Notes under the pieces: generated by a model
Seen by the model: only the letters and a program-made list of their open reading frames with translations
Databases searched by the model: none
What the model was told of the DNA's origin: nothing
Translations under genes and position numbers: made by a program
Assembly: GCA_013203045.1 (NCBI GenBank)
Contig: JABMQN010000275.1
Span: 4,515 to 68,514 of the forward strand
Reading direction: 5' to 3'
From: Chloroflexota bacterium
GTDB lineage: Bacteria; Chloroflexota; Dehalococcoidia; SZUA-161; SpSt-899
Length of the DNA: 64,000 nt
Shown here: one piece after another, positions 1 to 64,000 of the stretch
How positions within the stretch are numbered: position 1 is the first letter of the stretch
How the letters are laid out: each line of letters opens with the position of its first letter

Positions 1-301
1 CAAGCTGGAACATATAATCATCGGGCAGATCAATCCCCGGTATCTTCATTTTCATGGGGAAGATGCCGAGAGCCTGCATCTGAAGTGGTGTAGCGCCAAT
101 TGGATACAGGCTGTCCCACCCTCCGTATGTGTCGAAAATCTCGAGAGCGGCATCCACCAGTATCGTATTATCGTTACAGACCTGGGCGCCCGTCAGGCCT
201 GCCAGTCCGGCCACAGGTTCCGGTAAAAGGGTAGGTATTACGGGAACACGGTCAGGCTTTTCAAGGCGAATAGCCGACCAAAGTCTTTCTTCGGATGTCA
301 T
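1..301 (-). CDS. MtaA/CmuA-family (uroporphyrinogen-decarboxylase-like) corrinoid methyltransferase, 5' part only (3' end beyond window start)
   Basis: Minus-strand ORF starting ATG at 301..299. Translation MTSEERLWSAIRLEKPDRVPVIPTLL... is typical of MtaA/MtbA URO-D-fold methyltransferases. It lies 16 nt downstream of the corrinoid protein gene. Confidence 0.6.
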   Translation of the reverse strand, partial: MTSEERLWSAIRLEKPDRVPVIPTLLPEPVAGLAGLTGAQVCNDNTILVDAALEIFDTYGGWDSLYPIGATPLQMQALGIFPMKMKIPGIDLPDDYMFQL

Positions 302-317
302 CGATTCGCCTGCCATG

Positions 318-1040
318 CTATTTGCCTCCCGCTATTTTCATGCAATACGCTACACCTTCGGTGGCATCAACCGTCTGGAAATCAGCCCCAATATAATCTT
401 TAACTTCCGGGGTGGTAACCCCACCTCCAACCATCAGCTTAAATCTGTTTCTGATGCCGGCTTCTTCAAACATAGTTACAGCTTCTTTCATACTATCAAA
501 AGCAACTGTTATAAGCGCTGAAAAACCGACAAACTCAGGTTCTATTTCCCGTGCTTTTTCAACGATTACCTCAGGAAGCACATCCACCCCAAGATCATGC
601 ACCTCAAACCCATGGGCTTTGAGCAACGTGGCCACAATGTTTTTGCCTAAATCGTGGATATCACCTTTGGGAGTTGCCAGCATCACCTTTCCCAAGGATT
701 GGGATGAACGTACACCAGCCAAATGCGGATCAAGAATAGCGACCGCCGATTTGAAGACTTCAGCAGAAAGCATCAATTCAGCCAGATAGTAGTCTCCCGC
801 CTGAAAGCGTTCGCCCACAATGGTCATACCTTTGCGGCACTCATTGAGAACTGAAATTGGGTCTTCCCCCTTTTCCAACTTACTCTTCACAGCTTCCACA
901 GCATCATCTCTTTTTAGCTCTACAACATATGTACTTATGTCGTCTGACATCTGAACTCCTTTCACACCATCGATGGTTGCCAAGAAATCGGTGTGCGCAC
1001 GATTAAAGTGAGTATGGCATTCATATGCGAAGGGTGTCAA
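318..1040 (-). CDS. cobalamin-binding corrinoid protein (MtaC/MtbC/MttC family)
   Basis: 240-aa ORF with a B12-binding DxHxxG motif (GDIHDLGKNIVATLL) and a Rossmann-like C-terminal half. It is tightly linked to the MtaA-like gene. Confidence 0.8.
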   Translation of the reverse strand: MTPFAYECHTHFNRAHTDFLATIDGVKGVQMSDDISTYVVELKRDDAVEAVKSKLEKGEDPISVLNECRKGMTIVGERFQAGDYYLAELMLSAEVFKSAVAILDPHLAGVRSSQSLGKVMLATPKGDIHDLGKNIVATLLKAHGFEVHDLGVDVLPEVIVEKAREIEPEFVGFSALITVAFDSMKEAVTMFEEAGIRNRFKLMVGGGVTTPEVKDYIGADFQTVDATEGVAYCMKIAGGK

Positions 1041-1119
1041 TTCGTAGCACTACTTAATTCTTCTGAATAAACGAGTTTGATCTCAAAGTAAAACAGAAAG
1101 AGGAAAAAGCGGTTAGGTT

Positions 1120-1779
1120 CTATAAAGATATAATTCCTTTTCGTAAAGCAAATCGAATAAGATCAGTTTTGTTACGCAGCCCGAGTTTGCTCATGGCATT
1201 GGACCTGTGTGCCTCTGCCGTTCGAGGACTAATACACAACTGATCAGCAATTTCAACACGATCATATCCGATTGCAGTGAGTTCGAATATTTCCTTTTCT
1301 CTTGAAGTAAGGATATCCCATGCATCAGATAACGGAATGTTTAGAGACAATCTATCATTACAATAATTTATTACATTTTTTCTATTTTTGAACTTTGTAA
1401 TATCCTGAGAGATCACCTGGATAGCAAACACTTTCCCGTTGTCGTCTATTAACGGTTGAGCCATAGACGAGAACCATCGAGTTCCCGATGATAATTCAAT
1501 CGCATCTTCGTACTGTTGGCCAATCCCGCGCTCGGTTAACATGCGATTCCTGATGCGTAGTTCGTCTGCCAAACTCGGAAGTAGATCATATAGTGATGTT
1601 CCCCAAAAACTACTGTTGGCATGCCTCAAATTACGGGTTGTAAATTCGTTCATAAATAGAAAACGGCCATCAGTGGCATAGTACACCATCGGCATGTTTG
1701 CATTTTCCAGTAATTTTCTGTGTTTTTCGCTGTTTTGCGGTTGTTTCTCTTCCGTGCTTGGTTGATTCTTGTTTGCCAT
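1120..1779 (-). CDS. PAS-domain LuxR-family (GerE HTH) transcriptional regulator
   Basis: The C-terminus LTSREKEIFELTAIGYDRVEIADQLCISPRTAEAHRSNAMSKLG is a LuxR HTH. A PAS-like region precedes it. Start chosen at MANKNQ (1779), which has an AAGGGAG RBS; the track ORF extends to 1941. Confidence 0.65.
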   Translation of the reverse strand: MANKNQPSTEEKQPQNSEKHRKLLENANMPMVYYATDGRFLFMNEFTTRNLRHANSSFWGTSLYDLLPSLADELRIRNRMLTERGIGQQYEDAIELSSGTRWFSSMAQPLIDDNGKVFAIQVISQDITKFKNRKNVINYCNDRLSLNIPLSDAWDILTSREKEIFELTAIGYDRVEIADQLCISPRTAEAHRSNAMSKLGLRNKTDLIRFALRKGIISL

Positions 1780-2041
1780 TTTAGACTCCCTTTCAGCCTG
1801 TGAAATAACCTTAAATGGATCGATTGCGAAGAGTATCGCATACGATGCAATGTCTGTCAATTTGCTGCTATGGCATACGCTCTCTATAGATATATCCCAG
1901 CAGTGATTAACTCTTAGATTCTGTAAGTATTTTCTAGCCAATACCTCGGTGTTGACAAAAGTAGTTATGCTTATTAGACTTTTCAGTAATTAATTATCCC
2001 AAGATTATGGCTGCTCAATGCGGATAAAGTAAGGAGGTCAA

Positions 2042-2287
2042 ATGCTGGTCACCTCACGTATGGCAGGGATCATCTTTGTGGCCATCATGTTACTGTCACT
2101 GCTGAGTGCCTGCGGCGGCAACGATGATAAGGAATCACCCCCGCCATCATCAAACCCCACTTCTCAGCCAACATCCCAACCAACTTCAGTCCCAACACCA
2201 GCAGAAGATGCAGTAATCACTATTGGCAACCTCACTGATAAGACAGGCCCAGGCGCAATCGCTTTCACTCTACAAGTGGCACATTGA
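2042..2287 (+). pseudogene. N-terminal remnant (signal peptide + TP-rich linker) of a PBP1-type solute-binding lipoprotein paralog
   Basis: Carries a lipobox LLSACGG, a P/T/S/Q-rich linker and VITIGNLTDKTG, matching the N-termini of the intact paralogs at 27029..28327 and 55432..56709. It stops after ~80 aa and the rest of the gene is absent. Confidence 0.5.
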
Positions 2288-2327
2288 CTGGCACTTCCTT
2301 ATACAAAAGTTGTAACTTGGTAAATAT

Positions 2328-2906
2328 TCACGATAAAACACGGACTCCAAATTCTTTTAAACTATCTGCTACTGCATTCAATGGCAACCCTACAACATTA
2401 GAATAATCGCCTTCTATCCGTTCCACAATCACGCCGCCCAATCCTTGGATAGCATATGCTCCTGCCTTGCCAATTGACTCTTTTGTAGCTATATATGCTT
2501 CGATATCCTCACGGGACATATCCCTCATGTGCACCGTGGTCTCCACGGAGTCAGTTACTACTTTGGTAGCATCTGTATCCAGAATAGTGAAACCAGTGAT
2601 CACCAAATGGTCTTTCCCATTCAATATTGTCAACATTTCCCTCGCTTCACTATCCGTTCCCGGCTTACCGAGAATTTTATCGCCCAGAACGATAAAAGTA
2701 TCAGCCGCAATGATGATTGCGTCTGTATGATTTTTGGCCACAACCTGTGCTTTTTCGAGGGAAAGTGATTTTGCCAATTCGTGCGGAGAGAGATCAGGAT
2801 TCACTTGTTCGTCATGATTGCTCGATTCTATAACAAACTGCAGCCCGATTTGCTCCAACAATTCTTTTCTTCTCGGCGATGCCGATGCCAACACAATCTT
2901 CTTCAT
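2328..2906 (-). CDS. maf: Maf-like nucleoside triphosphate pyrophosphatase
   Basis: 192 aa. The start MKKIVLASASPRRKELLEQIGL and the body are a full-length match to the Maf family. Confidence 0.9.
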   Translation of the reverse strand: MKKIVLASASPRRKELLEQIGLQFVIESSNHDEQVNPDLSPHELAKSLSLEKAQVVAKNHTDAIIIAADTFIVLGDKILGKPGTDSEAREMLTILNGKDHLVITGFTILDTDATKVVTDSVETTVHMRDMSREDIEAYIATKESIGKAGAYAIQGLGGVIVERIEGDYSNVVGLPLNAVADSLKEFGVRVLS

Positions 2907-4261
2907 AACTTGATGCTCTTTCTCACCCGCCCTGCTACTTCTCTGGCACTCTCTGCCGCTGCGGATGTCCCACCAGATCCTAACTCTTGTACACCATCGC
3001 CCACATTAAAAAGATTCTCAACAGGTGTCTCACGTGGTATACGTACACGCCCGGGTTGAGGCAAATCCTGAAACACCACCTCAAATTTAATTATCTTACC
3101 GGACTTATCGTATTCGGGGAACTGATCTTTTAAATCCAACGTCGTCTGCTCCAATTCTTCATCAAGATTCACCGTTTCAAGATATGACGGCGGTGATCCC
3201 ACGCAGTAAAGCAAATGCTTTCCTATTGGAGCAAGATCACGTGAAAAGTTGGTCAGAGGAAATGCGGATGTCAATCTGCGCAATCCAATGAGCAGAGCGC
3301 CTCCCAGTTCTCCATCCTCCAAACAGAGTGGCCTGTCACTGGCAACATGCACCAGAATCATGCCAACCGGATTGAGCTTACTCACAAGGTCCAGATAATC
3401 CTTATCGAGGCTCTCAGCACCAACCAGTTGGACCGTGTTCTTTGGACCCACATTGCTGATCACTACTCGGCTGGGTATTTTTATTTCTGCGCCATTTTTC
3501 TCAATTATAATCCCCTTTGCTACACCATTTTTCACAATGATCCGCTTAGCCGGGCAACCGACCCAAATATCACCTCCATTTTTCTCAATTATAATCCCCT
3601 TTGCTAGCGATTTCATATTTTCTTCATTACCCTGCGGAGAGATTCCTAGTGCAGCGTACGTACCCATTCCAGCAAAAAGAGCGAACATCTCAGACGCCGT
3701 GACTTCATAGGTATGATAGCTAGTCACGTTGCACACCATAGAATCGAAAGTCTTGTGTGCCATTTCGTTTTCCGTATATTTTGCTAGCCAATCCCGAAAT
3801 GTGATGTCGTCCGCTTTTTCTTCACCACGAACTCCACGCCCAAAAAAATTCATGACTTTCCCAACAGCCACCTCTTTGGCCATATGTCCCAGCAGTTTCG
3901 CTCGGTTCGTTTCCAAGCTATTGGCAATATCCAGCATCGCTGGTATCGCTCCTTTAGCTGGCATTTCATAATTTTCCCCTTCGATGCTTCCAATTCGATA
4001 AAACTGGTGAGGCATATCAACAAGGTCCAGTTTCGCACCAACCTCCCTGTAAATCTCTTCAAAAGCCCCGCCGCGGTGGAGAGCAACAGCCCCAGTCGAT
4101 AGCTTGAAGCCTTCTACTTCTTCAGTAGAGCATCGGCCACCCAGACGGTCCGTACTTTCGACAACCAGTGTTTTGTATCCCCAATGCGATAGCAACACCG
4201 CCGCGCATAATCCTCCCACTCCAGCACCAATTACTACAACATCATATTCCCTATCCATCAT
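2903..4261 (-). CDS. FAD-dependent oxidoreductase, phytoene-desaturase (CrtI)-like family
   Basis: N-terminal dinucleotide-binding motif YDVVVIGAGVGGLCAA..LVVES..LGGR. 452 aa. A 4-nt overlap with maf suggests an operon. Confidence 0.75.
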   Translation of the reverse strand: MMDREYDVVVIGAGVGGLCAAVLLSHWGYKTLVVESTDRLGGRCSTEEVEGFKLSTGAVALHRGGAFEEIYREVGAKLDLVDMPHQFYRIGSIEGENYEMPAKGAIPAMLDIANSLETNRAKLLGHMAKEVAVGKVMNFFGRGVRGEEKADDITFRDWLAKYTENEMAHKTFDSMVCNVTSYHTYEVTASEMFALFAGMGTYAALGISPQGNEENMKSLAKGIIIEKNGGDIWVGCPAKRIIVKNGVAKGIIIEKNGAEIKIPSRVVISNVGPKNTVQLVGAESLDKDYLDLVSKLNPVGMILVHVASDRPLCLEDGELGGALLIGLRRLTSAFPLTNFSRDLAPIGKHLLYCVGSPPSYLETVNLDEELEQTTLDLKDQFPEYDKSGKIIKFEVVFQDLPQPGRVRIPRETPVENLFNVGDGVQELGSGGTSAAAESAREVAGRVRKSIKL

Positions 4262-4440
4262 AATCTCTTTACCTGTTTCAACTATTACTGTACAACCAAG
4301 TTTTACAGTTTACCAGAAAATCATCGGATTTAAAACCATAAGATTCGATACTGGATTGTCATTACTCTGTCATCGGTTTTTGCTTGCTATTAGATTTGTA
4401 GCTATTGTACACTTCATTTATCAGAAAAAGGAGGTTAGTC

Positions 4441-5481
4441 ATGATAAACTTGAGTAACAAACTCTGGATCCATTTTCTCCTTATTATTGCCATGCTGTCG
4501 CTATTGATGATTGGATGTAATGATGTAATGAGGAAGACACAACTGAAGCCGTACCAACCCAACCAATCCCCACGGCAACAGTCAGATCAGGCGAAACAGC
4601 AGCCCCAACGCCAACTGTGACAGCAACAATACCTGACACTACAGATACACCCACGGTATCTCCGACACCGACATCAACTATTCCAAATGAGCCCCTCACT
4701 TCCACCATCGTTTCTGATTGATTTTGACTCTTTCACATCATCGAATGACGTTTCCTCGGTTATTCCAGACGGTATGGAGCAGCAATTCCAATTCGCTTCA
4801 TTCAGTCCATCAGATGATGTGACGTCACCTTTTACCACGGCTGTCTTTGGTGATAACTCCTACTGGAATCATGCGGCTTTCAATGTTGGTTTCTGGAGCA
4901 TTGTTGTAGTAGTAGGTTTGGCAGTACCAGTGGCAGCATTTGTGGCATCTTTCCATAATATTCCGTACCAACAAGATGATGGATCGTGGATATGGTCATA
5001 CGACGTCCCAGTTGCAGGTGTCAAACACACCGCTGAGCTTCACGGAATATACATCGATAATGGGGTCCGTTGGGAAATGTACGTTACCAAAGCAGGAGAT
5101 TATACGGATTTCCTCTGGTATTATGGGGAATCCGATCGACCCGGCACGGAAGGCTTTTGGATTCTGAAGGAGAGTCCTACAAAGAACCACGATCTGCTAC
5201 AGATTGACTGGCACCGTAATATAGCCGATGGCACTGGATACATCAAATACACCAACATAGTTCCCGGCGGCCCTGAGAATGGTGGCTATATTCAGGTTGA
5301 GACCACCACTCAAACACCTTACGACTCCTTCTGGGATATCTATAACAAGGGCCAGGATAATCATACATATATCGACTGGCGCAGTAAAAGTCAGGAAGGA
5401 CGTGTGAAGGATCAGAAACGTTTCGCCGCCGACAACTGGCATTGCTGGGACGGTGACCATCGGAATATAGTTTGCCCGTAA
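4441..5481 (+). pseudogene. lipoprotein gene apparently disrupted: signal peptide (frame 1), TP-rich linker (frame 3), globular C-terminal domain (frame 1, 4687..5481)
   Basis: 4441.. encodes MINLSNKLWIHFLLIIAMLSLLMIGCN, a lipobox. From ~4530 an alternative frame reads EEDTTEAVPTQPIPTATV...PTPTSTIP, a linker like those of the other lipoproteins here. From 4687 a 264-aa domain of unknown function is open. An in-frame TGA sits at 4618..4620. An intrinsic terminator follows at 5526..5557. Confidence 0.4.
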
Positions 5482-5525
5482 CAAAGTAAATCGTAGTTGA
5501 TTATCTACCAACGTTCACTTACCTC

Positions 5526-5557
5526 AAAAAGGCGCTCTTCACAAAGAGCGCCTTTTT
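5526..5557 (+). terminator. rho-independent terminator
   Basis: AAAAAGGCGCTCTTcacaAAGAGCGCCTTTTTT: a 10-bp GC-rich stem followed by a T6 run. Confidence 0.7.
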
Positions 5558-5764
5558 TCGTACTCCATGCCCCCACAAAATTTCGTGTAAGTCATAATAT
5601 GCCAGAGTCCGCTTGTACTATTGTCCAGAAGAGGCTAAAAAGGGTATAATAACTGTTTGGTGATCAAAGCGAACTAACGAGATGAAGAGGGGCTCAAGGT
5701 GAGCCCTTTCATTTTGAGTTCAGTAGAAAAGAACAACGTAAATCAAGAACACCAAGGGGGTTAA

Positions 5765-7216
5765 ATGACAGGAATTATTTCATACGGAGCATATGTCCCA
5801 TACCATCGAATAAACCGAAAAACCATTTTCGGCGCGATGGGTTGGCTGGACGCAGCCACTAATGTAAAGGGCGAAAAGGCCATCTGCAACTACGATGAAG
5901 ACACTGTCACCATGGCAGTAACGGCCGGTATCCACTGTCTCAAGAATGTGGATCGGGGCAAGGTCGATGGTGTGTACTTGGCCACTATCAGTTCTCCCGC
6001 CGTCGAAAGGCAGGCAGCCGGAACAGTTGCCTCAGCGCTGGACATGGAAGGCAATATACGTTCGGCCGATTTCTCTGGTTCCACCAAGGTGGGAACCGCC
6101 GCAATTGTCGCAGCCTGTGATGCCGTCAAGGCCGGATCACTCAGTAACGTTCTGGCCTGTGCCTCGGATTCCCGCACCGGAAAACCCGGAAGTGGTGATG
6201 AACAGAATTACGGAGATGCCAGTACCGCTTTTCTCATTGGAAACGACGGCGTGATCGCTGAGATAGCAGGTTCGCATTCGGTTTCCTACGACTTCATGGG
6301 TCACTGGGAAGGAGATACGGATGACTACGGTCACTTCTGGGAAGCCCGCTGGATAACAGACGAAGGCTACAATCCCCATCTGATTGAAGCGGCCAAAGGC
6401 GTCCTCAAGCAATGCAGCGTGGAAATCGACGGCATCTCAAAAGTCATTATTCCGTCCATTAATGCCAGAGCCGCCAAAATTGTTGCCAAGAAACTCAAAC
6501 TCGCTGATGAGCAGGTTCAGACTCCTGTGTTCGATATGGTTGGCGATTGCGGCAATGCCCAGTCACCGCTCATGCTTGCGGCGGCTTTGGACGAAGCCAA
6601 GCCGGGAGACAAAATCCTGGTCTTAAGTTACGGAAACGGCGCGGATGCGATTCTCATCGAGGCCACCGAGGCCATCACCGGTTTCACTCCGGCCAAGACA
6701 GTATCAAAAATGCTGGAAACCAAACGTGAAATCACCAACTACAACCAGTACCTCGTCTTCCGCGAAGTACTGCCTGTCGAGACCGGTATTCGTGGTGAAG
6801 AACTTGATGCCGCTCCCACGCAGGTTGCCCGATTGTGGAGAGAGCGAAAAGAGATCATGGCGCTCTGCGGTTCCAAGTGTAAGAAGTGCGGCACTCCGCA
6901 GTATCCTTTCCAGAAGGTATGCGTGAACCCGGATTGCGGCGCTATTGATGAGGGAGAGTGGTACCGCTTCTCCGATAAGAAAGGGAAACTCTTTACCTAC
7001 ACTGTCGATAGCCTTGCTTTCACTTTCAACCCGCCACAGGTATATGGCGTCATCGAGTGGGAAGGCGGTGGAAAATTCTGGTTTGATATCTCCGATTGTG
7101 ATCCGGATAATCTTGAAGTTGGTATGGAGATGGAAATGTCTTTCCGCCGCAAATATCACGATAAATGGCGAGGACTTTCCGCATATTTCTGGAAGGCAAT
7201 CCCTGTACTCGACTAA
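5765..7216 (+). CDS. HMG-CoA-synthase-like thiolase-fold protein fused to a C-terminal DUF35 zinc-ribbon/OB-fold domain
   Basis: The N-terminal 350 aa align to HMGCS/initiation-condensing enzymes (GVYLATIS..., VLACASDSRTG, GDASTAFLIG). The C-terminus has CxxC...CxxC (CGSKCKKCG..CVNPDCG) plus an OB fold typical of DUF35. The track ORF is 483 aa. Where HMGCS has NACYGGTAAL, this protein reads GSTKVGTAAI, so the Cys nucleophile appears replaced by Thr. Confidence 0.75.
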   Translation: MTGIISYGAYVPYHRINRKTIFGAMGWLDAATNVKGEKAICNYDEDTVTMAVTAGIHCLKNVDRGKVDGVYLATISSPAVERQAAGTVASALDMEGNIRSADFSGSTKVGTAAIVAACDAVKAGSLSNVLACASDSRTGKPGSGDEQNYGDASTAFLIGNDGVIAEIAGSHSVSYDFMGHWEGDTDDYGHFWEARWITDEGYNPHLIEAAKGVLKQCSVEIDGISKVIIPSINARAAKIVAKKLKLADEQVQTPVFDMVGDCGNAQSPLMLAAALDEAKPGDKILVLSYGNGADAILIEATEAITGFTPAKTVSKMLETKREITNYNQYLVFREVLPVETGIRGEELDAAPTQVARLWRERKEIMALCGSKCKKCGTPQYPFQKVCVNPDCGAIDEGEWYRFSDKKGKLFTYTVDSLAFTFNPPQVYGVIEWEGGGKFWFDISDCDPDNLEVGMEMEMSFRRKYHDKWRGLSAYFWKAIPVLD

Positions 7217-7233
7217 CAGGAGGACAAACGAAA

Positions 7234-8442
7234 ATGGCTGATGGAATTAGAGATAAAGTTGCAATTATCGGAATGGGCTGCACCAAATTCGGTGAGCACT
7301 GGGACAAAGCCGGCGAAGATTTGATGGTGGAAGCTTTTCAGGAATGCCTTGGTGATGCTGGCGTTGAAAAGAAGTCCATCGATGCTGCCTGGATGGGGCA
7401 TTACTTTGATGAAGTGAATGTTGGCAAAACTGCCCTCTTGATGTCCCAGGCACTGAAGCTCCCGTACATTCCGGTTACTCGCGTGGAAAATGCCTGTGCC
7501 AGCGGATCGGAATCACTGCGCGCAGCGTGCTATGCCGTTGCCTCCGGCGCCATTGATATTGGCCTGGCGATGGGTGTGGAAAAGCTCAAGGACTGTGGTT
7601 ATGGCGGTTTGCCTCAGGCAGCCATCATGTCTTTACTGGGAACCAAGAGCCGATTCGTCAATCCAAACAGAACGGCACCCGGCGGATTCGCCATGGTGGC
7701 TACCAAGTATTTTGCTCAGTATGGCCTCACTGCTGAAGAGGGTAAGCATATGATTGCTTACGTCTCATACAAGAGCCACAAGAATGCCGAGTTCAGTCCC
7801 AAGGCGCACCTTCGCAAAGGGGTATCTATTGAGCAAATCATGAAAGCCCCTATTATCGCGTGGCCGCTGGGATTGTTCGACTGTTGCGGCGTCAGTGATG
7901 GCGCGGCTTGTGCCATTGTTTGCCGAGCGGAAGATGCCAAGAATTTCCAGGCTGATCCCATATATGTGAAGGCGATGCAAATCGGCATCAGTTCCGGTGA
8001 AGAGATGATGTACAACAACTGGGATAACGCTCATATCGAAACCACTGTTCGTATAGCACAGAAGGCATATAAAGAAGCTGGAATCACCAATGCGCGCGAG
8101 GAGATCAGCGTGGCGGAAGTGCACGACTGCTTCTCGATTACCGAAGCGGTGACTATGGAAGACCTGCAATTTAGCCCGAGAGGCAAAGTGAGAGAGGATA
8201 TCGAGTCGGGCTTCTTCGATTTGGATGGCGGACTCCCGGTTCAGCCTGATGGCGGACTGAAATGCTTCGGGCATCCCATCGGCGCTTCGGGACTGCGCAT
8301 GATGTACGAAATCTATAAACAGCTTCAGGGCAAGGCGCAGACACAAGAGCGCCAGATCAAGGATCCAAAACTCGGCCTGACACACAACATGGGCGGCGTT
8401 CCCGCGGCCAATGTTTCCAGTGTGATGATTGTAGGGAGATAG
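7234..8442 (+). CDS. SCP-x-type thiolase (acetyl-CoA acetyltransferase family, DUF35-partner class)
   Basis: Catalytic Cys in VENACASGSESLRAA, His in GHPIGASGLRMMYE, and an HNMGG C-terminal motif. Start ATG at 7234 is preceded by AGGAGG; the track ORF extends to 7165. Confidence 0.85.
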   Translation: MADGIRDKVAIIGMGCTKFGEHWDKAGEDLMVEAFQECLGDAGVEKKSIDAAWMGHYFDEVNVGKTALLMSQALKLPYIPVTRVENACASGSESLRAACYAVASGAIDIGLAMGVEKLKDCGYGGLPQAAIMSLLGTKSRFVNPNRTAPGGFAMVATKYFAQYGLTAEEGKHMIAYVSYKSHKNAEFSPKAHLRKGVSIEQIMKAPIIAWPLGLFDCCGVSDGAACAIVCRAEDAKNFQADPIYVKAMQIGISSGEEMMYNNWDNAHIETTVRIAQKAYKEAGITNAREEISVAEVHDCFSITEAVTMEDLQFSPRGKVREDIESGFFDLDGGLPVQPDGGLKCFGHPIGASGLRMMYEIYKQLQGKAQTQERQIKDPKLGLTHNMGGVPAANVSSVMIVGR

Positions 8443-8655
8443 ATTGTTAAGTCCGTTCGTATTGAGTCCAGTCGAAGTACGAGCGGGTTAATGTTCACCC
8501 TTCGACAAGCTCAGGGCGAACGAATGAAAAGTGCAGGAATTTTCTTGCCGGGGGTTTGCGGGGGTGTCCCCCGCTCCTCTTCTTCCCCCAAGAGTGGGGG
8601 ACAGGGGGTTGGTCCGAACCGGGTAGAATATTGATAAAACAAAGGAGGCTTTAAA

Positions 8656-9414
8656 ATGGCAACATTAGGAAAACTTGTTGAAGGAAAAGTAGCTATCGTC
8701 ACCGGTTCCAGCCGGGGTATTGGGCGAGCCATCGCTCTTAAACTGGCTGAGTGCGGCGCTGATGTAGCTATCAATTACTCGAAGAGCGCAGACGCGGCTA
8801 AGGAAGTCGCTGCTCAGATCGAGGGAATGGGCCGCAAATGCCTGGTTGTTCAGGCGGATGTATCCAGCTTTGCTGATGCTCAAAAGATGGTTGATGAAGT
8901 AGTTGAAAAGTTGGGAACCCTAGATATTATGGTTTGCAACGCCGGCATCAATAAAGACGGTGTTATTTGGAAAATGACCGAGGAGCAGTGGGATCAGGTA
9001 ATTGATGTTAACCTGAAAGGTTATTTCAATTATTGCAGAGCCGCAATTCCTGTCTTCCGCGAAAAGCAATACGGCAAGATCGTGAATATTGCTTCCATCA
9101 ACGGACTGCGCGGCAAGTTCGGCCAATCCAACTACACTGCAGCCAAAGGTGGAATCATAGCTTTCACCAAGACCATGGCTCGTGATTTGGGCAATAAGAA
9201 TATTAATTGTAACGTGGTTGCTCCCGGCCTTATCGCCACCGAAATGGTTCAGGCGATGGACGAGGAAGCCAAGGACAAATCACGCAAAGAGATCATCCTG
9301 GGACGTATCGGAGAACCTGAAGAAGTGGCCAACGTGGTTGCCTTCCTTGCCTCTGATTTTGCCAGTCATATCACAGGGCAGACCCTCAATGTGGATGGCG
9401 GCCAACTGATGTAA
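8656..9414 (+). CDS. short-chain dehydrogenase/reductase (FabG-like 3-oxoacyl reductase)
   Basis: TGSSRGIGRAIA glycine motif, NAG, and a YxxxK (NYTAAK) catalytic tetrad. 252 aa. Confidence 0.9.
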   Translation: MATLGKLVEGKVAIVTGSSRGIGRAIALKLAECGADVAINYSKSADAAKEVAAQIEGMGRKCLVVQADVSSFADAQKMVDEVVEKLGTLDIMVCNAGINKDGVIWKMTEEQWDQVIDVNLKGYFNYCRAAIPVFREKQYGKIVNIASINGLRGKFGQSNYTAAKGGIIAFTKTMARDLGNKNINCNVVAPGLIATEMVQAMDEEAKDKSRKEIILGRIGEPEEVANVVAFLASDFASHITGQTLNVDGGQLM

Positions 9415-9524
9415 TAATTGCCACTAAGGCACGAAGACACGAAAAATATAGAAAGTCTTCTTAATTTTTAAAGCTTGGTGCCTTAGAGCCTTAGTGGCTG
9501 AATTTATAACTAAGGAGTTTGAAA

Positions 9525-10427
9525 ATGGGAGACAGACTGAAAGGCCGAGTGGCCGTGATTTCCGGTTCCAGCATGGGAATCGGCCGGGCGCTGGCCGTCG
9601 ATATGGCCAAAGAAGGCGCTGACATCATTGTCAATGCCCGTAACGTGGACAAATGCAAAGAGGTCGTTGCTGAAATCGAAGCGCTGGGACAGAAGGCTGT
9701 AGCAGTTGCTGCCGATATCTCCATCAAGGAACAGGCGGAAAACCTGATCAATGCCGCGGTAGAGAATTTCGGCAAGATCGATATTCTGGTCAACAATGCC
9801 GGTTTCTTAAAAGACCGTATGCTCTGGAAGATGTCCGATGAGGAATACGACGATATTATGAAGGTCTTCATTTACGGGTACTTCTACTGCCTGCGCCGTG
9901 CCGGTACCCTGATGAGAGATAATGGCTATGGCAGGATCATCAACATGTCCTCCCGCGTTGCTCTCGGGAACGTGGGACAGGTCAATTATGGTACCGCCAA
10001 AACCGGTATTCTGGGGATGACCCGCTGTGCCGCCCGTGACTTGGGAAGAAAGAGCATAACCGTCAATACCATTTTCCCCGGAGCTGCCAGCCGCTTAACA
10101 ACGACCACGGAGGTTATGGATAGCAAACAGAAGCGGACGGAAAAGGATATAACCACTACCGCCAAGATCGGTGACCAGCTGGAAGAACCCGAGTGCTTCA
10201 CACCGTTCATAACCTGGCTTTGCAGTGAAGAGGCCGCCAATGTTAATGGCCAGACTTTCTTCGTACGCGGACGCCAGATCAGCAAGTACTCCGCCGCACC
10301 AGTTATGGAGGGCACTATTTATGCTCCTAATGAAGGCTGGACAGTTGACGAGGTAGCAGAGTTGTTCCCGAAGACTTTGGGTGAAGGCATTGTCAATCCG
10401 GCACCACCCCAGCCACCGAAAGAATAG
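9525..10427 (+). CDS. short-chain dehydrogenase/reductase with ~50-aa C-terminal extension
   Basis: ISGSSMGIGRALA, NNAG, and YGTAK. The start is likely MGDRLKGRVAV at 9525. Confidence 0.85.
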   Translation: MGDRLKGRVAVISGSSMGIGRALAVDMAKEGADIIVNARNVDKCKEVVAEIEALGQKAVAVAADISIKEQAENLINAAVENFGKIDILVNNAGFLKDRMLWKMSDEEYDDIMKVFIYGYFYCLRRAGTLMRDNGYGRIINMSSRVALGNVGQVNYGTAKTGILGMTRCAARDLGRKSITVNTIFPGAASRLTTTTEVMDSKQKRTEKDITTTAKIGDQLEEPECFTPFITWLCSEEAANVNGQTFFVRGRQISKYSAAPVMEGTIYAPNEGWTVDEVAELFPKTLGEGIVNPAPPQPPKE

Positions 10428-10595
10428 ATACTGGAAGATCTTTCTGAAATTTATCAAACCTCCCTTCGGTAAACCGTGGGGAGTTTTTAAATTAGATGGT
10501 GTCATTCTGAAGGAGCAACGTGACTGAAGAATCTCCATTGCAGGAAAAGAGATTCTTCGCTACGCTCAGAATGACAATTCAACTCTGGTAACGAA

Positions 10596-11381
10596 ATGAC
10601 CGACCGACTCAAAAACAAAGTAGCCATTATAACCGGCTCCGGTTCCGAATACGGGATCGGGAGGGCGACTGCTCTGCTCTTTGCCAAAGAAGGGGCAAAA
10701 GTAGTGGTTGCCGATATCAACGAGGAAGCTTCCAGGGCGGTGGTCACGGAAATCAAAGATGCCAGGGGAACAGCCATTCAGATTCCTACAGACGTCACCG
10801 AAGTAAGTCAGGTAAAACGTATGGTCAAAGGTGCCATCCGATCATTCGGAACTATCGATATTCTGGTGAACACCGCGGCTAACTATCGTGATAAATCCAT
10901 CCTGAAGATGACCGAACAGGATTTCCACGAAATCATTGATGTTTGCCTCAATGGCGCCTTTTATTGTACCAAGTATGCCGTCGAATACATGATAGCTGCG
11001 GCCAGAAACGAGGCCAAAGAGGGTAATCCGGTTCCCTGCCGCAAGATTATTCACTTCACTTCGGGAGCCGGACTGCGGGGTAATCCGGGTCAGGCCAACT
11101 ACAGCGCAGCCAAAGCGGGAATCATTGGACTTGCCAAATCGAATGCCAAGGAATTCGCTCGATATAATATCACCGTCAATGCCATCTCTCCGTTCGCGTT
11201 GACCCCCCTAACAGACCTGATGCCGGATGATCTTAAAGAAACATTTGAGACCAAGGTCCCACTGGGACGCTGGGGTGACCCTGAAAAGGATATCACCCCT
11301 GTTGCTTTGTTCCTGGCTTCAGAGGATTCCAATTACATTACCGGACAGGTCATTATTGCCAGTGGTGGTTTGGATATTTAG
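10596..11381 (+). CDS. short-chain dehydrogenase/reductase
   Basis: ITGSGSEYGIGRATA, NTAA, and YSAAK motifs. 261 aa. Confidence 0.85.
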   Translation: MTDRLKNKVAIITGSGSEYGIGRATALLFAKEGAKVVVADINEEASRAVVTEIKDARGTAIQIPTDVTEVSQVKRMVKGAIRSFGTIDILVNTAANYRDKSILKMTEQDFHEIIDVCLNGAFYCTKYAVEYMIAAARNEAKEGNPVPCRKIIHFTSGAGLRGNPGQANYSAAKAGIIGLAKSNAKEFARYNITVNAISPFALTPLTDLMPDDLKETFETKVPLGRWGDPEKDITPVALFLASEDSNYITGQVIIASGGLDI

Positions 11382-11569
11382 GCGGTTGTGTTGGCCCTCC
11401 GCTTGCGTGTACTTCTTTTGTCCTGTATGCTTATATCAGTGGTTTAATAAAGGTTACCAGTTCCACAGGCACCCCCTGGACTTCCCCTTAAGGGCTTTTC
11501 AAGGCAAGGTTCTAAAAGATATTGGATGACCGGAATTGAGTTCACAATACTTGAAAAGGAGGTCATTCA

Positions 11570-11866
11570 ATGAGTTTCACTGATAGAGAACTGCAATGCG
11601 CCGATTGTGGAGCAACGTTCACCTTTAGTGCTAACGAGCAGGAGTTCTTTGCCGAGAAGGGTTTCACCAACGATCCCAAACGCTGTCCTGACTGTCGTTC
11701 AGCCAGAAAGATGGAACGTGGTGACAGGCGTGGTCCCAGGCAAATGTACCCGGCCGTATGCGCCGAATGTGGTATCGATACCGAAGTGCCGTTCCTGCCC
11801 AAACAAGACAGGCCGGTATATTGCAGCCAGTGCTATAATAGCGTTGGCTCTGCAAGCAGGCGATAG
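11570..11866 (+). CDS. zinc-ribbon domain protein (zf-trcl-like, two CxxC pairs x2)
   Basis: MSFTDRELQCADCGATFTFSANEQEFFAEKGFTNDPKRCPDCR ... CAECG...CSQCY is the characteristic probable-zinc-ribbon family. An AAGGAGG RBS sits upstream. Confidence 0.7.
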   Translation: MSFTDRELQCADCGATFTFSANEQEFFAEKGFTNDPKRCPDCRSARKMERGDRRGPRQMYPAVCAECGIDTEVPFLPKQDRPVYCSQCYNSVGSASRR

Positions 11867-11985
11867 CCTCAAACACAACAAAGTGATGAAAGAGAGGCCG
11901 GGGCCAGTTTCCGGTCTCTCTTTTATGATATCATTGATGCAGGAGTGAGAGCCTGTGGACAACAGATTCTTTTGAGGAGGTTATC

Positions 11986-12351
11986 ATCACCAATAAGATT
12001 TTTGTAGGAAATCTGAATTTCGAAACGATGCGAAGCGATATCGAAGGTCTTTTTGCTCAGTCTGGCGGTGTTATTGACGTATCAATCCCAACCGACCGGG
12101 ATACCGGTCGTCCAAGAGGATTCGCTTTTGTGGAATTTGTCGATGAACCATCTGCCATGAAAGCTATCGAAATGTTCGATGGGTATGATCTGCAGGGCAG
12201 GACGCTTCGAGTGAATCTGGCAGAAAAGCAACAGCAGCGCCCTCGTAGCTTTAGCGATTCCGGTCCATCTGGTGGGGGGTATCAAGGTTCGCGCGGTTCC
12301 AAACCAAAGGGCAGTCGCCGTAATATTCGTGCTCAAAAACGTGGGTATTGA
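11986..12351 (+). CDS. RNA-binding protein, RRM domain (RNP-2 IFVGNL, RNP-1 RGFAFVEF) with Gly/Arg-rich tail
   Basis: The first ATG (12028) lies downstream of the RNP-2 motif KIFVGNLNF, which is encoded in-frame at 11995..12021. A strong GAGGAGG at 11974..11980 points to a non-canonical start (ATC/ATT) near 11986; see findings. Confidence 0.7.
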   Translation: MTNKIFVGNLNFETMRSDIEGLFAQSGGVIDVSIPTDRDTGRPRGFAFVEFVDEPSAMKAIEMFDGYDLQGRTLRVNLAEKQQQRPRSFSDSGPSGGGYQGSRGSKPKGSRRNIRAQKRGY

Positions 12352-12391
12352 AGATTTGCTCAAATGAGATATCCCAGACGTCCCGATGTGA

Positions 12392-12425
12392 AAACAGGCT
12401 GACCGGAAGGTCGCCTGTTTTTTTG
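12392..12425 (+). terminator. rho-independent terminator after RRM gene
   Basis: ACAGGCtgaccggaaggtcGCCTGT followed by TTTTTTT. Confidence 0.75.
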
Positions 12426-12715
12426 TTAATCGGGTTTTTAAATTACTAGCGCTGTGCATCAAGTGACAGGCATACCGATTTACCATTACTCTGGCAATTA
12501 AATATTGTTAGAATAACGAGCTCTATCTTAATATTAATGACTCTCGCGAAGCCGCTAAGATCGCAAAGAAGTGAAAATACAAACTTTACGTTCATTGCGT
12601 CTTAGCGAGGAAATATGAACTCCAGCAGCAAAACGTGGAGGGGTGGGAGGACTGACAGCCGACAAATGATAGCTGACAGCACACTAGATGCCGGCACCGA
12701 TTTGCGAGTTACCGT

Positions 12716-12743
12716 TTTCGAACACCTTCCATCTTTGTTATAA
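12716..12743 (+). promoter_or_regulatory. sigma70-like promoter candidate for SDR gene at 12769
   Basis: TTCGAA - 16 nt - TATAAT. A GAAGGAGG RBS and the ATG at 12769 lie downstream. Confidence 0.45.
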
Positions 12744-12768
12744 TTTTCATGACTTGAAGGAGGTAATA

Positions 12769-13566
12769 ATGGGAACACTTGATGGGAAAGTAGCAGTGAT
12801 TACAGGTTCCGGCCGAGGTATCGGCAAAGAAACTGCCAGAATATTTGCCCGCGAGGGCGCCAGCGTGGTGATAAATGATGTGGATGAAGCTGTGGCTGCT
12901 GAAGCGGTTAAAGACCTTGAGGCCGAAGGCGGAACAGCGGCCTATTGCGTTGCCGATATACGCCAACTTGAAGAAGCCAAGAAACTGATGAAAACAGCCG
13001 TTGATGAGTTTGGCAAACTGGATATCCTGGTCAATAACGCCGGGATCGCCCGGGATACACTTGCCGGAAGGATGAGCGAGGAGCAATGGCAACTGGTCAT
13101 CGATATCAATCTGACAGGCACTTTCAACTGCATCCGGGCAGCATCCAAATATATGATGAAGAAAAGCCATGGCGGAAGAGTGATAAACATCTCTTCTGTA
13201 GTTGGTTTGGCAGGAAACATGGGACAGATCAATTATGCGGCCTCAAAAGCTGGCATTATCGGCATGACAAAAACTCTTGCCCGCGAATGGATGCGTTATG
13301 GCGTGACGGTCAACGCGGTCGCTTTCGGCGGTGTGGATACTCGATTCACCGCGGTAAAAGATGCTTCAGAAGAGGCTTTTGGCGAAAAGATCGGCATTCC
13401 GGAAAAGGCCCGTGAGGGGATGGTGGAACGGATGGAGACGCAGACCATTTTTGGCGGGATGACTACTCCAGAGCAGGCTGCTCAGTGTATCTACCTTTTA
13501 GCCCTTGATGAGGCTTCCTACATCACTGGTAACGTTTTGAATGCTACCGGTGGGTTGTACATGTAA
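12769..13566 (+). CDS. short-chain dehydrogenase/reductase
   Basis: MGTLDGKVAVITGSGRGIGKETA, NNAG, and YAASK motifs. A GGAGG RBS sits upstream; the track ORF started further upstream at 12688. Confidence 0.85.
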   Translation: MGTLDGKVAVITGSGRGIGKETARIFAREGASVVINDVDEAVAAEAVKDLEAEGGTAAYCVADIRQLEEAKKLMKTAVDEFGKLDILVNNAGIARDTLAGRMSEEQWQLVIDINLTGTFNCIRAASKYMMKKSHGGRVINISSVVGLAGNMGQINYAASKAGIIGMTKTLAREWMRYGVTVNAVAFGGVDTRFTAVKDASEEAFGEKIGIPEKAREGMVERMETQTIFGGMTTPEQAAQCIYLLALDEASYITGNVLNATGGLYM

Positions 13567-13567
13567 A

Positions 13568-13610
13568 ATAAAAGGGCGGGTTTTCAAACCCGCCCTTTAA
13601 CCTTCTTTTA
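13568..13610. terminator. bidirectional intrinsic terminator between convergent SDR (+) and GNAT (-) genes
   Basis: AAAGGGCGGGTTTtcaaAACCCGCCCTTT is a perfect 13-bp stem flanked by A/T runs on both sides. Confidence 0.7.
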
Positions 13611-14130
13611 GGGAAGCAACAGCTTCCATCTCAATAAACTCCTGCCCTTTCCTTACAATACGGCCACATGGAGTAAATCCACATCTTTCAAAGCATTCCT
13701 GCGCCCTGATATTCCATTCCAAAGTATGTAGAAATATCCTTTTCATCCCCATATCTTCAAAAATATGTTGCATCAGGGTCTTCACTGCGTCGGTGCCGTA
13801 TCCTTTTCCCCAGTATTCCCGATCGCCGATCAAAATGCCCATTTCTGCTTCTTTGCTCACCTTATCAAAGTTATAGCAAACACAATTGCCAATATGTTCA
13901 CCACTCAGCGTTTCAATGGCAAATTGCTTTTTGTCTAGATCACTTATTCCTTCATGATAGGCTACTAAGTATACAGAAAAAGGTATTTGGTAGGTTTCAG
14001 CAGCATCTAGACGTGTGAGCTCACGGTCAGTAGCCCAAGCATAATCGTTACTTGCATCCTCAAGTTGCTTTTCGCGCAGGATTACTTTCTGGCCATATAA
14101 CCGCTTGACTTGCCCTTCGTTCGTCATCAT
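13597..14130 (-). CDS. GNAT-family N-acetyltransferase (RimJ/RimL-like)
   Basis: 177 aa with an acetyl-CoA-binding region IGDREYWGKGYGTDAVKTL. Confidence 0.75.
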   Translation of the reverse strand: MMTNEGQVKRLYGQKVILREKQLEDASNDYAWATDRELTRLDAAETYQIPFSVYLVAYHEGISDLDKKQFAIETLSGEHIGNCVCYNFDKVSKEAEMGILIGDREYWGKGYGTDAVKTLMQHIFEDMGMKRIFLHTLEWNIRAQECFERCGFTPCGRIVRKGQEFIEMEAVASLKEG

Positions 14131-14412
14131 TGTTGCTATTCTATGGCCCGTTCCAGATGTGTGTCAAGAAAAGTGATGCATGATTCGTTTCCCTTAATAG
14201 AGAAAGTTTCCTAACAAACTGGGAAGTTTGTATCACCGGTTTGTACATATAGTCAAGCCGATATCTCCATCAAGAACTGACAACTACATCTTGATTCGAC
14301 TATAAGAGGTTTGAACTTAAACATTCAGATACTCGAGGTCTCACGTAATACCAGGACTGGCATTTCACTCTACAGCTAGAATGGATTCGTGAAAAACTGC
14401 TGAGATGCTAGT

Positions 14413-15051
14413 TCATAGGGACAATAGTTCATCCAGCTCAGCAATGGCGAGAGAGAGATCGTTTCCCACATGAACTGTTTGCATACCAAGCGAGCTTGCA
14501 GCTTCAATGTTGGCCGGGAAGTCATCGAGAAAAACGGTGCACTCTGGAGTCAATCCGCCCAAGCGTTCCAAAGTGATCCGGAATATCTTCGGATCAGGCT
14601 TTCGTATTCCCTCGTGGCTGGAATCTACCACCAAATCGAACAGGTCATCAACTGGCAAGAGTCCCCGCCAGCCATCAGAAAACTCCCTGATATTATTGGT
14701 AAGCAAGGCAGTAGGGTAACCTTTCTTCTTGAGGTCTGCCACCCGATCCACCAGTTCGTAGCGCAAGCCAGCATCGCGGGGCATCTTTTCGAAGAACTGA
14801 TAGATATCTACCTCCAGACCACAAATTTCATGACCTAGATGGAGGATTTCATCGCGCGCCTGCTCCAAAGTGATTTCACCACGCTCCAGGCAATGCCATG
14901 GATGGTCGCTGTCTTCCGCAGGGGGGCCAAACATAATTTCAACAATTTGTCCCGGTGCAGCGCCGAGTTCTGATCCTAGGTCTTCGCAAGAGGGCAACGG
15001 AGATGCGGTAAATACACCTCCGAAATCAAATATCACAGCATCGATTTTCAC
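14413..15051 (-). CDS. HAD-superfamily hydrolase (subfamily IA)
   Basis: Motif I KIDAVIFDFGGV and HAD motifs II-IV. I prefer a GTG start at 15051 (AAGGTG RBS, giving MKIDAVIFDFGGV) over the track start at 15117, because the latter would overlap the upstream gene by 53 nt. Confidence 0.7.
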   Translation of the reverse strand: MKIDAVIFDFGGVFTASPLPSCEDLGSELGAAPGQIVEIMFGPPAEDSDHPWHCLERGEITLEQARDEILHLGHEICGLEVDIYQFFEKMPRDAGLRYELVDRVADLKKKGYPTALLTNNIREFSDGWRGLLPVDDLFDLVVDSSHEGIRKPDPKIFRITLERLGGLTPECTVFLDDFPANIEAASSLGMQTVHVGNDLSLAIAELDELLSL

Positions 15052-15064
15052 ATTAGGCACCTTA

Positions 15065-16228
15065 TCAAATACGTCGTTTCGATTCCTCAAGGATCGGCAG
15101 GAAAACATTGCGTTCATTAGGCTTCATCTGAATCACATCATCCGGACAATGCAATGCACATAATCCACAGCCGCAGCACATTTCCGAGTTTATCACGGCA
15201 ATACCTTCCTCGCCAACTGCAATCGCGCTGACAGGACAGTACTCTTCGCATGTGCCGCATCCGGTGCAAGCATCCGGATCAACAATATTGGCAATATAAT
15301 ACGCTTTCAGCATAAATGGGATGATCCCTCGATTATAGTTACCAAAAGCTGCGCAGCAATCCCAGCAACAATTGCACAGGATATCAACATCATACTTGGC
15401 ATTGAAATCCTTGAGCGGCATGAGCCTGCCGACCTGGTGAATGCACCCTTTTTGCTGGTATTCCTTAATAAGCCGAATCGCCTCCTCTTTAGTAATACGG
15501 CGCGCAATGCCACGATTGATCAAGTGCTCTGCCGCAGGACCCAAAGCCATGCAGCTTTCATATGGGAGATGCTGCCTGCACGGGTCCCCATCCACCCTAC
15601 GATGTTCCCGGCAAAAGCAATGACTGAGAGTGATCACTTCGTCTTCGTCCAGCTTCTCAAAAATGTTAAGAATACTATGAGCCGGGTAGATCTCATTTAC
15701 GTCCGGGCGTACAGCCTCTTGAACAGGTATGATCTTGGAACCATCCGGATTCACCACGGCCAGGGAACGATGGGGGGCTACGTCCTGCATGACCTCGTTG
15801 ATGATCTCAGGGGGAATGGCCTTAGCCGCATTAAAGAAGGTAATGAGGCGTTTGCAAAATTCCTGTCTATCCGGCGTATTGGCTCCTCTCATTATATACA
15901 TTTCGAACCAGCCCGGGAAGATGGACATTAAATGGTAAATAGGCTCAGTATCACCCTCTGCCGGTGATGGCTGAGCGATATGGGTTTTATCCAGCAGGAT
16001 ATTGAATATACGATCGAACTCCTCTTTAGTAAGGCTAACTCGCTCTTCTATATCCGCACGTGTCCTGTTCCCGCCACCCATTTTGAGAAGGAAATCGACC
16101 TCCTCCGGTTCCAGCGCCGGATCGAAGACGTATAGCAGGTCATCCGTAACCATGGTAGGTGCTTCGGACTGTTCATTCATCAGGTTTGCCAGTTCCGCCA
16201 GCTTGTCCTTATTATTCTTGAATTCCAT
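15065..16228 (-). CDS. Cys-rich iron-sulfur protein with C-terminal 2x[4Fe-4S] ferredoxin domain (paralog of 21661..22632)
   Basis: CTGCGTCEEYCP and CCGCGLCALHCP are two CxxCxxCxxxCP motifs. An unusual cluster LCNCCWDCCAAFG is also present. The N-terminal ~250 aa are of unknown function. Confidence 0.6.
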   Translation of the reverse strand: MEFKNNKDKLAELANLMNEQSEAPTMVTDDLLYVFDPALEPEEVDFLLKMGGGNRTRADIEERVSLTKEEFDRIFNILLDKTHIAQPSPAEGDTEPIYHLMSIFPGWFEMYIMRGANTPDRQEFCKRLITFFNAAKAIPPEIINEVMQDVAPHRSLAVVNPDGSKIIPVQEAVRPDVNEIYPAHSILNIFEKLDEDEVITLSHCFCREHRRVDGDPCRQHLPYESCMALGPAAEHLINRGIARRITKEEAIRLIKEYQQKGCIHQVGRLMPLKDFNAKYDVDILCNCCWDCCAAFGNYNRGIIPFMLKAYYIANIVDPDACTGCGTCEEYCPVSAIAVGEEGIAVINSEMCCGCGLCALHCPDDVIQMKPNERNVFLPILEESKRRI

Positions 16229-16282
16229 TGCTCATTCCTCCGTTTTAGCCTTGTTTATTCCAGCGTGTAAACACGCCCTTTT

Positions 16283-16750
16283 CTACGTGATAGGTTCTAT
16301 GCTTACCCCACGCTCGACTGCTTTTTCCTGATATGAAGTGTACGTTTGAGTGACTTTTCCCCCCGTACTACCGGCAAGAAGATGGTTTGTTAAAATTGCC
16401 AGATCCCAGTATTCACGCCACACCGCAATCTTGCCATCACATATCACAAATGAATCCATCACTGGAACCATAACAGAACTGCCGTCTTTCAGGAAAGTCA
16501 GCTCTTCGCGTTCGAGTAATACAATGTCACCTTCCCCGACTATGTTGAGCAGCTTTCCTTCAAAATGATCGCACATATCTCGATAGGCATCAAGGATAGC
16601 ATAGATTTCATCTGGTCCCTGAACTGAAGGGCCTTTATCACATCGGTTCTCGTAAATTGCATCTTCTGTGAACCACTCCCGCGCCATGTCAGGAGTAAGG
16701 ATATACCACTCTAATGCGCAACGAGTGGTAAGGTCTTTGTTAGCCGACAT
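16283..16750 (-). CDS. NTF2-like / SnoaL-fold protein (limonene-epoxide-hydrolase-like size and fold)
   Basis: 155 aa with an alpha+beta cone-fold signature (EWYILTPDMAREWFTEDAIYEN...) and no other domains. Confidence 0.5.
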   Translation of the reverse strand: MSANKDLTTRCALEWYILTPDMAREWFTEDAIYENRCDKGPSVQGPDEIYAILDAYRDMCDHFEGKLLNIVGEGDIVLLEREELTFLKDGSSVMVPVMDSFVICDGKIAVWREYWDLAILTNHLLAGSTGGKVTQTYTSYQEKAVERGVSIEPIT

Positions 16751-16807
16751 GCTAATACCTCCTCAGTAACGCTGTTGCCCACGGTTTTTATCGCGAAACT
16801 CGGACTG

Positions 16808-18181
16808 TTATCCATCTAACTTTGCGATAACATCCTCGAGCAGATGGAGCACAGCGTGATCACCATCAATTTGAAGTTCGCCGCTCGTCCAGGCATGAAA
16901 CTGGTTCATCTCCCCTTTTCGAATCGCTGCCCAGATTTCAGCCGGCATGGTAACTGTAGTGGTGGGATTTGCAGCCATTCCCTCATGACGGCTCACGCTA
17001 CCGTTTTCACAAATCAGATACCAGTCAGTTGCCTCAGGTCCGGTAAGCCGATACTGAACCGTTGCCTCCAGATCCTCAATTCTGGTGATCTCTCTCCCCG
17101 CCGTGCCAGGAACCGGCAAGTTGAGTATTCTGGCGAGATACTGGGTGCAGAAATTATCTCTATCAGGATCATCGCCAGGCAGTGAAACACCTATCTGCTT
17201 CAGGTTCCGCTGAACCTTGACCACATGCAAACCCATAACACACGCTGCCCGGACCTCATTGTAGAAATAATGTTTTACTTTCCTGCCGGTTAACTCTTCG
17301 TATCGCTGAATGGTCTCTTCTTTGCTCGGGAAGCCATCTAGCCTCGGGACACCGATACCCTCACCTAATAGATAATCAGTAGTAATGAGAAACGCCAAAT
17401 CTGATTCGGGGTCTCCGATGTGAGAGATATCCCAGTCCAGCAATCCTAACAAGTCTCCTGCCGGGCTAAAGATCGAATTGGGAAACCGGGCATCGCCCCA
17501 GCACAACGAGACATGTTCAGGCTCATACCGATTCTCTTTGAGCCAGGCCAGCGCTGCTTCAAGGATTGGGTGTGTTTCGTCTGGAGTATCTTTAGTCCAA
17601 TCGAGGAATTTCTCCCAGCGGTCAAGGTCCTGATCTACCGGACCGGTGCCATGGGGGGGAATCGTAAGGAAAGAGAAGTCCATACTCTTCCAGTCCAACG
17701 TATGCAAACGGGCCATGCCTTCGATGAGTTGCCACCACATCTTTTCCCGTAATTCGGGACTGGCGTCATAGCAAATCCCAAAAGAGTGATAAGGCGGGAA
17801 TTCGGAGGGCACAGTGCCATCTAGTTTGTTCATTAGGTAAAACGGTGTGCCGAAAATGCTTGTATCGCTTTCAAACCAGTAAACCCTGGGCGCCGGAACA
17901 TTCGTATTTCCCAGCTGTTCCAGTATGCGGAATTGCATCTCGACCTTAGGTTCCGGATAGATGGGATAGACCGTGCCTTCACATCTTAGAATCATCCCAG
18001 CGGACTTGTGTTCCCCGCCTTCATCCCATGACAGGTCGAAGAGGAAACTTTCGTTGGTAAAGCCTGCCCCTGATCGTTCTAAATCCGAAATCGCGAAATT
18101 CGAGGCTTGGGGCATCTTCTTTCGAAGCCAGCCCAGAAGTTTCGATTGCATGTCCAGCAGGTCAACGTCACGGGACATCAT
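16808..18181 (-). CDS. APH-like phosphotransferase (ACAD10/11-kinase-like) fused to C-terminal SCP2 sterol/lipid-binding domain
   Basis: Brenner-like catalytic segment LCWGDARFPNSIF and the metal-binding motif LLDWDISHIGDPESD. The C-terminal ~100 aa (TGPEATDWYLICENG...MNQFHAWTSGELQIDGDHAVLHLLE) is SCP2-like. Confidence 0.7.
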   Translation of the reverse strand: MMSRDVDLLDMQSKLLGWLRKKMPQASNFAISDLERSGAGFTNESFLFDLSWDEGGEHKSAGMILRCEGTVYPIYPEPKVEMQFRILEQLGNTNVPAPRVYWFESDTSIFGTPFYLMNKLDGTVPSEFPPYHSFGICYDASPELREKMWWQLIEGMARLHTLDWKSMDFSFLTIPPHGTGPVDQDLDRWEKFLDWTKDTPDETHPILEAALAWLKENRYEPEHVSLCWGDARFPNSIFSPAGDLLGLLDWDISHIGDPESDLAFLITTDYLLGEGIGVPRLDGFPSKEETIQRYEELTGRKVKHYFYNEVRAACVMGLHVVKVQRNLKQIGVSLPGDDPDRDNFCTQYLARILNLPVPGTAGREITRIEDLEATVQYRLTGPEATDWYLICENGSVSRHEGMAANPTTTVTMPAEIWAAIRKGEMNQFHAWTSGELQIDGDHAVLHLLEDVIAKLDG

Positions 18182-18192
18182 GTCGCACCTCT

Positions 18193-18251
18193 TTTTCGTA
18201 GCGCGACCCTTCAGGATCGCTTTTTGGCGGGGCTAAAGCCTCGCGCTACAT
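18193..18251. repeat. palindromic extragenic repeat copy A (TIR TTCGTAGCGCGA ... TCGCGCTACAT)
   Basis: Its 11-bp terminal inverted repeats and the core CCTTCAGGATCGCTT match the longer copy at 32068..32189. Confidence 0.55.
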
Positions 18252-18259
18252 GTTAATGA

Positions 18260-20224
18260 TTATGCCAGGAGACTTCTTGTTTCTAGGTCATCAGCGATAT
18301 CACCAAGGTTAAGTCCTTCCATCTGTGCCTTCGTTTGCAGACCAGTGGCCACGTCCCATCGCCGCAGTTCGTAGTACTCATCTTTCATTTTCTCGAACTT
18401 CTCTCGATCGATAACCTCACCCTTTCGAGAGACCACTTCCCAATTCTTTCCGGGAACCTGGCAGTGAGGATTCGAAATATCATAATTCAACGGCACATTG
18501 TAACATTGATCAGAAAGGATATCGAAGTCTCTCCCTCGGTGACCTTCCCTGACAAGAATTGCCCTTTGCAGATTAAATATTCTCTCCCCAACTTTGTATA
18601 GCCCTACCTCATCTATCTCATTACCCGTGACTGCGGAAAGAAGCTTGCTTTCCAGCGTGGGATCGCCAACGTGGTCCTCAGTGTTGGGCAGATCAGTCAG
18701 AGGCCATATATAGTCGCATAGAATAAGCGATTCTTTCACATATTGCCGATCCTGGATCATTTTTGCTGCCAATGCTTTGCCTTCGTAAGTCGAGAAATCT
18801 GCGGCGATCTCACTTCCCCAGAACCTTTTGGCAATCGCACGGAGCACATCAGTGGTGACGTGGCCCAAACCCATTGTAGCTGAGACTGTCCAGAGAGGAA
18901 GAAGCAATCCTACTTCATGGATTTGCTGGATAGGAATCCGCGGTTCCATGGCATATGGGAACGCATTCGTTATGTAGAGTCGCGGTCCATATATGTCAGT
19001 GCCGGGCTCATCCAGATAGCCAGCCAGTTCGAGCTCTCTGATCGCATCAGGGCCAACTGCTTCTGCAGCTTTCTCGATCCCTTGAGCAAGTATATCCCCA
19101 AAGCCTTCTCTGAAGGCGATCTTGCGTATCAGAGTCTCGATGTACTCCTGACTTCCCAGCTTTGAGAGCGGGATGCCGGTGCTTGCATCGGTGAGGATAC
19201 CAGCTTTATAACAACGCTCAAGCCAGTTGATTAATAAATCAACAGCCACAGCATCGAGCCCGAGATCATCACAAAGCTTATTGGCAATAAACGGGACGTC
19301 ATTCCAGTCTTCGTAATACTCGTCGGTGTGCGGCTGATAGAAAAAGGCGGAGTGGCACACGAATTTCCCCTTCTTGCCATCCTGAGCCACGTACACTTTT
19401 CGAGGACACCTGCCAATACATCCGTAGCATGGCTCTTTTTTCATATCCTGGTTGGGGACAACCTTGAAATCCGCAATGATATCCCTTGACCATCTGCCCA
19501 GGTATTCGGTGAAACCCCTTTCCAGGGCTTTGTAATACTGAGTCAGTTCTTTCAGCCTTTCCGGACTGGCTACATTCGATCCCTTCTTGGTACCTTTCAC
19601 TACAACTGCTTTGAGATTCTTTGAACCCATTACAGCACCCAATCCACCAGTACAGACAGCATCATTATCCGCGGTCAGGATAGCCGCTACACACATGTTC
19701 TCGCCAGCGGGGCCAATCGCCACTACTCGTGCAGAGTCCCCCAGCTCATCTTTAAGAATTTGCCTGGTTTCGATGGCACCTTTTCCCAAAAGACTGGAAG
19801 CACCTTTCAGTTCTGCGGATTCTTCATCGAAGCGGATATAGACTGGCTTTTCGGACTTCCCATGGATCACTATGGCATCGTAGCCAGCAAACTTCATTTC
19901 GGCTCCGAACCGACCTCCCAGGTTGCCATAGGAGAACGATTCCGGAATTGGCTCGGGAGATTTTCCACAGATGGTCCACCGTGAACCACCGATCACTGGG
20001 ATTCCGCAAAGTGGCCCAGTGGCAAATATAAGTCTGTTTTCGGCATCAAAGGCGCCGATTTCCGGGGGAACCTCGTCCCAGTAGATTTTGGCTGCGATTC
20101 CCCTCCCCCCCAGGAATCTGTCTGCATAGTCTGCGGTGGAGGTCTCGGTTATTTTTCCCGAAGTTAGATCGATCCGAAGGATCTTTCCTGCATATCCGAA
20201 TGATGTCATTTCTCTGCCTTTCAT
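18260..20224 (-). CDS. aor: tungsten-containing aldehyde:ferredoxin oxidoreductase (AOR family)
   Basis: FGYAGKILRIDLTSGKI N-terminus plus the pterin- and [4Fe-4S]-binding regions typical of AOR. ~650 aa. The real start is probably MTSFGYAGK at 20209. Confidence 0.85.
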   Translation of the reverse strand: MKGREMTSFGYAGKILRIDLTSGKITETSTADYADRFLGGRGIAAKIYWDEVPPEIGAFDAENRLIFATGPLCGIPVIGGSRWTICGKSPEPIPESFSYGNLGGRFGAEMKFAGYDAIVIHGKSEKPVYIRFDEESAELKGASSLLGKGAIETRQILKDELGDSARVVAIGPAGENMCVAAILTADNDAVCTGGLGAVMGSKNLKAVVVKGTKKGSNVASPERLKELTQYYKALERGFTEYLGRWSRDIIADFKVVPNQDMKKEPCYGCIGRCPRKVYVAQDGKKGKFVCHSAFFYQPHTDEYYEDWNDVPFIANKLCDDLGLDAVAVDLLINWLERCYKAGILTDASTGIPLSKLGSQEYIETLIRKIAFREGFGDILAQGIEKAAEAVGPDAIRELELAGYLDEPGTDIYGPRLYITNAFPYAMEPRIPIQQIHEVGLLLPLWTVSATMGLGHVTTDVLRAIAKRFWGSEIAADFSTYEGKALAAKMIQDRQYVKESLILCDYIWPLTDLPNTEDHVGDPTLESKLLSAVTGNEIDEVGLYKVGERIFNLQRAILVREGHRGRDFDILSDQCYNVPLNYDISNPHCQVPGKNWEVVSRKGEVIDREKFEKMKDEYYELRRWDVATGLQTKAQMEGLNLGDIADDLETRSLLA

Positions 20225-20255
20225 ACAGCCTGTAAAAAACTGAAATTATATTTGA

Positions 20256-21626
20256 CTATGACTGGGTGAACTCTGCGATTACGTCTTCAAGGAGCGAGAG
20301 TAGTCCCAGATCACCTTCAGTCACCAGTCTACCCGTTGTCCATGCGTCTATCTGGTTCAGTTCCCCAGCACGAATTGCCTTCCAATCCTCGAGTGAGGCT
20401 TTGATGGTACAATTCGGATTCTCAATAATGCCCTCGTGTCGAGTTCCCTTGCCTTTGTCTGAAATCAAATACCAGTCACTTCCACCGGGTCCGGTGAAGC
20501 GAAACTGGACACTGACAGTCACTTCGTTGATGTCCGTAATAACTTCTTTCTTCTCACCCGGAGGCGGCAACTGCAAAAGGTCAGCCAGATGCTGGGTAGA
20601 GAAGTTATTGAAAAGCAAGTCGTCTTCGATTGGCATGCCTTGTGAGCGGAACCTCTTCAGAGCAGAAATCACGGTCAAACCATATCGAAAGGTGGCCATG
20701 ACTTCGTTGTAGAAGAGGTTCTTGACCTTCCACCCGGTGAGTTCCTCGTATCTGCGGACAATCTCCTCATCCTCCGGTGTTCCGGGCAAACGCGGTAGCC
20801 CGTAACCTTTGCTGTGTTGTTTATCCAGAGTGAAGAACCAGGCCAGGTCAAATTCCGGGTCCCCAATGAAGACCATCTCCCAGTCCATAATGGCCAGCAC
20901 GTCTCTCTCTGGAATACTATAGAGCGTATTTCCAATGCGGGCATCTCCCCAGCACAGACAGATGCGCTCCGGTACATAGCGGTTTTCCTTAAGCCATTCC
21001 AGAGTGGCTTCCATGGTCGGGTGCGATTCCTGAGGATCATCTTTCACCCAGTCGTTTAAGTAGCTGTCCCAGTAGATTAGCTGTTGATCGATAGGATCGG
21101 TGCCCCCACCTGGTATTTTGAGGAAGTCGATACCCATGTTTCTCCAGTCCAGTTTGTGGATCTCGGTTATCGCTTCAAGACATCCCCACCACATTTTGGC
21201 ACGTTTTTCAGGTGTGGCTTCAAAATACATCCCAGATCCGTGATACGAAGGATAATCCTGGGGAACATCCCCTTCCAGTTTCTCCATAAGGAAGAACGGA
21301 ACCCCAATAATAGCAGGGTCTTCTTCCAGCCAGAGCATTTTGGCCACCGGCACTTTCGTGGGATATAAAATCTTCATAGTTCGGAACTGGAGACCGAGAT
21401 CATATTCAGGGAAACTCCCCTGGCCCCATGGTGCGGCCCGGAGAACTACGCCCATTGATTTTTTCTCGCCGGATTCCTCCCATTCCATATCAAACAGATA
21501 GGTTTCGCTGGAGAGGCCCATGCCGGGTTTGTTTAAATCACTAATCGATATTTTGTCAGCCTGGGGCATCTTCTTTTGAACCCAGGCAGTGAGCTTAGCT
21601 TGAATTTCGGAAAGGTCCGGCTCCAT
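20256..21626 (-). CDS. APH-like phosphotransferase fused to C-terminal SCP2 domain (paralog of 16808..18181)
   Basis: Same architecture as 16808..18181: CLCWGDARIGNTLYS, IMDWEMVFIGDPEFD, and a C-terminal SCP2-like FRFTGPGGSDWYLISDKG...AWTTGRLVTEGD. Confidence 0.7.
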   Translation of the reverse strand: MEPDLSEIQAKLTAWVQKKMPQADKISISDLNKPGMGLSSETYLFDMEWEESGEKKSMGVVLRAAPWGQGSFPEYDLGLQFRTMKILYPTKVPVAKMLWLEEDPAIIGVPFFLMEKLEGDVPQDYPSYHGSGMYFEATPEKRAKMWWGCLEAITEIHKLDWRNMGIDFLKIPGGGTDPIDQQLIYWDSYLNDWVKDDPQESHPTMEATLEWLKENRYVPERICLCWGDARIGNTLYSIPERDVLAIMDWEMVFIGDPEFDLAWFFTLDKQHSKGYGLPRLPGTPEDEEIVRRYEELTGWKVKNLFYNEVMATFRYGLTVISALKRFRSQGMPIEDDLLFNNFSTQHLADLLQLPPPGEKKEVITDINEVTVSVQFRFTGPGGSDWYLISDKGKGTRHEGIIENPNCTIKASLEDWKAIRAGELNQIDAWTTGRLVTEGDLGLLSLLEDVIAEFTQS

Positions 21627-21660
21627 TGCAATCTCCTATCGATTCATTCAGAATCACAGT

Positions 21661-22632
21661 TTAGGCGGGTTTTAGCGCGCTCTTGATTTCATCTAAATCC
21701 AGCGGTTCGCCCTTGGAAGGATCAAGACGAAGACTGATTGCTCCATCAGGACATACGCCTTCACAACCACCGCATCCCATACATTTTTCAAGATCGATGA
21801 CAGGTTGCTGCTTTTCTTCATCCATTTTCATACAATCGAAGTTGCATGAATCCACACACGTACCACATCCTGTGCATACATCAGTATCTACTTCGGCAAC
21901 ATATCCAGATGGAACCAGGAAGCATAGATCCCCCATTGCCTTGGCCATCGGGATTCCGCCCATCAGATTCCACATCTTCACACCCATGCAGCAGCAACTG
22001 CAACAATTGCAGATAGCGAAAAACCGACTACCAATTTCCCTCTTGAAATAAGCACAATGGACTTCGCCGCGCTTATGAGACTCCTCCAATACCTGAACTG
22101 CCTCTTCCGGCGTAATCTTGCGGAACTTTGGATTCAGGTCCGCAATGAACTGGGCAGCCGGGTCCCCCACCATCAGGCACACTTCCATTGGGTAGGGCAA
22201 GCATGGATTATCCGAATTCAACCGGCATCCGCACGGGCCAATTGCAAGAGACTGTGGATTCTGCAGGATAACATCTCTGGCGATTTTCCAGGGAACCACT
22301 TGTTCCGGCAAGGGCATATTAAGATCTTCTTTCTGTGATACCAATTTGACCGCATCGAGGAATTTCACTACTTTCGTATGGTATATATCCGTTTCCGGAC
22401 CTCCTTGAGCCCCCTCTGCAATCTCCTTGACATAGGCCTCCAGCATCTCCGCGATTCCTTCTTCCAGTGGACCCAAATCCTCATGGACGATTTCTTTGTA
22501 AGGCAAATCAATATCCCTGCAGGCGATGGATGCGAATCGATTGATGTACTTCAGATACATGTACCCGCCAAAGAAATCATTCCGATTTTCCGGACCAAAC
22601 ATGTTGAAAAATTCTTCCGTCGAATTATGCAT
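21661..22632 (-). CDS. Cys-rich iron-sulfur protein with C-terminal 2x[4Fe-4S] ferredoxin domain (paralog of 15065..16228)
   Basis: CTGCGTCVDSC and CMGCGGCEGVCP are the ferredoxin motifs. A cluster ICNCCSCCCMGVK matches LCNCCWDCC in the paralog. Confidence 0.6.
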   Translation of the reverse strand: MHNSTEEFFNMFGPENRNDFFGGYMYLKYINRFASIACRDIDLPYKEIVHEDLGPLEEGIAEMLEAYVKEIAEGAQGGPETDIYHTKVVKFLDAVKLVSQKEDLNMPLPEQVVPWKIARDVILQNPQSLAIGPCGCRLNSDNPCLPYPMEVCLMVGDPAAQFIADLNPKFRKITPEEAVQVLEESHKRGEVHCAYFKREIGSRFFAICNCCSCCCMGVKMWNLMGGIPMAKAMGDLCFLVPSGYVAEVDTDVCTGCGTCVDSCNFDCMKMDEEKQQPVIDLEKCMGCGGCEGVCPDGAISLRLDPSKGEPLDLDEIKSALKPA

Positions 22633-22664
22633 ATTAATCCCCTTTATCTTAATTCATTTAAAAT

Positions 22665-23840
22665 TCAGTTTTCTGATTCCGTAGCTATTTGCTCCGTGAG
22701 TGTTCCGTATGTACCATATCCTTCATAACCGTACTTGAGGTATTTGCCCGGGATCATTAACTCCGTAGTCCCATATCCCACATCTCCGTCGCAGGTGAAT
22801 TTTGAACCATAGTCGCAGTATCCCCAGATCTCCTTCATTACCTCAGGATCGCTGACATTCAGTTTGTAACCATCCATCCACTGCGGCCCCATCCACAAAC
22901 CGTGAATGAATCCCTTGTAAAGCCCCCCGTATCCACCGGGCGACTGGTAGCAAATGGTTATCGGCTCAATGGTGACTTCTTTGGTTGTACCGTCGATGGC
23001 TGTCATCACCACTTTCCCACCGGAAAAGCGTCGCAGTTGCTCTGGTTTCTCATCGCTAAACTCAAAGTAATGCTCGACGTTTGCTAACTCCAGCGGTTCT
23101 TTATTACTCCCGTATGGATAGTAAAGTCCACCACTGAAATGCCATCTTCTGGGCATGTTTAAATTGTCATCCCAGATCTCCCGAATGTGAAAGGTGGCAC
23201 CCCAATCCTGAAATTGCATCAGTACAAAATTGAAAAGTTGTCCAGCGTGAATCTCCGGGAACTGCACACCGGTTTCTACGAAATCCGCTCCGGCCATTCT
23301 GACACCCCAAGATCGATCCCTTTCACCCACCCACTTCTCTTTATTAAGCTGAAAGGTCTCGTCGCCAGCCTTGATCCACCCGGTTGGTCTTCCGCTCTGG
23401 ACCATGCGCTTAATATTCTCTCTTTCCCTGCCACGGCTGATTTGCTGCTGGGCACCCTCTTCATACAGGGGACTTACCCCATCCAATTCTATGTCATAGC
23501 TCAATCCATACTCGTTCTCATCGAGCTTGAACCTGACTTTCTTTAATGGCTCAGTCACCTCGTAGGAAAACGGACCGACTTTGAAAACGCCGATGTCAGG
23601 TCTGAGTTCGCGCGAGGCACGCACAATGTACTCCGTTTCATCCCGAATTGTGAAGCACACATAGGCATCCATTACGTTCCGATTGGGGTAGTACCCGAAG
23701 CCGGTAGCAATGTGAGCTGTGCCATCGATATCGTGCACCTGGAGCCAGGATCTTTCCGTCCATTCTCTGGCACTCGTGCCGGGACGGTCGAATGTTGATA
23801 CCGCCTGATGGCAGAACAGCTCGTCATATTTGGTAATCAT
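22665..23840 (-). CDS. hypothetical protein (unrecognised fold; Gly/Tyr-rich C-terminus)
   Basis: 391-aa ORF running co-directionally within the gene array. I recognise no motif. Confidence 0.45.
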   Translation of the reverse strand: MITKYDELFCHQAVSTFDRPGTSAREWTERSWLQVHDIDGTAHIATGFGYYPNRNVMDAYVCFTIRDETEYIVRASRELRPDIGVFKVGPFSYEVTEPLKKVRFKLDENEYGLSYDIELDGVSPLYEEGAQQQISRGRERENIKRMVQSGRPTGWIKAGDETFQLNKEKWVGERDRSWGVRMAGADFVETGVQFPEIHAGQLFNFVLMQFQDWGATFHIREIWDDNLNMPRRWHFSGGLYYPYGSNKEPLELANVEHYFEFSDEKPEQLRRFSGGKVVMTAIDGTTKEVTIEPITICYQSPGGYGGLYKGFIHGLWMGPQWMDGYKLNVSDPEVMKEIWGYCDYGSKFTCDGDVGYGTTELMIPGKYLKYGYEGYGTYGTLTEQIATESEN

Positions 23841-23869
23841 AGTTGATCCTCCTTCTTACGTACTGGTTA

Positions 23870-24673
23870 CTATTCCAAACCCATGAGCCTCGTTATTCCA
23901 AAGCGATGGCCAACAGTGAATCCGCCATCGACCATCAGTGCATGCCCGGTTATGAATGAAGCTTCATCCGATGCCAGGAAAAGGACTGCGTTGGCGATCT
24001 CCTCTGGGCGTCCAATCCTTCCTAGTAGAATAGCTTCGATGATGTGGTCGCGGAAGTCCTTGAGGATTTCGTTATCCAGCACCGTTTCTGAAGCCAATGG
24101 CGTATCAACAAATCCGGGACAAATCGTATTCACCCGAATGCCTTTACGAGCATAGTCCATGGCCATGTTCCGGGTGAGCAGGATGACGCCACCCTTGGAG
24201 ACATTGTACGCACTCCCCCCCTCAGAACCTTCAATCCCCTCGATACTCGAGATATTTACAATGCTGCCGGAGCCCTGCTCGACCATCTGTCCGACTGCGT
24301 ATTTACACACGAGGAAAGTTCCCTTGAGATTGATGTCCATCACGCGATCCCATTCTTCCGTGGGAAGCATATGTACCGGTCCGCCACTTGCTATACCCGC
24401 GCAGTTCACAACGATATCAAGACGACCAAACCGTTTCACAGTTCCTTCTATAACACTTCGGATGCGTTCCTCATCTCGGACGTCGCCGATTTCAAAATAG
24501 GATTCCGGGGCAATTTCGACGGCCTTTTTCCAAGTGTCATTCGTAGTCTCGCCGATATCGAAGCCCACAACCCATGCCCCCTCCTGAACAAATCGCAATG
24601 CACATGCAGCTCCTATCCCTGAAGCAGCACCTGTTATGAATGCCACCTTGTCTTTCAATCGAGTCATGTTCAA
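23870..24673 (-). CDS. short-chain dehydrogenase/reductase
   Basis: ITGAASGIGAACA, NCAG, and YNVSK motifs. Confidence 0.85.
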   Translation of the reverse strand: MNMTRLKDKVAFITGAASGIGAACALRFVQEGAWVVGFDIGETTNDTWKKAVEIAPESYFEIGDVRDEERIRSVIEGTVKRFGRLDIVVNCAGIASGGPVHMLPTEEWDRVMDINLKGTFLVCKYAVGQMVEQGSGSIVNISSIEGIEGSEGGSAYNVSKGGVILLTRNMAMDYARKGIRVNTICPGFVDTPLASETVLDNEILKDFRDHIIEAILLGRIGRPEEIANAVLFLASDEASFITGHALMVDGGFTVGHRFGITRLMGLE

Positions 24674-24691
24674 TCTCCAAATGACTTGCTT

Positions 24692-25114
24692 TTATTCTGA
24701 ACGGACCAGTCGAGAGCCGAAAGCGACTGTCTCTGCATATGCCGTATCAGGGAATTCGAATACCTCAACAACCTTCTCATCCTTAAAACGGAAAAAGAAT
24801 ACATATAAATTATTGTAGTCATTTCCCGTTTTTGTCTTTGCTTCCCCTCGTGCCCGAACTACGACTGTATTTCCTTCAGCGATCAGTTCTTCCGGATGTA
24901 CCATTATATACTCAAGCTGTTCGAAGAAGCTGAGCCACATATTCATGATTTGTTCTTTGCCATGAAACGTACCAGATACCGGCATATCACCCGGTACTAC
25001 ATATTGAACATCATCGGCAAATATTTCAAGTAAATCCGGGTCCGAAGCATTAAGCTTTTCAAAGTACCGGATGATTGCTTCTTTGTACTGATTTTTCATT
25101 GCTTGGCTTTTCAA
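24692..25114 (-). CDS. NTF2-like / SnoaL-like (ketosteroid-isomerase-like) protein
   Basis: 140-aa cone fold, comparable in size and pattern to SnoaL/KSI-like proteins. Confidence 0.5.
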   Translation of the reverse strand: MKSQAMKNQYKEAIIRYFEKLNASDPDLLEIFADDVQYVVPGDMPVSGTFHGKEQIMNMWLSFFEQLEYIMVHPEELIAEGNTVVVRARGEAKTKTGNDYNNLYVFFFRFKDEKVVEVFEFPDTAYAETVAFGSRLVRSE

Positions 25115-25153
25115 TTACAGGCTGCTGTCTATAATCAGGATTTCATTTTGCTG

Positions 25154-25666
25154 CTATTGCCCAAGGGCTTCCAGCAATGCTCCTCTATTCTTGGCCCAAC
25201 CTTCATTATAGGGGCTAATGTAGTTCCATTTCGTCTTTATCGAATCGAATTTCCACCTGCCATCTTCCCTTACATACTCCTCGAAGTATGTTCCCATCAT
25301 CCATTGAGCTACACCCGTTGAAGTATCGGTGGTCGGAGCTTCATAATACCAGCGACCTGTCGCTCTATCACCATCCACTTCGATGATCGGATTATGTACC
25401 ATATGAATGCAGAAGGAAACCGCTCCCGGGACAACTTCCCCGAAGAATACTTTCAATCCTTCGGGGCCCTCAAAATGAGATCCCTCGCCAAGACCGAAGT
25501 CTACTTTGGCACCTTTAGTGAAGTGGGAAATCAGTTCATCTCGATTCTTGGGATCATCCAAGCCTGCATCGCACAAATAGCAATATGTAGCCTTGAGCTT
25601 CTTAATTTCTTCGATATCCTCCAGCACCTTGATCCGTGCTTCCAAATCTTCCAGGGTCATATACAA
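25154..25666 (-). CDS. NTF2-like protein (SnoaL_4 / DUF4440-like)
   Basis: 170 aa. The N-terminus MTLEDLEARIKVLEDIEEIKKLKATYCY is typical of SnoaL_4. Confidence 0.5.
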   Translation of the reverse strand: MYMTLEDLEARIKVLEDIEEIKKLKATYCYLCDAGLDDPKNRDELISHFTKGAKVDFGLGEGSHFEGPEGLKVFFGEVVPGAVSFCIHMVHNPIIEVDGDRATGRWYYEAPTTDTSTGVAQWMMGTYFEEYVREDGRWKFDSIKTKWNYISPYNEGWAKNRGALLEALGQ

Positions 25667-25804
25667 TCCTCCTTTGGGTTCTTCGGGAGTCTATCTCTAC
25701 ATCACTCAAAAACGGAAAAAGGAACCCTGATGCAAGTTTGCCACAAACAGCGAAAAAAACAACGCTGCTTTAGTGAGTATAAAACGCGTAGAACATACTA
25801 CGCA

Positions 25805-26752
25805 TTATTCGATGGAAAGCAGGTAGGTTCTGAGGTTGACCTTCTTGTTCGATATGCCAAGTTTCGTTCTGATGTTATATCGGTGAGTATCAACAGTCCT
25901 TGAAGATATGCCCAACTGGCTGGCAATTTCCTTCGCAGATTTACCCTGCTTAATAAGATTTGCTACCGTAATTTCCGTGGGAGTAAGCTTCAAGAACTTC
26001 ATGGAAGCACCATGTGGAAATGATAACGCAATTTCATGTAAGTTGGTCTCTAATTCGTCCAGGTAGGCGTGCTGAACTTGGTTCAAACTGGCCTTTTTCA
26101 ACTTCTCTAGATAAGGCAAAACGAATTCTTTCATGTTAGAAAGCACCTTATCTTCCAACTCCGTTTTCACCTCTTCCGACTTTTCCAGCATAACTCGCAG
26201 GGCAATATTCGCGTCTTCAAGGCTGGAAGTGCTCTCGCTTACCAATCTTTCCAGATCATCTTTATGCCTGCGCAGTAATTCCTGTTCCCGTTTGCGAGCA
26301 GTAATATCTCGAGTAATCGCGAGAATACCTTTGATTTCACCATTGCCACTAACCAACCGAGGGTTTACCTCAATAAAGACTTTAGTCCCGTTTTTATGCT
26401 TCGCCTGCAATTCCAATACCTGAGTCTCAGCGGTCTTTCCTTCAAGCAGTTCTTTGCTCAACTCAATGCAACGTTGCCAGTCCTCTGCACTCAAGGCGCC
26501 AAATTCGAAGAATTTCTTTCCTACAACCTCTTCTCGTTTATAGCCAAAGAGATCCTCCACCTTATCATTGACATCGATGACTGTTCCATCGGTACTGATA
26601 TAAACAATGTGGTCATTAGCATTTTCGAAGATTGTCTTGAATTTCTCCTCACTGTCTCGAAGTTGTCGGTTAGCCTCGATAAGCAGTGCATTCTGTTCCC
26701 GCGAACGTATCAACTGCTTTCTTGTTTCGTCATTGGTTAGCATGGTTCTCAC
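25805..26752 (-). CDS. PAS-domain LuxR-family transcriptional regulator
   Basis: PAS core EEKFKTIFENANDHIVYISTDGTVIDVN...ITARK. LuxR HTH LTPTEITVANLIKQGKSAKEIASQLGISSRTVDTHRYNIRTKLG. Confidence 0.75.
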   Translation of the reverse strand: MRTMLTNDETRKQLIRSREQNALLIEANRQLRDSEEKFKTIFENANDHIVYISTDGTVIDVNDKVEDLFGYKREEVVGKKFFEFGALSAEDWQRCIELSKELLEGKTAETQVLELQAKHKNGTKVFIEVNPRLVSGNGEIKGILAITRDITARKREQELLRRHKDDLERLVSESTSSLEDANIALRVMLEKSEEVKTELEDKVLSNMKEFVLPYLEKLKKASLNQVQHAYLDELETNLHEIALSFPHGASMKFLKLTPTEITVANLIKQGKSAKEIASQLGISSRTVDTHRYNIRTKLGISNKKVNLRTYLLSIE

Positions 26753-27028
26753 CTACGAAATCCGGTTAGCAATAAGTATTTGACCTAGTGTAGTATCCCC
26801 AACGGTTCTGAACATCCCAGCACCCCCCGTTTCAATCCGGCATTGGCGCTTCCACCGCCCACCCTTCAGGTTATTTTGGGGACACCCCTCCGCCATTGCA
26901 TTCTGGCGGGCACGCCCAAACCCCGCCATAGGGGCTCTTCGCCCCTATGGACTCCCCGTTATTCATGTGTCAAGGATTCTAAGGGCCAATACGCTAGTTC
27001 GATTCTCTGCGAACCGACGTAATCTCTG

Positions 27029-28327
27029 TTATGGTGCCTCGAGAATAGCAACCCACTCATTGTTATACCTGAAAACATCTTCTTCTGCTGCCCGAATCTG
27101 GTACATACCAAGATGATCAACAGCCGTTCGTCGTGACTCATTGAAACCAAATTCAAAACCATCGATAGTCATATTAAACGACTTTGCAGCCTGATAAAGG
27201 GCCTCAGAATCGAATTTCTCCGGGCCTACAGCCTCAACTGCATCAGCTATGACCTCCAGCATGATGTATATGGGCATTACAGAAATGTATCCGTTACCCA
27301 TTCGAATAGTCTCTTCAGCATCGATTTCAGAATGATTCTCATAAAGCAATGTCCTGGCCAGATTGATCAAGGTACTATCTTCGGTCCACCACCACGGAGA
27401 CTGTATTATCAGCATCTCATCGACTTCAGTCCAAAGGTCCGCGTCATCTATCAACCCCAGAAATGCGCCATGTGCATCAGTACCAATGAGTTTTGCCTTA
27501 TGGCCTGCGTCTCGGAACTCCTTTACAAAATTGTTCATTGGAACAGGTGGCAACACATAATCACAGTCTTTCAATGCCGCTATTTCAGGCCCCCAAGTAA
27601 AAGTGAACCCAGTTAAATGTCCGCCATCCCACTCATACAGCTCCGGATGTTCTTTCGCGTATTTCTCAGATCCACCTAGAATTTCTTCTCCGTAAGCTTC
27701 GGCCCAATAAGCTCCACCGATTACAGCCGGCCTGTCTTTAGGAAAACGAGGATCGTTTTCAGCGATCCATTTGAGAAGGGTATAGCTAATATCCCTGGGG
27801 AAAGTGTTTGCGGGACAAAATGCATGTCCCGGAGGCAACAGTCCCTCTTTACTTGGAGCCAGAGCAAACAACACCATCCCATCGTCCTCGATACGAGGCC
27901 TGAGCGTTTCAGTCGTCGATGGCAAGGGGGCAAAAATCAGATCTGCATCTCTCCTTTTGAGCCACTCATATCCAGGGATATCTTTTGCAGGATCAAATTG
28001 CCCATCGTACAAAACTACCTTTAATTCGACTCCCGGGATAAGGTTTTCATCATTATAGTATTCAATCATATCTTCCAATGCCATGTTTACGATACTCATC
28101 GCATTTGAGGCAACGCCCGTAATATCCGTTAAATTCCCGATTGTTATTACCTTGTCTTCCACAGTAGGTGAAAACGTAGGTATCGACGTTGGTTCAATTG
28201 TAACTGATACAGTGGGAACCGATGTGTTCTCACTCTCGTTATTATCCCCACATGCAATCGTTAAAAGTAGCATCAAACACAACGATACACAAACAGTTAT
28301 TCTAATCTCTCTGGAAGCCCTTCCCAT
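27029..28327 (-). CDS. PBP1-type (Liv-like) solute-binding lipoprotein, orphan (no cognate permease adjacent)
   Basis: Lipobox LLLTIACG, a TP-rich linker, and a type-I periplasmic-binding-fold body. It is paralogous to 55432..56709. Confidence 0.65.
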   Translation of the reverse strand: MGRASREIRITVCVSLCLMLLLTIACGDNNESENTSVPTVSVTIEPTSIPTFSPTVEDKVITIGNLTDITGVASNAMSIVNMALEDMIEYYNDENLIPGVELKVVLYDGQFDPAKDIPGYEWLKRRDADLIFAPLPSTTETLRPRIEDDGMVLFALAPSKEGLLPPGHAFCPANTFPRDISYTLLKWIAENDPRFPKDRPAVIGGAYWAEAYGEEILGGSEKYAKEHPELYEWDGGHLTGFTFTWGPEIAALKDCDYVLPPVPMNNFVKEFRDAGHKAKLIGTDAHGAFLGLIDDADLWTEVDEMLIIQSPWWWTEDSTLINLARTLLYENHSEIDAEETIRMGNGYISVMPIYIMLEVIADAVEAVGPEKFDSEALYQAAKSFNMTIDGFEFGFNESRRTAVDHLGMYQIRAAEEDVFRYNNEWVAILEAP

Positions 28328-28549
28328 GTCTCCTCCTCATTAATCGGCTACGTGTCCAACCGACTCTCAAGTTTATCCTCCCCTTATTATCCTTCATAAT
28401 AATAACAACGACTGGATGTTGCAATACTCCAAAAAAACAGCGAAACTAAACCTAACACTTATTAAAGATCGAATGAATTGCATAATAGCAACATGATACA
28501 ATAGGTAGCAAATTAAAATCGCATTGGATCAATAAGGTAGGGATGCATA

Positions 28550-29005
28550 TTGAAAATCGGTGTCATCTCAGATACACATGCCAGTACATTAAGCGATATT
28601 CCAGTATCTGTGTTAAGAGCCCTGGAAAATGTAGATCTGATTGTTCACGCCGGGGATTTCACAGACAAAGCGGTACTTGACGAATTACGGAATCTGGGAG
28701 ATGTGAAAGCAGTCTGCGGAAATATGGACTCCGGTGAACTCAAAAGAATGCTCTCTCCCAAAGAGACTTTCACAGCCAATGGAAAACGTATTGGACTTAC
28801 ACATGGATCTGGAAGTCGCCTGGGAATAGCCTCAAGAATACGAGATATGTTCGATGATGCGGATATATTTATATATGGTCACTCGCATGAACCCGATTCT
28901 CAGACGATACGGGGGATTCTCATGTTCAATCCCGGGCCTGTAAGGAGGTCGTTCGGGATGATTACTATTGATAAAGATATCAAAACGGAAATAGTCACTA
29001 TCTAA
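28550..29005 (+). CDS. YfcE/MJ0936-family metallophosphoesterase
   Basis: MKIGVISDTHAS, GDF.D, and GHSHE motifs. TTG start. Confidence 0.75.
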   Translation: MKIGVISDTHASTLSDIPVSVLRALENVDLIVHAGDFTDKAVLDELRNLGDVKAVCGNMDSGELKRMLSPKETFTANGKRIGLTHGSGSRLGIASRIRDMFDDADIFIYGHSHEPDSQTIRGILMFNPGPVRRSFGMITIDKDIKTEIVTI

Positions 29006-29038
29006 AATACGTTGCAATATCCATTTTGACATGGAGAA

Positions 29039-29935
29039 TTGATAATGGGACTTAGAATATACCGGGAACCCGATATTACCAAACCGGACTTGATTGCCGC
29101 CTGGCCAGGTATCGGTAATATTGGGCTGATCGCTGTCGACACCTTGAGAAGAGCCGTTGGGGCTGAACCTTTCGCAGAGATAGAGCCCTGGCATTTCTTC
29201 TATCCGAACGGGATAACCGTTCAGAATGGCGAACTCATCGATATGGGTTTTCCTCGGAGCCGATTCTTTTACAAGAAACTTGGCACAAAGGACTTGATAT
29301 TTTTTGTAGGAGAAGAACAACCCTCCGGCGGGAGAAAAGGTTACGAAATGGTTGACCTCGTACTTAATTTAGCATCGATGTTCAGGTGTCAAAGGGTGTA
29401 CACCGCCGCTGCCGCAGTTAATACCATTCATCACTCGGTAAAACCCAAAGTCTGGGCAGTCCCCAATAACAAAACCCTCATACAAGAAGTAAAACAATAC
29501 CCTAACACTGTTTTAATGAGCGATGTGGCGGGTAGAATAGGTGAGGGTAATATATCAGGACTTAACGGTCTTCTGTTGGGCGCAGCTAGCAAAAGAGACC
29601 TGCCGGGCATCTGCCTCCTCGGGGAAATCCCGGTGTACGTCTCTCAGTTCATGACACCTTATCCCAAGGCCTCGCGATCCATAATAGAGATCTTAAACCA
29701 CAACTTAGGAATTGATCCTGACCTGAGCCGATTGGACGAAATGGACCGGGAAGTCGACGAAAATATCGAGAGATTATACACTATGATTCCTCAGGAAATG
29801 AGAGATCATATCGATCATCTGAAATATGTAGAGCAGCCTGAAGCAGAATCTACTGGCAAGATAACAGAAGAGGACAAGAAAGATATCATGCAACATATCG
29901 AAGAATTCTTTAAGAAAGGCGGACAAGAGGATTGA
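29039..29935 (+). CDS. PAC2-family protein (proteasome-assembly-chaperone-2-like)
   Basis: ~300-aa PAC2-like body (PDLIAAWPGIGNIGLIAV...). Confidence 0.6.
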   Translation: MIMGLRIYREPDITKPDLIAAWPGIGNIGLIAVDTLRRAVGAEPFAEIEPWHFFYPNGITVQNGELIDMGFPRSRFFYKKLGTKDLIFFVGEEQPSGGRKGYEMVDLVLNLASMFRCQRVYTAAAAVNTIHHSVKPKVWAVPNNKTLIQEVKQYPNTVLMSDVAGRIGEGNISGLNGLLLGAASKRDLPGICLLGEIPVYVSQFMTPYPKASRSIIEILNHNLGIDPDLSRLDEMDREVDENIERLYTMIPQEMRDHIDHLKYVEQPEAESTGKITEEDKKDIMQHIEEFFKKGGQED

Positions 29936-30738
29936 CTGATGGTGATCTTCAGAAGCCTTCGCTTATAGTGATCTGGACTCACGAGGTGGGTGGTTTATCG
30001 AAGGGACTTGTTACCCATCTTGAAGAGAAACTGGGATGGGTATGCATCGAGGAGATTGAGCCAGCCGGTTTCTTCTCTCTCTCCGGTGTTGAAGTGAAAA
30101 ATGACCTCATCCAGTTCCCTGCTAGCAGATTCTATTCCTGCCTGAAAGAGAATGTCTTCTTTTTTGTAAGCCATGCTCCCAGTCGAGAACCGTACCAATT
30201 TCTTACAAAAGTTATAGATTTGGCAATTGACAGTTGTGGAATCAAGGAACTCTATACTATTGGTGGAGTGGTTACATCAGTCACTCACACCAGTCCCAGA
30301 CGTGTGTTTGGCATTGTTAATCACGCAGAGCTCAACGATACATTGACACAATGCGGGGTGGAAACGGGCATGGATTATCAGACTCCCCCCGGTGGCGGCA
30401 CAAGTCTCAGTAATTATTTGTTATGGGTCTCCAAGACAAGGAACCTCGCAGGCTGTACATTATGGGTTGAGGTGCCGTTCTATCTCGCTAACGTCCGCGA
30501 TCCTATGGCTTGCAAAAAGATGCTTGAAATCCTGAATCTCAGGTTTTCCATGGAATTGGATCTGCACCCGATTGATATTGCCATAGAAAGACTTAATACG
30601 GACATACAAAGTCTTAGGGCTGAAAACACGGATATCAGCCGATATATTGAACTTCTGGAAAGAGGTATCGCGCTCAGTGAAGATGAGGGTGAAACTTTAT
30701 CACGAGAAGTAATCAAACTCCTCTATAACTATGATTAA
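29932..30738 (+). CDS. PAC2-family protein (tandem paralog)
   Basis: Second PAC2-like ORF. Its start overlaps the upstream stop (ATGA). Confidence 0.55.
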   Translation: MTDGDLQKPSLIVIWTHEVGGLSKGLVTHLEEKLGWVCIEEIEPAGFFSLSGVEVKNDLIQFPASRFYSCLKENVFFFVSHAPSREPYQFLTKVIDLAIDSCGIKELYTIGGVVTSVTHTSPRRVFGIVNHAELNDTLTQCGVETGMDYQTPPGGGTSLSNYLLWVSKTRNLAGCTLWVEVPFYLANVRDPMACKKMLEILNLRFSMELDLHPIDIAIERLNTDIQSLRAENTDISRYIELLERGIALSEDEGETLSREVIKLLYNYD

Positions 30739-30909
30739 TTTCTGTTCTACCCTTTTGTTCACTCTTGAGCAATTGCATTTTAACTTCAGAGGGATACTGT
30801 AAATTTAAGTTAGACTTACCTGACAAAAGCAATTTTCTGCATCACCCAAAAAAATAAACATCGATTAAGATTTGCCATCTTCACCTGTCCGGTGAAGGAT
30901 ACAGTGTTA

Positions 30910-31206
30910 TGTCATTCCGGCCTTCGCAGACTGTGTCACAATGGCTTCACGTGCCCTTCCCACATGAGAAGGGTTCCAGTATCGGAAGGATGGCGTGGCA
31001 AATCCCCCTTCTATTTCCCCTTTATCAAAGGGGGTTAGGGGGATTTCAATCTCCTCTGGAGGACAAGAAAATTGAGAAACAAAAGGCTGAGATCGAAAAG
31101 AAGATTGGGAAACTTAGTGGGTAGTCTTTGCTATGTCATTCCCATGCAAATGGGAATCCAGAGGGGCGGCGGTGAAGTGGATTCCGGATCGGCGTCCGGA
31201 ATGACA
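30910..31206. repeat. non-coding hairpin-rich element bounded by 11-bp inverted repeats TGTCATTCCGG (MITE-like)
   Basis: The left end is TGTCATTCCGG and the right end is CCGGAATGACA. An internal third copy TGTCATTCC and several nested perfect hairpins (AAATCCCCCT..AGGGGGATTT; ATTCCCATgcaaATGGGAAT) are present. Confidence 0.45.
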
Positions 31207-31488
31207 CGAACGGCTCAGAATTTCATACTTGTACGAAAGTCGTAGATGCGCCTTGGAGTGTCAAAATCCAGAGGAGTGAGACAGTTTCAAATCTCCGAAA
31301 GATTAAATTCCCTCCTTTTTTGTCGAGCAACTTCCCATCCCAATCCCTCAAAAACCTTTACCACCTGAAGGCCACTAAGGACAGCGGGCAGGTTGGATCA
31401 TCGGCACCATTCAAACTGAGAATGGTGGGTTTCACTGCATTTCACCCACCGTACGTTAACTAAGATAGCTCGGTTGCATGAGGTCACC

Positions 31489-31908
31489 TTAATCCACAGT
31501 CTGGTTCTGCCCCGCTGCAAATGCAGCCCGAATATCTCCCGTCAAAGGAATCGGTTTGTTCGTTTTCGCATCTATCATTACAAAGGTAACATCCGCATCA
31601 GCAACCGGGGTCTCTTTTCCTTTCAGTACTAATTCCTGCCGAATGGTAGCACTCGCATTACCAAGTTTAGATACCCAGGTTCGAATCTCTATTACCTCTC
31701 CCATAAAGGCAGGCCGACGATAGTTGATATTGATGTTGACCACAGAAAAGGCGATTCCCCTTCGCTGCCACTCATCGATATCAAGACTCTCCTCCGCAAA
31801 AGACCAGCGTGCCTCTTCAAGGAATTCCAGATAGCGGGCATTATTGACATGCCCATATAGATCAAGGTGATATCCACGCACTTTAATCTCTGTGATGCTC
31901 GGTATCAT
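31489..31908 (-). CDS. acyl-CoA thioesterase, 4HBT (YbgC/FadM) family
   Basis: HLDLYGHVNNARYLEFLEEAR is the hot-dog-fold signature. 139 aa. Confidence 0.85.
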   Translation of the reverse strand: MIPSITEIKVRGYHLDLYGHVNNARYLEFLEEARWSFAEESLDIDEWQRRGIAFSVVNININYRRPAFMGEVIEIRTWVSKLGNASATIRQELVLKGKETPVADADVTFVMIDAKTNKPIPLTGDIRAAFAAGQNQTVD

Positions 31909-32067
31909 GAATTAAGAAGCTCCTTCCAATACTCGATGAAAATGGATGGTTTCACATCCATATCTGCAAAATACTCCATTCACTGAGGAAATGCAATGCA
32001 CCTAAATATAAGGCATTTCTTTGCTCCAAATCCCAATAAATCTGGCACATACGTTTTACCTCACTGG

Positions 32068-32189
32068 TTTCGTAGCGCGATTCTTCAGGGTCGCTTCAGT
32101 CGAGGCCGTGCCCGCCGAAGCCAACCTTCATCTAACCCCCGCTGGCGCAGCTACAAGGGCAAAGGCGAGGATGAAGCCTCGCGCTACAT
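32068..32189. repeat. palindromic extragenic repeat copy B (long variant)
   Basis: The termini TTTCGTAGCGCGA ... TCGCGCTACAT and an adjacent CTTCAGG core match copy A at 18193..18251. An extra ~60-bp internal palindromic segment is present. Confidence 0.55.
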
Positions 32190-32416
32190 TCCAAATGGCC
32201 TCATCAAAGCTTCCCCTTGAAACACTACATCATAAATGGGGGATAGCCCTAATAGAAAACTCAGATAAGCACTGATTCATTTCTCGATCGATAGTGGCAA
32301 ACTTGTTTAATAGTGGGATGGTTTATTTGGACCAAATCCAGAAGGAGACGTATGCCTAGACAAGTTTACTTGGCCTGTTTTGATACAAGACAAAACGGCT
32401 CATTTGTCATGCTTAG

Positions 32417-33271
32417 TTGCAATCACGTAACCACCGGGACATTTTCATGAAAAGAACTGACATAGAGAACCTCGAAACAAAATTGCTGCTGGATGCCATT
32501 TACAAACGGTATGGGTATGATTTTAGTCATTATGCCACCGCCTCACTCAAGCGGCGGATTGAACACTTTTTGAACGAAAGTAATCATGATAAGATCACAG
32601 AAACGATTCCCCGGTTACTTTATGATGAGGTATTCTTCGAAGAATTGATCCAGACCCTTTCCATCACCGTGACCGAGATGTTCAGAGATCCTTTTGTCTA
32701 CCGTGCGATCAGAGGGAAAATCATCCCCACCTTAAAAGACCTTCCCTTTCTGAAGATATGGCACGCAGGGTGTGCCACAGGAGAAGAGGTATATTCTATG
32801 GCCATTCTGCTCAAAGAGGCCGGTATCTTTAAAAATTTCCACATTTATGCTACCGATTTCAACAACCATGCTTTAGAGAGAGCAAGAGAGGGGATTTATC
32901 CTTTGAAGAACGCTCGTATAAGCACAGTCAACTATCAGAAATCGGATGGGGAAACGTCCTTTTCGGATTACTACCAATCAAAATATGACTCCGTGATCAT
33001 GAACCGTGATCTGAAGAAGAACATTACTTTTGCCAATCACAACCTCGTTACCGACTCTGTCTTCGGTGAAATGAACTTCATAATCTGCCGTAATGTGATG
33101 ATATATTTCGATAAAATACTGCAAGAACGAGTATTTCATCTGTTCAACGATAGCCTGAGCATAGGTGGATTCCTGTGCATTGGCAGTAAGGAATCCCTAC
33201 AATTCTCCGAAGTGTACGATAACTTCGAAGAGGTTGCACGCAAAGAGAGGATATACCGAAAAATCAGGTAG
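32417..33271 (+). CDS. cheR: CheR-type protein-glutamate O-methyltransferase
   Basis: SAM-binding region LKIWHAGCATGEEVYSMAILL plus the CheR N-terminal helical domain. Confidence 0.85.
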   Translation: MQSRNHRDIFMKRTDIENLETKLLLDAIYKRYGYDFSHYATASLKRRIEHFLNESNHDKITETIPRLLYDEVFFEELIQTLSITVTEMFRDPFVYRAIRGKIIPTLKDLPFLKIWHAGCATGEEVYSMAILLKEAGIFKNFHIYATDFNNHALERAREGIYPLKNARISTVNYQKSDGETSFSDYYQSKYDSVIMNRDLKKNITFANHNLVTDSVFGEMNFIICRNVMIYFDKILQERVFHLFNDSLSIGGFLCIGSKESLQFSEVYDNFEEVARKERIYRKIR

Positions 33272-33930
33272 TGACAGCAGAAAGGTCGATAGGAGATGGC
33301 TGGAAAGCTATGAGCAAGAAAAACGGTTACAAAGCAGTGGTTGTGGGGGTATCCGCCGGTGGTATGGATGCCCTTCCTCGAATTTTGAAACCTTTGCCGA
33401 AAAATTTCCCGTTGCCGATCATCATTGTTCAGCACACCCATCCAAGTGGCGATGACGGCTTTTTCGTTCGTTATCTTAACCAGAGATGCAAACTCGAAGT
33501 CATTGAGGCAACCGAGAATCAACCAATCGAAGACGGAAAAGTGTACCTCGCACCTGCCGATCGTCATCTTCTCATTGAACAAGACAGATTACTTGCACTA
33601 TCCACCGCAAGCAAGGTCAATCACTCCAGACCCTCCATCGATGTGCTATTCGAAAGTGCGGCAGATGCTTATGATTCAGGACTCATTGGTATTATCCTTA
33701 CTGGTGCCACTTCAGACGGGGCAAAGGGAATGAAAAAAATCGACGATTGTGGCGGTATAACAATAGCTCAAAACCCGGAAACTGCAAAAGCACCCGCCAT
33801 GCCCAAAGCGGCCATTGAAGCCTGTGAGATCGATTATGTACTTCCTCTGGAGAATATTCCAGAGGAGTTATTGAAGTTAACCAGAAAAGTAATCTTTACA
33901 TCTTCTCTGAATCAAGGAGATATATCATGA
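33271..33930 (+). CDS. cheB: CheB-type protein-glutamate methylesterase, catalytic domain only (no receiver domain)
   Basis: AVVVGVSAGGMDAL, IVQHTH, and the GD/GTS motifs of CheB_methylest. The real start may be ATG 33310 (MSKKNG). Confidence 0.8.
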   Translation: MTAERSIGDGWKAMSKKNGYKAVVVGVSAGGMDALPRILKPLPKNFPLPIIIVQHTHPSGDDGFFVRYLNQRCKLEVIEATENQPIEDGKVYLAPADRHLLIEQDRLLALSTASKVNHSRPSIDVLFESAADAYDSGLIGIILTGATSDGAKGMKKIDDCGGITIAQNPETAKAPAMPKAAIEACEIDYVLPLENIPEELLKLTRKVIFTSSLNQGDIS

Positions 33931-36900
33931 AAAAACCCACCATTCCACAAAACCCCCAAAGTAAGTTCTTGAGCCTGCGAGGTAAATTGACCTTACTAAT
34001 ACTACTCATCGGCATACTGCCCATAATTATTATTGGTTTCATCTCGTATAGCAGTTATGGTCAGTCCGTTACAAGCGCAAAAAAGGGAATCAGTACTTCC
34101 GAACAGAAACTATCGGATGGTTTTGTCGGCCTGAATTTGCAGAACATAGCTCATGACACAGCTAAAGAAGTTGATGAATTCTTTGAATCAACCATGGCTG
34201 ATGTTATAGCTAGTGCCAAATACTCTTTAATTGTAGATGCGACCCAGGAGTCCCTTGGTGTAGCTGAAGAGTATGGATTTTCAAATGTGCCAAAGGAAGA
34301 TATCCAAAGAGTGATGGTATCTGCTCACAACAAAGCACCGAATGCATCCGCAGACAACTACCTCGCTCTGTTAGATATGGATCACCCAGCTACTGAACAC
34401 ATCCTGCAAATGAAGAGTAGCTCAAGATATTTTATCGATTTATTCTTCACTGATGTACTTGGATACAATGCATCGGTAACCGGTCCAACCGAGCGCTTTG
34501 TCCAATCAGATGAAAAGTGGTGGAAAGACGCATGGAATGAAGGAATCAGCATTGGCGATATCGAAGATATCGATGAAGACGAGTCCACCGAAATCTGGGC
34601 ACTCAGTATAGCCGTTCGCATCGACAATGAAGCCGGTGATCCTGTAGGTGTGATGAGAGCCGTGCTGGATATAGCCGCAATTCAAGATATAGCAACAACA
34701 AATGCAGGCAAGGTTGAAAGCGGACAAGTATTGATAGTCACCGAAAACGGGAGTCCGCTGGCAGAAACCGCCTCTGAACACGATCCCAAACGGATCATGA
34801 ATAAAGGAACATGGCAAAGTGACAATGAGGTAAGGAAAAAAGTCGATTCTGTCTTCAATGCCAGCACCCGCAATGGTTCTGAACTAATTGAGGACTCTAT
34901 GATAGGATTCGCCCGTTCTGCTTCAGCAGACTACTACAGCGAAATCGAAGGTTTCAACGGATTCAGTTGGGCTGTGATCGTTGAGCAACCCCAAGAAGTG
35001 GCCTTCGCGCTTCTAGCCAGTCTAAATGAATTGGAAAATGATCTTAGTAATTCTCAGAGAGCCACGGGGATGACTATCCTTGTGGTAGCCATAGGGATGG
35101 TTCTGATTGGAATACTTATTGCTTTCAGCGTCAGCCGCAGTATTACCAGACCAATGAACCGTCTCCGTAGTGCAACTGAACAGTTCCGCATGGGTAATGA
35201 AGATATCGTAATTGATATTGATTCCAAGGATGAGGTTGGTGATTTGGCCAAAGCTTTCAATCGGATGTTATCTGAACGAAAACTGGCAAACGAGGCACTG
35301 CGCACAGAACGTGATTATTCCACGGGAATTGTTGAACGCACACCGGCCGTCATTGTAGGTATTGCACCTGATGGCTCAGTAACATTCATTAATCCCGCTG
35401 GTGAAGAGATCACAGGATACAATTCGGAAGAACTTATTGACAAGAACTGGTGGCAAACCTTCCATCCGGGCGATGAATACAAGCAAGTCAAAGAGTTATT
35501 CCAGGTTTTACACGAGGGCGGTGATACACACAACTATGAGATGACCCTGACAGCGAAAGATGGAGAGAAGCATACCTGCGAATGGAATATTATCGAACGA
35601 TTTGATGAGAGTGGCGAAATTGTAGAGATCATTGCTTTCGGAAATAATATCACGGAACGCAAACAGTCGGAAGAAGACCTTAGAAAAGCGAACGAGGAAA
35701 TCAATCTGATTCTGGAAAACGTTACTTCAGTCAGTCAAGCTATTGTGGATGGGGACTTCAGTAAAGAAATCGAACTGACCACTGAAAAACCTGAACTGGG
35801 TTCTGCCTTGCAGGAAATGATCAGGATTCTCAAGGGAGTGGTAGATCAGGCAAATACTATCGCCGCCGGTAATTATGAAATGGATATCATCCCAAGATCA
35901 GAAATGGATGAACTTGGGATTGCTCTACAAAACATGACCCAGGCCTTGCGGGAAATGAAACAGGTAAACTATAAGCAATTGTGGTTCGCCGAACGCCAGG
36001 CACGATTGAACGACGTAATGCGCGGTGAACAAGATATCCCCGATCTTGCCAGAAATCTCACCGGTTATCTGGCCAAAACACTGAATGCTCAGATGGCTAC
36101 TCTATATGTATTAAATCCGGAAGATAACAAACTTCTCTTAGTAGGAAGTTATGCCTTCACTCACCGTAAGGGTAATCCCGGCATGTTTGAATTAGGCGAA
36201 GGACTGGTAGGACAAGCAGCACTTGAAAAGGAACTCATCGTTTTTTCCAACATTCCGGAAGATTATATCAAGATTGGCTCGTCTCTGGGTGATACCATCC
36301 CTCGCAATATCATGGTGATCCCATTCCTATACGATGGTAACACTACAGGTGTTATAGAGTTGGCGTCAGTTGAAGAATTTTCTGATGATACGATCGCTTT
36401 CCTCAATAGTGTTATGGAATCCATCGCTATCGCTGTTAACTCGGCTGAGGCTCGCGTGAAAATGCAGGAATTGCTTCATTACTCACAAGAACAGGCAGAA
36501 CAACTTCAATTCCAGGAGCAGGAACTGCGAACAGCCAATGAAGAACTGACTCTTAAAACCGAAAAACTGGAAGCATCCGAAAAGGGTCTTAAGAGCCAGC
36601 GAGAAGAGTTGCAGGCAACTAACGAAGAGCTGGAAGAGAAAACACAAAAACTGCAAACCTCACAGACCCAACTCACGGCCCAACAGGAACAATTGCAGGC
36701 TGCTAACGAGGAGTTGGAGGAGAAGACCTTTTCTCTGGAAAAACAGAGGGAAGAGGTTTTCAAGAAGAACGAGCAGCTTGAAATTGCGAGTCAGGAATTG
36801 GAACTACGAGCAGAAGACCTTAGATTGGCCAGTAAGTATAAGAGCGAGTTCCTGGCGAACATGTCACACGAACTCCGCACTCCCTTGAACAGTTTACTAG

Positions 36901-38906
36901 TACTGGCACAAGATCTAGCTTCCAACAAAACAGGGAATCTTGACGAAGATCAAATGGAATCGGCAGATATTATACATAAAAGCGGGCAGGATCTACTTAC
37001 ACTTATTAATGAGATTCTCGACCTTTCGAAGATTGAAGCTGGTAAGATGCCTGTAAATATTTGCCCTGTCCTCCTCCCTGATATAGCCAACAGTATCAAC
37101 ACCAACTTCAAGCATGTCATGGCAGGGAGAGGCGTAGAGCTAATAATAAATGTGGATGAGTCCATTCCCGAAACAATCGAGACAGATCAGCAAAGGTTGT
37201 TACAGATAATCAAGAACCTTATGTCCAATGCTATCAAGTTTACCGATACTGGCAGCATTACAGTCGATTTCTTCAAGCCTGCCGCTAACGCTAATCTCTC
37301 CAGAAGTGGGCTCGATCAACAGCAAACTATCGGTATTAGTGTTACCGATACCGGTGTTGGTATTCCAAAGGAGAAGCAAAAACCAATTTTCGAGGCTTTC
37401 CAACAGGCTGACGGGAGTACTTCACGACAATATGGCGGAACCGGATTGGGGCTGTCAATTTCCAGAGAGCTTGCCAGACTTCTCGGTGGAGAGATTCAAC
37501 TGGAAAGTGAAGAGAATAAAGGTTCTAAATTCACTATTTTTATCCCAGCAGAAATGATCGAACCGGACGAAGCTGATGAACCTTCCGATACGGTATCAGC
37601 TAAATCCACAGAACAACCGCAAACCACAGAATCAAATATGGCATCTGTAAAGATTGCTGAACCGGTAACCGAGAATGACGAGAGAAAATCCGCTCCCTCA
37701 ATTAAAGACGACCGTGATGTAATCGAGGGAAACAACCGGGTGATTCTGGTCATTGAAGATGACCTCAACTGGGCCAAAACTCTTTACAAGTTCTGTCATC
37801 AAAGGAATTTCAAATGCTTGCATGCAGGAGACGGAGAGACCGGATTACAGCTTGCTGAGCAATATCAACCCACTGCCATAGTTCTGGATATCAGGTTGCC
37901 CGGGCTGGATGGATGGGGTGTCCTTGAGTTGCTGAAAGATAATTCCAACACGCGCCATATTCCGGTGCACATGATGTCAGCATCTGAAGAATCCATTGAT
38001 GCTTATAAGAAAGGCGTTATCGGATTCCTGACAAAACCGATAGACAGCAACCAGCTTGATGACGCATTCACGAAGATCGAAGACGTCATTTCACGAGACG
38101 TGAAAGAGCTTTTGATAATTGAAAAAGATGCAAAACTCCGCAAGAACATCGCGAAGCTCATTGGTGACGATGATGTAAATACAACGGCTGTTGGTTCTGG
38201 TAAACAAGCGTTAGATGAATTACGATCAAAGACTTATGACTGTATGATTCTTGATCTGGCCCTCTCCGATATATCCGGTTTCGATGTACTCAAACAAATG
38301 AACGATTCCGAGGACATTTCGGCGCCACCAGTTGTGGTATACGCAGGAAGAGAACTCACACCGGATGAAGAACTTAAGTTACAGATGTACGCCGGGTCCA
38401 TAATGGTCAAAGGTGTCAAATCTGAAGATCGATTGCTGGACGAGACAGCCCTCTTCCTCCATAGGGTCATAGATGATTTACCCGCACCCAAGAAAGAAAT
38501 AATTACTCGCCTTCACGATAAAGACAGCATCTTCGAAGGCAAGAAAATCCTGCTGGTTGACGACGACATGCGCAACGTTTTTGCCCTCTCAAAGGTGATG
38601 GAAGGTGTAGGAATGGAGATAATAAAGGCTTCCAATGGGAAGAAGGCTCTGGAGGCTCTGGAAAAAGATGCGGATGTTGATTTGGTATTGATGGACATAA
38701 TGATGCCCGTCATGGATGGCTATGAAGCTATGCATCATATCAGGGACCAGGAGCGCTTTGCCGACTTGCCCATATTAGCATTAACTGCAAAAGCGATGGT
38801 CGATGACCGCGAGAAATGCATTGCTGCGGGTGCTAATGACTATATGCCAAAACCGGTAGATGTCGAAAGATTACTCTCACTTATTCGGGTGTGGTTATAC
38901 AAATAA
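33927..38906 (+). CDS. multisensor hybrid histidine kinase: TM-periplasmic sensor-TM-HAMP-PAS-HAMP-GAF-coiled coil-HisKA-HATPase-REC-REC-REC
   Basis: 1659 aa. Two TM segments flank a ~340-aa extracytoplasmic domain. It carries an H-box SHELRTPLN, an HATPase G-box [10 protein letters not shown], and three receiver domains. Its ATG overlaps the cheB stop. Confidence 0.85.
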   Translation: MKKPTIPQNPQSKFLSLRGKLTLLILLIGILPIIIIGFISYSSYGQSVTSAKKGISTSEQKLSDGFVGLNLQNIAHDTAKEVDEFFESTMADVIASAKYSLIVDATQESLGVAEEYGFSNVPKEDIQRVMVSAHNKAPNASADNYLALLDMDHPATEHILQMKSSSRYFIDLFFTDVLGYNASVTGPTERFVQSDEKWWKDAWNEGISIGDIEDIDEDESTEIWALSIAVRIDNEAGDPVGVMRAVLDIAAIQDIATTNAGKVESGQVLIVTENGSPLAETASEHDPKRIMNKGTWQSDNEVRKKVDSVFNASTRNGSELIEDSMIGFARSASADYYSEIEGFNGFSWAVIVEQPQEVAFALLASLNELENDLSNSQRATGMTILVVAIGMVLIGILIAFSVSRSITRPMNRLRSATEQFRMGNEDIVIDIDSKDEVGDLAKAFNRMLSERKLANEALRTERDYSTGIVERTPAVIVGIAPDGSVTFINPAGEEITGYNSEELIDKNWWQTFHPGDEYKQVKELFQVLHEGGDTHNYEMTLTAKDGEKHTCEWNIIERFDESGEIVEIIAFGNNITERKQSEEDLRKANEEINLILENVTSVSQAIVDGDFSKEIELTTEKPELGSALQEMIRILKGVVDQANTIAAGNYEMDIIPRSEMDELGIALQNMTQALREMKQVNYKQLWFAERQARLNDVMRGEQDIPDLARNLTGYLAKTLNAQMATLYVLNPEDNKLLLVGSYAFTHRKGNPGMFELGEGLVGQAALEKELIVFSNIPEDYIKIGSSLGDTIPRNIMVIPFLYDGNTTGVIELASVEEFSDDTIAFLNSVMESIAIAVNSAEARVKMQELLHYSQEQAEQLQFQEQELRTANEELTLKTEKLEASEKGLKSQREELQATNEELEEKTQKLQTSQTQLTAQQEQLQAANEELEEKTFSLEKQREEVFKKNEQLEIASQELELRAEDLRLASKYKSEFLANMSHELRTPLNSLLVLAQDLASNKTGNLDEDQMESADIIHKSGQDLLTLINEILDLSKIEAGKMPVNICPVLLPDIANSINTNFKHVMAGRGVELIINVDESIPETIETDQQRLLQIIKNLMSNAIKFTDTGSITVDFFKPAANANLSRSGLDQQQTIGISVTDTGVGIPKEKQKPIFEAFQQADGSTSRQYGGTGLGLSISRELARLLGGEIQLESEENKGSKFTIFIPAEMIEPDEADEPSDTVSAKSTEQPQTTESNMASVKIAEPVTENDERKSAPSIKDDRDVIEGNNRVILVIEDDLNWAKTLYKFCHQRNFKCLHAGDGETGLQLAEQYQPTAIVLDIRLPGLDGWGVLELLKDNSNTRHIPVHMMSASEESIDAYKKGVIGFLTKPIDSNQLDDAFTKIEDVISRDVKELLIIEKDAKLRKNIAKLIGDDDVNTTAVGSGKQALDELRSKTYDCMILDLALSDISGFDVLKQMNDSEDISAPPVVVYAGRELTPDEELKLQMYAGSIMVKGVKSEDRLLDETALFLHRVIDDLPAPKKEIITRLHDKDSIFEGKKILLVDDDMRNVFALSKVMEGVGMEIIKASNGKKALEALEKDADVDLVLMDIMMPVMDGYEAMHHIRDQERFADLPILALTAKAMVDDREKCIAAGANDYMPKPVDVERLLSLIRVWLYK

Positions 38907-38918
38907 AGGAGTGATGCC

Positions 38919-40172
38919 ATGAAGGTTAAACCAAAAATCCTCATTGTTGATGACAAGGGCGAAAACCTGGTCGCGCTTGAGAAAACCCTGGCCGATCTGA
39001 ATGTGGATTTCGTACGGGCCACGTCTGGCAACGATGCACTTGCAGTAACCCTCGAGCAGGAATTTGCCCTTGCCCTGGTTGATGTGCAAATGCCTGGCAT
39101 GGATGGTTTTGAAACAGTAGAGCTAATGCGCCAGGACAAAAAAACCAGGCATATACCTATCATCTTTATATCTGCTATTTATACTGAGGAATATCATAAG
39201 ATCAAAGGGATAGAAACCGGGGCAATCGATTTTATTACCAAACCTATTAATCCCAAGATTGTACTAGGTAAAGTTCGCATATTCCTTGAACTCCATGAAT
39301 ACAAAAGGTCCTTAGAGGAACAAAACAAGATCATCACCGCTTCCCACAAAGAACTTCAGATTGCCTTGGATGAACTGGGACTAATGCATGAAGAGTTGGT
39401 GAAAAGCCAGGAACAGCTCGTTCAATCCCAGAAATTGGCAGCCATCGGTCAGCTTGTCTCCGGTATTGCACACGAAATAAACAATCCATTGATGGCGATT
39501 TCCGGTAATGCACAACTGCTTTTAGAGGACGCTGAGGATGAGGATACACTTGAAAGCCTGGAAGTGATTCGTTGTGAAACCCAGCGTGCTACTGATATAG
39601 TGCAAAACCTGCTGGCTTTTGCACGATCACACAAATCTGATAGGGATCTCGTTTCCATTAATGAGGTTGTAGAGAACGCCGTCAAGTTATGTTCGAACAA
39701 ATCGAAAATCGACAACATTCAGATAGTATACGATTTCACCAGCGACATGCCAAATATAAATATTGATTCACTACAAATACAGCAAGTCTTTCTGAATTTG
39801 ATTAACAATGCGATTCAGGCAATGACAAAAACCAAAGATAGTGGCAAGCTCATAATCCGCACACAACAACCCTCAGAAGAAACGGTTCAAATATCTTTTG
39901 AGGATGATGGGCCTGGGATTCCCGCCGAAAACATTGATAGGGTATTTGAACCTTTCTTTACAACCAAGGACATCGGTGAGGGAACCGGGTTAGGGCTTAG
40001 TATTTGTTATGGTATCATCCAAAGTCACAATGGAAAAATCTATGCTGAAAGTACAGAATCCAACGGAGCAACCTTTAATATTGAACTTCCCATTATCGAT
40101 GATACTTCAAATAACCAGTCAGATATAGCAGTCTTGGAACCGGCAGGAGCAACTCAAGATACACAAGGATAG
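38919..40172 (+). CDS. receiver-domain histidine kinase (REC-HisKA-HATPase)
   Basis: N-terminal REC ([20 protein letters not shown]), H-box AHEINNPL, and HATPase GTGLGLS. Confidence 0.8.
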
Positions 40173-40187
40173 ATAGAGGAGTAAGAA

Positions 40188-41798
40188 ATGGATGCCAAAC
40201 CCAAGATGCTAATTGTTGATGATAGAGTCGAAAACCTGGTCGCTTTGGAAAAGACTTTGGGTGACCTCGATGTTGATTTCGTGCGCGCCCTTTCGGGCAA
40301 CGAAGCGTTAGCCCACACCTTGGAGCACGACTTCGCCATTGTGCTTTGTGACGTTCAAATGCCGGAAATGGATGGCTTTGAAACCGTCGAATTTATGCGT
40401 CAGGATAAGAAGACAAAACACCTGCCTGTAATTTTTGTTTCTGCAATATACACAGAAGATTTTCACATGGTAAAAGGGATAGAGACGGGTGCTGTCGACT
40501 TTATCACCAAACCTATCATTCCTGAAATTCTTCGTGGTAAAGTACAGGTATTTCTTGATCTTCACGCTAATAGGTTGTCACTTGAGGAAGAGATCAAACT
40601 CCGAACTGAAGCAGAACAGACGATTCAAGAGCAATATGACGATATCCAAATACACACACACGAACTGGAGGCAGCTAACCAGGAACTGCGTGAAACCCAG
40701 ACAAAACTTCTGGAACTCAATCAGGAAGTCCAGGAAAGCGAAGAGAGATACCGTGACCTGTTTGAAAACGCCAATGACCTGATTCAGAGCGTTGATGCAG
40801 AGGGTAACTTCGTATATGTGAATTCCGCCTGGCTCGAAGTTCTGGGATACGAAATGAAAGAGGTAGAGAATCTGAATTTCACTGATGTCGTGCCGGAAGA
40901 AGAATGGGCTCATTGCCAGGAACAATTCCAACAAATTCTGCAAGGCGAACGCTTGACGAATATGCAGACTATTTTCTTGACCAAGGATGGAAGACATATC
41001 TACGTTGAAGGTAATGCTGGGGCGAGATTCAAGAATGGGGAATTCGTAGCTAACAGAGGAATATTCAGAGATATCACTGAGCGTAAGATCGCAGAAGAGA
41101 AACAGCTTGAACTCGACCGTATGAAACAGGAGTTCATCTCCAATGTTTCCCATGAATTACGTACGCCCCTGCACTCCCTCAAAGGGTTTGTCAAACTATT
41201 GCTTGGCGGTAAAGTGACAGATTCGGAAACACAAAGCGAGTTCCTTAGCATTATCGAGAAAGAAAGCGACCGTCTTAGCGGTTTAATAGATGACTTGCTT
41301 GATATATCACGCCTCGAATCTGGGCGTTTTAAAGTTTACAAAGAACTGGTATCATTGGAGAATATAATTCGCGACGCTATCCAAAGGGTAGGAAGTCTGG
41401 CAAACGAACGGGGAATCACCATCACTGACGAAATCCAACCAGAATTGCCAGAGATAGAAGTAGACCAAAAACGCATAAGACAGGTTGTGACCAACCTGCT
41501 AAGCAATGCCATCAAGTATAATAATGAAAATGGTAGTATTACTGTACGGAGTGAGGTCACCGATAATGAGTTGCTCGTACAGGTTGCTGATGGTGGAATT
41601 GGGATAGCTGATGAGGATATCCCGAAGCTGTTCGAAAGGTTTTATCGGGTGGAAGCTTCTGATAGAATCGAGGGAACAGGTCTGGGGCTCCATATCAGCC
41701 AGCAAATCGTCGAAGCCCATTCCGGCAAAATATGGATAGAGAGCGAGTTGGGAGAAGGCAGTACTTTTAGTTTTGCTTTACCTTTGAATGAAAACTGA
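40188..41798 (+). CDS. receiver-domain PAS histidine kinase (REC-coiled coil-PAS-HisKA-HATPase), paralog of 38919
   Basis: The REC domain is ~70% identical to that of 38919. H-box SHELRTPLHSL. HATPase GTGLGLHIS. Confidence 0.8.
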   Translation: MDAKPKMLIVDDRVENLVALEKTLGDLDVDFVRALSGNEALAHTLEHDFAIVLCDVQMPEMDGFETVEFMRQDKKTKHLPVIFVSAIYTEDFHMVKGIETGAVDFITKPIIPEILRGKVQVFLDLHANRLSLEEEIKLRTEAEQTIQEQYDDIQIHTHELEAANQELRETQTKLLELNQEVQESEERYRDLFENANDLIQSVDAEGNFVYVNSAWLEVLGYEMKEVENLNFTDVVPEEEWAHCQEQFQQILQGERLTNMQTIFLTKDGRHIYVEGNAGARFKNGEFVANRGIFRDITERKIAEEKQLELDRMKQEFISNVSHELRTPLHSLKGFVKLLLGGKVTDSETQSEFLSIIEKESDRLSGLIDDLLDISRLESGRFKVYKELVSLENIIRDAIQRVGSLANERGITITDEIQPELPEIEVDQKRIRQVVTNLLSNAIKYNNENGSITVRSEVTDNELLVQVADGGIGIADEDIPKLFERFYRVEASDRIEGTGLGLHISQQIVEAHSGKIWIESELGEGSTFSFALPLNEN

Positions 41799-41822
41799 AT
41801 AAAATATCCTGGGGGGAGTTAT

Positions 41823-42206
41823 ATGAACGGTAAAATTCTAATTGTTGAAGACGATGCAAGTGCACTGAGATTGATAGAGTTTGCTTTGCAGCAAGAACGC
41901 TATGAAGTTATCGTTGCAACCAATGGATTGACCGGGCTCAAGAAAGCTCAAACCGAAAACCCGGACCTCGTCATTCTTGATCTAATGCTTCCAGGTTTGG
42001 ATGGTTTCGAGATCTGTAGTCGATTGAGAAAGGATCCTGAAACTGAGAAAGTACCAATCCTGATACTGTCTGCCAAGACTCACGAATCAGATGTAGCGAC
42101 AGCACGCGCAGTAGGAGCAGATGCCTATCTCACCAAGTCAGGAGACCCCTCAGAGATAGTAGCCCAGGTACAGACTCTGATATCACAAAAACCCCTCATA
42201 ATATAG
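41823..42206 (+). CDS. single-domain response regulator (CheY-like)
   Basis: 127-aa REC domain only (ILIVEDD..LDLMLPGLDG..K). Confidence 0.8.
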   Translation: MNGKILIVEDDASALRLIEFALQQERYEVIVATNGLTGLKKAQTENPDLVILDLMLPGLDGFEICSRLRKDPETEKVPILILSAKTHESDVATARAVGADAYLTKSGDPSEIVAQVQTLISQKPLII

Positions 42207-42212
42207 AATCTC

Positions 42213-42260
42213 ATCCAGATCGGTGACGCGATGATCCCAACATCATCACCGATCTGGTAT
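42213..42260. terminator. long hairpin between convergent genes (candidate bidirectional terminator)
   Basis: CCAGATCGGTGAcgcGATGATcccaacATCATCACCGATCTGG gives a ~18-bp stem. Confidence 0.4.
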
Positions 42261-42348
42261 CTACAAATGAAGTTAGGCAGTCACTTCTTCAACCCCATGT
42301 TTTCCCAGTACATACTTTTCGAGCAACCATAGTCACTGCCCTCGCCAT

Positions 42349-42795
42349 TCACCTGCCAGTCGAGCCATGCCCACCAGTATCCCGCTCTGTTTTCGAAAGT
42401 TCTGCAACTTCCTCAATCGTTAGGTCTGCAAGTTTGGTGACCACCAATTGAGCAATTCGATCACCGTGCTTGACTTCAAATGCTGAGTCTTCCCCAAATA
42501 GATACATGGTTACCATCACTTCGCCCCGATAATCACTATCGATAGTGCCGAACGTAATACCAACCCCTTTCGATGAAAGCCCAGACCTCGGCCGCACCTG
42601 GACATCATATCCTGATGGTATTTCAATAGCAATCCCGGTGCTAACCAGTGTTGGTTTCCTTTCGATCACTACCTGATCTTCCCCATCGATACAGGCATAT
42701 ACATCGAAACCACTGGCACCCTCGGAACTTCGCTGAGGCAACTTAGCAGCAGATTTGAGTTTTTTGATTTTGAGAACCGATGGTGTTTGTGTCAC
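42349..42795 (-). CDS. dut: dUTP diphosphatase
   Basis: Motif III GTIDSDYRGEV and the overall trimeric dUTPase pattern. 148 aa. Confidence 0.85.
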   Translation of the reverse strand: MTQTPSVLKIKKLKSAAKLPQRSSEGASGFDVYACIDGEDQVVIERKPTLVSTGIAIEIPSGYDVQVRPRSGLSSKGVGITFGTIDSDYRGEVMVTMYLFGEDSAFEVKHGDRIAQLVVTKLADLTIEEVAELSKTERDTGGHGSTGR

Positions 42796-43268
42796 CAGAA
42801 AACCTCCATTCCATACTCCATCCAGATTCTAGTAGGCTGTCACTCCTTAATTTTCAGGTGGGCGTTTTCCTCACAGGAATCCCGGGTAGCCGGGAGCATC
42901 CGCTATCGGTAGGTTGGAGCGGATGCTCCAACCTACCCAAACCAGGATGAGTATTCGGGTAGAATTGACCGATGTCGGTCAATTCTACCCGGTTCCAAAT
43001 GGCAGGACCACCAAGATTAATGTTGACAGTGTACTAGTATTACCGCCCCATCAGATTATTTTATCACACTGACCTTGAACCAGCGCATTAGTGAACAGTC
43101 TGTCGTGGTCATCCATACCGAGATATAAATCGTATGCTGAAAAACGATTTATATGCTATACTAATGGGCAAATCAAGCTAATAAACGAAATTCGGAAAAT
43201 ATATTTCGTCGCGTTTTACCTATAGATTTCGCTATGCATTACTCATCAGGTTTAATAGCATCTCTTTG

Positions 43269-45001
43269 ATGAAAATGTTCGATATCCCATTGGGGGTAAT
43301 TATCTGATAGAGATCAAACCCTGGCTGAAACACTACGATGAGGGAGTACCACACACTCTCGAACCATACCCAAAACATACGCTACTGGACGTTGTAAGTG
43401 AAACAGCACGCCAAAAACCAGACCACCCGGCTCTACTGTTCAAGGGCACGAGTCTCTCATACGCAGAACTTGAAAAGTTAAGTAATGCTTTCGCTGCTGC
43501 GCTGGCGGCCAAAGGGGTTAAGAAAGGCGACCGCGTTGCTTTGTTATTGGTAAACAGTCCGCAATCCCTCATTGCACAACTTGGTGCATGGAAGGCAGGG
43601 GCCATTGTCGCTCCAGTGAATCCACTTTACACTGAACCAGAGTTAGAGCACGCTTTGCAAGAGTGCGGTGCCGAAACCATTATAGTACTGACTCCGTTTT
43701 ATGAGAAAATTAAAACCATACAACCCCGTACCAACGTACGCCTCATCATCGCTACAAATATCAAAGAGTATTTGCCACCGTTTATGCGCATCCTGTTCAC
43801 ATTGTTCAAGGAAAAGAAAGAAGGTCACCGCATTACACTCCAGTCTGATGATTTATGGATGAAAGACATGATCCGCCAGTACAGCAATGCACATCGTCCG
43901 GAAGTGGTTGTAAGTCAAGATGATCCAGCATTACTCTTGTTTTCCGGGGGAACTACCGGAACTCCCAAAGCGGCTCTGGGTAGTCACCGGGCACTGCTGA
44001 TAAGTGGTATGCAAATCCATTCATGGCTGACCGGTACTCTTGAAAACTGGAAGGACACAATCATGTTGAACATGCCACTCTTTCATGTATATGGCAACGT
44101 CGGCGTATTATGTCCTTGTCTGGTCGGTCATAATACTATGACCCTGGTGCCTAATCCACGAGACCTCGATGATCTCATTAAGACCATCCGAAAAACTCGC
44201 CCTTCTCTTCTACCGGGAGTCCCAACGCTTTTTGCAGCCTTACTCAATCACCCCGAAGTTCAAGCTGGCAAGGTTGACTTCAAATCCATAAAAATATGCA
44301 TCTCAGGAGCTGCTTCGTTGCATACTGAAACCAAGAATCGCTTTGAAAGTCTTACCGGCGGACGCCTGGTAAGGGGGTACGCACTTACTGAATCCATGAT
44401 GGCGGCAGTCATCTCACCAGTTCGAGAGTCAAGCAAAGCTGACGCTGTAGGCTTACCCTTACCGGATGTCGAGATTCGCATAGCAGATTCAGATACCGGT
44501 GAAGGTAGTCTCCCACCTGGCGAAATTGGAGAGATACTGATTGCTGCTCCGCAGTTAATGATGGGATATTGGGAACGCCTCACTGAAACAGAAGAGATTC
44601 TTCGTGACGGATGGCTCTATACTGGAGATATTGGATATCTCGATGAGGATGGCTATCTCTTCATCGTTGATCGCAAGAAAGAAGTCATTAAACCAAGTGG
44701 TTTTCAGGTATGGCCCGTGGAAGTGGAAGAGGTCATCGCTTCACATCCCGCTGTAGCCGAAGTTGGGGTTGCTGGCGTACCCGATATGTATCAGGGAGAA
44801 GCGGTCAAGGCATGGGTAGTATTGTGTCAAGGGCACGAAGTCACAGTCGATGAGCTTCGAGACCACTGCCGTGCGAGACTGGTTGGATACAAGGTGCCCA
44901 AACACATGGAATTCCGGGATAGTCTGCCTAAGACTCTGGTTGGTAAGGTACTGCGGCGAGAACTAGCAGCAGAAGATGCAACTGAACAATGCAAAGAATA
45001 A
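43269..45001 (+). CDS. AMP-dependent acyl-CoA synthetase (long-chain-fatty-acid--CoA ligase family); N-terminus apparently frameshifted
   Basis: AMP-binding motifs (FSGGTTGTPK, GYALTE, YTGDIG, KPSGFQVW). The conserved N-terminus IEIKPWLKHYDEGVP is in frame 2 with no start codon. ATG 43269 (MKMFDIPLGV..) is in frame 3 and is joined across a G5 run at 43292..43296. Confidence 0.7.
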
Positions 45002-45201
45002 TTACTGGTCCTTACTGTATAACAGTAACACGTTTACACTGACATTTTGTTACCAGTTTTAGGGGAACCCTCAAACCGTTACACATGGAAAACGAATATG
45101 GTGAAGTCTAAATGGATAGTCTGAGATTGCCAAGAGGAAAAAGATGGTGATGAAGCTGGGGATGTTACTTGCATGCGAAGAAAATTCGGGCTCGGTATCA
45201 C

Positions 45202-45738
45202 CTAATCCTGGTCATAACCAACAACAAGCCCTTTTCTGTATTTCTCGATAACGTCTTCATACATCTGTGGCGTAACATCGTTTATCGTCTTTTCTTCATC
45301 TGAAAGTTCGCGAATCAGTTTGGCAGGGATTCCGGTTATCAGTGAATTCGGTGGAAATTTCTTATTATATGGAATAAAACTGTTTGCTCCCACAACACTG
45401 TATTCCCCGATTTCTACACCGGACATAATTGTGGCACTCATTCCCACCATTACATGGGTTGCAATCTTACATCCTCGAATGACAGCAGAATGACCAACTG
45501 TGACATTATCTGCAATTTCTACGGGAATCGTCCCGTCGCTGTGTATTACGGCGTTATCCTGAATGTTTGTATTCTTACCAATAACGATCTTTCCTTCGTC
45601 TCCCCTGATGACTGCGTTGAACCAAACGCTTGCCCCCTCGTGAATATCCACATCCCCATATATTCGAGCACCTTTTGCGATGAAAACAGAATCGTGAACG
45701 CGAGGCCTGAGAACAATATCATTTCTCTCGTTTTGCAT
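45202..45738 (-). CDS. gamma-carbonic-anhydrase-like hexapeptide-repeat protein (YrdA/PaaY family)
   Basis: Left-handed beta-helix hexapeptide repeats with His ligands (NIQDNAVIHSDG..GHSAVIRG). Confidence 0.75.
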   Translation of the reverse strand: MQNERNDIVLRPRVHDSVFIAKGARIYGDVDIHEGASVWFNAVIRGDEGKIVIGKNTNIQDNAVIHSDGTIPVEIADNVTVGHSAVIRGCKIATHVMVGMSATIMSGVEIGEYSVVGANSFIPYNKKFPPNSLITGIPAKLIRELSDEEKTINDVTPQMYEDVIEKYRKGLVVGYDQD

Positions 45739-45807
45739 AGTATTTCCTCCGCATGACAATCTGGGCAGTTGGAATGATTGACTCTTGTGTTTCGGGTTTA
45801 GTCTTAA

Positions 45808-46206
45808 TTATGTACTCTCGTCAGATGCATCGTTGGCTGAATGTTCTTCCTGATTCAGCAATGCTTCGAGACCAGCGAATGGTTTATAGGTGGAAACAGG
45901 CTTATTCTCTCCGCCTGGTTGGGGTCCGTACGATTCCGCATCCAAATATCGCAAGTGCTCATTCTCGTGGCAATAGAGGCATAATAATTCCCAGTTGCTG
46001 CCGTCACGGGGATTATTTTCATGGTCATGATCTATGTGATGGACTGTGAGTTCACGGAGCCTCTCACCTGTGAATTCGCGCCCGCACCGCGCACAGATCC
46101 GAGGGTACATCTTGAGCGCTCGCTCCCGATACGTTTTCTCTCTGCGCCGGACCTCGGCAAGAGCTTGGTCCAGGTTATCGGTTTCTCTGCGCTTCTTCGG
46201 TGACAT
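45808..46206 (-). CDS. yajD: YajD-like HNH nuclease family protein
   Basis: LKMYPRICARCGREFTGERLRELTVHHIDHDHENNPRDGSNWELLCLYCHENEH is near-colinear with E. coli YajD. Confidence 0.8.
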   Translation of the reverse strand: MSPKKRRETDNLDQALAEVRRREKTYRERALKMYPRICARCGREFTGERLRELTVHHIDHDHENNPRDGSNWELLCLYCHENEHLRYLDAESYGPQPGGENKPVSTYKPFAGLEALLNQEEHSANDASDEST

Positions 46207-46222
46207 CGGTGTACATCCAGCT

Positions 46223-46999
46223 TTACTTTCGTATTTTATTCATAATGTTAGTGAATCTTGTGTTACTTATGGGATGCTCTGCAATAATCTTTCCATCGTA
46301 CACAATACAGAAAACGCCAAACGCACAGGGACTGTTTTGGGCTTCCTTGTGATTCTTGAGACTGATTACATTGGGCTGTATTCCAAATTCGTTTTGAGCA
46401 GTTTTACTTATTTCATTGACGTTCTTTACGGTGTAAGGACATTGATCGGCTCGAATTATCGTCAGGCCTTTACTGTATTTGCTGAGACTCTTTTCCCAAT
46501 TTGATTTGAATTTGGGTGTAGGAGAACTTTCCTTGAACTTTTTTACCAGCAACTCAAAATCAGATGGCGCTGAATCGACAACTTCAAAACCGTGTTTAAT
46601 AAAGATGCCTTTATCTGCCATGAAAGAACTTTTACGTGTCACTACAGCGACTCCGTATGTCTGTTCTTTTTTAGCATCTTCCAGGCATTCATGGAGTAAC
46701 AGCGAACCGTAACCTTTGTTTTTGTAAACCCGTTTAAAACCGGAAAAAATGCAGTGGATGAACGTATATCCAGTTGCTTCCACCGGTCGCCAGCAGTATT
46801 TCCCAGGAATATACTCAATCATGCCCTGAGTTCCATCCGCTTCAGAATACAGGGTTTTGATTTTCAAGCCTTCAGAGAATCTGTTTCTTAGCCATTCAAC
46901 TTTTTCTGGAAATCCGGCGCGCTTGATGTTTTTATATCCACAAACACCGTATTCCAGGATATTATCCGCATTCATGTCAATTATCTTTATTTCAGGCAT
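46223..46999 (-). CDS. GNAT-family acetyltransferase with C-terminal YoaP-like domain
   Basis: GNAT core (RVYKNKGYGSLLL) and a C-terminal ~60 aa with a CPYT motif. Confidence 0.55.
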   Translation of the reverse strand: MPEIKIIDMNADNILEYGVCGYKNIKRAGFPEKVEWLRNRFSEGLKIKTLYSEADGTQGMIEYIPGKYCWRPVEATGYTFIHCIFSGFKRVYKNKGYGSLLLHECLEDAKKEQTYGVAVVTRKSSFMADKGIFIKHGFEVVDSAPSDFELLVKKFKESSPTPKFKSNWEKSLSKYSKGLTIIRADQCPYTVKNVNEISKTAQNEFGIQPNVISLKNHKEAQNSPCAFGVFCIVYDGKIIAEHPISNTRFTNIMNKIRK

Positions 47000-47042
47000 T
47001 ACTGCTTCCCACTATGTATTCATGGCCGCTTGTTTTAAGATG

Positions 47043-47585
47043 CTAACTGTTTTGATCTTGTTTGGCGGCACCCTTTTTTATTCGACTTAGTTTTGCAGGC
47101 GTGACACGTTCGCCGGATTCGTAATACGCTTTCATACTAAGTGCCACATCCCTGATCTTACCTTTGATTATTCTGTTGAGCAAAATACAATCCAGCATTT
47201 GTCCAAAGAGCCCCCAACGTACCGTATAGATCAGCGAAGTGTTCAATCGAGTATCAATACCATCATCGGAAATCGAATAACGAAACCAGGCCTGTTTGAA
47301 CGGAAAGGGTGGTCCAGCATTGTTGCGGTGAAGGCGAAGCAGAAATCCATATCCTTCATTCCATTCCTCGATTGTTTCGTCAATTGCTTTTGTTTCTGTT
47401 TGGAACACCTTGCGACTCGCATCGATCCCGTACTTGCGTTTAGTTGTGATTTCAGTTTTGATAACGCCGGGCACGTAGTTGTGTGCGATCGAAAAGTCTT
47501 GCAGTAGCTCCCAGGCTTTATCTCGTGATATTCCTATGGTGATTTCTGCAGAAGCCTCACGATTTCGTGTAATGCTGGCCTTCAT
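47043..47585 (-). CDS. SRPBCC (START/Bet v1/polyketide-cyclase-like) family protein
   Basis: Ligand-binding cone-fold pattern. Start chosen at MKASITRN. Confidence 0.45.
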   Translation of the reverse strand: MKASITRNREASAEITIGISRDKAWELLQDFSIAHNYVPGVIKTEITTKRKYGIDASRKVFQTETKAIDETIEEWNEGYGFLLRLHRNNAGPPFPFKQAWFRYSISDDGIDTRLNTSLIYTVRWGLFGQMLDCILLNRIIKGKIRDVALSMKAYYESGERVTPAKLSRIKKGAAKQDQNS

Positions 47586-47873
47586 AATATATTTCCTCAA
47601 GCATGTTAGCATTTGCCATACAACTACTTGGCGGAATGATACTACACTGCGCACAATTTAGCAACAGGGTGGGAGGAGTTCAAAATGGCGAGCAGCTTCT
47701 ACTAGTCAGGTTTCCATTATTGGAGAAGCTATGTATAATGTGCACATTAGTTTATGACTGAATAAGCAGTGGCAATTCTATTCTTTGGACTTTGGAAAAC
47801 TTAATTTATTACATGTACAACATTGTTTTGTGTTGTGATCGAATTGAAATTGGTGTAGGAAAGGTAAATCCAT

Positions 47874-49358
47874 ATGAGATACAAGATTCAAATTTTGTGT
47901 ATAGGTCTACTTTTGATCTGGACTGTTACGCAAGCGGCTTGTGATAACGATAGGGCAAGCCCGAGTAGTGACACAAGTGATCCAACACATGACAGTGAAA
48001 CTGCTGAACCGTCTCTTCCCCTCAAAGTACACCCGGACAATCCCCGATATTTTTCGGATTCATCTGGCGATATTGTATATTTGACCGGTTCGCATACATG
48101 GGCCAATCTGGTTGACATCGCACCCGATGATCCGCCTACTGTATTTGACTTCATTGAATATCTCGATTTTCTCAAAGATCGAAACCACAATTTCATACGT
48201 CTTTGGACTTGGGAGTTAACTAAGTTTAGCTATAATGACAAAATACGATATTCGGCTCCACATCCGTGGCTTCGTACTGGGCCAGGCAATGCTCTTGATG
48301 AACTCCCTAAATTCGATCTATCACAATTTGACACTGAATACTTCTCCAGGTTGCGCGAGAGGGTTGAAGCTGCCGATGAGAGAGGTATCTACGTTTCGAT
48401 AATGTTGTTTGAGGGGCATGCGGTGAAACATTCTGATTATCCTTGGAAATGGCAAGGCCACCCGTTCAATACTGAAAATAATATGAATGGTATCGACGGA
48501 AATCCGGATAATAGCTACACAGGGGATGAAATCTATACCATTTCGGATTCGGTATACGATGTCACCAGATTGCAGGAATCGTATGTCCGAAAAATCATCG
48601 ATACGGTCAATGATTTTGATAACGTTCTTTTTGAAATCGGTAATGAGGTGGTACCTGCGTCAACCCAATGGCAATACCATATGATCGAATATGTCAAGAA
48701 TTACGAGGCAAGTAAGCCGTTCCAGCATCCTGTGGGCATGACCTTCCAAATCCAGGGTGGCAATAATGCTACGCTATTTGATAGTCCTGCTGATTGGATA
48801 TCGCCCAACAGCATTGCAGATATGGTTGACTACTTTGGAAATCCACCGGCAGCAGATGGAAGCAAGGTCATCATCATTGATACCGATCATTTATGTGGTA
48901 TCGGGTGTGGACCAAATGCATATAGATGGGTTTGGAAGAGTTTTTTACGAGGCTACAATCCTATCTATATGGATCCATGGGGTGATATGGATCATTTCGA
49001 ACTGCATGATGCTGGTGATGAAGCCATCCGGGATAACATGGGGTATACCCTTACTTATGCCAATAAAATGAATCTTGTTGATATGATACCCCGTCCTGAA
49101 TTGTCAACAACAGGATATTGCTTGGCAAACCCGGGATCCGAATATCTTTTCTATCAGCCTGTGTCCGGAGCGTTTACCGTTACTCTTGATTCAGGAGATT
49201 ATTATTACGAATGGTTCAACCCAGATACTGGCAAGATAGTTGAAAGCGGAGACTATGCCGCACCTACAGGGGACAACTCGTTTCTTCCACCGTTTGGTGG
49301 TCATGCAGTTCTTTACCTGAAATCTTTGGAGGGTTTCAAGCCTGTTGTTGCGATGTGA
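47874..49358 (+). CDS. lipoprotein, putative TIM-barrel glycoside hydrolase (GH5-like / DUF4038-like)
   Basis: Lipobox TVTQAAC and a FEIGNE acid/base-like motif. 494 aa. Confidence 0.45.
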   Translation: MRYKIQILCIGLLLIWTVTQAACDNDRASPSSDTSDPTHDSETAEPSLPLKVHPDNPRYFSDSSGDIVYLTGSHTWANLVDIAPDDPPTVFDFIEYLDFLKDRNHNFIRLWTWELTKFSYNDKIRYSAPHPWLRTGPGNALDELPKFDLSQFDTEYFSRLRERVEAADERGIYVSIMLFEGHAVKHSDYPWKWQGHPFNTENNMNGIDGNPDNSYTGDEIYTISDSVYDVTRLQESYVRKIIDTVNDFDNVLFEIGNEVVPASTQWQYHMIEYVKNYEASKPFQHPVGMTFQIQGGNNATLFDSPADWISPNSIADMVDYFGNPPAADGSKVIIIDTDHLCGIGCGPNAYRWVWKSFLRGYNPIYMDPWGDMDHFELHDAGDEAIRDNMGYTLTYANKMNLVDMIPRPELSTTGYCLANPGSEYLFYQPVSGAFTVTLDSGDYYYEWFNPDTGKIVESGDYAAPTGDNSFLPPFGGHAVLYLKSLEGFKPVVAM

Positions 49359-49722
49359 TCGATTGTGGAGTCTTTGAGTTAGGAAGAATCGTCGCCAATC
49401 CCAATATTCCTCCCAGTATAATAAGGTAAACACCGGCACCTACTGAAGCTTCGGCAGAGAGATTCGATGCTTCAACCTCAGCACTAATGTTAGCTACTAG
49501 AATAGCCCCGAATGCTATTGCCAGAAACGAGAAAACCAAAGCAGCATAAGCTCGATTGCCAGGCCGGTTAAAACGTATAAATGCACCAATGATGATTAGC
49601 AGACCCAGTGCCATTGAGATTCCCCCGGCCCCATCCATACCATTATAAGCATAGGATCGACCTGCGTCGTTTGCCGTAGCCCATGGAAGCAGTGAACTTG
49701 TTACTACAAGGATACCCCCCAC
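49336..49722 (-). CDS. small integral membrane protein (3-4 TM), hypothetical
   Basis: Hydrophobic segments (GLLIIIGAFIRF; ALVFSFLAIAFGAILVANI; VYLIILGGILGLATIL). It converges on the GH gene with a 23-nt overlap. Confidence 0.4.
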   Translation of the reverse strand: MGGILVVTSSLLPWATANDAGRSYAYNGMDGAGGISMALGLLIIIGAFIRFNRPGNRAYAALVFSFLAIAFGAILVANISAEVEASNLSAEASVGAGVYLIILGGILGLATILPNSKTPQSITSQQQA

Positions 49723-50307
49723 GATAGCGGCTACGCGGCCCGCGGTCCCGTAGTCAAAGAGCCACTAGTTGCACTGACAGCCCCTATCCGAATTCCGCAT
49801 GATTGGCAGAATGTACTCCCCTCGGGAACCGATTCTCCACATTGATTGCAATACATAAAACTCCTTTCATGTGTATCACTTAAAAATGACAAGATGCCAA
49901 TGGTGATTCACGTCAGCTGCATCCGATATTTCTGGAAATATTCCTTATTCTATTATCGAAAGATAGACCGTTCAATGAAATTTAGATTGTTTTCTGCTAT
50001 CGAATCACTATCAAATAAATTGAGTAACTCAATCGTCTATCTCAATACACATGTATTTTGATGGCTTGTTCATGAAATGCAAGTCCCCGAAAAATCTAAG
50101 GGTATTAAAAATTCTCCGCAATGTTTCCTGAATATTTTCGCAAATTAACCAATTTTTTACCTTTACTTAACCGTTACTTAACGGGATTGTTACGTTTATT
50201 GACCATGGTTTTTACTTATGGCTGGTATCCTTTACTCAGGCTGGAATAGATTTGTTTTCGAGGTTATTCTCCCGTTCGACAAGACGGATGTAACCGAAAG
50301 TACATAT

Positions 50308-50326
50308 ATTGGTATCTGATACCAAT
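50308..50326. promoter_or_regulatory. perfect palindrome ATTGGTATCtgATACCAAT upstream of pilin operon (candidate operator)
   Basis: 9-bp arms lying 43 bp upstream of the pilin ATG in an AT-rich leader. Confidence 0.35.
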
Positions 50327-50368
50327 GAAACGCAGTAACTGGCGAATCAAAAAGAGGCCCTGAGAGCT

Positions 50369-50740
50369 ATGAGGAAAATCATACTAGGTGGACAAGGTTT
50401 TACTCTCGTGGAGCTGCTCACGGTGATAGGTATCATGGCTATACTCGCTGCAGTGGTATTGCCTGTCGTTGTTGGATTTGTTGGCAGTGGTGAGACTGAA
50501 GCTGAAGATACAGAATATGATGCCATGAAGTTTGCCGTGAGAGCTATGCTAGTGGATGCCGGTGCAACGAACCTATCAGGGTTTGATAATGATGTTGATG
50601 AATTGGCAGAGGTAAAAAACATAACAGCTACTAGTGCGGATGGTATTGAATACTCGTTAGACAAGTATCTCACTTTTGGAAGTTTTCCGCTGTCTCAATC
50701 ATACGATATTAGTGAAGATGGCGCAGTGACTGTGTATTAA
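50369..50740 (+). CDS. type IV pilin-like protein (prepilin-type N-terminal cleavage/methylation domain)
   Basis: QG/FTLVELLTVIGIMAILAAVV is a class III signal peptide. 123 aa. Confidence 0.8.
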   Translation: MRKIILGGQGFTLVELLTVIGIMAILAAVVLPVVVGFVGSGETEAEDTEYDAMKFAVRAMLVDAGATNLSGFDNDVDELAEVKNITATSADGIEYSLDKYLTFGSFPLSQSYDISEDGAVTVY

Positions 50741-50864
50741 TCGGAGCGTGTTCAATTAGAAAAACAACGAATCTGAACCAATCAAGGAAAAGACAGAAGG
50801 TGCATGTTGAAGTGTGCCATGCCCTTATTGTCTAAACTTGGAGGTTCAGAAAGGTAGGTAGTAT

Positions 50865-51599
50865 ATGCTAGCAAATCCGGTTCTCAGAACAAGTTTAAGT
50901 TTGCCCAGGATGATCTTGTTGCCTTTTGAGCCGATTACGTCATTCATAATTAGCATTGGGCTCCTGGTTCCAATTCTGCACCCTTTGTACAAGTTGATAA
51001 TGAACATAATATGGTTTCCATTTTATTGCTATATGAAGTCTACAGGCTGCATATATCGAGAGATATGGATGTTCCGTCCAATAATGGCCATTATCACAAT
51101 ACCTGTGTTGATCGTGCTGGATGTTTTTATACTCATAATGCCGGGCACCAGCAAGCGTGACAAGTTTGAAAAAGCCTCGATGATAGATTCATGGCCATGC
51201 AAATCTGAGAGTAAAATATGGGATTCATCTAATGGACAATGTATACCTATCAACAGGAAAGCTCATTCTTATTCTGTTGATGTGTCTTCTGGTGGAAGGT
51301 CTAGTGTGAATCACTGTACTTTGTGTGGTGATATGGTGAGAGATGACTGGACTCGATGTCCCAGTTGTCATGAGCCATTGGATGCAGTTTTACCGTTGCC
51401 CTCCACTCGGTATAAGAAAGTCGTACTGAACAAAAACGAAGTCTCTCAACGGTGGGTGGATGAGCATTATAACAAAAATATGCCGTGGATAAGAGAATGC
51501 ACTTTATGTGGCGACATTGTGAGGGCAGACTGGACAAAGTGTCCCCGGTGTGGGGAGGTATTGATTCAAGCAGGTCGCCCATCTGTAATGGCTTACTAA
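50865..51599 (+). CDS. membrane protein with tandem C-terminal zinc ribbons
   Basis: Three or four TM helices, followed by CTLCGDMVRDDWTRCPSCHEPL and CTLCGDIVRADWTKCPRCGEVL. Confidence 0.5.
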   Translation: MLANPVLRTSLSLPRMILLPFEPITSFIISIGLLVPILHPLYKLIMNIIWFPFYCYMKSTGCIYREIWMFRPIMAIITIPVLIVLDVFILIMPGTSKRDKFEKASMIDSWPCKSESKIWDSSNGQCIPINRKAHSYSVDVSSGGRSSVNHCTLCGDMVRDDWTRCPSCHEPLDAVLPLPSTRYKKVVLNKNEVSQRWVDEHYNKNMPWIRECTLCGDIVRADWTKCPRCGEVLIQAGRPSVMAY

Positions 51600-51638
51600 A
51601 ACGAGTAAATGATAGAAATAACTAATATGAGGAATGAA

Positions 51639-52040
51639 ATGAAAAAAAGGCCGAGAAATCAGGAAGGGTTTGCTTTTATCGAGGCATTATTGGCTTTGGT
51701 GATTCTGGGTACATTCGGTACTGTTCTTTTAGGAGGGCTGGCTGTTGCCGCCAAGGCTACTCCACTTGCCGATGAAACCAGCACTGCACAGAATCTAGCC
51801 GAAACTCAAATGGAGTATGTGCTGAACCAGGATTATGATTATATCAACGATACGCCACAATACCTTGTTATTTCTGACACCGACGTGCCTGAAGGATACA
51901 GTATTTCCAGTGTTGCTGAGCGTTTGGATGCCGATGATGACGATGACGATGACGATGATGGCATTCAGAAAATTGAGGTTTCAGTCCAACACTGGGATGA
52001 AACAGTCACCATTCTAGAAGGTTACAGGATAAGACAATGA
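51639..52040 (+). CDS. pseudopilin / minor pilin with prepilin-type N-terminus and poly-Asp tract
   Basis: EG/FAFIEALLALVILG, then a DADDDDDDDDDG run encoded by (GAT/GAC)n at 51931..51960. The track ORF starts at 51609. Confidence 0.7.
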   Translation: MKKRPRNQEGFAFIEALLALVILGTFGTVLLGGLAVAAKATPLADETSTAQNLAETQMEYVLNQDYDYINDTPQYLVISDTDVPEGYSISSVAERLDADDDDDDDDDGIQKIEVSVQHWDETVTILEGYRIRQ

Positions 52041-52594
52041 AATTGAGTAGGTTAATTTCGATGATAAAAGCCCAGGGCGGAGTAACTCTCGTTGAGCTAA
52101 TGGTAGGCATTGCTATAACCGGTGCAATTGGCGGCGTTATAGTAATGACGATTATACAATTGGATACCGTGGGAAGCTCCAATACAAATCGAATTGTCAG
52201 TGTTAATTATGTGCAAAATGCGGGGTACTGGATTCAAGTTGATACCAAGGTGGCTCAGACTATAGAACTGGATGCAGGGGATTCAGGTTTGCCCCTGATA
52301 TTAAACTGGGTTGATTGGGACAATACAGAGCATCAGGTCAGCTATTCTTTGGATGGTGATAAACTGCAACGTATTCAATCGATTAATAGCGGATCACCGA
52401 ATGTGCTTGTTGTTGCACAGTCCGTTGATGCTGAACCTGATTTGACCAATTGTGAATTTGTTGATGGGATGCTCAATTTCACGTTGACTACCACGGAGGG
52501 CTCTGGTACGCGGGGAAACACTGAGACCCGCGTGTTCAGTTTTAAACCGAGGGCGGAACTTGTGGTGTTGAAAGGTAATGGGGAGGAAGTCTAG
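52037..52594 (+). CDS. pseudopilin / minor pilin (prepilin-type N-terminus)
   Basis: GG/VTLVELMVGIAITGAIGGVIV. Confidence 0.7.
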   Translation: MKLSRLISMIKAQGGVTLVELMVGIAITGAIGGVIVMTIIQLDTVGSSNTNRIVSVNYVQNAGYWIQVDTKVAQTIELDAGDSGLPLILNWVDWDNTEHQVSYSLDGDKLQRIQSINSGSPNVLVVAQSVDAEPDLTNCEFVDGMLNFTLTTTEGSGTRGNTETRVFSFKPRAELVVLKGNGEEV

Positions 52595-55137
52595 TGAAAG
52601 CGGCAATATTGAACAGGGTAAAAAGAGAGTTCGGTGGGGCAATGATTTGGGTCCTGCTACTCATAAGTGTAGGAAGTCTTACGCTGCCTCCTCTTCTGTC
52701 TTTAGCAACTAGCAGTCTTGGCGCTTCCCAAATGTATGAGAAGAAGACTAATCAGGCTTACGCGGCAGATGCTGGTGTGGGGGATGGTTTGTGGGAAATA
52801 AAATATGGTGATTTGGGAACTGTGTTCCCAACCTATGACCCGTACGATTATGACTTGATTTGGACCTATAATCTAACTGATCAGAAACATGGAAATTCAA
52901 TTAATGGTTACGATACAGAAGTCTCAATAGGAAATATCTGGATTCCAAAAGATATAGCAACTCCGGGTACAGCCCAGGCACGGAGCATTATTGAGGATGG
53001 AAAACTGATAGTAACGGGATGTACCTCAGGGGATTCAACGTACCAAATTAAAATCACCTATAATCCTGAGGAAGGTGATTTGATTGTAGAATCACTCGGA
53101 GTGTGGTTACCTGCCGGTTTCACGTATGACGATGAAGTTCACAACAATAGCATGAAAGATGAGTGTGACGGAGATGACCCCCCAGTATACTGTGATGACT
53201 TGAGCCTTGCGATAGGACCTCATAAAGGTGGAACTTCCATAGTCTGGGATTTCAGTGGCACATGTGTTGCTGTTACTGATCTCCCCAATGTAGACCCGTT
53301 GGAGTTCCCGATAGAAGCGGAAATAACCTTTGAATATGATTCAGAGCAGGAAGCGATCAATCCTGCAGCGGTTGCCTGGATTGAGACAAGTGGAGTTGAT
53401 GGCATCGAGTTATCATGGGACGCTGATACCAAGATTTATGAGATCACCGCGATAGCCGGTGATGCTAGAGTTGAAGCCCATGCCGCCAAAAGTGAGGCGC
53501 GTGAACTTGGGGGGCCCATAGGCGGAGACTACTTCATCATTGGAAACTCGCTGCTTGATTACACCGATGACGAGCGTTACCGAAACAGACTTCACCAGGA
53601 AACCAGCGCCACTGTCGCCGAGGATGACATCCCATCCAGCGCCACTATAGATCGCGCTTATCTTTACTGGACAGGCTGGATGGACTGGCAACCTTATGCG
53701 GATTCCTATGAACCACCTTATCTATTCTTTGATGATGGTGACAACATGAGCGCCTGGACTTGCTCTGGCAACTTTTGGAGACCTGATAATTCGACAGGGA
53801 GCATTGAAGGACATCATGTGGGCGGTGGCACAGCCAAGTATCTCCATATGACGAAACCAGTGGATTTACATGAATACACAGATGGAGAAATTACTGTATC
53901 CTGGGATCAAAGTGTAGGACCTGGGGACCAGTTGGAAAGTACTGATAAGCTCTACTTTATCTATGATGGTGACGGTGATTTTGATAACGATAACGGTTAT
54001 GTACAGGAACTTGCTTTCAGTAATGACATTTCGCCTTCTTCTCGCGAGGTCACCATCCCTAAAGATCACCGGACTGCCGATTTCAAAATAGGTTTCTATT
54101 ATGATGGCTTTGATACTTCAGGAGAATACTGCTACATTGATAACATCAAGATCATCCACACAGCATCCGGTGAAGAGGAAACGGGTGGTGCCGGTGAGAG
54201 TGCAATGAAATACCCGGATGATCCAACCTACGAGAACCTCAGAATTCTGGTTGAGGAAACTGCCAGGGTGAATACGGTTATATTTAGCGGTACTCAAGTA
54301 ACGGCCGATGAATGGCGTATAGCTGAATCGACTGACTTACCAGGCGAGACTATTTATGAGGATCGCTGGTCTTATGCATGCCGCTATGATGCTACCGACC
54401 TTATAAATAAGTGGATTGAAGATGACGAAGATTTTGTAGATATTGCCAGCAATGGCGCTGGTGAGTATACGCTTGGTCACGTGATGACACAAAATGAGGG
54501 AAACCCAGAGTATTCCATTGACCTCTGGCCAGCGGGCACTACCGGGTATCCCCTCGCGTCCCCGGCCGAATGGCCCGACCCACCACAAAGGCATGACTTT
54601 TGTTATGGTGGTTGGTCACTGATCCTTATCTATTCCAGTGCAGAAACGGAAGGCCATCAGTTATACCTCTTTGATGACACATTGGCTGAAATCTGGCACT
54701 ATAATCCTGATGTCGATGGTGACGGTGAAGCCGGCATTACAGTTGATGGGTTCTTGGTACCGGATGGTATCACCACTGATGACGAAGTAGCAAGGGTCAC
54801 CGTATTCGCAGGTGAAGGAGATCGAGGAATTACTGGAGATAAATTCTTCTTCAACAAAGGAATTGCCTTATCAAGTGATACCAGTTCTTTTAACAATATA
54901 TGGGACTCTCAATTACCTGGAGGTTTGGTACCGGGTATAGATATTGACACTTTCACCATCAATCACCCAACTTTGGAAGCAGGAGCCACCGAAGCTCATA
55001 TTGACTATTTGGGTATTAATGAGAATCCTGACCAATACTATTCGGCCAGTGACGAATTTACCCCAGTCTATGTTATTCTCTCTTTCCGTAGCGAAGTCAC
55101 CACTGGTGGAACCCTCGATTACTTACTGGAATTCTAA
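52594..55137 (+). CDS. large pilus-associated protein (PilX-like N-terminal hydrophobic segment; possible tip adhesin)
   Basis: 847 aa. N-terminus EFGGAMIWVLLLISVGSLTL is PilX-like (no Glu5). The body is rich in D/G/T/Y. Its start overlaps the upstream stop. Confidence 0.55.
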   Translation: MKAAILNRVKREFGGAMIWVLLLISVGSLTLPPLLSLATSSLGASQMYEKKTNQAYAADAGVGDGLWEIKYGDLGTVFPTYDPYDYDLIWTYNLTDQKHGNSINGYDTEVSIGNIWIPKDIATPGTAQARSIIEDGKLIVTGCTSGDSTYQIKITYNPEEGDLIVESLGVWLPAGFTYDDEVHNNSMKDECDGDDPPVYCDDLSLAIGPHKGGTSIVWDFSGTCVAVTDLPNVDPLEFPIEAEITFEYDSEQEAINPAAVAWIETSGVDGIELSWDADTKIYEITAIAGDARVEAHAAKSEARELGGPIGGDYFIIGNSLLDYTDDERYRNRLHQETSATVAEDDIPSSATIDRAYLYWTGWMDWQPYADSYEPPYLFFDDGDNMSAWTCSGNFWRPDNSTGSIEGHHVGGGTAKYLHMTKPVDLHEYTDGEITVSWDQSVGPGDQLESTDKLYFIYDGDGDFDNDNGYVQELAFSNDISPSSREVTIPKDHRTADFKIGFYYDGFDTSGEYCYIDNIKIIHTASGEEETGGAGESAMKYPDDPTYENLRILVEETARVNTVIFSGTQVTADEWRIAESTDLPGETIYEDRWSYACRYDATDLINKWIEDDEDFVDIASNGAGEYTLGHVMTQNEGNPEYSIDLWPAGTTGYPLASPAEWPDPPQRHDFCYGGWSLILIYSSAETEGHQLYLFDDTLAEIWHYNPDVDGDGEAGITVDGFLVPDGITTDDEVARVTVFAGEGDRGITGDKFFFNKGIALSSDTSSFNNIWDSQLPGGLVPGIDIDTFTINHPTLEAGATEAHIDYLGINENPDQYYSASDEFTPVYVILSFRSEVTTGGTLDYLLEF

Positions 55138-55431
55138 TAGCCTAAAAAGTGTTCGCCGGCACCCAAACGCCGGCGAACACATCATACTCCCTTTTTTCCG
55201 TTCAACTGAAAATATTCGACCTTTTTTGAGTTCGAATAGTCTTACGTATTTCCTCAAACACATCTGCATTCCCTCATGTCCCTCTGTTGCGTATTTCTTA
55301 AACTGTTTATCAATTCCTGGGAGCATGTTTGATTTATTATTCTCAGTTCTGGTACTATCTCTTTTATAATCGTCCTATAATAGATAGTGAGTGGTTATGG
55401 ATTTAAGATACGACAACTCTGTGGGGAGAGA

Positions 55432-56709
55432 ATGATGAGAAATTGGATTAAGATTGGAGCAATCTTGTTAGCGGGCACATTGTTGTCAGTAATGTTGCTT
55501 GCCGCATGCGGAAATAGCAATGGTGAGAATGGCAATGGAACTTCGCCCACTCAGCCTTCACCCACTGGGGAACAAGTATTGATTACGATAGGAAATCACA
55601 CTGATATGACAGGCGTGGCGTCAACCGCGATGATTGTTATAACCAAAGCACTAGAAGATATGGCAGCGTATTATACTGATGAGCAACTCATACCTGGAGT
55701 CAAATTCGAAGTAATTACTTTTGATGGTAGTTATAACCCCGATTATGACATACCCGGATATGAAGAATTGAAAAGGCAGGGAGCTGATCTATTTTTTGGT
55801 AACGTGGCTCCCACTCCTGTAAATCTAAAACATCTTCTTGAACGTGACAAAATGGTATTTTTCACTGCAGCTCCTGCCTTGGAAGCATTTGATCCGCCAG
55901 GATGGGTCTTTGCTTGTGGGCAGACGCTGATTCAGTATGAAGCTGCCACTCTTCTTAAATGGATAGCGGAGAATGACCCCGATTTTCCTAAGAAAACGCA
56001 GAACAGGCCAGCCAAAGTTGGTGGGGCTTTCTGGAAAGAAAACTATGGTGAAGATTGTTTGGAAGGGGCAGAGGAATATGCAAATGCCCATCCGGACCAG
56101 TATGAATGGGTTGGTGGATTTCTCAGTGACTGGAGCTTTCTATGGGACGAGGAAGTTGAAGCATTGAAAGATTGCGATTATGTATTTCCGGCAATTCCCC
56201 CCAATCAGTTTGTGAAACAGTATCGGGCAGGTGGAGGCAAAGCAACGTTCATAGGTAGTGACGCACATATCGCATTCCTAACAGATATTGAGAGGGATAA
56301 TCTTTGGAACGAATTCGATGGAATGTGGCTTGTCAAGCCTTCCCAATGGTGGAATGATGAGGGTGACATAATCGACTTGACTTATGAAATATTGCATAAA
56401 TATAACACTCCTGACGAAGTGGACGAAATCATGGAGACCGGGATTGGGTACATGGCAACCCAGCAAATATACGTCATGTTTGAACTAATAAAGGCAGCAT
56501 CTGCATCTGTAGGCCCTGATAATCTAAACTCGCAGGCTATTTTTGATGAGGCAAAGTCATTTTCTATTATCGTCGATGATTGTCACCATAGCTATAACGA
56601 GGACAAACGGACTTCCAGCGATGAATTAGCGATCTATGAGATTCGAGCTTCACAGAAGGATATCTTTCGGGCTGATCCCAGGTGGCTTCCCGTGATTGGT
56701 GATGACTAG
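55432..56709 (+). CDS. PBP1-type solute-binding lipoprotein, orphan
   Basis: MMRNWIKIGAILLAGTLLSVMLLAACG lipobox, a linker, and a body paralogous to 27029..28327. The track ORF starts at 55387. Confidence 0.65.
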   Translation: MMRNWIKIGAILLAGTLLSVMLLAACGNSNGENGNGTSPTQPSPTGEQVLITIGNHTDMTGVASTAMIVITKALEDMAAYYTDEQLIPGVKFEVITFDGSYNPDYDIPGYEELKRQGADLFFGNVAPTPVNLKHLLERDKMVFFTAAPALEAFDPPGWVFACGQTLIQYEAATLLKWIAENDPDFPKKTQNRPAKVGGAFWKENYGEDCLEGAEEYANAHPDQYEWVGGFLSDWSFLWDEEVEALKDCDYVFPAIPPNQFVKQYRAGGGKATFIGSDAHIAFLTDIERDNLWNEFDGMWLVKPSQWWNDEGDIIDLTYEILHKYNTPDEVDEIMETGIGYMATQQIYVMFELIKAASASVGPDNLNSQAIFDEAKSFSIIVDDCHHSYNEDKRTSSDELAIYEIRASQKDIFRADPRWLPVIGDD

Positions 56710-56733
56710 TTTCTGCCACTTATAAAAGGGGCA

Positions 56734-57390
56734 TCAGGATAATCCTCCTGCAGTCCTGGCAAAGTCCCACGCATATTCATAGAGATGGAGCCCTTTGCTC
56801 AAACATATCATCTCACCATCTTCCACTCCGATCTCTTTGGCCATATACTCTTTGAGCAGTTGCAATCCCCCGAGGTTTGTCGGAAACCCGGCCCATAGGT
56901 CCCAGCTGCGGAAGTAGATGATGAAATGCATCTTTCCATATCGTATTCGAGTATCTACTAACCTGAGACACTGTGAATGTTCCAGATCGATCGAATCCCG
57001 ACTGCCCACTGACATACAAAGCTGGTTGCATTCCGGCCCATCTGCCTTGTAGCGCTCAATAACAGTATCGACTTGAGGGGCAATATCTTCACCATAAGTG
57101 TATAGTTCGTGGGGCTGTTTACTGTCTGTCATCAGATAGGCCATATATTCTTCAATATATTCTTGATTGGTAGGAGGCGGAACGCCTTGAGGGACGTCAG
57201 GTGTAATGGGCCTCATGCCGGGATGATGTATGTGAATTGTCACGAAATCGAGTTCCTTGCGTTTCGTGCCCTCAAAACTGCCTTTATCGATGGTGTACTC
57301 ATAACCCTCAGTAATTACGTACCTACAACACTTGAAGAATGCTTCTGAAAGGTCTCTTGCATCTATGTTTGTGATATTCACTCCAGCCAT
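56734..57390 (-). CDS. thyA: thymidylate synthase, archaeal (methanogen) type ThyA
   Basis: The C-terminal half MHFIIYFRSWDLWAGFPTNLGGLQLLKEYMAKEIGVEDGEMICLSKGLHLYE is colinear with M. jannaschii-type TS (..MIVYMRSNDIWLGFPYDIFFFSLLQEML..GSLHLYE). Confidence 0.7.
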   Translation of the reverse strand: MAGVNITNIDARDLSEAFFKCCRYVITEGYEYTIDKGSFEGTKRKELDFVTIHIHHPGMRPITPDVPQGVPPPTNQEYIEEYMAYLMTDSKQPHELYTYGEDIAPQVDTVIERYKADGPECNQLCMSVGSRDSIDLEHSQCLRLVDTRIRYGKMHFIIYFRSWDLWAGFPTNLGGLQLLKEYMAKEIGVEDGEMICLSKGLHLYEYAWDFARTAGGLS

Positions 57391-57547
57391 CCTCTTTTCG
57401 CTTTTCTATATCTTCTCTCATGTAGCCATCCAATGCAAGAGCATGTTCATTTCCAATAAACTTGGCCAAATGTTCTTTGAGAGCGTATAATGCGAACTAA
57501 CTGAAAGAGCGGGTTCTTTTACGATAGATGGTCAAGGAGGGTAGTCA

Positions 57548-58260
57548 ATGAGAAAGGTGACGATTGTATTACTGTCTCTCTTGATATTGGTTGGTATACC
57601 TGTAATGGCAGCTTGTGGGGGCGGGGGTGACTCAACCCCAACACTGGGCCAAACTCCCGATATCACCACTACATCCTCTCCTACACCTTCGCCGGTGTTG
57701 ACATCGACTCCTTCTCCTACGATAACGCCGACACCTTCACCAACATCGGATTCAGTTCGTCAAGCAATATCGAAATGCGGGTTATACGGCGAAGTTCGTT
57801 GGTACTGATTGGCACATCGCTTCCCTCGACTCGGTAGATGATGCAGGTCTTTGGCCTGAAATCGATGGAATGCTACTGCTGCAATCTATTCAATGGTGGG
57901 AATGATGAGGGTGAGGTATTGGACATGACCAAGTCGATTTTGAATGAATATCGACCTGATGAAGCTGAAGCGATAATTCGCTCAGGTGGGGGATATCTGA
58001 AGATGCAGCAACTGTACATCATGTTTGAACTCATTTCAGATACGGTCGAAGAAATAGGTCCGAAAAATTTCAGTTCCCAGGCAGTCTATGACACTGCAAA
58101 GACGTTTTCGATAGACGTTGATGGTTGTCCCCATAGTTATACCGATACTAAACGGGTTTCCAACGATGCACTCGCTTCATTTGAGGTACGTGCTGATGAG
58201 AAGGACATATTTAGGAGAGAGTCAGGACCCAAGTGGTATCCGGTCCTCAATGAACCATAA
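57548..58260 (+). pseudogene. decayed PBP1-type solute-binding lipoprotein paralog (internal deletion + frameshift)
   Basis: 57548.. has a signal peptide/lipobox MAACGGGG and a TP linker. 57790..57905 reads AKFVGTDWHIASLDSVDDAGLWPEIDGMLLLQSIQWWE in a second frame, matching ATFIGSDAHIAFL...PSQWWN of 55432. 57838..58260 is the C-terminal 140 aa in a third frame. ~250 codons of the middle are missing. Confidence 0.6.
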
Positions 58261-58546
58261 ATACTGCTGGGTCTCGTATCTATGATAAAGGAAAATGTTC
58301 CTCCCAGGGAACCTTAATGGCTCAAAGTTCGTCTTAATGGCAAAGGAAAGATATGAGGAGGTTCGAAATGACACTTCTCAAATGGTACGGAGTATGGCAA
58401 GTGGATTTGTGAAGCCCTGTCTTAGGGACAGGGCGCTTAGACTGACAACCATGCCCGTTTTCAACAACAAGACCAGTCCTAACTAAGGATAGTCTACTCC
58501 GGGTGCAAACCCGGGAAAGGGCCAAGATTGTCGAGAGGCAGATAGC

Positions 58547-58580
58547 GAGGGCCGCTGAGAAAGTGGCCCTCGTTTTTTTG
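58547..58580 (+). terminator. rho-independent terminator
   Basis: GAGGGCCgctgagaaagtGGCCCTC followed by GTTTTTTT. Confidence 0.7.
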
Positions 58581-58806
58581 GGATTTCGTTTTTGCTTACT
58601 AAGAAAGAGTGTGATTAAGGACCAATCTTTCCGTCCATATTCCTGGTAGCTGCCAAGGTGGTTTGGGGTTTATTGAGGGAGCGGGGGACCTGTGTGATGA
58701 AGAGGATTTACGTTCACTCGTAGCCAGAAAAAGAGGCTAAACCTCTACTAGGAGGTTTAGCCTCCATCACAAATTCCTGATTATACTGGTCTATGTGATG
58801 CTTGTT

Positions 58807-58947
58807 TTAGCTCTTGCCAATTCTGAAGACTTTCGTGCCGCATTTCGGGCAGACGCCCTGCGTTGCTGGCCTACCATTCTTCATGGTGATCTTCTTCGGG
58901 TTCTTGATATCCTTCTTGGCGCGGCATTTCATGCAGTATGCTTGCAT
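58807..58947 (-). CDS. 46-aa zinc-ribbon small protein (unannotated, below ORF-track threshold)
   Basis: The reverse complement encodes MQAYCMKCRAKKDIKNPKKITMKNGRPATQGVCPKCGTKVFRIGKS. It has two CxxC pairs and is Lys-rich. Intergenic DNA flanks it. Confidence 0.5.
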   Translation of the reverse strand: MQAYCMKCRAKKDIKNPKKITMKNGRPATQGVCPKCGTKVFRIGKS

Positions 58948-59086
58948 AGCTACACCTCCTTTGCCGTGAATCATAAACCAATTCTACGTGAAATGTCAAT
59001 ACGTACTCGAATTCTCAATTTGAACGAATACGAAAACAAAAACCGTTTTTTAATTTGACTGGCGTTGTATTTTTGCTAATAGACAC

Positions 59087-59116
59087 TTGCCTGGTTTACT
59101 CTCAGGGACGTATAAT
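59087..59116 (+). promoter_or_regulatory. sigma70-like promoter candidate for LRR lipoprotein gene
   Basis: TTGCCT - 18 nt - TATAAT, 55 bp upstream of ATG 59171. Confidence 0.4.
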
Positions 59117-59170
59117 GCTATTAAAGTGTCGAGAGAATTGAATGTGAAAACCGTTGAAAGGAACGACTAA

Positions 59171-59971
59171 ATGAAGAAACCGGAATGTCTGTTGGGATTA
59201 TTGGTATTATTACTCGTTACGATAGTATCGGCTTGTGGTAGTGGAGATGGGACCTCTTCGCCAGTAGTGACACCATGCAATAACCAAGTGAGTTTCCCCG
59301 ATAGCAATCTTGAGACCGCAATTCGTGAGGCAATCGAAAAACCGTTCGGGGATATATGCCAATCTGATCTTGAGAAGCTCACTGCTTTTAACGCGAATTA
59401 TGCCAATATTACTGATATCACTGGATTGGAGCACTGCATTAATCTTGAGAATCTCTCGCTTCTGGGAAACCAGATAAGCGATACCTTCCCACTTGCCAAT
59501 CTAACGAATCTGACTCTGCTCATGATTGGAGAAAATCAGATAAAAGATTTATCTTCCATTTCTGAACTCACCAACTTGATAAGTCTTGCCATGCCATCGA
59601 ATGAGATTAGTGACATATCTCAATTATCACAACTCACCAATCTGGAAGTACTATGGATCATGAATAACCAAATAAGCGATATCACTCCACTTGCCAATTT
59701 CACCAATCTCAATACACTGTTTTTGGGAGATAATCAGATCAGTGACCTGTCGCCTCTCTCAGGTCTCCCCAATTTAACTGCCATCGAAATCAAAAACAAC
59801 GAAATCGCTGATATCGCTCCGCTGGTAGAGAATGGTGATTTAGCTGAAGAGGATATTGTGGATTTGCAGGGCAATCCCCTGAGCGAAACATCGGAGAATG
59901 TGTATGTTCCTCAACTTGAAGAACGGGGAGTAATGGTCTTCTGGGGACCACTTCCTGAATCGAATAGTTAG
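59171..59971 (+). CDS. leucine-rich-repeat (internalin-like, 22-residue LRR) lipoprotein
   Basis: Lipobox TIVSACG, then ~8 repeats LxxLTNLxxLxLxxNQISDIxP. Confidence 0.75.
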   Translation: MKKPECLLGLLVLLLVTIVSACGSGDGTSSPVVTPCNNQVSFPDSNLETAIREAIEKPFGDICQSDLEKLTAFNANYANITDITGLEHCINLENLSLLGNQISDTFPLANLTNLTLLMIGENQIKDLSSISELTNLISLAMPSNEISDISQLSQLTNLEVLWIMNNQISDITPLANFTNLNTLFLGDNQISDLSPLSGLPNLTAIEIKNNEIADIAPLVENGDLAEEDIVDLQGNPLSETSENVYVPQLEERGVMVFWGPLPESNS

Positions 59972-60138
59972 TTTTCTGTATCACTCCAACTAATGCGTAC
60001 TTGAATACATGAGAAGATTGGAGGATTAATCTCCGAATACAGAAATACAATATCCAATAGAGAAATCTCAAAGTGGTGGTAATGAAACCTTAAAGGCTGT
60101 CCTCCAATTAATTCGGGGTTGATGTGGTGCTTCGGAGG

Positions 60139-61737
60139 TTATCCACTAGTGATCGGTAAGCGATCAACATGTCCATTGTGGGTCCAGAACCAGCTAATAT
60201 GACCGTTGGAAGACTCGAATTTCAAGTATCCCGCGTCAACAAGTGATTGTGTGGTTCTATGCACGAAGTCATTCTCTGTCTCAGTGAGTGATGCAATTTT
60301 ATAAGCGAGTTCGCTTGTGGGATTATCTCCGTTTTTGGGGAAAGTGCCTGTGTCTGCAATGATGTCTTCTGAGAGTAACTTGAAGATGAGTCTCATACGC
60401 CGATCGCCCTCGACTCTGAGAGATTCGTATGGGGTGCATCGGTTCTCGCTATGGCGTCTTTGAATATCTTCCCAATCTTTTTGCTGTATTTTATCGAAGG
60501 CATTAGCAAAGTCGTCCATCTCGGAGGAACTGAGCGCTGAAGTTCGAACAACTGCACGGTTGGCATCGTAGCAATCCCAATCATCGGTGATGATCTCGAG
60601 ATCATATTGGTCTATCTCTTCCACCACAGTTGTCCCCGGGAAGGGAGCTAGCATATGGTACCCGTAGTAGATTTCGAGTTCATCTGCAAATTTACTGCTA
60701 TCGCTGAGAGTCTGATGGTTCTCACCGGGCAATCCTATCATAAAGGACGCGTGGGTTCCCATACCGATTTCTTTGCAATACCGCACTGCTGCGCGGGCCT
60801 GATCCAGTGTGATACCTTTCTTTACCCGTTTTAGCATTTCGGGATTCCCCGATTCTATACCAAAGCTTATGCTATCGCATCCGGCATCTTGCATTATTTT
60901 CAGAGTTTCTCTATCGACGGTGTTGACCCTCGAGAAAGCACTCCATCCAAAATTTATACCGCGTCTGATGATTTCACCGCAGAGTTCCTTCACACGTTGC
61001 TTATTGGCGGTGAAAATGTCATCGGCGATATTGATCCTGTCAACACCATAGTAAGTGATAAGATGCTCTATCTCGTCTACTACCTTCGAAGGTGAACGGT
61101 GGCGCACTTTATATCCAACCATGCGCCGTCCCAGACAGAAGATACATCGATTTGGACAGCCGCGACTGGTGATGACACTAACTGGAAAACCAAGTGCTCC
61201 ATATCTTGACATTGGAAGTAGATGTCGTGCCGGTAGAGGTAATGTATCCAGATCCTCAATTAGCGGACGTGGAGGGGTCGTGACTATTTCCTCACCACTG
61301 CGGAAGGCAATGCCGTTGATTTTGGGCCATGATTCCCTATCAGTTATGAGGGGCAGGAGTTCCATTAGTGTCTGCTCGCCCTCGCCTTTGATGATCAGAT
61401 CGATCTCCGGATATTGGCCAAGTGTGGCTTCAATATCAAAAGATACATGTGGCCCACCCATCATGGTGATAAGTGATGGTTTATATTGTTTGGCTTCCCT
61501 GATAATACCAGCGGCGGCACGAAAGTTCATGGTTACCGCAGTAGTTCCCACAATATCAGGGTTGAACGAATCAATATCTTGTCTGAGTTTTTCCGGAGTA
61601 TAGCGGCTGACAATGTAATCGAATATTGCTACTTTGGCACCGGCTGCTTCACATATTGCGGCAACATAAGAAAGACCCAAAGGAGGAGAAGGTGCCTCTT
61701 CGAGAGGATACGGAGGAGCAATTAGAGCTATTTTCAT
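60139..61737 (-). CDS. B12-binding-domain radical SAM protein (class B rSAM family)
   Basis: N-terminal cobalamin-binding Rossmann domain (KIALIAPPYP...). Radical SAM CxxxCxxC in SRGCPNRCIFCLG. A ~150-aa C-terminal extension follows. Confidence 0.75.
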   Translation of the reverse strand: MKIALIAPPYPLEEAPSPPLGLSYVAAICEAAGAKVAIFDYIVSRYTPEKLRQDIDSFNPDIVGTTAVTMNFRAAAGIIREAKQYKPSLITMMGGPHVSFDIEATLGQYPEIDLIIKGEGEQTLMELLPLITDRESWPKINGIAFRSGEEIVTTPPRPLIEDLDTLPLPARHLLPMSRYGALGFPVSVITSRGCPNRCIFCLGRRMVGYKVRHRSPSKVVDEIEHLITYYGVDRINIADDIFTANKQRVKELCGEIIRRGINFGWSAFSRVNTVDRETLKIMQDAGCDSISFGIESGNPEMLKRVKKGITLDQARAAVRYCKEIGMGTHASFMIGLPGENHQTLSDSSKFADELEIYYGYHMLAPFPGTTVVEEIDQYDLEIITDDWDCYDANRAVVRTSALSSSEMDDFANAFDKIQQKDWEDIQRRHSENRCTPYESLRVEGDRRMRLIFKLLSEDIIADTGTFPKNGDNPTSELAYKIASLTETENDFVHRTTQSLVDAGYLKFESSNGHISWFWTHNGHVDRLPITSG

Positions 61738-61890
61738 ACCATTCTGGTTATCTTGATCTCTTCTTTTGGAAATCAACCAAAAGATACCTTATAAGCAAAG
61801 GTTGATCGATTGTCTGTTCTCTAGTGTACCACACTCAAACCCAAACAGGGAGGATTCTCTGAGGACAGGAGAATAGAGGCGAATACGACC

Positions 61891-62277
61891 CTAACGCAGG
61901 GAGGTTTCTTGCTGTTGGGAGCGCATCACTGCTGCCACACGTGCAAGGAGTTCATCGATAGCAAAAGGTTTGGTAAGATAGTCATCAGCTCCAAGGTTGA
62001 GTAATTCAATCTTGTCCGTCAAATCATTCTTTGCACTAAGCATTATTATTGGTACTTCAGATGATTTGCGAATCTGTTGGCATACTTCCAGGCCGTCGGT
62101 CCCAGGTAACATGATATCCAGGATCACCAGATCTAGCTTTCTTTCCGTGAAAAACTTGAGTGCAGATTCGCCATCCTCGGCTGCAATAACATCAAAATCA
62201 CGCGCTCTCAGGTTAGCGCTGACGAATTTTAAAATCAAGGGATCGTCATCAACGACGAGGATTGTTGGATTAGTCAT
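61891..62277 (-). CDS. stand-alone receiver domain protein (OmpR-like REC without DNA-binding domain)
   Basis: ILVVDDD..LDIMLPGTDG..K followed by an OmpR-type linker, then a stop. There is a 4-nt overlap with the upstream kinase gene. Confidence 0.7.
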   Translation of the reverse strand: MTNPTILVVDDDPLILKFVSANLRARDFDVIAAEDGESALKFFTERKLDLVILDIMLPGTDGLEVCQQIRKSSEVPIIMLSAKNDLTDKIELLNLGADDYLTKPFAIDELLARVAAVMRSQQQETSLR

Positions 62278-64000
62278 TTCTGGGTACCCCCATCATGAGA
62301 ATAAGTTGGAACAGTTTTTCTATTTTGGGAACGAGTGGGAGCATCCTGTAGAATCGGTATACTAAAACTGAATTTGGATCCTTCACCAAGCTTGCTCTCT
62401 ACCCAGATTTTGCCATCGTGTCCTTCCACGATTCCTTTACAGATAGCTAATCCCAGGCCAGTTCCGCCTCTCCTGCGAGCTATACCGCTCTCTAACCGAT
62501 AGAAACGGTCGAAAACCATACCAATGTGCTGGTTAGCAATGCCGATGCCCTGGTCGGAAACGGATACCACAATACTACCGTTTTGGCTTTTAGCCTTTAA
62601 AGTGATACGTGTGCCTTCTTCGGAATAAGACGCGGCATTCGATACCAGATTGGTAATAACCTGTCCGATCCGTATTTGGTCGGCATAGATCTGTGGCATG
62701 CCCTGAGAAATGTTCATCTCAAATTCGTGTTTTCTCACCAATCCTTTTAGGTGGTCGCTGAGTTGGCTTACGACTGCAGAGATGCTGCTAGGTAACTTGT
62801 GCATAGTCATGATACCTGATTCCATTTGAGACATTTGCATCAAGTCTTCTACGATGTGTGTGAGAATATCTGATTCTCGGTCGATGATTTTAAGGAAGTC
62901 CTTCTGTGTTTCGCTATCCCACTCTACGTCTTCTTGGGTGAGCGTGCTGGCAAGTCCTTTAATGGATGTTAAGGGAGTCCGCAGTTCATGAGATACACTG
63001 GCCAGGAGTTCGGTTCTCAGGAGATCAAGTTCCTCCAACGCTTCGGCTCGCGAAGCTTCTTCGAGTAGCAGGGCATTTTCGATAGCCGTACCAATTTGAT
63101 GACCAATGGTGACCAAGAGTTCCCTTTCTTCCGGATTAAATACGCGATCTTCCCGTGTTAAAGAGCACATCACGCCCAACAATTCCCCCCTCGCTTTGAG
63201 CGGTACGGCCATAGCCGATTTCAACTGTTGTTCGGTCGCTATGCTTATGGCTTTGTGTGGTAATGATTGAAGCAAATCGGGGATCGATTCAAGGAATACA
63301 GGCTCCCATGATTCGCTCATTAGCTTGAAAATATCACTGTCTTCAAGCTTTATCGGTGAAATGTCCTTGATTTGTTCATCAGTAGCACCACGAGTTACTG
63401 TAAGAACTAAGCTCTTCTCTTCTTTATCCAGTAGAGCGATGATACCATTTTCAATGTTAAGTATCTGCAGGGTTTTATCCAGGGTATTGTTGAGGATTCT
63501 ATCAAGGTCAAAGGATTGACTGATCGTTTGGGCGATGTCATTAAGGGCAGTGAGCTCTTTGTTATGCTGCAGAATTAACTCTTCATCACGTTTTCGCGCA
63601 GTGATATCCCTCAGGATAATCAAGATACCCTCTAAATTTTCGTCTTGATTCACAAGCCTAGAACTTGCTTCAACGAATACCGTGCTCCCATCCCGGTGTT
63701 TAGCTTGAACTGTGATATGGCTTTCAGTCCGATTTTTGAAGGCATTAGTGAAGAGATTTGTCAGATTTCTATAGGCATCCGGTTCGATCTGCATATATTC
63801 TGTGAAAACACTACCTATTACCTCTTCCCGCTTCCATCCAAAAATATCTTCAACCCGATCATTTACGTCAATAACAACTCCTTTCATATTCAGGTAGATG
63901 ATCTCATCGTTAACGTTTTCAAAGATAGTTCTGAATTTCTCTTCGCTTTCCCGCAAGGCATCTTCAGCTTTTTTACGCTCAGTAGCGTCTCTCAAGTTAA
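62274..64000 (-). CDS. PAS-GAF sensor histidine kinase, 5' end beyond window
   Basis: PAS (EEKFRTIFENVNDEIIYLNMKGVVIDVN...ITARK), GAF, H-box SHELRTPLTSI, and HATPase GGTGLGLAICKG. The frame is open to the window edge. Confidence 0.8.
   Translation of the reverse strand, partial: NLRDATERKKAEDALRESEEKFRTIFENVNDEIIYLNMKGVVIDVNDRVEDIFGWKREEVIGSVFTEYMQIEPDAYRNLTNLFTNAFKNRTESHITVQAKHRDGSTVFVEASSRLVNQDENLEGILIILRDITARKRDEELILQHNKELTALNDIAQTISQSFDLDRILNNTLDKTLQILNIENGIIALLDKEEKSLVLTVTRGATDEQIKDISPIKLEDSDIFKLMSESWEPVFLESIPDLLQSLPHKAISIATEQQLKSAMAVPLKARGELLGVMCSLTREDRVFNPEERELLVTIGHQIGTAIENALLLEEASRAEALEELDLLRTELLASVSHELRTPLTSIKGLASTLTQEDVEWDSETQKDFLKIIDRESDILTHIVEDLMQMSQMESGIMTMHKLPSSISAVVSQLSDHLKGLVRKHEFEMNISQGMPQIYADQIRIGQVITNLVSNAASYSEEGTRITLKAKSQNGSIVVSVSDQGIGIANQHIGMVFDRFYRLESGIARRRGGTGLGLAICKGIVEGHDGKIWVESKLGEGSKFSFSIPILQDAPTRSQNRKTVPTYSHDGGTQK

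Follow-up and report, generated by a model that had tools for sequence, protein, structure and literature searches.

The stretch of DNA analysed here (the window) spans 64,000 nucleotides of a Chloroflexota bacterium (GCA_013203045.1, JABMQN010000275.1:4515-68514). It carries a string of genes on the minus strand that encodes two kinases with C-terminal SCP2 domains (K1 and K2), an AOR-family protein, a homolog of 25-phosphosteroid lyase (25-PSL), and several ferredoxin-like, NTF2-like and redox proteins (Table 1). As the first-pass annotation of this DNA had reported, the two kinase reading frames flank the AOR-family gene, and they occupy precisely the interval given there. The gap between the PAS-LuxR gene and the next gene measures 138 nt, and intra-operon gaps measure 18-78 nt. 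A scan for promoters and terminators found no enrichment over shuffled sequences inside the operon. The sole strong terminator-like hairpin (12 pairs), which is bidirectional, lies at 13571-13598.

Table 1. Features of the gene string, numbered from the first letter of the window.
Feature	Position (nt)	Strand	Size or residues	Assignment
HAD phosphatase	14413-15117	-		Soluble-epoxide-hydrolase N-terminal type; NCBIfam TIGR02247 135.7 bits (cut-off 125.4)
Fd387	15065-16228	-		Second Cys-rich 2x[4Fe-4S] protein
SnoaL/limonene-epoxide-hydrolase-like	16283-16750	-		Pfam SnoaL_2 38.5 bits, LEH 37.4 bits
K1	16808-18181	-	457 aa	25-HSK/Rv3168-type kinase + SCP2 lipid-binding domain
K1 SCP2 domain	16829-17083	-	residues 367-451	
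K1 kinase part	17117-18181	-	residues ~1-355	
AOR-family W/Mo-pterin [4Fe-4S] protein	18260-20224	-	654 aa	Divergent clade, conserved Cys290
K2	20256-21626	-	456 aa	K1 paralog, identical architecture
K2 SCP2 domain	20280-20555	-	residues 358-449	
K2 kinase part	20577-21626	-		
Fd323	21661-22632	-		Cys-rich; C-terminal 2x[4Fe-4S] ferredoxin domain (Pfam Fer4 families, residues 246-302)
25-PSL/Rv3169-family homolog	22665-23840	-	391 aa	Outside the interval of the first-pass annotation
SDR (short-chain dehydrogenase/reductase)	23870-24673	-		Pfam adh_short_C2 245 bits
SnoaL_2 protein	24692-25114	-		NTF2-like, ketosteroid-isomerase-type fold; Pfam 69.9 bits; orthologs in L002, L088
SnoaL_4 protein	25154-25666	-		NTF2-like; Pfam SnoaL_4 101 bits
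PAS-LuxR regulator	25805-26752	-		Pfam PAS_9 + GerE; head of the co-directional gene string

K1 and K2 share 48% identity across 451 residues (E 2e-159), and Pfam recognizes both halves of each protein. The APH family (PF01636, gathering threshold 23.2) scores 83 bits in K1 and 63.4 bits in K2, and SCP2 (PF02036, threshold 21.3) scores 42.6 and 39.8 bits, respectively. Both kinases retain the D-x4-N motif and the downstream metal-binding Asp of the APH/eukaryotic-like kinase fold. The catalytic loop reads CWGD230ARFPN235 in K1 and CWGDARIGN in K2, the metal-binding segments are LLD249WD and IMDWE, and the consensus is CWGD230ARxxN235 followed by D249-W-(D/E). Residues D230, N235, D249 and W250 are invariant in 32 family members, K2 included, and the motifs are thus intact rather than degenerate. 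Arg66 is equally invariant and stands where classical APHs have the ATP-binding Lys of strand beta-3; the corresponding segment is FVGRL in 25-HSK, the 25-hydroxy steroid kinase of Sterolibacterium denitrificans, and LVARV in Rv3168 of Mycobacterium tuberculosis.

The C-terminal halves match SCP2-like proteins of known structure, namely 3cnu at E 4e-6 and 3bn8 at E 6e-5. In the AlphaFold model of K1 (mean pLDDT 88.9), this region has four or more strands in a beta-sheet, together with helices, in line with an alpha/beta fold of the SCP2 type. Model confidence there is 88-90 in the sheet itself (residues 371-420) and 67-78 in the helices at the C-terminus. SCP2 domains are known to bind acyl-CoAs as well as sterols. 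In K1 and K2, the domain may hold or hand over a water-insoluble substrate.

Among solved structures, the closest sequence relative of K1 is 9fsg (E 2.9e-35), with Rv3168 (3ats) second (E 4e-29). Entries 9fsg and 9ft5 are titled 25-hydroxy steroid kinase and contain 25-OH- or 25-phospho-cholestadienone as bound ligand. The identity of 9fsg was recognized from its N-terminus, MSDTPDL, which corresponds to the cloning primer published for 25-HSK (PMC8449060), and later from its Foldseek description. Foldseek aligns the K1 model with 25-HSK at TM 0.79-0.85; Rv3168 is also close structurally, and antibiotic kinases reach TM 0.67 at most. By sequence and by fold, K1 and K2 therefore sit nearer 25-HSK than other APH subfamilies. 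25-HSK (SDENChol_21286; PDB 9fsg/9ft5/9fu5) shares with them the APH-type fold and the same loop, CWGDARPGN...LDWE. It phosphorylates a water-insoluble steroid alcohol and so readies it for phosphate elimination (PMC8449060); together with a separate lyase, it dehydrates 25-OH-steroids for one ATP (PMC7411048, PMC8449060). The bulky lipid phospho-acceptor proposed in the first-pass annotation gains support from this relationship, the nearest characterised relative being a steroid side-chain kinase.

The two systems also differ. 25-HSK is a single-domain protein of 379 aa without SCP2, its gene does not neighbour that of the lyase in S. denitrificans (PMC8449060), and its host is a denitrifying betaproteobacterium rather than a Chloroflexota lineage. 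The proteins share little sequence with the characterised enzymes (26% identity for K1 and 32% for K2 against 25-HSK, and 28% for the lyase homolog), and the substrate may be quite different. Such values do not fix phosphorylation of a tertiary C25-OH steroid as the reaction of K1 and K2, whose substrate may be a secondary alcohol or a non-steroid.

Membership in Pfam APH and structural closeness to Rv3168 could also suggest detoxification or resistance enzymes that phosphorylate an aminoglycoside, a macrolide, a hydrophobic toxin or another xenobiotic. This was once proposed for Rv3168, which is listed among putative aminoglycoside kinases in at least part of the review literature (PMC3691515). 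Curated NCBIfam resistance models, however, reach only 20-21 bits, where the cut-offs are 205 (APH(3')) and 650 (MphF). Moreover, the SCP2 fusion, the lyase homolog, and the redox and NTF2-like genes fit a lipid catabolic or transformation pathway rather than single-step resistance. A resistance function thus appears highly improbable.

The 391-aa protein, overlooked in the first-pass annotation, accounts best for the phosphorylation. It shows full-length homology to 25-PSL (PDB 9fzn/9g2i/9g4c), shares its all-beta fold and invariant polar motifs, and scores above threshold in the NCBIfam Rv3169 family (298 bits). Pfam returns nothing for this protein even at E 1, and its relatives give only weak DUF7064/DUF7065 matches. 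The activity of 25-PSL itself is taken from PDB titles and earlier work with extracts, and a literature search found no paper on the 25-PSL lyase or on this gene cluster. By homology and gene context, the 391-aa protein probably works with K1 and K2 as the enzyme that eliminates phosphate; its gene here shares an operon with those of the kinases and of the AOR-family protein.

Gene linkage extends well beyond the window. A PSL-like gene occurs in the fetched flank of 15 of the 17 loci that encode a kinase-SCP2 fusion, and the other two loci are truncated. In most of them it lies directly upstream of the kinase gene; intervening cluster genes are found in L001, L002, L088 and L089. Four further fusion loci have the PSL-like gene in three cases, the fourth being truncated. 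As a control, 78 mostly distant non-fusion kinases were taken among the matches listed in a scan of genome contigs. Among these, 17 adjoin a PSL-like gene (Nocardia, Gordonia, Myxococcota and Alphaproteobacteria). Kinase and lyase genes are therefore neighbours in every SCP2-fusion locus with sufficient flank, and also in Actinomycetota. Rv3168 and Rv3169 of M. tuberculosis likewise form one operon (PMC5340868), a kinase/lyase-family pair with the arrangement seen in the window and at the loci of Nocardia and Gordonia, although the M. tuberculosis operon has no SCP2 domain, AOR-family gene or NTF2-like genes and is under the control of a TetR repressor. Since the two genes keep together across loci, ATP-dependent dehydration is the most likely function. 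Every related locus that could be assessed has the lyase homolog next to the kinase, which also makes phosphate most likely a leaving group, not an end product.

A related chemistry operates on CoA esters. In ACAD10, ACAD11 and LvaA-type 4-hydroxyacyl-CoA kinases, an APH-fold kinase phosphorylates a hydroxyl and the phosphate is then eliminated to leave an alkene. If K1 and K2 belonged to this type, SCP2 would bind an acyl-CoA, and 4-hydroxyacyl-CoA would be converted to enoyl-CoA in fatty-acid or side-chain beta-oxidation, a pathway to which the genes for thiolase, DUF35 and SDR proteins located at 5765-13566 would also belong. The ability of SCP2 domains to bind acyl-CoAs is compatible with this idea, as are the synteny of the thiolase, DUF35 and SDR genes in close relatives and the presence of a HAD phosphatase, which also forms part of the ACAD10 architecture. 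Homology to the kinase domain of ACAD11 can be detected (8v3v, E 8e-13), but ACAD11 is far more distant than 25-HSK and Rv3168; for the ACAD10/ACAD11 and LvaA-type kinases as a group, the value is E 1e-13. Elimination in those systems is carried out by an acyl-CoA dehydrogenase domain, and no such domain was found in K1, K2, the operon or the other window ORFs scanned; the conserved partner here has an all-beta lyase fold. Thiolase/DUF35 synteny is also missing from more distant fusion loci. We consider a hydroxyacyl-CoA kinase very unlikely.

Recent tandem duplication as the origin of the kinase pair was considered and rejected: K1 and K2 are 48% identical to each other, as against about 55% to many single-copy family members. 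A rough neighbour-joining tree of the kinase domain places K2 in a deep-branching lineage with a close ortholog only in the related contigs L088/L089, where the order K2-AOR-K1 recurs. In metagenomes, a scan with K2 turned up just four loci, at 44-57% identity, and no close ortholog of this kinase. Judged by this divergence, K1 and K2 are old paralogs, and the bracketing reflects a ferredoxin-K2 module inserted into a lyase-AOR-kinase operon. The paralog pair had previously been read as two phosphorylations, sequential or alternative. With a single kinase in most related loci, sequential phosphorylation is unlikely to be general. Alternative substrates, on the other hand, are plausible for old paralogs, and the two kinases most likely allow a single lyase to be supplied from a wider set of alcohols.

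The protein between the kinases belongs to the AOR family by domain content, with Pfam AFOR_N at 219 bits and AFOR_C at 173 bits, both passing. Residues C266, C269, C273 and C503 and the segment LCDDLGLD are conserved, in keeping with CxxCxxxC...C [4Fe-4S] and DxxGLD-type pterin motifs. The nearest NCBIfam AOR equivalog reaches only 319 of the 868 bits required. Outside the N-terminal domain, the catalytic domain is highly diverged and gives 20-40 bits against AOR and FOR. The acidic residue of the EYE motif, which we take to be the metal-adjacent Glu313 of P. furiosus AOR, is absent, and Cys290-His291 stands in its place. In an alignment with AOR 9mqx, the consensus 'flc' (F288-V289-C290) falls on the Y-E-A residues of that enzyme.

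Cys290 (codon 19355-19357) is conserved among orthologs. Profile alignment, based on sequence only, pairs it with the Cys of MMKCF in BamB, the W subunit of class II benzoyl-CoA reductase (PDB 4z3w). This residue is Cys322 by residue count and a W ligand. The two proteins share the AOR-family fold, a similar length (654 versus 653 aa) and the CxxCxxxC + C cluster motif, whereas their catalytic domains can hardly be aligned (20-28 bits) and the partner genes here encode a kinase and a lyase rather than a benzoyl-CoA pathway. The window contains no BamDEFGHI-type bifurcation, HdrA-like or NuoF-like genes; only ferredoxin-like Cys-rich proteins are adjacent. Two orthologs (L007 and L093) have an in-frame TGA at the Cys290 codon, which is predicted to be read as selenocysteine. 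The hairpin that follows this TGA does not exceed shuffled sequence in stability (z -0.9), and the relative L092, which encodes Cys, has it too, so that it counts neither for nor against a SECIS element.

Linkage of the AOR gene to the fusion kinases is frequent in Chloroflexota (about 11 of 15 loci, or 12 of all 17 fusion loci), with shuffled gene order. No AOR gene lies within 8-10 kb in fusion loci L003, L009 and L091, and none lies near the 78 non-fusion kinases among the matches listed.

In the model of the first-pass annotation, a bulky lipid would be phosphorylated by the two kinases, in sequence or alternatively, and a classical AOR would then process it or a derived aldehyde, with the phosphate as end point or tag. 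The kinase, SCP2 and AOR-family domains are indeed present and tightly packed, their linkage is kept in Chloroflexota, and most characterised AOR-family members oxidise aldehydes. A downstream aldehyde role is also conceivable, given that in S. denitrificans aldehyde oxidation occurs two steps after dehydration (PMC7411048). Yet this model overlooks the conserved 25-PSL homolog, with which dehydration fits better, and the diverged catalytic domain also speaks against it. Ordinary aldehyde oxidation is doubtful because Cys290 matches the W-ligand Cys of BamB and two orthologs carry TGA at this codon; judged from these residues, an ordinary aldehyde oxidase is improbable. Nor does the window encode a Mo hydroxylase for tertiary alcohol formation or for the allylic methyl oxidation that would make the aldehyde, so that the pathway can be traced only in part. 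Coupling of phosphorylation to aldehyde oxidation is thus unlikely.

We favour, with moderate confidence, a scheme in which K1, K2 and the 25-PSL homolog together act as an ATP-dependent dehydratase of a hydrophobic alcohol, and the AOR-family enzyme subjects the resulting alkene to a redox reaction. K1 and K2 would be cytoplasmic lipid-alcohol kinases of the 25-HSK/Rv3168 branch of the APH fold. They would phosphorylate an unactivated hydroxyl, probably a tertiary one, on a lipid that resembles a steroid or isoprenoid and is held by SCP2. The 25-PSL homolog, encoded two genes upstream, would then expel the phosphate and so create a C=C bond, the hydroxyl being removed at the expense of ATP and with no need for O2. 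The SDR, the NTF2-like proteins (one of them BaiE-like), and the AOR-family enzyme with its ferredoxin-like partners may act on the same carbon skeleton. With its putative BamB-type Cys, predicted to be Sec in some orthologs, the AOR-family enzyme probably catalyses a redox reaction on the unsaturated product, reduction being favoured. Fd323 is its likely electron carrier. The domain architecture, the intact catalytic residues, the relationship of both partners to the kinase and lyase of S. denitrificans, and the conserved linkage are established by the sequences, while the chemistry, the class of substrate, what SCP2 does and the AOR-family reaction are inferred. The lipid theme follows from the SCP2 domains scoring above threshold, the best match of the SnoaL_4 protein to BaiE, and the lipid-phosphate type of the HAD phosphatase.

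To our knowledge, ATP-dependent dehydration of an unactivated alcohol by the phosphoester route has so far been worked out in one denitrifying bacterium. A literature search on this chemistry found only S. denitrificans papers. Here, homologs of both enzymes are encoded side by side, with the kinase fused to a lipid-carrier domain. The kinase-SCP2 fusion represents a large family of uncultured Chloroflexota (at least 393 database clusters), and the same gene pair extends to Actinomycetota, including Rv3168-Rv3169. This linkage provides a testable function for hundreds of genes annotated as 'phosphotransferase' or 'hypothetical', suggests a route by which strict sediment anaerobes may attack sterol-like lipids, and points to an AOR-family W/Mo clade with a predicted Cys/selenocysteine active-site residue. 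A bolder and rather unlikely proposal is that strictly anaerobic Chloroflexota remove unactivated hydroxyls from sterol, hopanoid or isoprenoid lipids independently of O2. Kinase-lyase dehydration, aided by the BaiE-like dehydratase, would be followed by double-bond reduction by an unrecognised Cys/Sec-ligated, ferredoxin-fed AOR-family W enzyme. If true, such 'dehydroxylation' would provide an electron sink, and it would be a candidate for the biological origin of the sterenes and stanols derived from sterols in anoxic sediments.

The remaining genes vary in their conservation. Bile-acid 7-alpha-dehydratase BaiE (PDB 4l8o, E 3e-12) is the best solved relative of the SnoaL_4 protein, whose gene is less than 8 kb away from the kinase in 10 of the 17 fetched fusion loci; several loci, such as L005, L007, L008, L094 and L096, have it directly next to the AOR gene. 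SDR orthologs occur in L002, L088 and L092 at 70-90% identity. Fd323 and Fd387 are paralogous (32% over 190 aa), and Fd323 homologs are found in L088, L094 and L098. The thiolase/DUF35/SDR block was rejected as a part of the pathway, its synteny being limited to close relatives. The SnoaL/limonene-epoxide-hydrolase-like gene belongs to an insertion that is missing between K1 and a GNAT gene in L088. Finally, the HAD phosphatase falls in a lipid-phosphate phosphatase family and could possibly rescue off-pathway phosphoesters; a HAD gene likewise flanks the L002 cluster.

Twelve co-directional minus-strand genes extend from 26752 down to 14413, separated by intergenic gaps of mostly 18-78 nt, and include the two kinase genes on either side of the aldehyde oxidoreductase (AOR)-family gene.

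Genes of the minus-strand operon in transcription order, the PAS-LuxR regulator first (window coordinates)
Gene product	Position	Strand
PAS-LuxR regulator	25805-26752	-
SnoaL_4	25154-25666	-
SnoaL_2	24692-25114	-
Short-chain dehydrogenase/reductase (SDR)	23870-24673	-
391-aa protein without Pfam match (lyase homolog)	22665-23840	-
Fd323, Cys-rich 2x[4Fe-4S] protein	21661-22632	-
K2, APH-SCP2 fusion kinase	20256-21626	-
AOR-family protein	18260-20224	-
K1, APH-SCP2 fusion kinase	16808-18181	-
SnoaL/limonene-epoxide-hydrolase (LEH)-like protein	16283-16750	-
Fd387, second Cys-rich ferredoxin-like protein	15065-16228	-
HAD phosphatase	14413-15117	-

The first-pass annotation had described K1 and K2 as paralogous APH-like kinases with C-terminal SCP2 domains bracketing the AOR gene, and this observation proved correct in every particular. 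The two proteins share 48% identity (E 2e-159), and each exceeds the Pfam cut-offs for its APH and SCP2 domains, the check proposed for the two halves. The kinase motifs, read earlier as intact, are confirmed by an alignment of 32 family members, none of which departs from the catalytic Asp and Asn or from the metal-binding Asp. K1 also yields a confident AlphaFold model (pLDDT 88.9, pTM 0.85). The APH-SCP2 fusion family is large, with at least 393 clusters at E <= 1e-10 in a database search, and both domains occur in all of the best 120 of these. Curated aminoglycoside and macrolide kinase models give K1 and K2 only about 20 bits. Among solved structures, PDB 9fsg/9ft5/9fu5 is closest to K1 (E 2.9e-35), followed by Mycobacterium tuberculosis Rv3168 (3ats, E 4e-29), whereas ACAD11 is far more distant (E 8e-13). 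The N-terminus of 9fsg, MSDTPDL, equals the translated published forward primer for the 25-hydroxysteroid kinase (25-HSK) gene of Sterolibacterium denitrificans (PMC8449060); 9fsg is therefore 25-HSK, to which K1 and K2 are 26% and 32% identical. This enzyme phosphorylates the tertiary alcohol at C25 in the side chain of cholesterol, and a separate lyase then eliminates the phosphate to give a delta-24 alkene, both steps together constituting an ATP-dependent dehydration (PMC7411048, PMC8449060, PMC11061730).

A putative counterpart of this lyase is encoded two genes upstream of K2. The 391-aa protein scores 298 bits against the NCBIfam "Rv3169 family" (threshold 150), and a profile built from 30 homologs matched 9fzn/9g2i/9g4c, "25-phosphosteroid lyase (25-PSL)", over the full length (E 8e-55). 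The single sequence also recovered 25-PSL (E 3e-34), with GTSxR, YPN, VRASR, and RDRSWGVR among the common motifs. Residues that do not vary in an alignment of the lyase family include D6, H11, R25, R74, R174, D175, and H218. Because the kinases match 25-HSK and the 391-aa protein matches 25-PSL, the window encodes homologs of both halves of the 25-HSK/25-PSL dehydratase, to our knowledge the only characterised ATP-dependent alcohol dehydratase of its kind. Family membership is assigned from sequence and fold at identities below 35%, and the predicted working scheme is the same. The window differs from that system by the SCP2 fusion, its operonic organisation, the additional AOR-family, BaiE-like, and ferredoxin-like genes, and the host lineage. 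That lineage is most likely Chloroflexota (Dehalococcoidia-type), as named homologs are so labelled and protein sequence identical to that of the window turns up on metagenome contigs. A literature search found no paper on this gene cluster.

Genomic context ties the two partners together. Window proteins were searched against 99 fetched related loci, comprising 17 with an APH-SCP2 fusion gene, 78 with non-fusion kinases, and four further loci. The lyase homolog lies inside the fetched flank in 15 of the 17 fusion loci, the remaining two being truncated contigs, and in three of the four further loci, the fourth again truncated. In most fusion loci it is directly upstream of the kinase; other cluster genes intervene in L001, L002, L088, and L089, as in the window. 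Among non-fusion loci, 17 of 78 carry it near the kinase: Actinomycetota such as Nocardia and Gordonia have it directly upstream, and in Myxococcota and Alphaproteobacteria it is no more than about 2 kb away. The AOR-family gene occurs in 12 of 17 fusion loci (about 11/15 once duplicates are removed and later loci included); all 78 non-fusion loci fetched lack it. A SnoaL_4 gene occurs in 10/17 fusion loci. Gene order varies (SnoaL_4-AOR-lyase-kinase; lyase-AOR-kinase; kinase-AOR; ferredoxin-lyase-kinase-SnoaL_4 with AOR on the opposite strand), but the neighbourhood is kept, as would be expected if the linkage were functional and not simply inherited.

Adjacent kinase-lyase pairs in Actinomycetota (L011, L014, L017, L019, and L021, about 8820-11050 in each) correspond to M. 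tuberculosis Rv3168-Rv3169, which form one TetR-controlled operon (PMC5340868). This arrangement suggests that Rv3168, the "putative aminoglycoside phosphotransferase", supplies one half of a lipid-alcohol dehydratase driven by ATP. In other Actinomycetota, mostly Solirubrobacterales (L045, L047, L052, L053, and L069, about 10850-11600), a HAD phosphatase gene lies directly downstream of a distant APH-type kinase, reminiscent of the HAD-APH arrangement of ACAD10.

The presence of two kinases appears to reflect assembly of the operon from modules. Locus L002 has the order SnoaL_4-SnoaL_2-SDR-lyase-AOR-K1-type kinase and lacks K2 and the ferredoxin genes, while L088 and L089, whose proteins are 86-94% identical, follow the window order minus the LEH-Fd387-HAD block. 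For these reasons, the window looks like a lyase-AOR-kinase operon with inserted [Fd323-K2] and [LEH-Fd387-HAD] modules. The latter (14413-16750, -) is missing from the otherwise collinear L088/L089 and thus represents a lineage-specific insertion; in it, an NTF2-type epoxide-hydrolase-like gene sits two genes from a phosphatase gene of the soluble-epoxide-hydrolase N-terminal type, which recalls soluble epoxide hydrolase with its two activities. In a rough neighbour-joining tree, K1 groups with the kinases of L001, L002, and L090 in a clade of 20 members, and K2 and its L088 ortholog branch off at the base of the Chloroflexota fusion proteins sampled. K1 and K2 both reach about 55% identity with many single-copy members, against only 48% with one another; by these comparisons, they are old paralogs. 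On the simplest reading, the two kinases differ in alcohol specificity and supply a single lyase. In other genomes, different components vary, with two lyases and one kinase in L003 and L009, and two tandem AOR-family genes and one kinase in L090. The symmetrical placement of K1 and K2 about the AOR gene is in itself of no particular significance.

Accessory genes differ among the related clusters. K1-type clusters L001 (922-6150) and L090 (3-3836) add a Mo/W-bisPGD oxidoreductase of about 694 aa, a 373-aa DUF1214-like protein, and a sulfotransferase, with an APS kinase also in L001; further hydroxylation or sulfation steps of the same pathway are possible. In one subclade (L005:168-3581, L007:1170-3605, L093:1-1827), the SnoaL_4-AOR-lyase-kinase cluster adjoins two divergently oriented genes for large FAD-dependent oxidoreductases (557 and 569 aa). 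Their matches are of the Thi4/FAD_binding_2/Amino_oxidase type, and their sizes fall within the ketosteroid dehydrogenase and phytoene-desaturase-like range.

The AOR-family protein has the N-terminal domain of the family, the CxxCxxxC...C cluster motif, and the pterin motifs. Its catalytic domains match AOR, FOR, or BamB, the tungsten subunit of class II benzoyl-CoA reductase, at only 20-40 bits, and against the nearest curated AOR model the protein reaches about one third of the required score. Cys290 is present in all intact orthologs within GKFxC(H/G)(S/A)A and, by profile alignment, falls exactly on the BamB Cys of "MMKCF", which residue counting identifies as Cys322, the tungsten ligand. 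Canonical AORs have their EYE motif, with its catalytic Glu, at or next to this position. Two orthologs from different samples (L007:4820-6859 and L093:3780-5735) have an in-frame TGA exactly at Cys290 (window codon 19355-19357); the reading frame runs on to the normal C-terminus, and gene callers had split both genes in two. A selenocysteine/cysteine pair is probable, and such pairs at one site usually mark a residue that binds metal or takes part in redox chemistry. Marine Chloroflexi are known to have selenoproteins (PMC5736913). In both genes the TGA is followed by a hairpin that is statistically not distinctive. The alignment of Cys290 with the BamB Cys, the TGA in two orthologs, and the diverged catalytic domains provide good, though not conclusive, evidence for BamB-like metal coordination and a reaction other than plain aldehyde oxidation. 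By its sequence, the protein is not a standard AOR.

The ferredoxin-like proteins Fd323 and Fd387 are paralogs (32% identity over 190 aa), in which a Cys-rich stretch (CxCR..., CNCCxxCC) precedes a 2x[4Fe-4S] ferredoxin domain. A Pfam search matched this stretch to no family. Similar genes adjoin AOR and kinase genes in L088, L094, and L098.

Architecture, motifs, the homology of both partners, and their conserved linkage form the firm basis for a proposed pathway. The SCP2 domain would bind a water-insoluble alcohol; the S. denitrificans assays required cyclodextrin (PMC8449060). K1 or K2 would transfer the ATP gamma-phosphate to the substrate hydroxyl, and the lyase homolog would eliminate it to leave an alkene. 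Such a dehydration of a hydrophobic alcohol is reasonably probable, while a steroid- or isoprenoid-type substrate is a tentative suggestion. The AOR-family enzyme and its ferredoxin-like partners, together with the SDR and the NTF2-like proteins, may modify the same carbon skeleton; among solved structures, the SnoaL_4 protein is closest to the bile-acid 7-alpha-dehydratase BaiE (E 3e-12). For the AOR step, we lean towards reduction of the C=C bond made by the dehydratases, a net reductive dehydroxylation for which the Bai pathway of bile acids offers an analogy. In rough weighting, reduction ranks first at somewhat short of an even chance, other chemistry second, and aldehyde oxidation last, as rather unlikely; no single reaction is given a higher probability than that attached to reduction. 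A role as water-dependent hydroxylase would seem thermodynamically awkward with ferredoxin as acceptor. The window ORFs scanned include no Mo-bisPGD hydroxylase; L001 and L090 each have one. The HAD phosphatase, of the soluble-epoxide-hydrolase N-terminal type, may hydrolyse dead-end phosphoesters, a problem flagged by the 25-HSK authors for 26-phosphosteroids (PMC8449060).

Beyond the operon, between the convergent SDR (12688-13566, +) and GNAT (13597-14130, -) genes, lies a terminator-like, bidirectional hairpin (13571-13598): its 12 GC-rich base pairs are perfect, and each strand has a T-run. A promoter-like site (11/12 match) at 14167-14138 (-) ahead of the GNAT gene suggests that this gene is a separate transcription unit. 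The block at 5765-13566 (+) encodes a 483-aa KAS-III/HMG-CoA-synthase-like protein fused to DUF35 (ChsH2-type OB/zinc ribbon), an SCP-x-type thiolase, and four SDRs; its synteny with the kinase cluster is confined to the close relatives L001, L088, and L090, and it could serve side-chain beta-oxidation or form an archaeal-type thiolase/HMGCS/DUF35 complex. An 847-aa ORF at 52594-55137 (+) has no Pfam match. At 32417-41798 (+), CheR and CheB genes precede three hybrid kinase genes, one of them for a 1659-aa Cache-HAMP-PAS-GAF hybrid histidine kinase that has three matches to receiver domains. A B12-binding radical SAM protein is encoded at 60139-61776 (-), and a B12-binding-domain protein at 318-1040 (-).

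What the first reader, a model, noticed from the sequence alone, without database searches (positions are those of the whole stretch)
18193..18251. Family of palindromic extragenic repeats with 11-bp terminal inverted repeats (REP/MITE-like)
Copy A (18193..18251, between the kinase-SCP2 gene and AOR) and copy B (32068..32189) share the termini TTCGTAGCGCGA / TCGCGCTACAT and a CTTCAGG(A/G)TCGCTT core. Copy B carries an additional internal palindromic ~60-bp segment. A weaker relative with CCCTTCAGGTTATTTTGGGGAC lies at ~26855. Such elements can act as terminators, mRNA stabilisers or transposase (IS200/TnpB-type) targets.
Basis: seen in the sequence. Interest (0 to 1): 0.5.

Follow-up and report, generated by a model that had tools for sequence, protein, structure and literature searches.

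The report
REP doublets of a RAYT transposase
The two look-alike palindromes are copies of a small mobile DNA element (a pair of "REP" hairpins moved by a domesticated transposase elsewhere in the genome), a well-known kind of bacterial repeat seen here as an apparently undescribed family in uncultured Chloroflexota; one copy was caught as a recent insertion between two genes that overlap in related genomes.

Summary
Copy A (18196-18251) and copy B (32070-32189) share both ends, and the 16-nt arm motif occurs four times against 0 expected by chance. They are not MITEs with terminal inverted repeats. Each end is a GTAG-tagged REP: GTAGC followed by a hairpin with a 7-bp stem and 4-nt loop. The two REPs face each other, which makes a head-to-head heterodimer, or REPIN-like doublet.

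Copy A scores 75 bits (E 1.7e-17) against a model of that family.

In about eight independent related loci the same doublets bracket a 160-aa gene. It passes the NCBIfam "REP-associated tyrosine transposase" cutoff (103 bits against 80), and its best PDB match is E. coli TnpA-REP (4ER8).

Copy A is absent from three relative lineages, where the AOR stop and kinase start overlap (ATGA). Copy B is older: one relative carries a decayed version. There are no target-site duplications, no Rfam match and no viral copies.

The window holds no RAYT gene, and genome-wide copy number could not be measured. This is a known kind of element and a new family.

The parts
18196..18251 (-). Copy A: a complete REP doublet (head-to-head heterodimer). 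Read on the minus strand it is AT-GTAGC-[GCGAGGC TTTA GCCCCGC]-CAAAAA-[GCGATCC TGAA GGGTCGC]-GCTAC-GA.
   Evidence: Model R1 gives 75.1 bits, E 1.7e-17, full length. It aligns with 46 family members and differs from the consensus arms at 2 positions.
18227..18249 (-). Copy A, G-type arm (GTAGCGCGAGGCTTTAGCCCCGC): GTAG tag plus hairpin.
   Evidence: 1 mismatch to the G-arm consensus. The consensus arm folds as a 5-nt tail plus a 7-bp stem and 4-nt loop, -8.1 kcal/mol as DNA.
18198..18220 (+). Copy A, C-type arm (GTAGCGCGACCCTTCAGGATCGC): GTAG tag plus hairpin on the other strand.
   Evidence: 2 mismatches to the C-arm consensus.
18177..18258 (-). The 82 nt present in the window but absent from three relative lineages: 8 nt, then the doublet, then 16 nt that include the Shine-Dalgarno sequence AAGAGGTG of the downstream kinase gene. 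The boundaries can slide by 6 nt because CATAAT and CATGAT flank the block.
   Evidence: Alignment A4. In L241-L243, L244 and L245 the AOR stop and kinase start overlap as TCATGATG.
32070..32189 (-). Copy B: a doublet with a 70-nt interior, sitting 160 nt upstream of the thioesterase gene and between divergent genes.
   Evidence: Arms are 23 nt and 78% complementary. R1 gives only partial hits of 29 and 28 bits. A decayed orthologue 63 nt shorter lies in L246, and only a possible arm remnant remains in L247-L249.
32165..32187 (-). Copy B, G-type arm (GTAGCGCGAGGCTTCATCCTCGC).
   Evidence: It has 2 mismatches to the TTTA-loop reference arm, or 1 if the common TTCA loop variant is allowed.
32072..32094 (+). 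Copy B, C-type arm (GTAGCGCGATTCTTCAGGGTCGC).
   Evidence: 3 mismatches to the C-arm consensus.

Best explanation
Both copies are non-autonomous REP doublets (REPIN-like) of a GTAG-tagged REP family.

Anatomy, shown directly by the sequence: each arm is a 5' GTAGC tail followed by a hairpin with a 7-bp G+C-rich stem and a 4-nt loop. A 'G-type' arm (stem GCGAGGC/GCCTCGC) and a 'C-type' arm (stem GCGACCC/GGGTCGC) face each other with the GTAG tags on the outside. The spacer is usually 5-9 nt.

Mechanism, inferred from work on E. coli TnpA-REP and on IS200/IS605, not tested here: when the DNA is single-stranded, for example on the lagging-strand template, a single-copy REP-associated tyrosine transposase (RAYT, an HUH/Y1 enzyme) encoded elsewhere in the genome binds the hairpin foot and the GTAG tag. 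It then cleaves and rejoins the strand, so the doublet is copied to new intergenic sites without a target-site duplication.

Copy A is a recent insertion of this kind. It split a translationally coupled AOR-kinase gene pair, and the kinase now starts from a ribosome-binding site that lies inside the inserted DNA. Copy A is necessarily transcribed within the operon, where its hairpin (-26.6 kcal/mol as RNA) may alter coupling or mRNA stability; that consequence is speculative. Copy B is an older insertion, shared with a relative in which it is decaying.
For: 1. Family membership.
- The right arm was not part of the search pattern, yet it is nearly invariant (GCGACCCTRAAGGGTCGCGCTAC) in 47 aligned members.
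- Copy A scores 75 bits, E 1.7e-17.

2. The doublet is the unit. 73 G-arm/inverted-C-arm pairs were found, most with 5-9 nt spacers; every other arrangement occurred 6 times or fewer.

3. Hairpins.
- 97.5% of pair cells are standard pairs, against 28-46% when the partner is slid by 1-3 columns.
- The two arm types differ by a GG/CC to CC/GG swap that keeps pairing within each arm.
- Each consensus arm folds as tail plus hairpin.

4. Cognate RAYT.
- ORFs next to the doublets sit in L141/L121, L055, L183, L254/L255, L253 and L251/L252, with fragments in L174, L181 and L189.
- Pfam Y1_Tnp matches at E about 1e-10.
- NCBIfam NF047646, 'REP-associated tyrosine transposase', scores 103 bits against a cutoff of 80.
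- The best PDB match is 4ER8, TnpA-REP, with the HUH motif (DHLH) and the catalytic Tyr (YIFENP) aligned.

5. REPtron layout. Doublets lie on both sides of the gene: L254 9940-9996 and 10478-10534, L141 4193-4249 and 4731-4787, L055 5868-5922 and 6420-6474.

6. REP and RAYT change together. RAYTs at 57-58% identity are flanked by GTAGTGCGAGGC... or GTAGGGCGAGGC... doublets.

7. Mobility. Copy A has empty sites in three relative lineages, and copy B has a decayed orthologue.

8. No target-site duplication in 64 members.

9. Published definitions match: a GT[AG]G tag at the hairpin foot, head-to-head dimers and heterodimers, and a RAYT flanked by REPs (PMC3733652, PMC6006769).
Against: - No RAYT gene lies in the 64-kb window or in about 70 kb of non-redundant syntenic DNA from close relatives.
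- Those relatives carry no intact doublet. A cognate enzyme and a multi-copy population in this particular genome are therefore assumed, not shown.
- The inserted block at copy A is 82 nt, 26 nt longer than the doublet, and is flanked by CATAAT/CATGAT. It may have arrived with donor flanks or by recombination rather than by clean RAYT transposition.
- As a single strand, the consensus doublet folds best as one long imperfect hairpin (-19.6 kcal/mol). The two-hairpin form is not thermodynamically preferred.
- No enzymology exists for this family.
Confidence: 0.85

Rival explanations
1. A classical MITE: a deletion derivative of an insertion sequence, with terminal inverted repeats, moved by a DDE transposase that duplicates its target site.
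For: The ends are inverted repeats, the element is small, and interior length varies (56 nt in copy A, 120 nt in copy B). A CATAAT/CATGAT repeat lies near the two sides of the copy A insertion.
Against: - No target-site duplication above a shuffled control for 2-6 nt in 64 members.
- The CATRAT repeat is 8 and 16 nt away from the arms, not adjacent to them.
- Each 'inverted repeat' is itself a GTAG-tagged hairpin.
- The only transposase repeatedly found next to the elements is a Y1/HUH RAYT.
- No DDE transposase lies nearby.
Confidence: 0.04
2. A conserved cis-acting RNA structure selected for function in the transcript, such as an intercistronic stabiliser, processing site or attenuator, rather than a mobile element.
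For: - The sequence is strongly conserved across many samples.
- The fold is stable: -26.6 kcal/mol as RNA, z = -3.8.
- Between co-directional genes, the G-arm-first strand is the sense strand in 19 of 25 cases, or 16 of 21 after removing duplicates.
- Many copies sit within a few nt of stop and start codons.
Against: - Copy A is absent from the orthologous site in relatives at 83-86% protein identity.
- Members also lie between divergent genes (12) and convergent genes (4), and in tandem clusters.
- No Rfam family matches even at E<=1.
- Both strands score.
- The elements bracket a transposase gene.

An RNA-level side effect of individual copies is not excluded.
Confidence: 0.07
3. An intrinsic transcription terminator or other host hairpin that merely resembles a repeat by chance.
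For: G+C-rich hairpins lie in intergenic DNA. The model also weakly hits a true bidirectional terminator at 13569-13607.
Against: - On the sense strand copy A is followed by GAAAAAGAGG, not a T-run, and it sits 16 nt before the next start codon in the same operon.
- Four exact arm motifs occur against 0 expected.
- Hundreds of near-identical copies exist elsewhere.
Confidence: 0.02

Closest known systems
GTAG-tagged REP families and their head-to-head heterodimers (Di Nocera et al. 2013, PMC3733652), including families in Chloroflexi (Thermomicrobium roseum GTAG-23) and Opitutus terrae
   Same: A GTAG tetranucleotide at the outer foot of a short G+C-rich stem-loop, mostly arranged as dimers with the tags outside. 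Partners have different stems (heterodimers), spacers vary, the location is extragenic, and the elements are associated with a tyrosine transposase gene.
   Different: The sequence GTAGCGCGAGGCTTTAGCCTCGC / GTAGCGCGACCCTTTAGGGTCGC was not found in that paper's text (searching 'GTAGCGC' gave 0 occurrences). The hosts here are uncultured Dehalococcoidia-like Chloroflexota. The spacer is very short (5-9 nt) and tightly distributed.
REPINs and their RAYTs in Pseudomonas and Enterobacteria (Bertels and Rainey 2011, PMC3116915; PMC3337134)
   Same: Two inverted REPs form the replicating unit. A single RAYT gene is bracketed by the same elements and sits in a conserved chromosomal neighbourhood: L141 and L254 share synteny at 88% RAYT identity. 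Insertions are polymorphic between relatives, and copies decay.
   Different: The within-genome population size and its sequence-cluster structure could not be measured. Density in this lineage looks low: 2 copies in 64 kb and none intact in the relatives' syntenic DNA.
E. coli REP/BIME and TnpA-REP (PDB 4ER8; PMC3333891, PMC3479197, PMC8266576)
   Same: The protein is homologous, with the HUH motif and catalytic Tyr aligned. Two REP types with different sequences are paired in inverted orientation, as with the Y and Z types of BIMEs. The arrangement is a REPtron.
   Different: Protein similarity is weak (30 bits). The REP sequence is different. Here the RAYT stop codon is the TAG of the GTAG tag in five RAYT lineages.
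Subterminal hairpins of IS200/IS605 (IS608, ISDra2)
   Same: Hairpins plus a guide tetranucleotide are recognised as single-stranded DNA by a Y1 HUH enzyme, and insertion leaves no target-site duplication.
   Different: The doublets carry no transposase gene. The NCBIfam IS200 model scores 27-29 bits, below its cutoff of 55, whereas the RAYT model passes.

Membership tests
REP (GTAG-tagged repetitive extragenic palindrome) | A 5' GT[AG]G tetranucleotide at the foot of a stem-loop | tested here: met
   All four arms begin with GTAGC, followed by a hairpin.
REP (GTAG-tagged repetitive extragenic palindrome) | A short (20-40 nt) imperfect palindrome with a G+C-rich stem, with pairing kept across members | tested here: met
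   Arms are 23 nt with a 7-bp stem and 4-nt loop. 97.5% of pair cells are paired, and the arm types differ by compensatory GG/CC swaps. Caveat: the alignment was fitted to the model and holds both strands of many elements.
REP (GTAG-tagged repetitive extragenic palindrome) | Extragenic location | tested here: met
   Copy A lies between the AOR stop and the kinase start. Copy B lies between divergent thioesterase and CheR genes. Most relatives are also intergenic.
REP (GTAG-tagged repetitive extragenic palindrome) | Many copies within one genome | not testable with these tools
   Only 64 kb of this genome is held, with 2 copies. The family has at least 120 loci in metagenomes, and single contigs carry several copies (4 in 20 kb of L254).
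REP (GTAG-tagged repetitive extragenic palindrome) | A cognate RAYT (TnpA-REP) gene flanked by the same REPs (REPtron) | tested here: inconclusive
   Met in related loci: L141, L121, L055, L183, L254 and L255, with NF047646 at 103 bits against a cutoff of 80 and doublets on both sides. Not found in the window or in relatives' syntenic DNA. The rest of this genome is unseen.
REPIN (REP doublet forming a hairpin) | Two REPs in inverted orientation with a short spacer, and doublets far more common than other arrangements | tested here: met
   73 G-arm/inverted-C-arm doublets; every other arrangement occurs 6 times or fewer. The spacer mode is 5-9 nt.
REPIN (REP doublet forming a hairpin) | Evidence that the doublet moves (presence/absence at orthologous sites) | tested here: met
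   Copy A has empty sites in L241-L243, L244 and L245. The copy B site is occupied but decayed in L246.
MITE (DDE-type) | Target-site duplication directly flanking the terminal inverted repeats | tested here: not met
   In 64 unique doublets, flanking direct repeats of 2-6 nt are no more frequent than in shuffled pairings.
Intrinsic terminator | A G+C-rich hairpin followed by a T/U run on the transcribed strand | tested here: not met
   On the sense strand copy A is followed by GAAAAAGAGG. The T-run lies only on the antisense side.
Any curated RNA family (Rfam 15) | A covariance-model match | tested here: not met
   No hits at gathering threshold in the window. No hits at E<=1 around copy A or around four canonical doublets in L254.

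The most novel reading that the evidence does not exclude
This REP/RAYT system may be a distinct, undescribed lineage with an obligate asymmetric doublet. The GG-stem and CC-stem arms stay distinct even where the RAYTs are only 57-58% identical, and the RAYT stop codon is embedded in the GTAG tag of its 3' doublet, which would let the enzyme sense or regulate its own gene end. Insertions such as copy A could then act as operon remodellers: they uncouple translationally coupled genes and bring a new ribosome-binding site, so some copies would be exapted intercistronic regulators rather than neutral passengers.
Probability: 0.15. Interest if true: 0.45.

Novelty: new member of a known kind. Interest (0 to 1): 0.3.

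Why it matters
REP/RAYT systems have been studied almost only in Proteobacteria. This finding adds a clearly defined family, with a consensus, a covariance model and a cognate transposase, in uncultured sediment Chloroflexota (Dehalococcoidia-like).

It also supplies a clean before-and-after pair for one insertion: an ATGA-overlapped gene pair turned into a 78-nt spacer that carries the hairpin doublet and a new Shine-Dalgarno sequence.

On the practical side, the elements explain some assembly breaks and spurious small ORFs in such MAGs, and they could serve as lineage markers. None of this changes what is known about how REPs work.

Tried and rejected
- The genome-contig scan with a 14-base pattern was too unspecific. 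As a result the source genome, its copy number and its RAYT could not be examined. It did reveal relatives in Dehalococcoidales MAGs (L055, L083, L013) and look-alike doublets in Opitutae.
- An exact look-up of the AOR protein found nothing. The kinase look-up returned only a Logan contig identical to the window.
- The region at ~26855 is rejected as a family member.
- The weak model hit at 13569-13607 is an ordinary bidirectional terminator.
- Rfam gave nothing, there are no tRNA or tmRNA genes, and viral contigs gave nothing.
- An integron attC site was considered because length varies between conserved ends. It was dropped by inspection: there are no RYYYAAC/GTTRRRY cores and no integrase.
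All conclusions rest on the Pfam, NCBIfam and PDB searches of those ORFs.
- Nothing similar to copy B's 70-nt interior was found in any fetched locus. Its origin is unexplained.

Full report
**Observation**

- A repeat search pairs 18194-18222 with 32068-32096 (29 nt, 90% identical) and 18226-18251 with 32164-32189 (26 nt, 88%).
- The 9-mer GTAGCGCGA and its complement are exact at both ends of both copies and occur nowhere else in the window.
- The arm motif GTAGCGCGANNCTTYA occurs four times, against none in 100 dinucleotide-preserving shuffles.

So the shared ends are real and not due to chance. Three details need correcting.
- The perfect inverted repeat is 9 bp. It continues imperfectly to 23 nt.
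- Copy B's 70-nt interior holds no internal inverted repeat.
- The proposed third copy near 26855 is unrelated. It gets no hit from the family model at E<=10 with filters off, nothing similar turns up in any related locus, and it has no GTAGCGC ends.

**Anatomy**

Each end is more than an inverted repeat. It is GTAGC followed by its own small palindrome.

Read on the minus strand, copy A is AT-GTAGC-[GCGAGGC TTTA GCCCCGC]-CAAAAA-[GCGATCC TGAA GGGTCGC]-GCTAC-GA.

The two arms are therefore two GTAG-tagged hairpins facing each other with the tags outside, and their stems differ: GAGGC/GCCTC in one and GACCC/GGGTC in the other.

**Context**
- Copy A lies 10 nt after the stop of an aldehyde:ferredoxin oxidoreductase gene (18260-20224, minus strand) and 16 nt before the start of an APH-SCP2 kinase gene (16808-18181, minus strand).
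- Copy B lies between a thioesterase gene (31489-31908, minus strand) and a CheR gene (32417-33271, plus strand).
- The window has no Rfam hits at gathering threshold and no tRNA genes.

**A large family**

Most hits were chance matches inside genes. It did reveal the same doublet in Dehalococcoidales and Dehalococcoidia MAGs (L055, L083, L013) and look-alikes in Opitutae.

- In those loci the right arm, which the pattern did not specify, is almost invariant.
- The consensus is GTAGC-GCGAGGCTTTAGCCTCGC-(spacer)-GCGACCCTRAAGGGTCGC-GCTAC.
- Counting arms with up to 4 mismatches gives 73 G-arm/inverted-C-arm doublets, most with spacers of 5-9 nt. Every other arrangement occurs six times or fewer.

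A covariance model built from 47 members (R1) gives these results in the window.
- Copy A: 75 bits, E 1.7e-17, full length.
- Copy B: partial hits only (29 bits), because of its long interior.
- Otherwise only a weak hit on an ordinary bidirectional terminator at 13569-13607.

Structure.
- On the model-derived alignment, 97.5% of pair cells form standard pairs, against 28-46% when the partner is slid by 1-3 columns.
- The main both-sided change is the GG/CC swap that separates the two arm types while keeping pairing within each arm. That alignment is fitted to the model and contains both strands of many elements, so it shows consistency rather than independent proof.
- Each consensus arm folds as a 5-nt tail plus a 7-bp stem and 4-nt loop.
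- The whole doublet alone prefers one long imperfect hairpin, -19.6 kcal/mol as DNA. Which conformation matters in the cell is open.

**The transposase**

Those ORFs are about 160 aa long.
- They match Pfam Y1_Tnp.
- They pass the curated cutoff of NCBIfam NF047646, 'REP-associated tyrosine transposase', at 103 bits against 80. They fail the IS200 model at 27-29 bits against 55.
- The best solved-structure match is E. coli TnpA-REP (4ER8), with DHLH aligned to the HUH motif and YIFENP to the catalytic tyrosine.
- Doublets lie on both sides of the gene in L141, L121, L055, L254 and L255.
- In five RAYT lineages the stop codon is the TAG of the GTAG tag.
- L141 and L254 have RAYTs 88% identical and share neighbours (fabD, DUF498, radical SAM). 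This fits a single, vertically inherited gene.
- RAYTs only 57-58% identical (L253, L251) are bracketed by doublets with altered tag-proximal bases (GTAGTGCGAGGC..., GTAGGGCGAGGC...). These still keep a GG-stem arm opposite a CC-stem arm.
- The protein family has at least 665 clusters at E<=1e-10. Named members come from Dehalococcoidia, Candidatus Scalindua and a deltaproteobacterium.
- The window itself encodes no RAYT, and neither does the syntenic DNA of its relatives.

**Mobility**

The closest homologues of window proteins are labelled Chloroflexota (85-95% identity) and Dehalococcoidia (69%).

Copy A.
- Three relative lineages were examined: L241-L243, L244 (GCA_042579725.1) and L245, with the kinase 83-86% identical.
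- In all three the AOR stop and kinase start overlap as TCATGATG. The window has 82 extra nucleotides there.
- The extra block is the doublet plus 8 nt on one side and 16 nt on the other. The 16 nt supply the kinase's present Shine-Dalgarno sequence, AAGAGGTG.
- CATAAT and CATGAT flank the block.
- Because even the most divergent relative, which has a different upstream context, shows the overlap, insertion in the window's lineage is the simplest reading.
- How the extra 26 nt came along is not resolved. It could be donor flanks or recombination.

Copy B.
- L246 (same assembly as L244) carries a decayed version 63 nt shorter.
- L247-L249 lack about 150 nt at the site and keep only a possible arm remnant.
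- Copy B is therefore older.

The relatives have no intact doublet in about 70 kb of non-redundant DNA. This fits, but does not prove, loss of the system in their lineage and continued activity in the window's.

Other tests.
- Across 64 unique doublets there is no target-site duplication beyond a shuffled control. The flanks favour AAT before GTAGC and A after GCTAC.
- Between co-directional genes, the G-arm-first strand is the sense strand in 19 of 25 cases (16 of 21 unique). This modest bias could reflect either replication or transcription.
- The pattern is absent from 2.9 million viral contigs.
- Canonical doublets match no Rfam family at E<=1.

**Comparison with what is known**

The features match the published definitions.
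- REPs carry a GT[AG]G tag at the foot of a hairpin and lie near a tnpA-REP gene in a REPtron (PMC6006769).
- GTAG families are commonly organised as head-to-head dimers, some as heterodimers with different stems. They are reported in Proteobacteria, Cyanobacteria, Chloroflexi and the PVC group (PMC3733652).
- The doublet acts as the mobile unit, as in REPINs (PMC3116915, PMC3337134).

The DDE-type MITE reading fails its defining test, the target-site duplication. The terminator and structured-RNA readings do not account for the insertion polymorphism or the transposase association. A side effect of copy A on the operon's mRNA remains possible.

**Verdict**

This is a genuine repeat family. 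It is a new family of a known kind, REP doublets with a cognate RAYT, in uncultured Chloroflexota. One copy is recent and well documented by empty sites, and the other is old.

The main gap is that neither the copy number nor the RAYT of this particular genome could be examined.

Noticed in passing
window 42884-42941 and 42957-42995: Two further GTAG...CTAC-bounded palindromes: GGTAGGTTGGAGC-GGAT-GCTCCAACCTACC with an upstream partner, and GGGTAGAATTGACCGA-TG-TCGGTCAATTCTACCC. The first is 83-86% identical to pieces of L167, L172, L187 (twice) and L231. These are probably other REP families of the same lineage.
   Followed up: partly
window 30739-31488: 750 nt without a long ORF, where relatives L246-L250 carry a 258-306 aa radical-SAM gene. 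The stretch holds other short palindromic repeats: 31133-31206 (GTCATTCC...GGAATGAC, shared with L207 and L161) and about 31004-31050 (AATCCCCC...GGGGGATT). The gene appears to have been lost and replaced by repeat-rich DNA.
   Followed up: partly
window 26822-26960: A G+C-rich segment bounded by 10-nt direct repeats (ACCCCCCGTT / ACTCCCCGTT, 129 nt apart) and containing a perfect 10-bp hairpin (CCATAGGGGC/GCCCCTATGG). The intergenic spacer is about 210 nt longer here than in L244. It looks like a different inserted element of unknown kind.
   Followed up: partly
L141 4244-4249, L254 10478-10483, L055 6420-6425, L183 9764-9769, L253 about 10478-10483: The RAYT ORF ends ...ATG TAG or ...CTG TAG, where TAG is the last three bases of the GTAG tag of the downstream doublet. 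Upstream, another doublet ends 4-6 nt before the start codon.
   Followed up: partly
L048 155-410; L219 7564-8084: Tandem clusters. An Opitutia MAG has four 80-nt units, each with GTAGCGCGATGCTTCAGCTAGCG, and a metagenome contig has four canonical doublets within about 600 nt that share flanks.
   Followed up: no
L247-L250, first bases of each locus: Four independent assemblies of close relatives all start 288-352 nt upstream of the thioesterase gene, about 100 nt beyond the copy B site. This suggests an assembly break at a repeat or variable region there.
   Followed up: no
window 13569-13607: A perfect hairpin AAAAGGGCGGGTTTTCAAACCCGCCCTTT between convergent genes (12688-13566 plus strand, 13597-14130 minus strand). 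It is an ordinary bidirectional intrinsic terminator and was picked up as a weak false hit of the REP model.
   Followed up: yes

Follow-up and report, generated by a model that had tools for sequence, protein, structure and literature searches.

The window, i.e. the whole 64-kb stretch of DNA that was analysed, contains an operon of six genes, all located on the forward strand, whose domain content, as described in an earlier note on this DNA, was borne out by domain profile searches. The following genes were distinguished: (i) cheR (32447..33271; ATG start, while the mechanical ORF begins at TTG 32417), encoding a protein with CheR_N and CheR domains; (ii) cheB (33310..33930; alternative GTG start at 33271), encoding a CheB_methylest domain only, without a receiver; (iii) a gene encoding a hybrid histidine kinase of 1659 aa (33927..38906), with the domain order TM, dCache-like, TM, HAMP, PAS, HAMP-like, GAF, coiled coil, HisKA, HATPase and three REC; (iv) a gene of a 417-aa REC-HisKA-HATPase kinase (38919..40172), recognized by domain profile matches; (v) a gene of a 536-aa REC-PAS-HisKA-HATPase kinase (40188..41798), whose REC domain and linker are paralogous to those of the preceding gene; and (vi) a gene of a single-domain response regulator of 127 aa (41823..42206; Response_reg, 98.8 bits). 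The tight packing of these genes was confirmed, since the intergenic gaps downstream of the hybrid kinase are only 12-24 nt, and an ATGA overlap is present at the cheB/kinase junction (33927-33930). The second ATGA overlap, claimed for the cheR/cheB junction, does not exist: the sequence there is TAGTGA, and the two genes would overlap by 1 nt only if GTG 33271 were the start codon. The likelier start of cheB lies 38 nt downstream at ATG 33310, given that a database protein of 98% identity has been called at 206 aa.

An orthologous contig carries the same six genes with the same flanking genes, and the module to which they belong recurs in well over 100 loci; judged by these comparisons, the arrangement is not a matter of chance. 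No exact copy of the kinase was found in the assembly collection. The base composition of the operon region resembles that of its surroundings, so the region is not an island. Promoter and terminator scans of the region performed no better than shuffles and are therefore uninformative on the operon boundaries.

The product of cheR matches the Pfam profiles CheR (PF01739; 138.7 bits) and CheR_N (PF03705; 35.7 bits), both above the gathering cut-off (27 in each case). Its nearest solved structure is B. subtilis CheR 5ftw (E 4e-33), with which the SAM-binding motifs align; the protein can also be aligned to 1bc5 and carries the GEE..Y and CRNV.IYF motifs. It is a putative protein-glutamate O-methyltransferase. 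Against the enterobacterial chemotaxis CheR equivalog (NCBIfam NF007902) it scored 81.3 bits and did not reach the cut-off of 435. The median identity of the window CheR is 52% to module CheRs from other phyla vs. 31% to two CheRs adjoining CheW/MCP genes; by sequence identity, the module CheRs form a group of their own, a kinase-associated clade. The product of cheB matches CheB_methylest (PF01339; 202 bits) over positions 1-174 of the 174-position profile. No Response_reg match was obtained in this protein of 206-219 aa, which is thereby unlike the canonical CheB. In alignment A1 its residues Ser15, His42 and Asp136 do not vary, and they correspond to motifs of the catalytic domain in solved CheB structures. 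The best 120 of 7800 CheB homologues are all 187-222 aa long and all receiver-less. The window CheB is thus described as a predicted methylesterase/deamidase consisting of the catalytic domain only. Both enzymes are intact, with conserved catalytic motifs (the CheB triad and the CheR SAM motifs).

The hybrid kinase shares 35-48% full-length identity with module kinases from 27 other species. Its extracytoplasmic dCache-like sensor (aa 124-352; 34296..34982) is flanked by two hydrophobic segments (about aa 21-41 and 381-402); with dCache_1 it scores 31.5-36.3 bits, which falls short of the Pfam cut-off of 45, and the ortholog in locus L001 bears a precomputed dCache_1 match. Domain profiles place behind it a HAMP domain (aa 402-448), a PAS domain (aa 468-580) and a HAMP-like pair (aa ~595-676; 32.7 bits), which together span 35130..35954. 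They are followed by a GAF domain (aa 702-837; 36030..36437; GAF_2, 68.3 bits), a HisKA and HATPase_c core (36840..37553), whose H-box, with His981 at nt 36867, is nearly invariant in the family, and three receivers (approximately aa 1272-1385, 1393-1512 and 1541-1653; 37740..38885; Response_reg, 199 bits in three stretches). The acceptor Asp and the Lys of these receivers are invariant (alignment A3), and REC2 is degenerate in the window, with an EKD pocket and Ala replacing Thr. The window kinase has GAF immediately ahead of the kinase core and its receivers at the C-terminus; this core, GAF included, recurs in 28/28 module kinases. HAMP occurs in only 16 of the 28 and CHASE3 in only 8, so the sensor varies within the module; the sensors are of the MCP type (4HB_MCP, TarH, dCache, NIT and CHASE3). 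CHASE3 is absent from the window kinase, which has the dCache-like/HAMP/PAS input instead.

Altogether, the operon encodes six receivers, all with the acceptor Asp and the conserved Lys, where the earlier note had counted at least five. Its term phosphorelay is only half right, because a Pfam search found no HPt domain among the products of the operon. Likewise, the two REC-kinases are paralogs as regards the REC domain plus linker (60% identity over 180 aa), whereas their kinase cores share only 31% identity. A REC-kinase without the coiled coil and covering at least 80% of the 417-aa protein was found in 58 loci, which marks this protein, at the level of sequence, as a conserved fourth component of the module; it also gives a full-length match to NCBIfam LvrB, with a score below the cut-off of that model. 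The window operon has no GGDEF/EAL gene; REC-PAS-GGDEF-EAL genes occur in some module loci (L032, L015).

Between the GAF domain and the phosphorylatable His lies a conserved Glu-rich coiled coil (aa 845-968; 36459..36830), composed of three 28-aa units and considered a candidate methyl-accepting segment. The motif NEEL recurs in it at aa 871, 899 and 927 (nt 36537, 36621 and 36705). In 140 unique kinases this helix of ~100 aa is ungapped as far as the H-box and keeps a constant spacing to the phospho-His, and one heptad position is Leu at a frequency of 0.87-1.0. Its length changes in 28-aa (four-heptad) steps, the number of units being 1, 2 or 3 (three in the window). According to the sequences, there is a single Leu per heptad, the 'a' positions are polar, and the solvent-exposed Glu pairs are 74-91% conserved. 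AlphaFold2 (monomer) predicts a single helix over aa 820-999 (pLDDT 71-92). An MCP-like helical hairpin (four-helix) model was set aside, given the variable number of units (1, 2 or 3), the unbroken heptad phase and the single predicted helix, with the reservation that a monomer model cannot settle between a hairpin and a continuous helix.

The coiled coil was detected in 147 kinase ORFs and is absent from 126 other kinase ORFs of the same loci, among them the REC-kinases of the window and its second PAS-GAF kinase. The segment is not represented by any Pfam family; at E values up to 10 only unrelated eukaryotic coiled-coil noise was obtained and no MCPsignal match, therefore no homology to MCPs can be claimed. 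The coiled-coil HMM does match a genuine MCP, the only one matched out of ~7, in its first methylation helix (ATSEELSATTEEI; E 1.9e-6), and Glu-rich coiled coils easily resemble one another. The window kinase contains both Glx-Glx-x-x-Ala-Thr (REELQAT) and the 10-residue MCP consensus (TAQQEQLQAA). As a conserved feature of the family, the canonical methylation consensus was expected but rejected by a shuffle test: across the 140 kinases, the 10-mer occurs 0.007 times per protein vs. 0.018 in shuffles, and the half motif 0.46 vs. 0.51 times. EExxA[ST] is 4-fold enriched over shuffles, yet reaches only 0.16 per kinase. A CheB-CheR-kinase fusion, a kind of protein that the earlier note had proposed for comparison, bears NEE[LIF] heptads related to the window coiled coil; nearly all named homologues of the tract are annotated as 'CheB/CheR fusion protein'.

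Contrary to what the earlier note had implied, the operon is not unique but represents a module widespread in many bacterial phyla and including studied Pseudomonas members. As defined by sequence comparison, four parts make up the module. Its hybrid kinase combines a variable sensor with GAF, coiled coil, HisKA, HATPase and 2-3 REC, and is accompanied by a CheR of its own, a CheB that lacks a receiver and at least one REC-kinase. In a CheB-centred scan of species-representative genomes, CheB was receiver-less in 82/83 loci and CheR lay within 300 bp in 73; a same-strand GAF-coiled-coil kinase was present in 44 of the 49 loci flanked on each side by 6 kb or more, to which this count was confined. 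A reciprocal scan with the coiled coil alone as the query yielded a GAF-coiled-coil kinase in 80/80 loci, and cheR together with receiver-less cheB adjoined it in 29 of the 33 loci whose flanks each extended over 3 kb or more. The synteny is thus reciprocal in 88-90% of evaluable loci from many phyla, and the window shows the same pattern of cheR and receiver-less cheB beside a same-strand kinase, plus a further REC-kinase. About 10% of the cheR-cheB pairs of this clade have no adjacent coiled-coil kinase, and a few coiled-coil kinases (L093, L105) have no cheRB; locus L028 encodes the CheB domain and a REC-kinase as one fused protein. The 84 CheB-centred loci gave two MCP matches, both on the opposite strand, and no CheW match, while the same CheW query did detect CheW in the kinase-centred loci L133 and L134, where MCP, CheW and a CheR are found nearby. 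The absence of MCP, CheA and CheW from the operon was confirmed and extends to the whole window.

The earlier note predicted that the kinase, and not a chemoreceptor, is the partner of CheR and CheB. This prediction is strongly supported by the reciprocal synteny conserved across phyla and further by the kinase-specific Glu-pair helix, which has a relative fused to CheB-CheR elsewhere; against it stands the canonical MCP consensus, which is not family-wide. We consider it probable that the operon belongs to a conserved module of non-chemotactic signalling in which CheR/CheB tune a kinase helix, a mechanism that we infer as follows. The dCache/HAMP/PAS/GAF input would alter the packing of a predicted continuous helix of ~160 residues, running from the GAF domain to the DHp helix with His981, and one Leu per heptad combined with polar 'a' positions would make the coil marginally stable. 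CheR would methylate the Glu pairs that occupy positions b and c of the units, in the window roughly E893/E894, E900/E901, E903/E904, E928/E929 and E931/E932, while CheB would demethylate them and may deamidate neighbouring Gln residues. Neutralisation of the charge would reset the kinase output and thus provide a slow memory, or adaptation, of the two-component pathway, as in chemoreceptors. The hybrid kinase would hand on phosphoryl groups to its own receivers, to both REC-kinases and to the single REC protein, and the output in other species would include REC-PAS-GGDEF-EAL regulators. No paper showing or explicitly proposing methylation of the kinase was found in the literature searched, which left out Garcia-Fontana 2013 (JBC) and the BmsA paper.

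It is unlikely, though the best placed of the alternatives, that CheR and CheB act on another part of the module, i.e. a REC-kinase, the response regulator or the HAMP/GAF region of the large kinase. The REC-kinase is nearly as conserved in the module as the large kinase, the L028 fusion joins it directly to CheB, and the coiled coil lacks a conserved canonical consensus; however, no part other than the coiled coil combines restriction to cheRB-linked kinases with a relationship to the tract of the CheB/CheR fusions, the REC-kinases differ in architecture and share only ~33% identity, and HAMP is missing from many of the kinases, as noted above. The chance is slim that the two enzymes serve a conventional chemoreceptor array encoded elsewhere and that their proximity to the kinase reflects co-regulation only. 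Such an array would agree with the fact that only 64 kb of the genome is in view and with the gene content of L133 and L134, but is opposed by the reciprocal synteny, by the lack of CheW around cheB with a working query, by a window CheB without a receiver for CheA to phosphorylate, by the ~31% identity between the module CheR and CheRs from a chemotaxis context, and by the finding that a chemotaxis role of P. putida CfcB/CfcC has been ruled out (PMC4951495). It is equally doubtful that the coiled coil is merely a rigid signal lever between GAF and DHp, with CheR and CheB binding or regulating without catalysis or persisting as relics: a constant length, steps of 28 aa and a single helix, as predicted, would be required of any transmission element, but the CheB triad and CheR SAM motifs are invariant over very large evolutionary distances and a lever alone does not require conserved exposed Glu pairs.

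A CheR/CheB-tuned kinase helix would matter beyond this operon. In textbooks, chemotaxis owes its memory to the reversible methylation of glutamates, which is regarded as a feature of chemoreceptors. Were the same enzymes to tune a large family of ordinary sensor kinases spread over many phyla, adaptation and memory would be open to two-component signalling in general. For the broader proposal we see even prospects: the coiled coil would be a previously undescribed methyl-accepting module that gives kinases chemoreceptor-style adaptation in many phyla, including Bacteroidota, usually regarded as lacking flagellar chemotaxis, and the pathogen Leptospira interrogans, and in the CheB/CheR fusions this tract would serve as the substrate in cis. 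The hint from the gene neighbourhood has in any case been narrowed to a candidate segment (aa 845-968) and named Glu pairs, and the known Pseudomonas members of the module govern biofilm, c-di-GMP and motility.

One of the closest known systems is cfcABCDE of Pseudomonas putida, a cluster that acts on the REC-GGDEF-EAL regulator CfcR and encodes the CHASE3/GAF hybrid kinase CfcA, CfcB (CheR), CfcC (CheB) and the REC protein CfcD (PMC4951495, PMC6849547). In both systems a GAF hybrid kinase adjoins cheR, cheB and a further REC protein, and the P. putida role is non-chemotactic. The ANMSHEL H-box is shared with CfcA, where it is readable from published mutagenesis primers, and other module members resemble the cfc system in CHASE3 (8/28 kinases) and in REC-PAS-GGDEF-EAL genes at some loci. 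The window differs in its dCache-like/HAMP/PAS/HAMP input in place of CHASE3, three coiled-coil units, two REC-kinases, the order cheR-cheB-kinase and the lack of a GGDEF/EAL gene. From its architecture, the window kinase is presumably orthologous to CfcA; homologues sought with the coiled coil together with the H-box were for the most part short fragments, with no named Pseudomonas protein among the matches. Mutants in other cfc genes retained the CfcA-dependent crinkly phenotype (PMC4951495), and CheR/CheB are therefore modulators at most. The same four-gene core (hybrid kinase, CheR, CheB, hybrid kinase) appears, as described in PMC8175716, in the clusters of BmsA (Pseudomonas alkylphenolica) and P. 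brassicacearum 3082-3079, linked there to biofilm and motility by a mechanism termed yet to be elucidated; the window differs from them as it does from CfcA.

With the chemoreceptor adaptation system the module shares the two enzyme families, sensor domains of the MCP type and, in the proposed substrate, a long helix with exposed Glx pairs 7 residues apart. In contrast, it has no MCP signalling domain, CheA or CheW, its CheB has no receiver, and its helix is predicted as a continuous coil into the DHp, with another consensus motif, instead of the four-helix hairpin bundle of MCPs. The CheB/CheR fusion proteins (JGI 'two-component system, chemotaxis family, CheB/CheR fusion protein') likewise combine receiver-less CheB, CheR, an NEE[LIF]-type tract and a kinase core, but unlike the window module they hold enzymes, tract and often the kinase in one polypeptide, with PAS and no GAF, and the CheR domain of such a fusion is only 29% identical to the window CheR. 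Among these systems, the window operon adds a member to a widespread module with studied Pseudomonas representatives.

Within the operon (32417-42206, + strand), six genes were distinguished by Pfam domain content: (i) cheR (32447-33271; CheR_N and CheR), whose start is likely ATG 32447; (ii) cheB (33310-33930; CheB_methylest only); (iii) a gene of a 1659-aa kinase (33927-38906; a sub-threshold dCache-like part, HAMP, PAS, GAF, HisKA, HATPase_c and three REC domains); (iv) a REC-kinase gene (38919-40172; 417 aa; REC, HisKA, HATPase); (v) a REC-PAS-kinase gene (40188-41798; 536 aa; REC, PAS, HisKA, HATPase); and (vi) a single REC gene (41823-42206; 127 aa). The dCache-like part of the 1659-aa kinase is flanked by two hydrophobic segments, and a further HAMP region (two stretches, 32.7 bits) lies between PAS and GAF. 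Pfam analysis found no HPt domain among the six proteins. The kinase start overlaps the cheB stop (ATGA, 33927-33930), as the earlier note had reported, whereas the second ATGA, which it placed at the cheR/cheB junction, is absent, the sequence there being TAGTGA. The in-frame ATG of cheB is located at 33310, where a database protein of 206 aa (98% identity) also begins, so this junction is read as a 38-nt spacer. Apart from that junction and the count of at least five receiver domains, which was wrong (three in the kinase, plus three proteins bearing a single REC), the gene and domain description given in the note was essentially right.

The operon, the base composition of which is ordinary, is bordered on both sides by - strand genes, one for a thioesterase (31489-31908, divergent) and one for a dUTPase (42349-42795, convergent). 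The neighboring genes are metabolic (periplasmic binding protein, metallophosphoesterase, two PAC2, thioesterase, dUTPase and AMP-ligase genes), and the remaining large ORFs of the window show no relation to chemotaxis. A tandem PAC2-family gene pair with a 4-nt overlap (29039-30738, + strand) is kept in the orthologous contig L001. Elsewhere, an aldehyde:ferredoxin oxidoreductase gene lies between two paralogous APH-kinase/SCP2 fusion genes (16808-21626, - strand), and no Pfam family matches an 847-aa ORF (52594-55137, + strand) at E <= 1e-5.

The window CheB has 7800 homologs at E <= 1e-10, and each of the best 120 of these is 187-222 aa long. The orthologous contig, labeled as a Chloroflexi MAG, carries six genes and flanks identical in kind to those of the window; in a Desulfobulbaceae MAG and Desulfonema limicola the same components are present in a different gene order. 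Scanning with the CheB alignment (one genome per species) yielded 80 loci, including those of Bacteroidota, Desulfobacterota, Acidobacteriota, Cyanobacteria, Planctomycetota and Nitrospirota, as well as Leptospira interrogans, Clostridium yunnanense, Brevundimonas, Rhizobium, Duganella and Zobellella. CheB-centered loci were annotated with our own ORF calls and phmmer/HMM maps: a stand-alone CheB occurs in 82 of 83 loci, a CheR at most 300 bp away in 73, a same-strand kinase composed of GAF, coiled coil, kinase core and two to three REC domains in 63-64, and a further REC-kinase without the coiled coil in 59. Where at least 6 kb was available on both sides, the kinase was found in 44 of 49 loci; real exceptions include L009, L016, L021, L026 and Nostoc loci. 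Two architectures among the compared loci are of separate interest. In a Sericytochromatia MAG (L028, 8985-11429) a REC-kinase has the catalytic domain of CheB fused to its N terminus (CheB-REC-HisKA-HATPase, 814 aa), which hints at control of CheB by its REC-kinase partner and feedback through it. Four Geobacter/Geobacterales loci (L042, L047, L049 and L029) contain, beside cheR-cheB and a full kinase, extra sensor-GAF proteins that lack a kinase core and stop a few residues past one QQEELQQTNEELEER unit; these could be kinase-less methyl-acceptors or decoys.

Metagenome contigs were scanned with nothing but the coiled coil (pattern QQE[EQ]L[QRE]xxNE). In all 80 resulting loci the match lies inside a GAF-coiled-coil protein, which is a kinase wherever the contig is long enough, and in 29 of the 33 loci that extend at least 3 kb to either side the kinase is adjoined on the same strand by cheR and a receiver-less cheB. 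Taken with the CheB-centered result, the association is therefore reciprocal, at approximately 90% each way. The module kinases form an orthologous family (35-48% full-length identity) with variable, MCP-type sensors: among 28 surveyed, CHASE3 and 4HB_MCP_1 were each found in 8, dCache in 4, TarH in 2, NIT in 1 and HAMP in 16.

In a kinase alignment anchored on the H-box, the approximately 100 preceding residues align without gaps across phyla, and the final NEEL is always located 54-51 residues upstream of the His. Kinase lengths vary in steps of one complete 28-residue unit, and a kinase has one, two or three of these; in the window kinase there are three, and their NEEL motifs lie at aa 871, 899 and 927. 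Among 140 unique sequences, the heptad phase of the coiled coil is unshifted from -98 to -28 and Leu occupies one position per heptad in 87-100%; polar residues (N, T/A, E, Q) fill the remaining core position, and Glu pairs are found at b/c. AlphaFold2 (monomer, 44-sequence alignment) predicts aa 820-999, from the GAF end through His981, as a single helix (pLDDT 71-92). No Pfam model was assigned to the coiled-coil segment. Precomputed Pfam lists for coiled-coil fragments (P0121-P0360) name PF27881, PF28019, PF28159, PF28175 and PF28256, none of which was returned by local Pfam scans; one of them might already cover the helix. Across the module loci the coiled coil is present in 147 kinase ORFs and absent from 126 others, including the two REC-kinases of the window and its second PAS-GAF kinase (62274-63995). 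The latter (region 61891-63995, - strand; 573 aa, PAS-GAF-HisKA-HATPase), whose gene overlaps that of a single REC protein downstream, is without cheR/cheB and lacks the Glu-rich coiled coil because its GAF ends approximately 20 aa before HisKA; it provides a negative control within the window.

In favor of a methylation site, the coiled-coil Glu pairs are exposed, spaced by 7 residues and conserved at 74-91%. In the window kinase, REELQAT fits the classical Glx-Glx-x-x-Ala-Thr motif and TAQQEQLQAA the 10-residue consensus, both being forms of the chemoreceptor methylation consensus. The former is given in PMC8396549. A coiled-coil HMM matches an MCP of contig L134 in its first methylation helix (E 1.9e-6), which is also in favor. 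Against such a site, only this one of about seven MCPs was matched, the canonical MCP consensus shows no enrichment over shuffled sequences across the whole kinase family, and EExxA[ST] reaches just 0.16 occurrences per kinase. Judged from the sequences, the kinase family appears to have a motif of its own, and its likeness to MCP sites is one of motif style, for which we do not claim homology. Also in favor of methylation is a Flavobacterium CheB-CheR-kinase fusion in which ELQAANEEIVSSNEEFQTLNEELETSKEEIEATNEEL is located after CheR; this tract has 252 homologs, and nearly all source-named ones are CheB/CheR fusion proteins. At one locus of Flavobacterium xanthum (L014, 8013-11684), the cheR/cheB/kinase module with its genes unfused occurs together with a CheB-CheR-kinase fusion of 1224 aa, in which NEE[LIF] heptads recur every 7 residues.

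In the best-supported reading, the kinase's own helix is probably the target of CheR and CheB: by acting on its Glu pairs they would alter the charge on a marginally stable coil running straight into the DHp helix, and this change would determine kinase output. The proposal, in which we infer substrate, sites and effect, rests on the observed gene content, synteny, motif and intact enzymes, and on the predicted continuous helix. The suggestion of the earlier note that the kinase is the CheR/CheB substrate is thus reasonable and better grounded, though unproven. It is unlikely that the substrate is another protein of the module, such as a REC-kinase, or a kinase region other than the one bearing the Glu pairs. 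Methylation of an unlinked MCP is very unlikely. phmmer searches with the MCP signaling domain of contig L004 and an E. coli CheW sequence gave zero matches in the 64-kb window, in line with the earlier note, which saw neither in the operon; the queries work, since they match in L133, L134 and L147. Relative to the window CheR, module CheRs have a median identity of 52%, and two CheRs encoded beside CheW/MCP 31%. In two of the contigs with MCP matches (regions 698-4878 of L133, and 6352-8064 and 16316-19893 of L134), two coiled-coil kinases lack an adjacent cheB and lie close to MCP, CheW and CheR genes; these are possible hybrids in which a chemosensory cluster is combined with the kinase module. 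A purely structural helix accompanied by non-catalytic enzymes is very unlikely: the CheB Ser/His/Asp positions are kept and invariant in the CheB alignment (A1), the protein aligns to 3sft, 1chd and 1a2o, and the window CheR, whose best alignment partner is the B. subtilis enzyme 5ftw, keeps its SAM-binding motifs.

No report of kinase methylation was found in the literature searched, two relevant subscription papers being outside its reach. The wiring is not singular; the operon is a further member of a known, widespread module, and its value lies in a precise, testable candidate methylation site. The cfcABCDE cluster of P. putida includes genes of a hybrid kinase with CHASE3 and GAF (CfcA), a CheR (cfcB), a CheB (cfcC) and a REC protein (cfcD) (PMC4951495; PMC6849547); a chemotaxis role of CfcB/CfcC was ruled out, and mutants in cfc genes other than cfcA retained the crinkly phenotype (PMC4951495). 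According to PMC8175716, P. brassicacearum has this same set of four genes, and the CHASE3/GAF kinase BmsA of P. alkylphenolica affects biofilm and motility by mechanisms "yet to be elucidated". The modules of Zobellella (L032) and of locus L015 include REC-PAS-GGDEF-EAL genes resembling CfcR.
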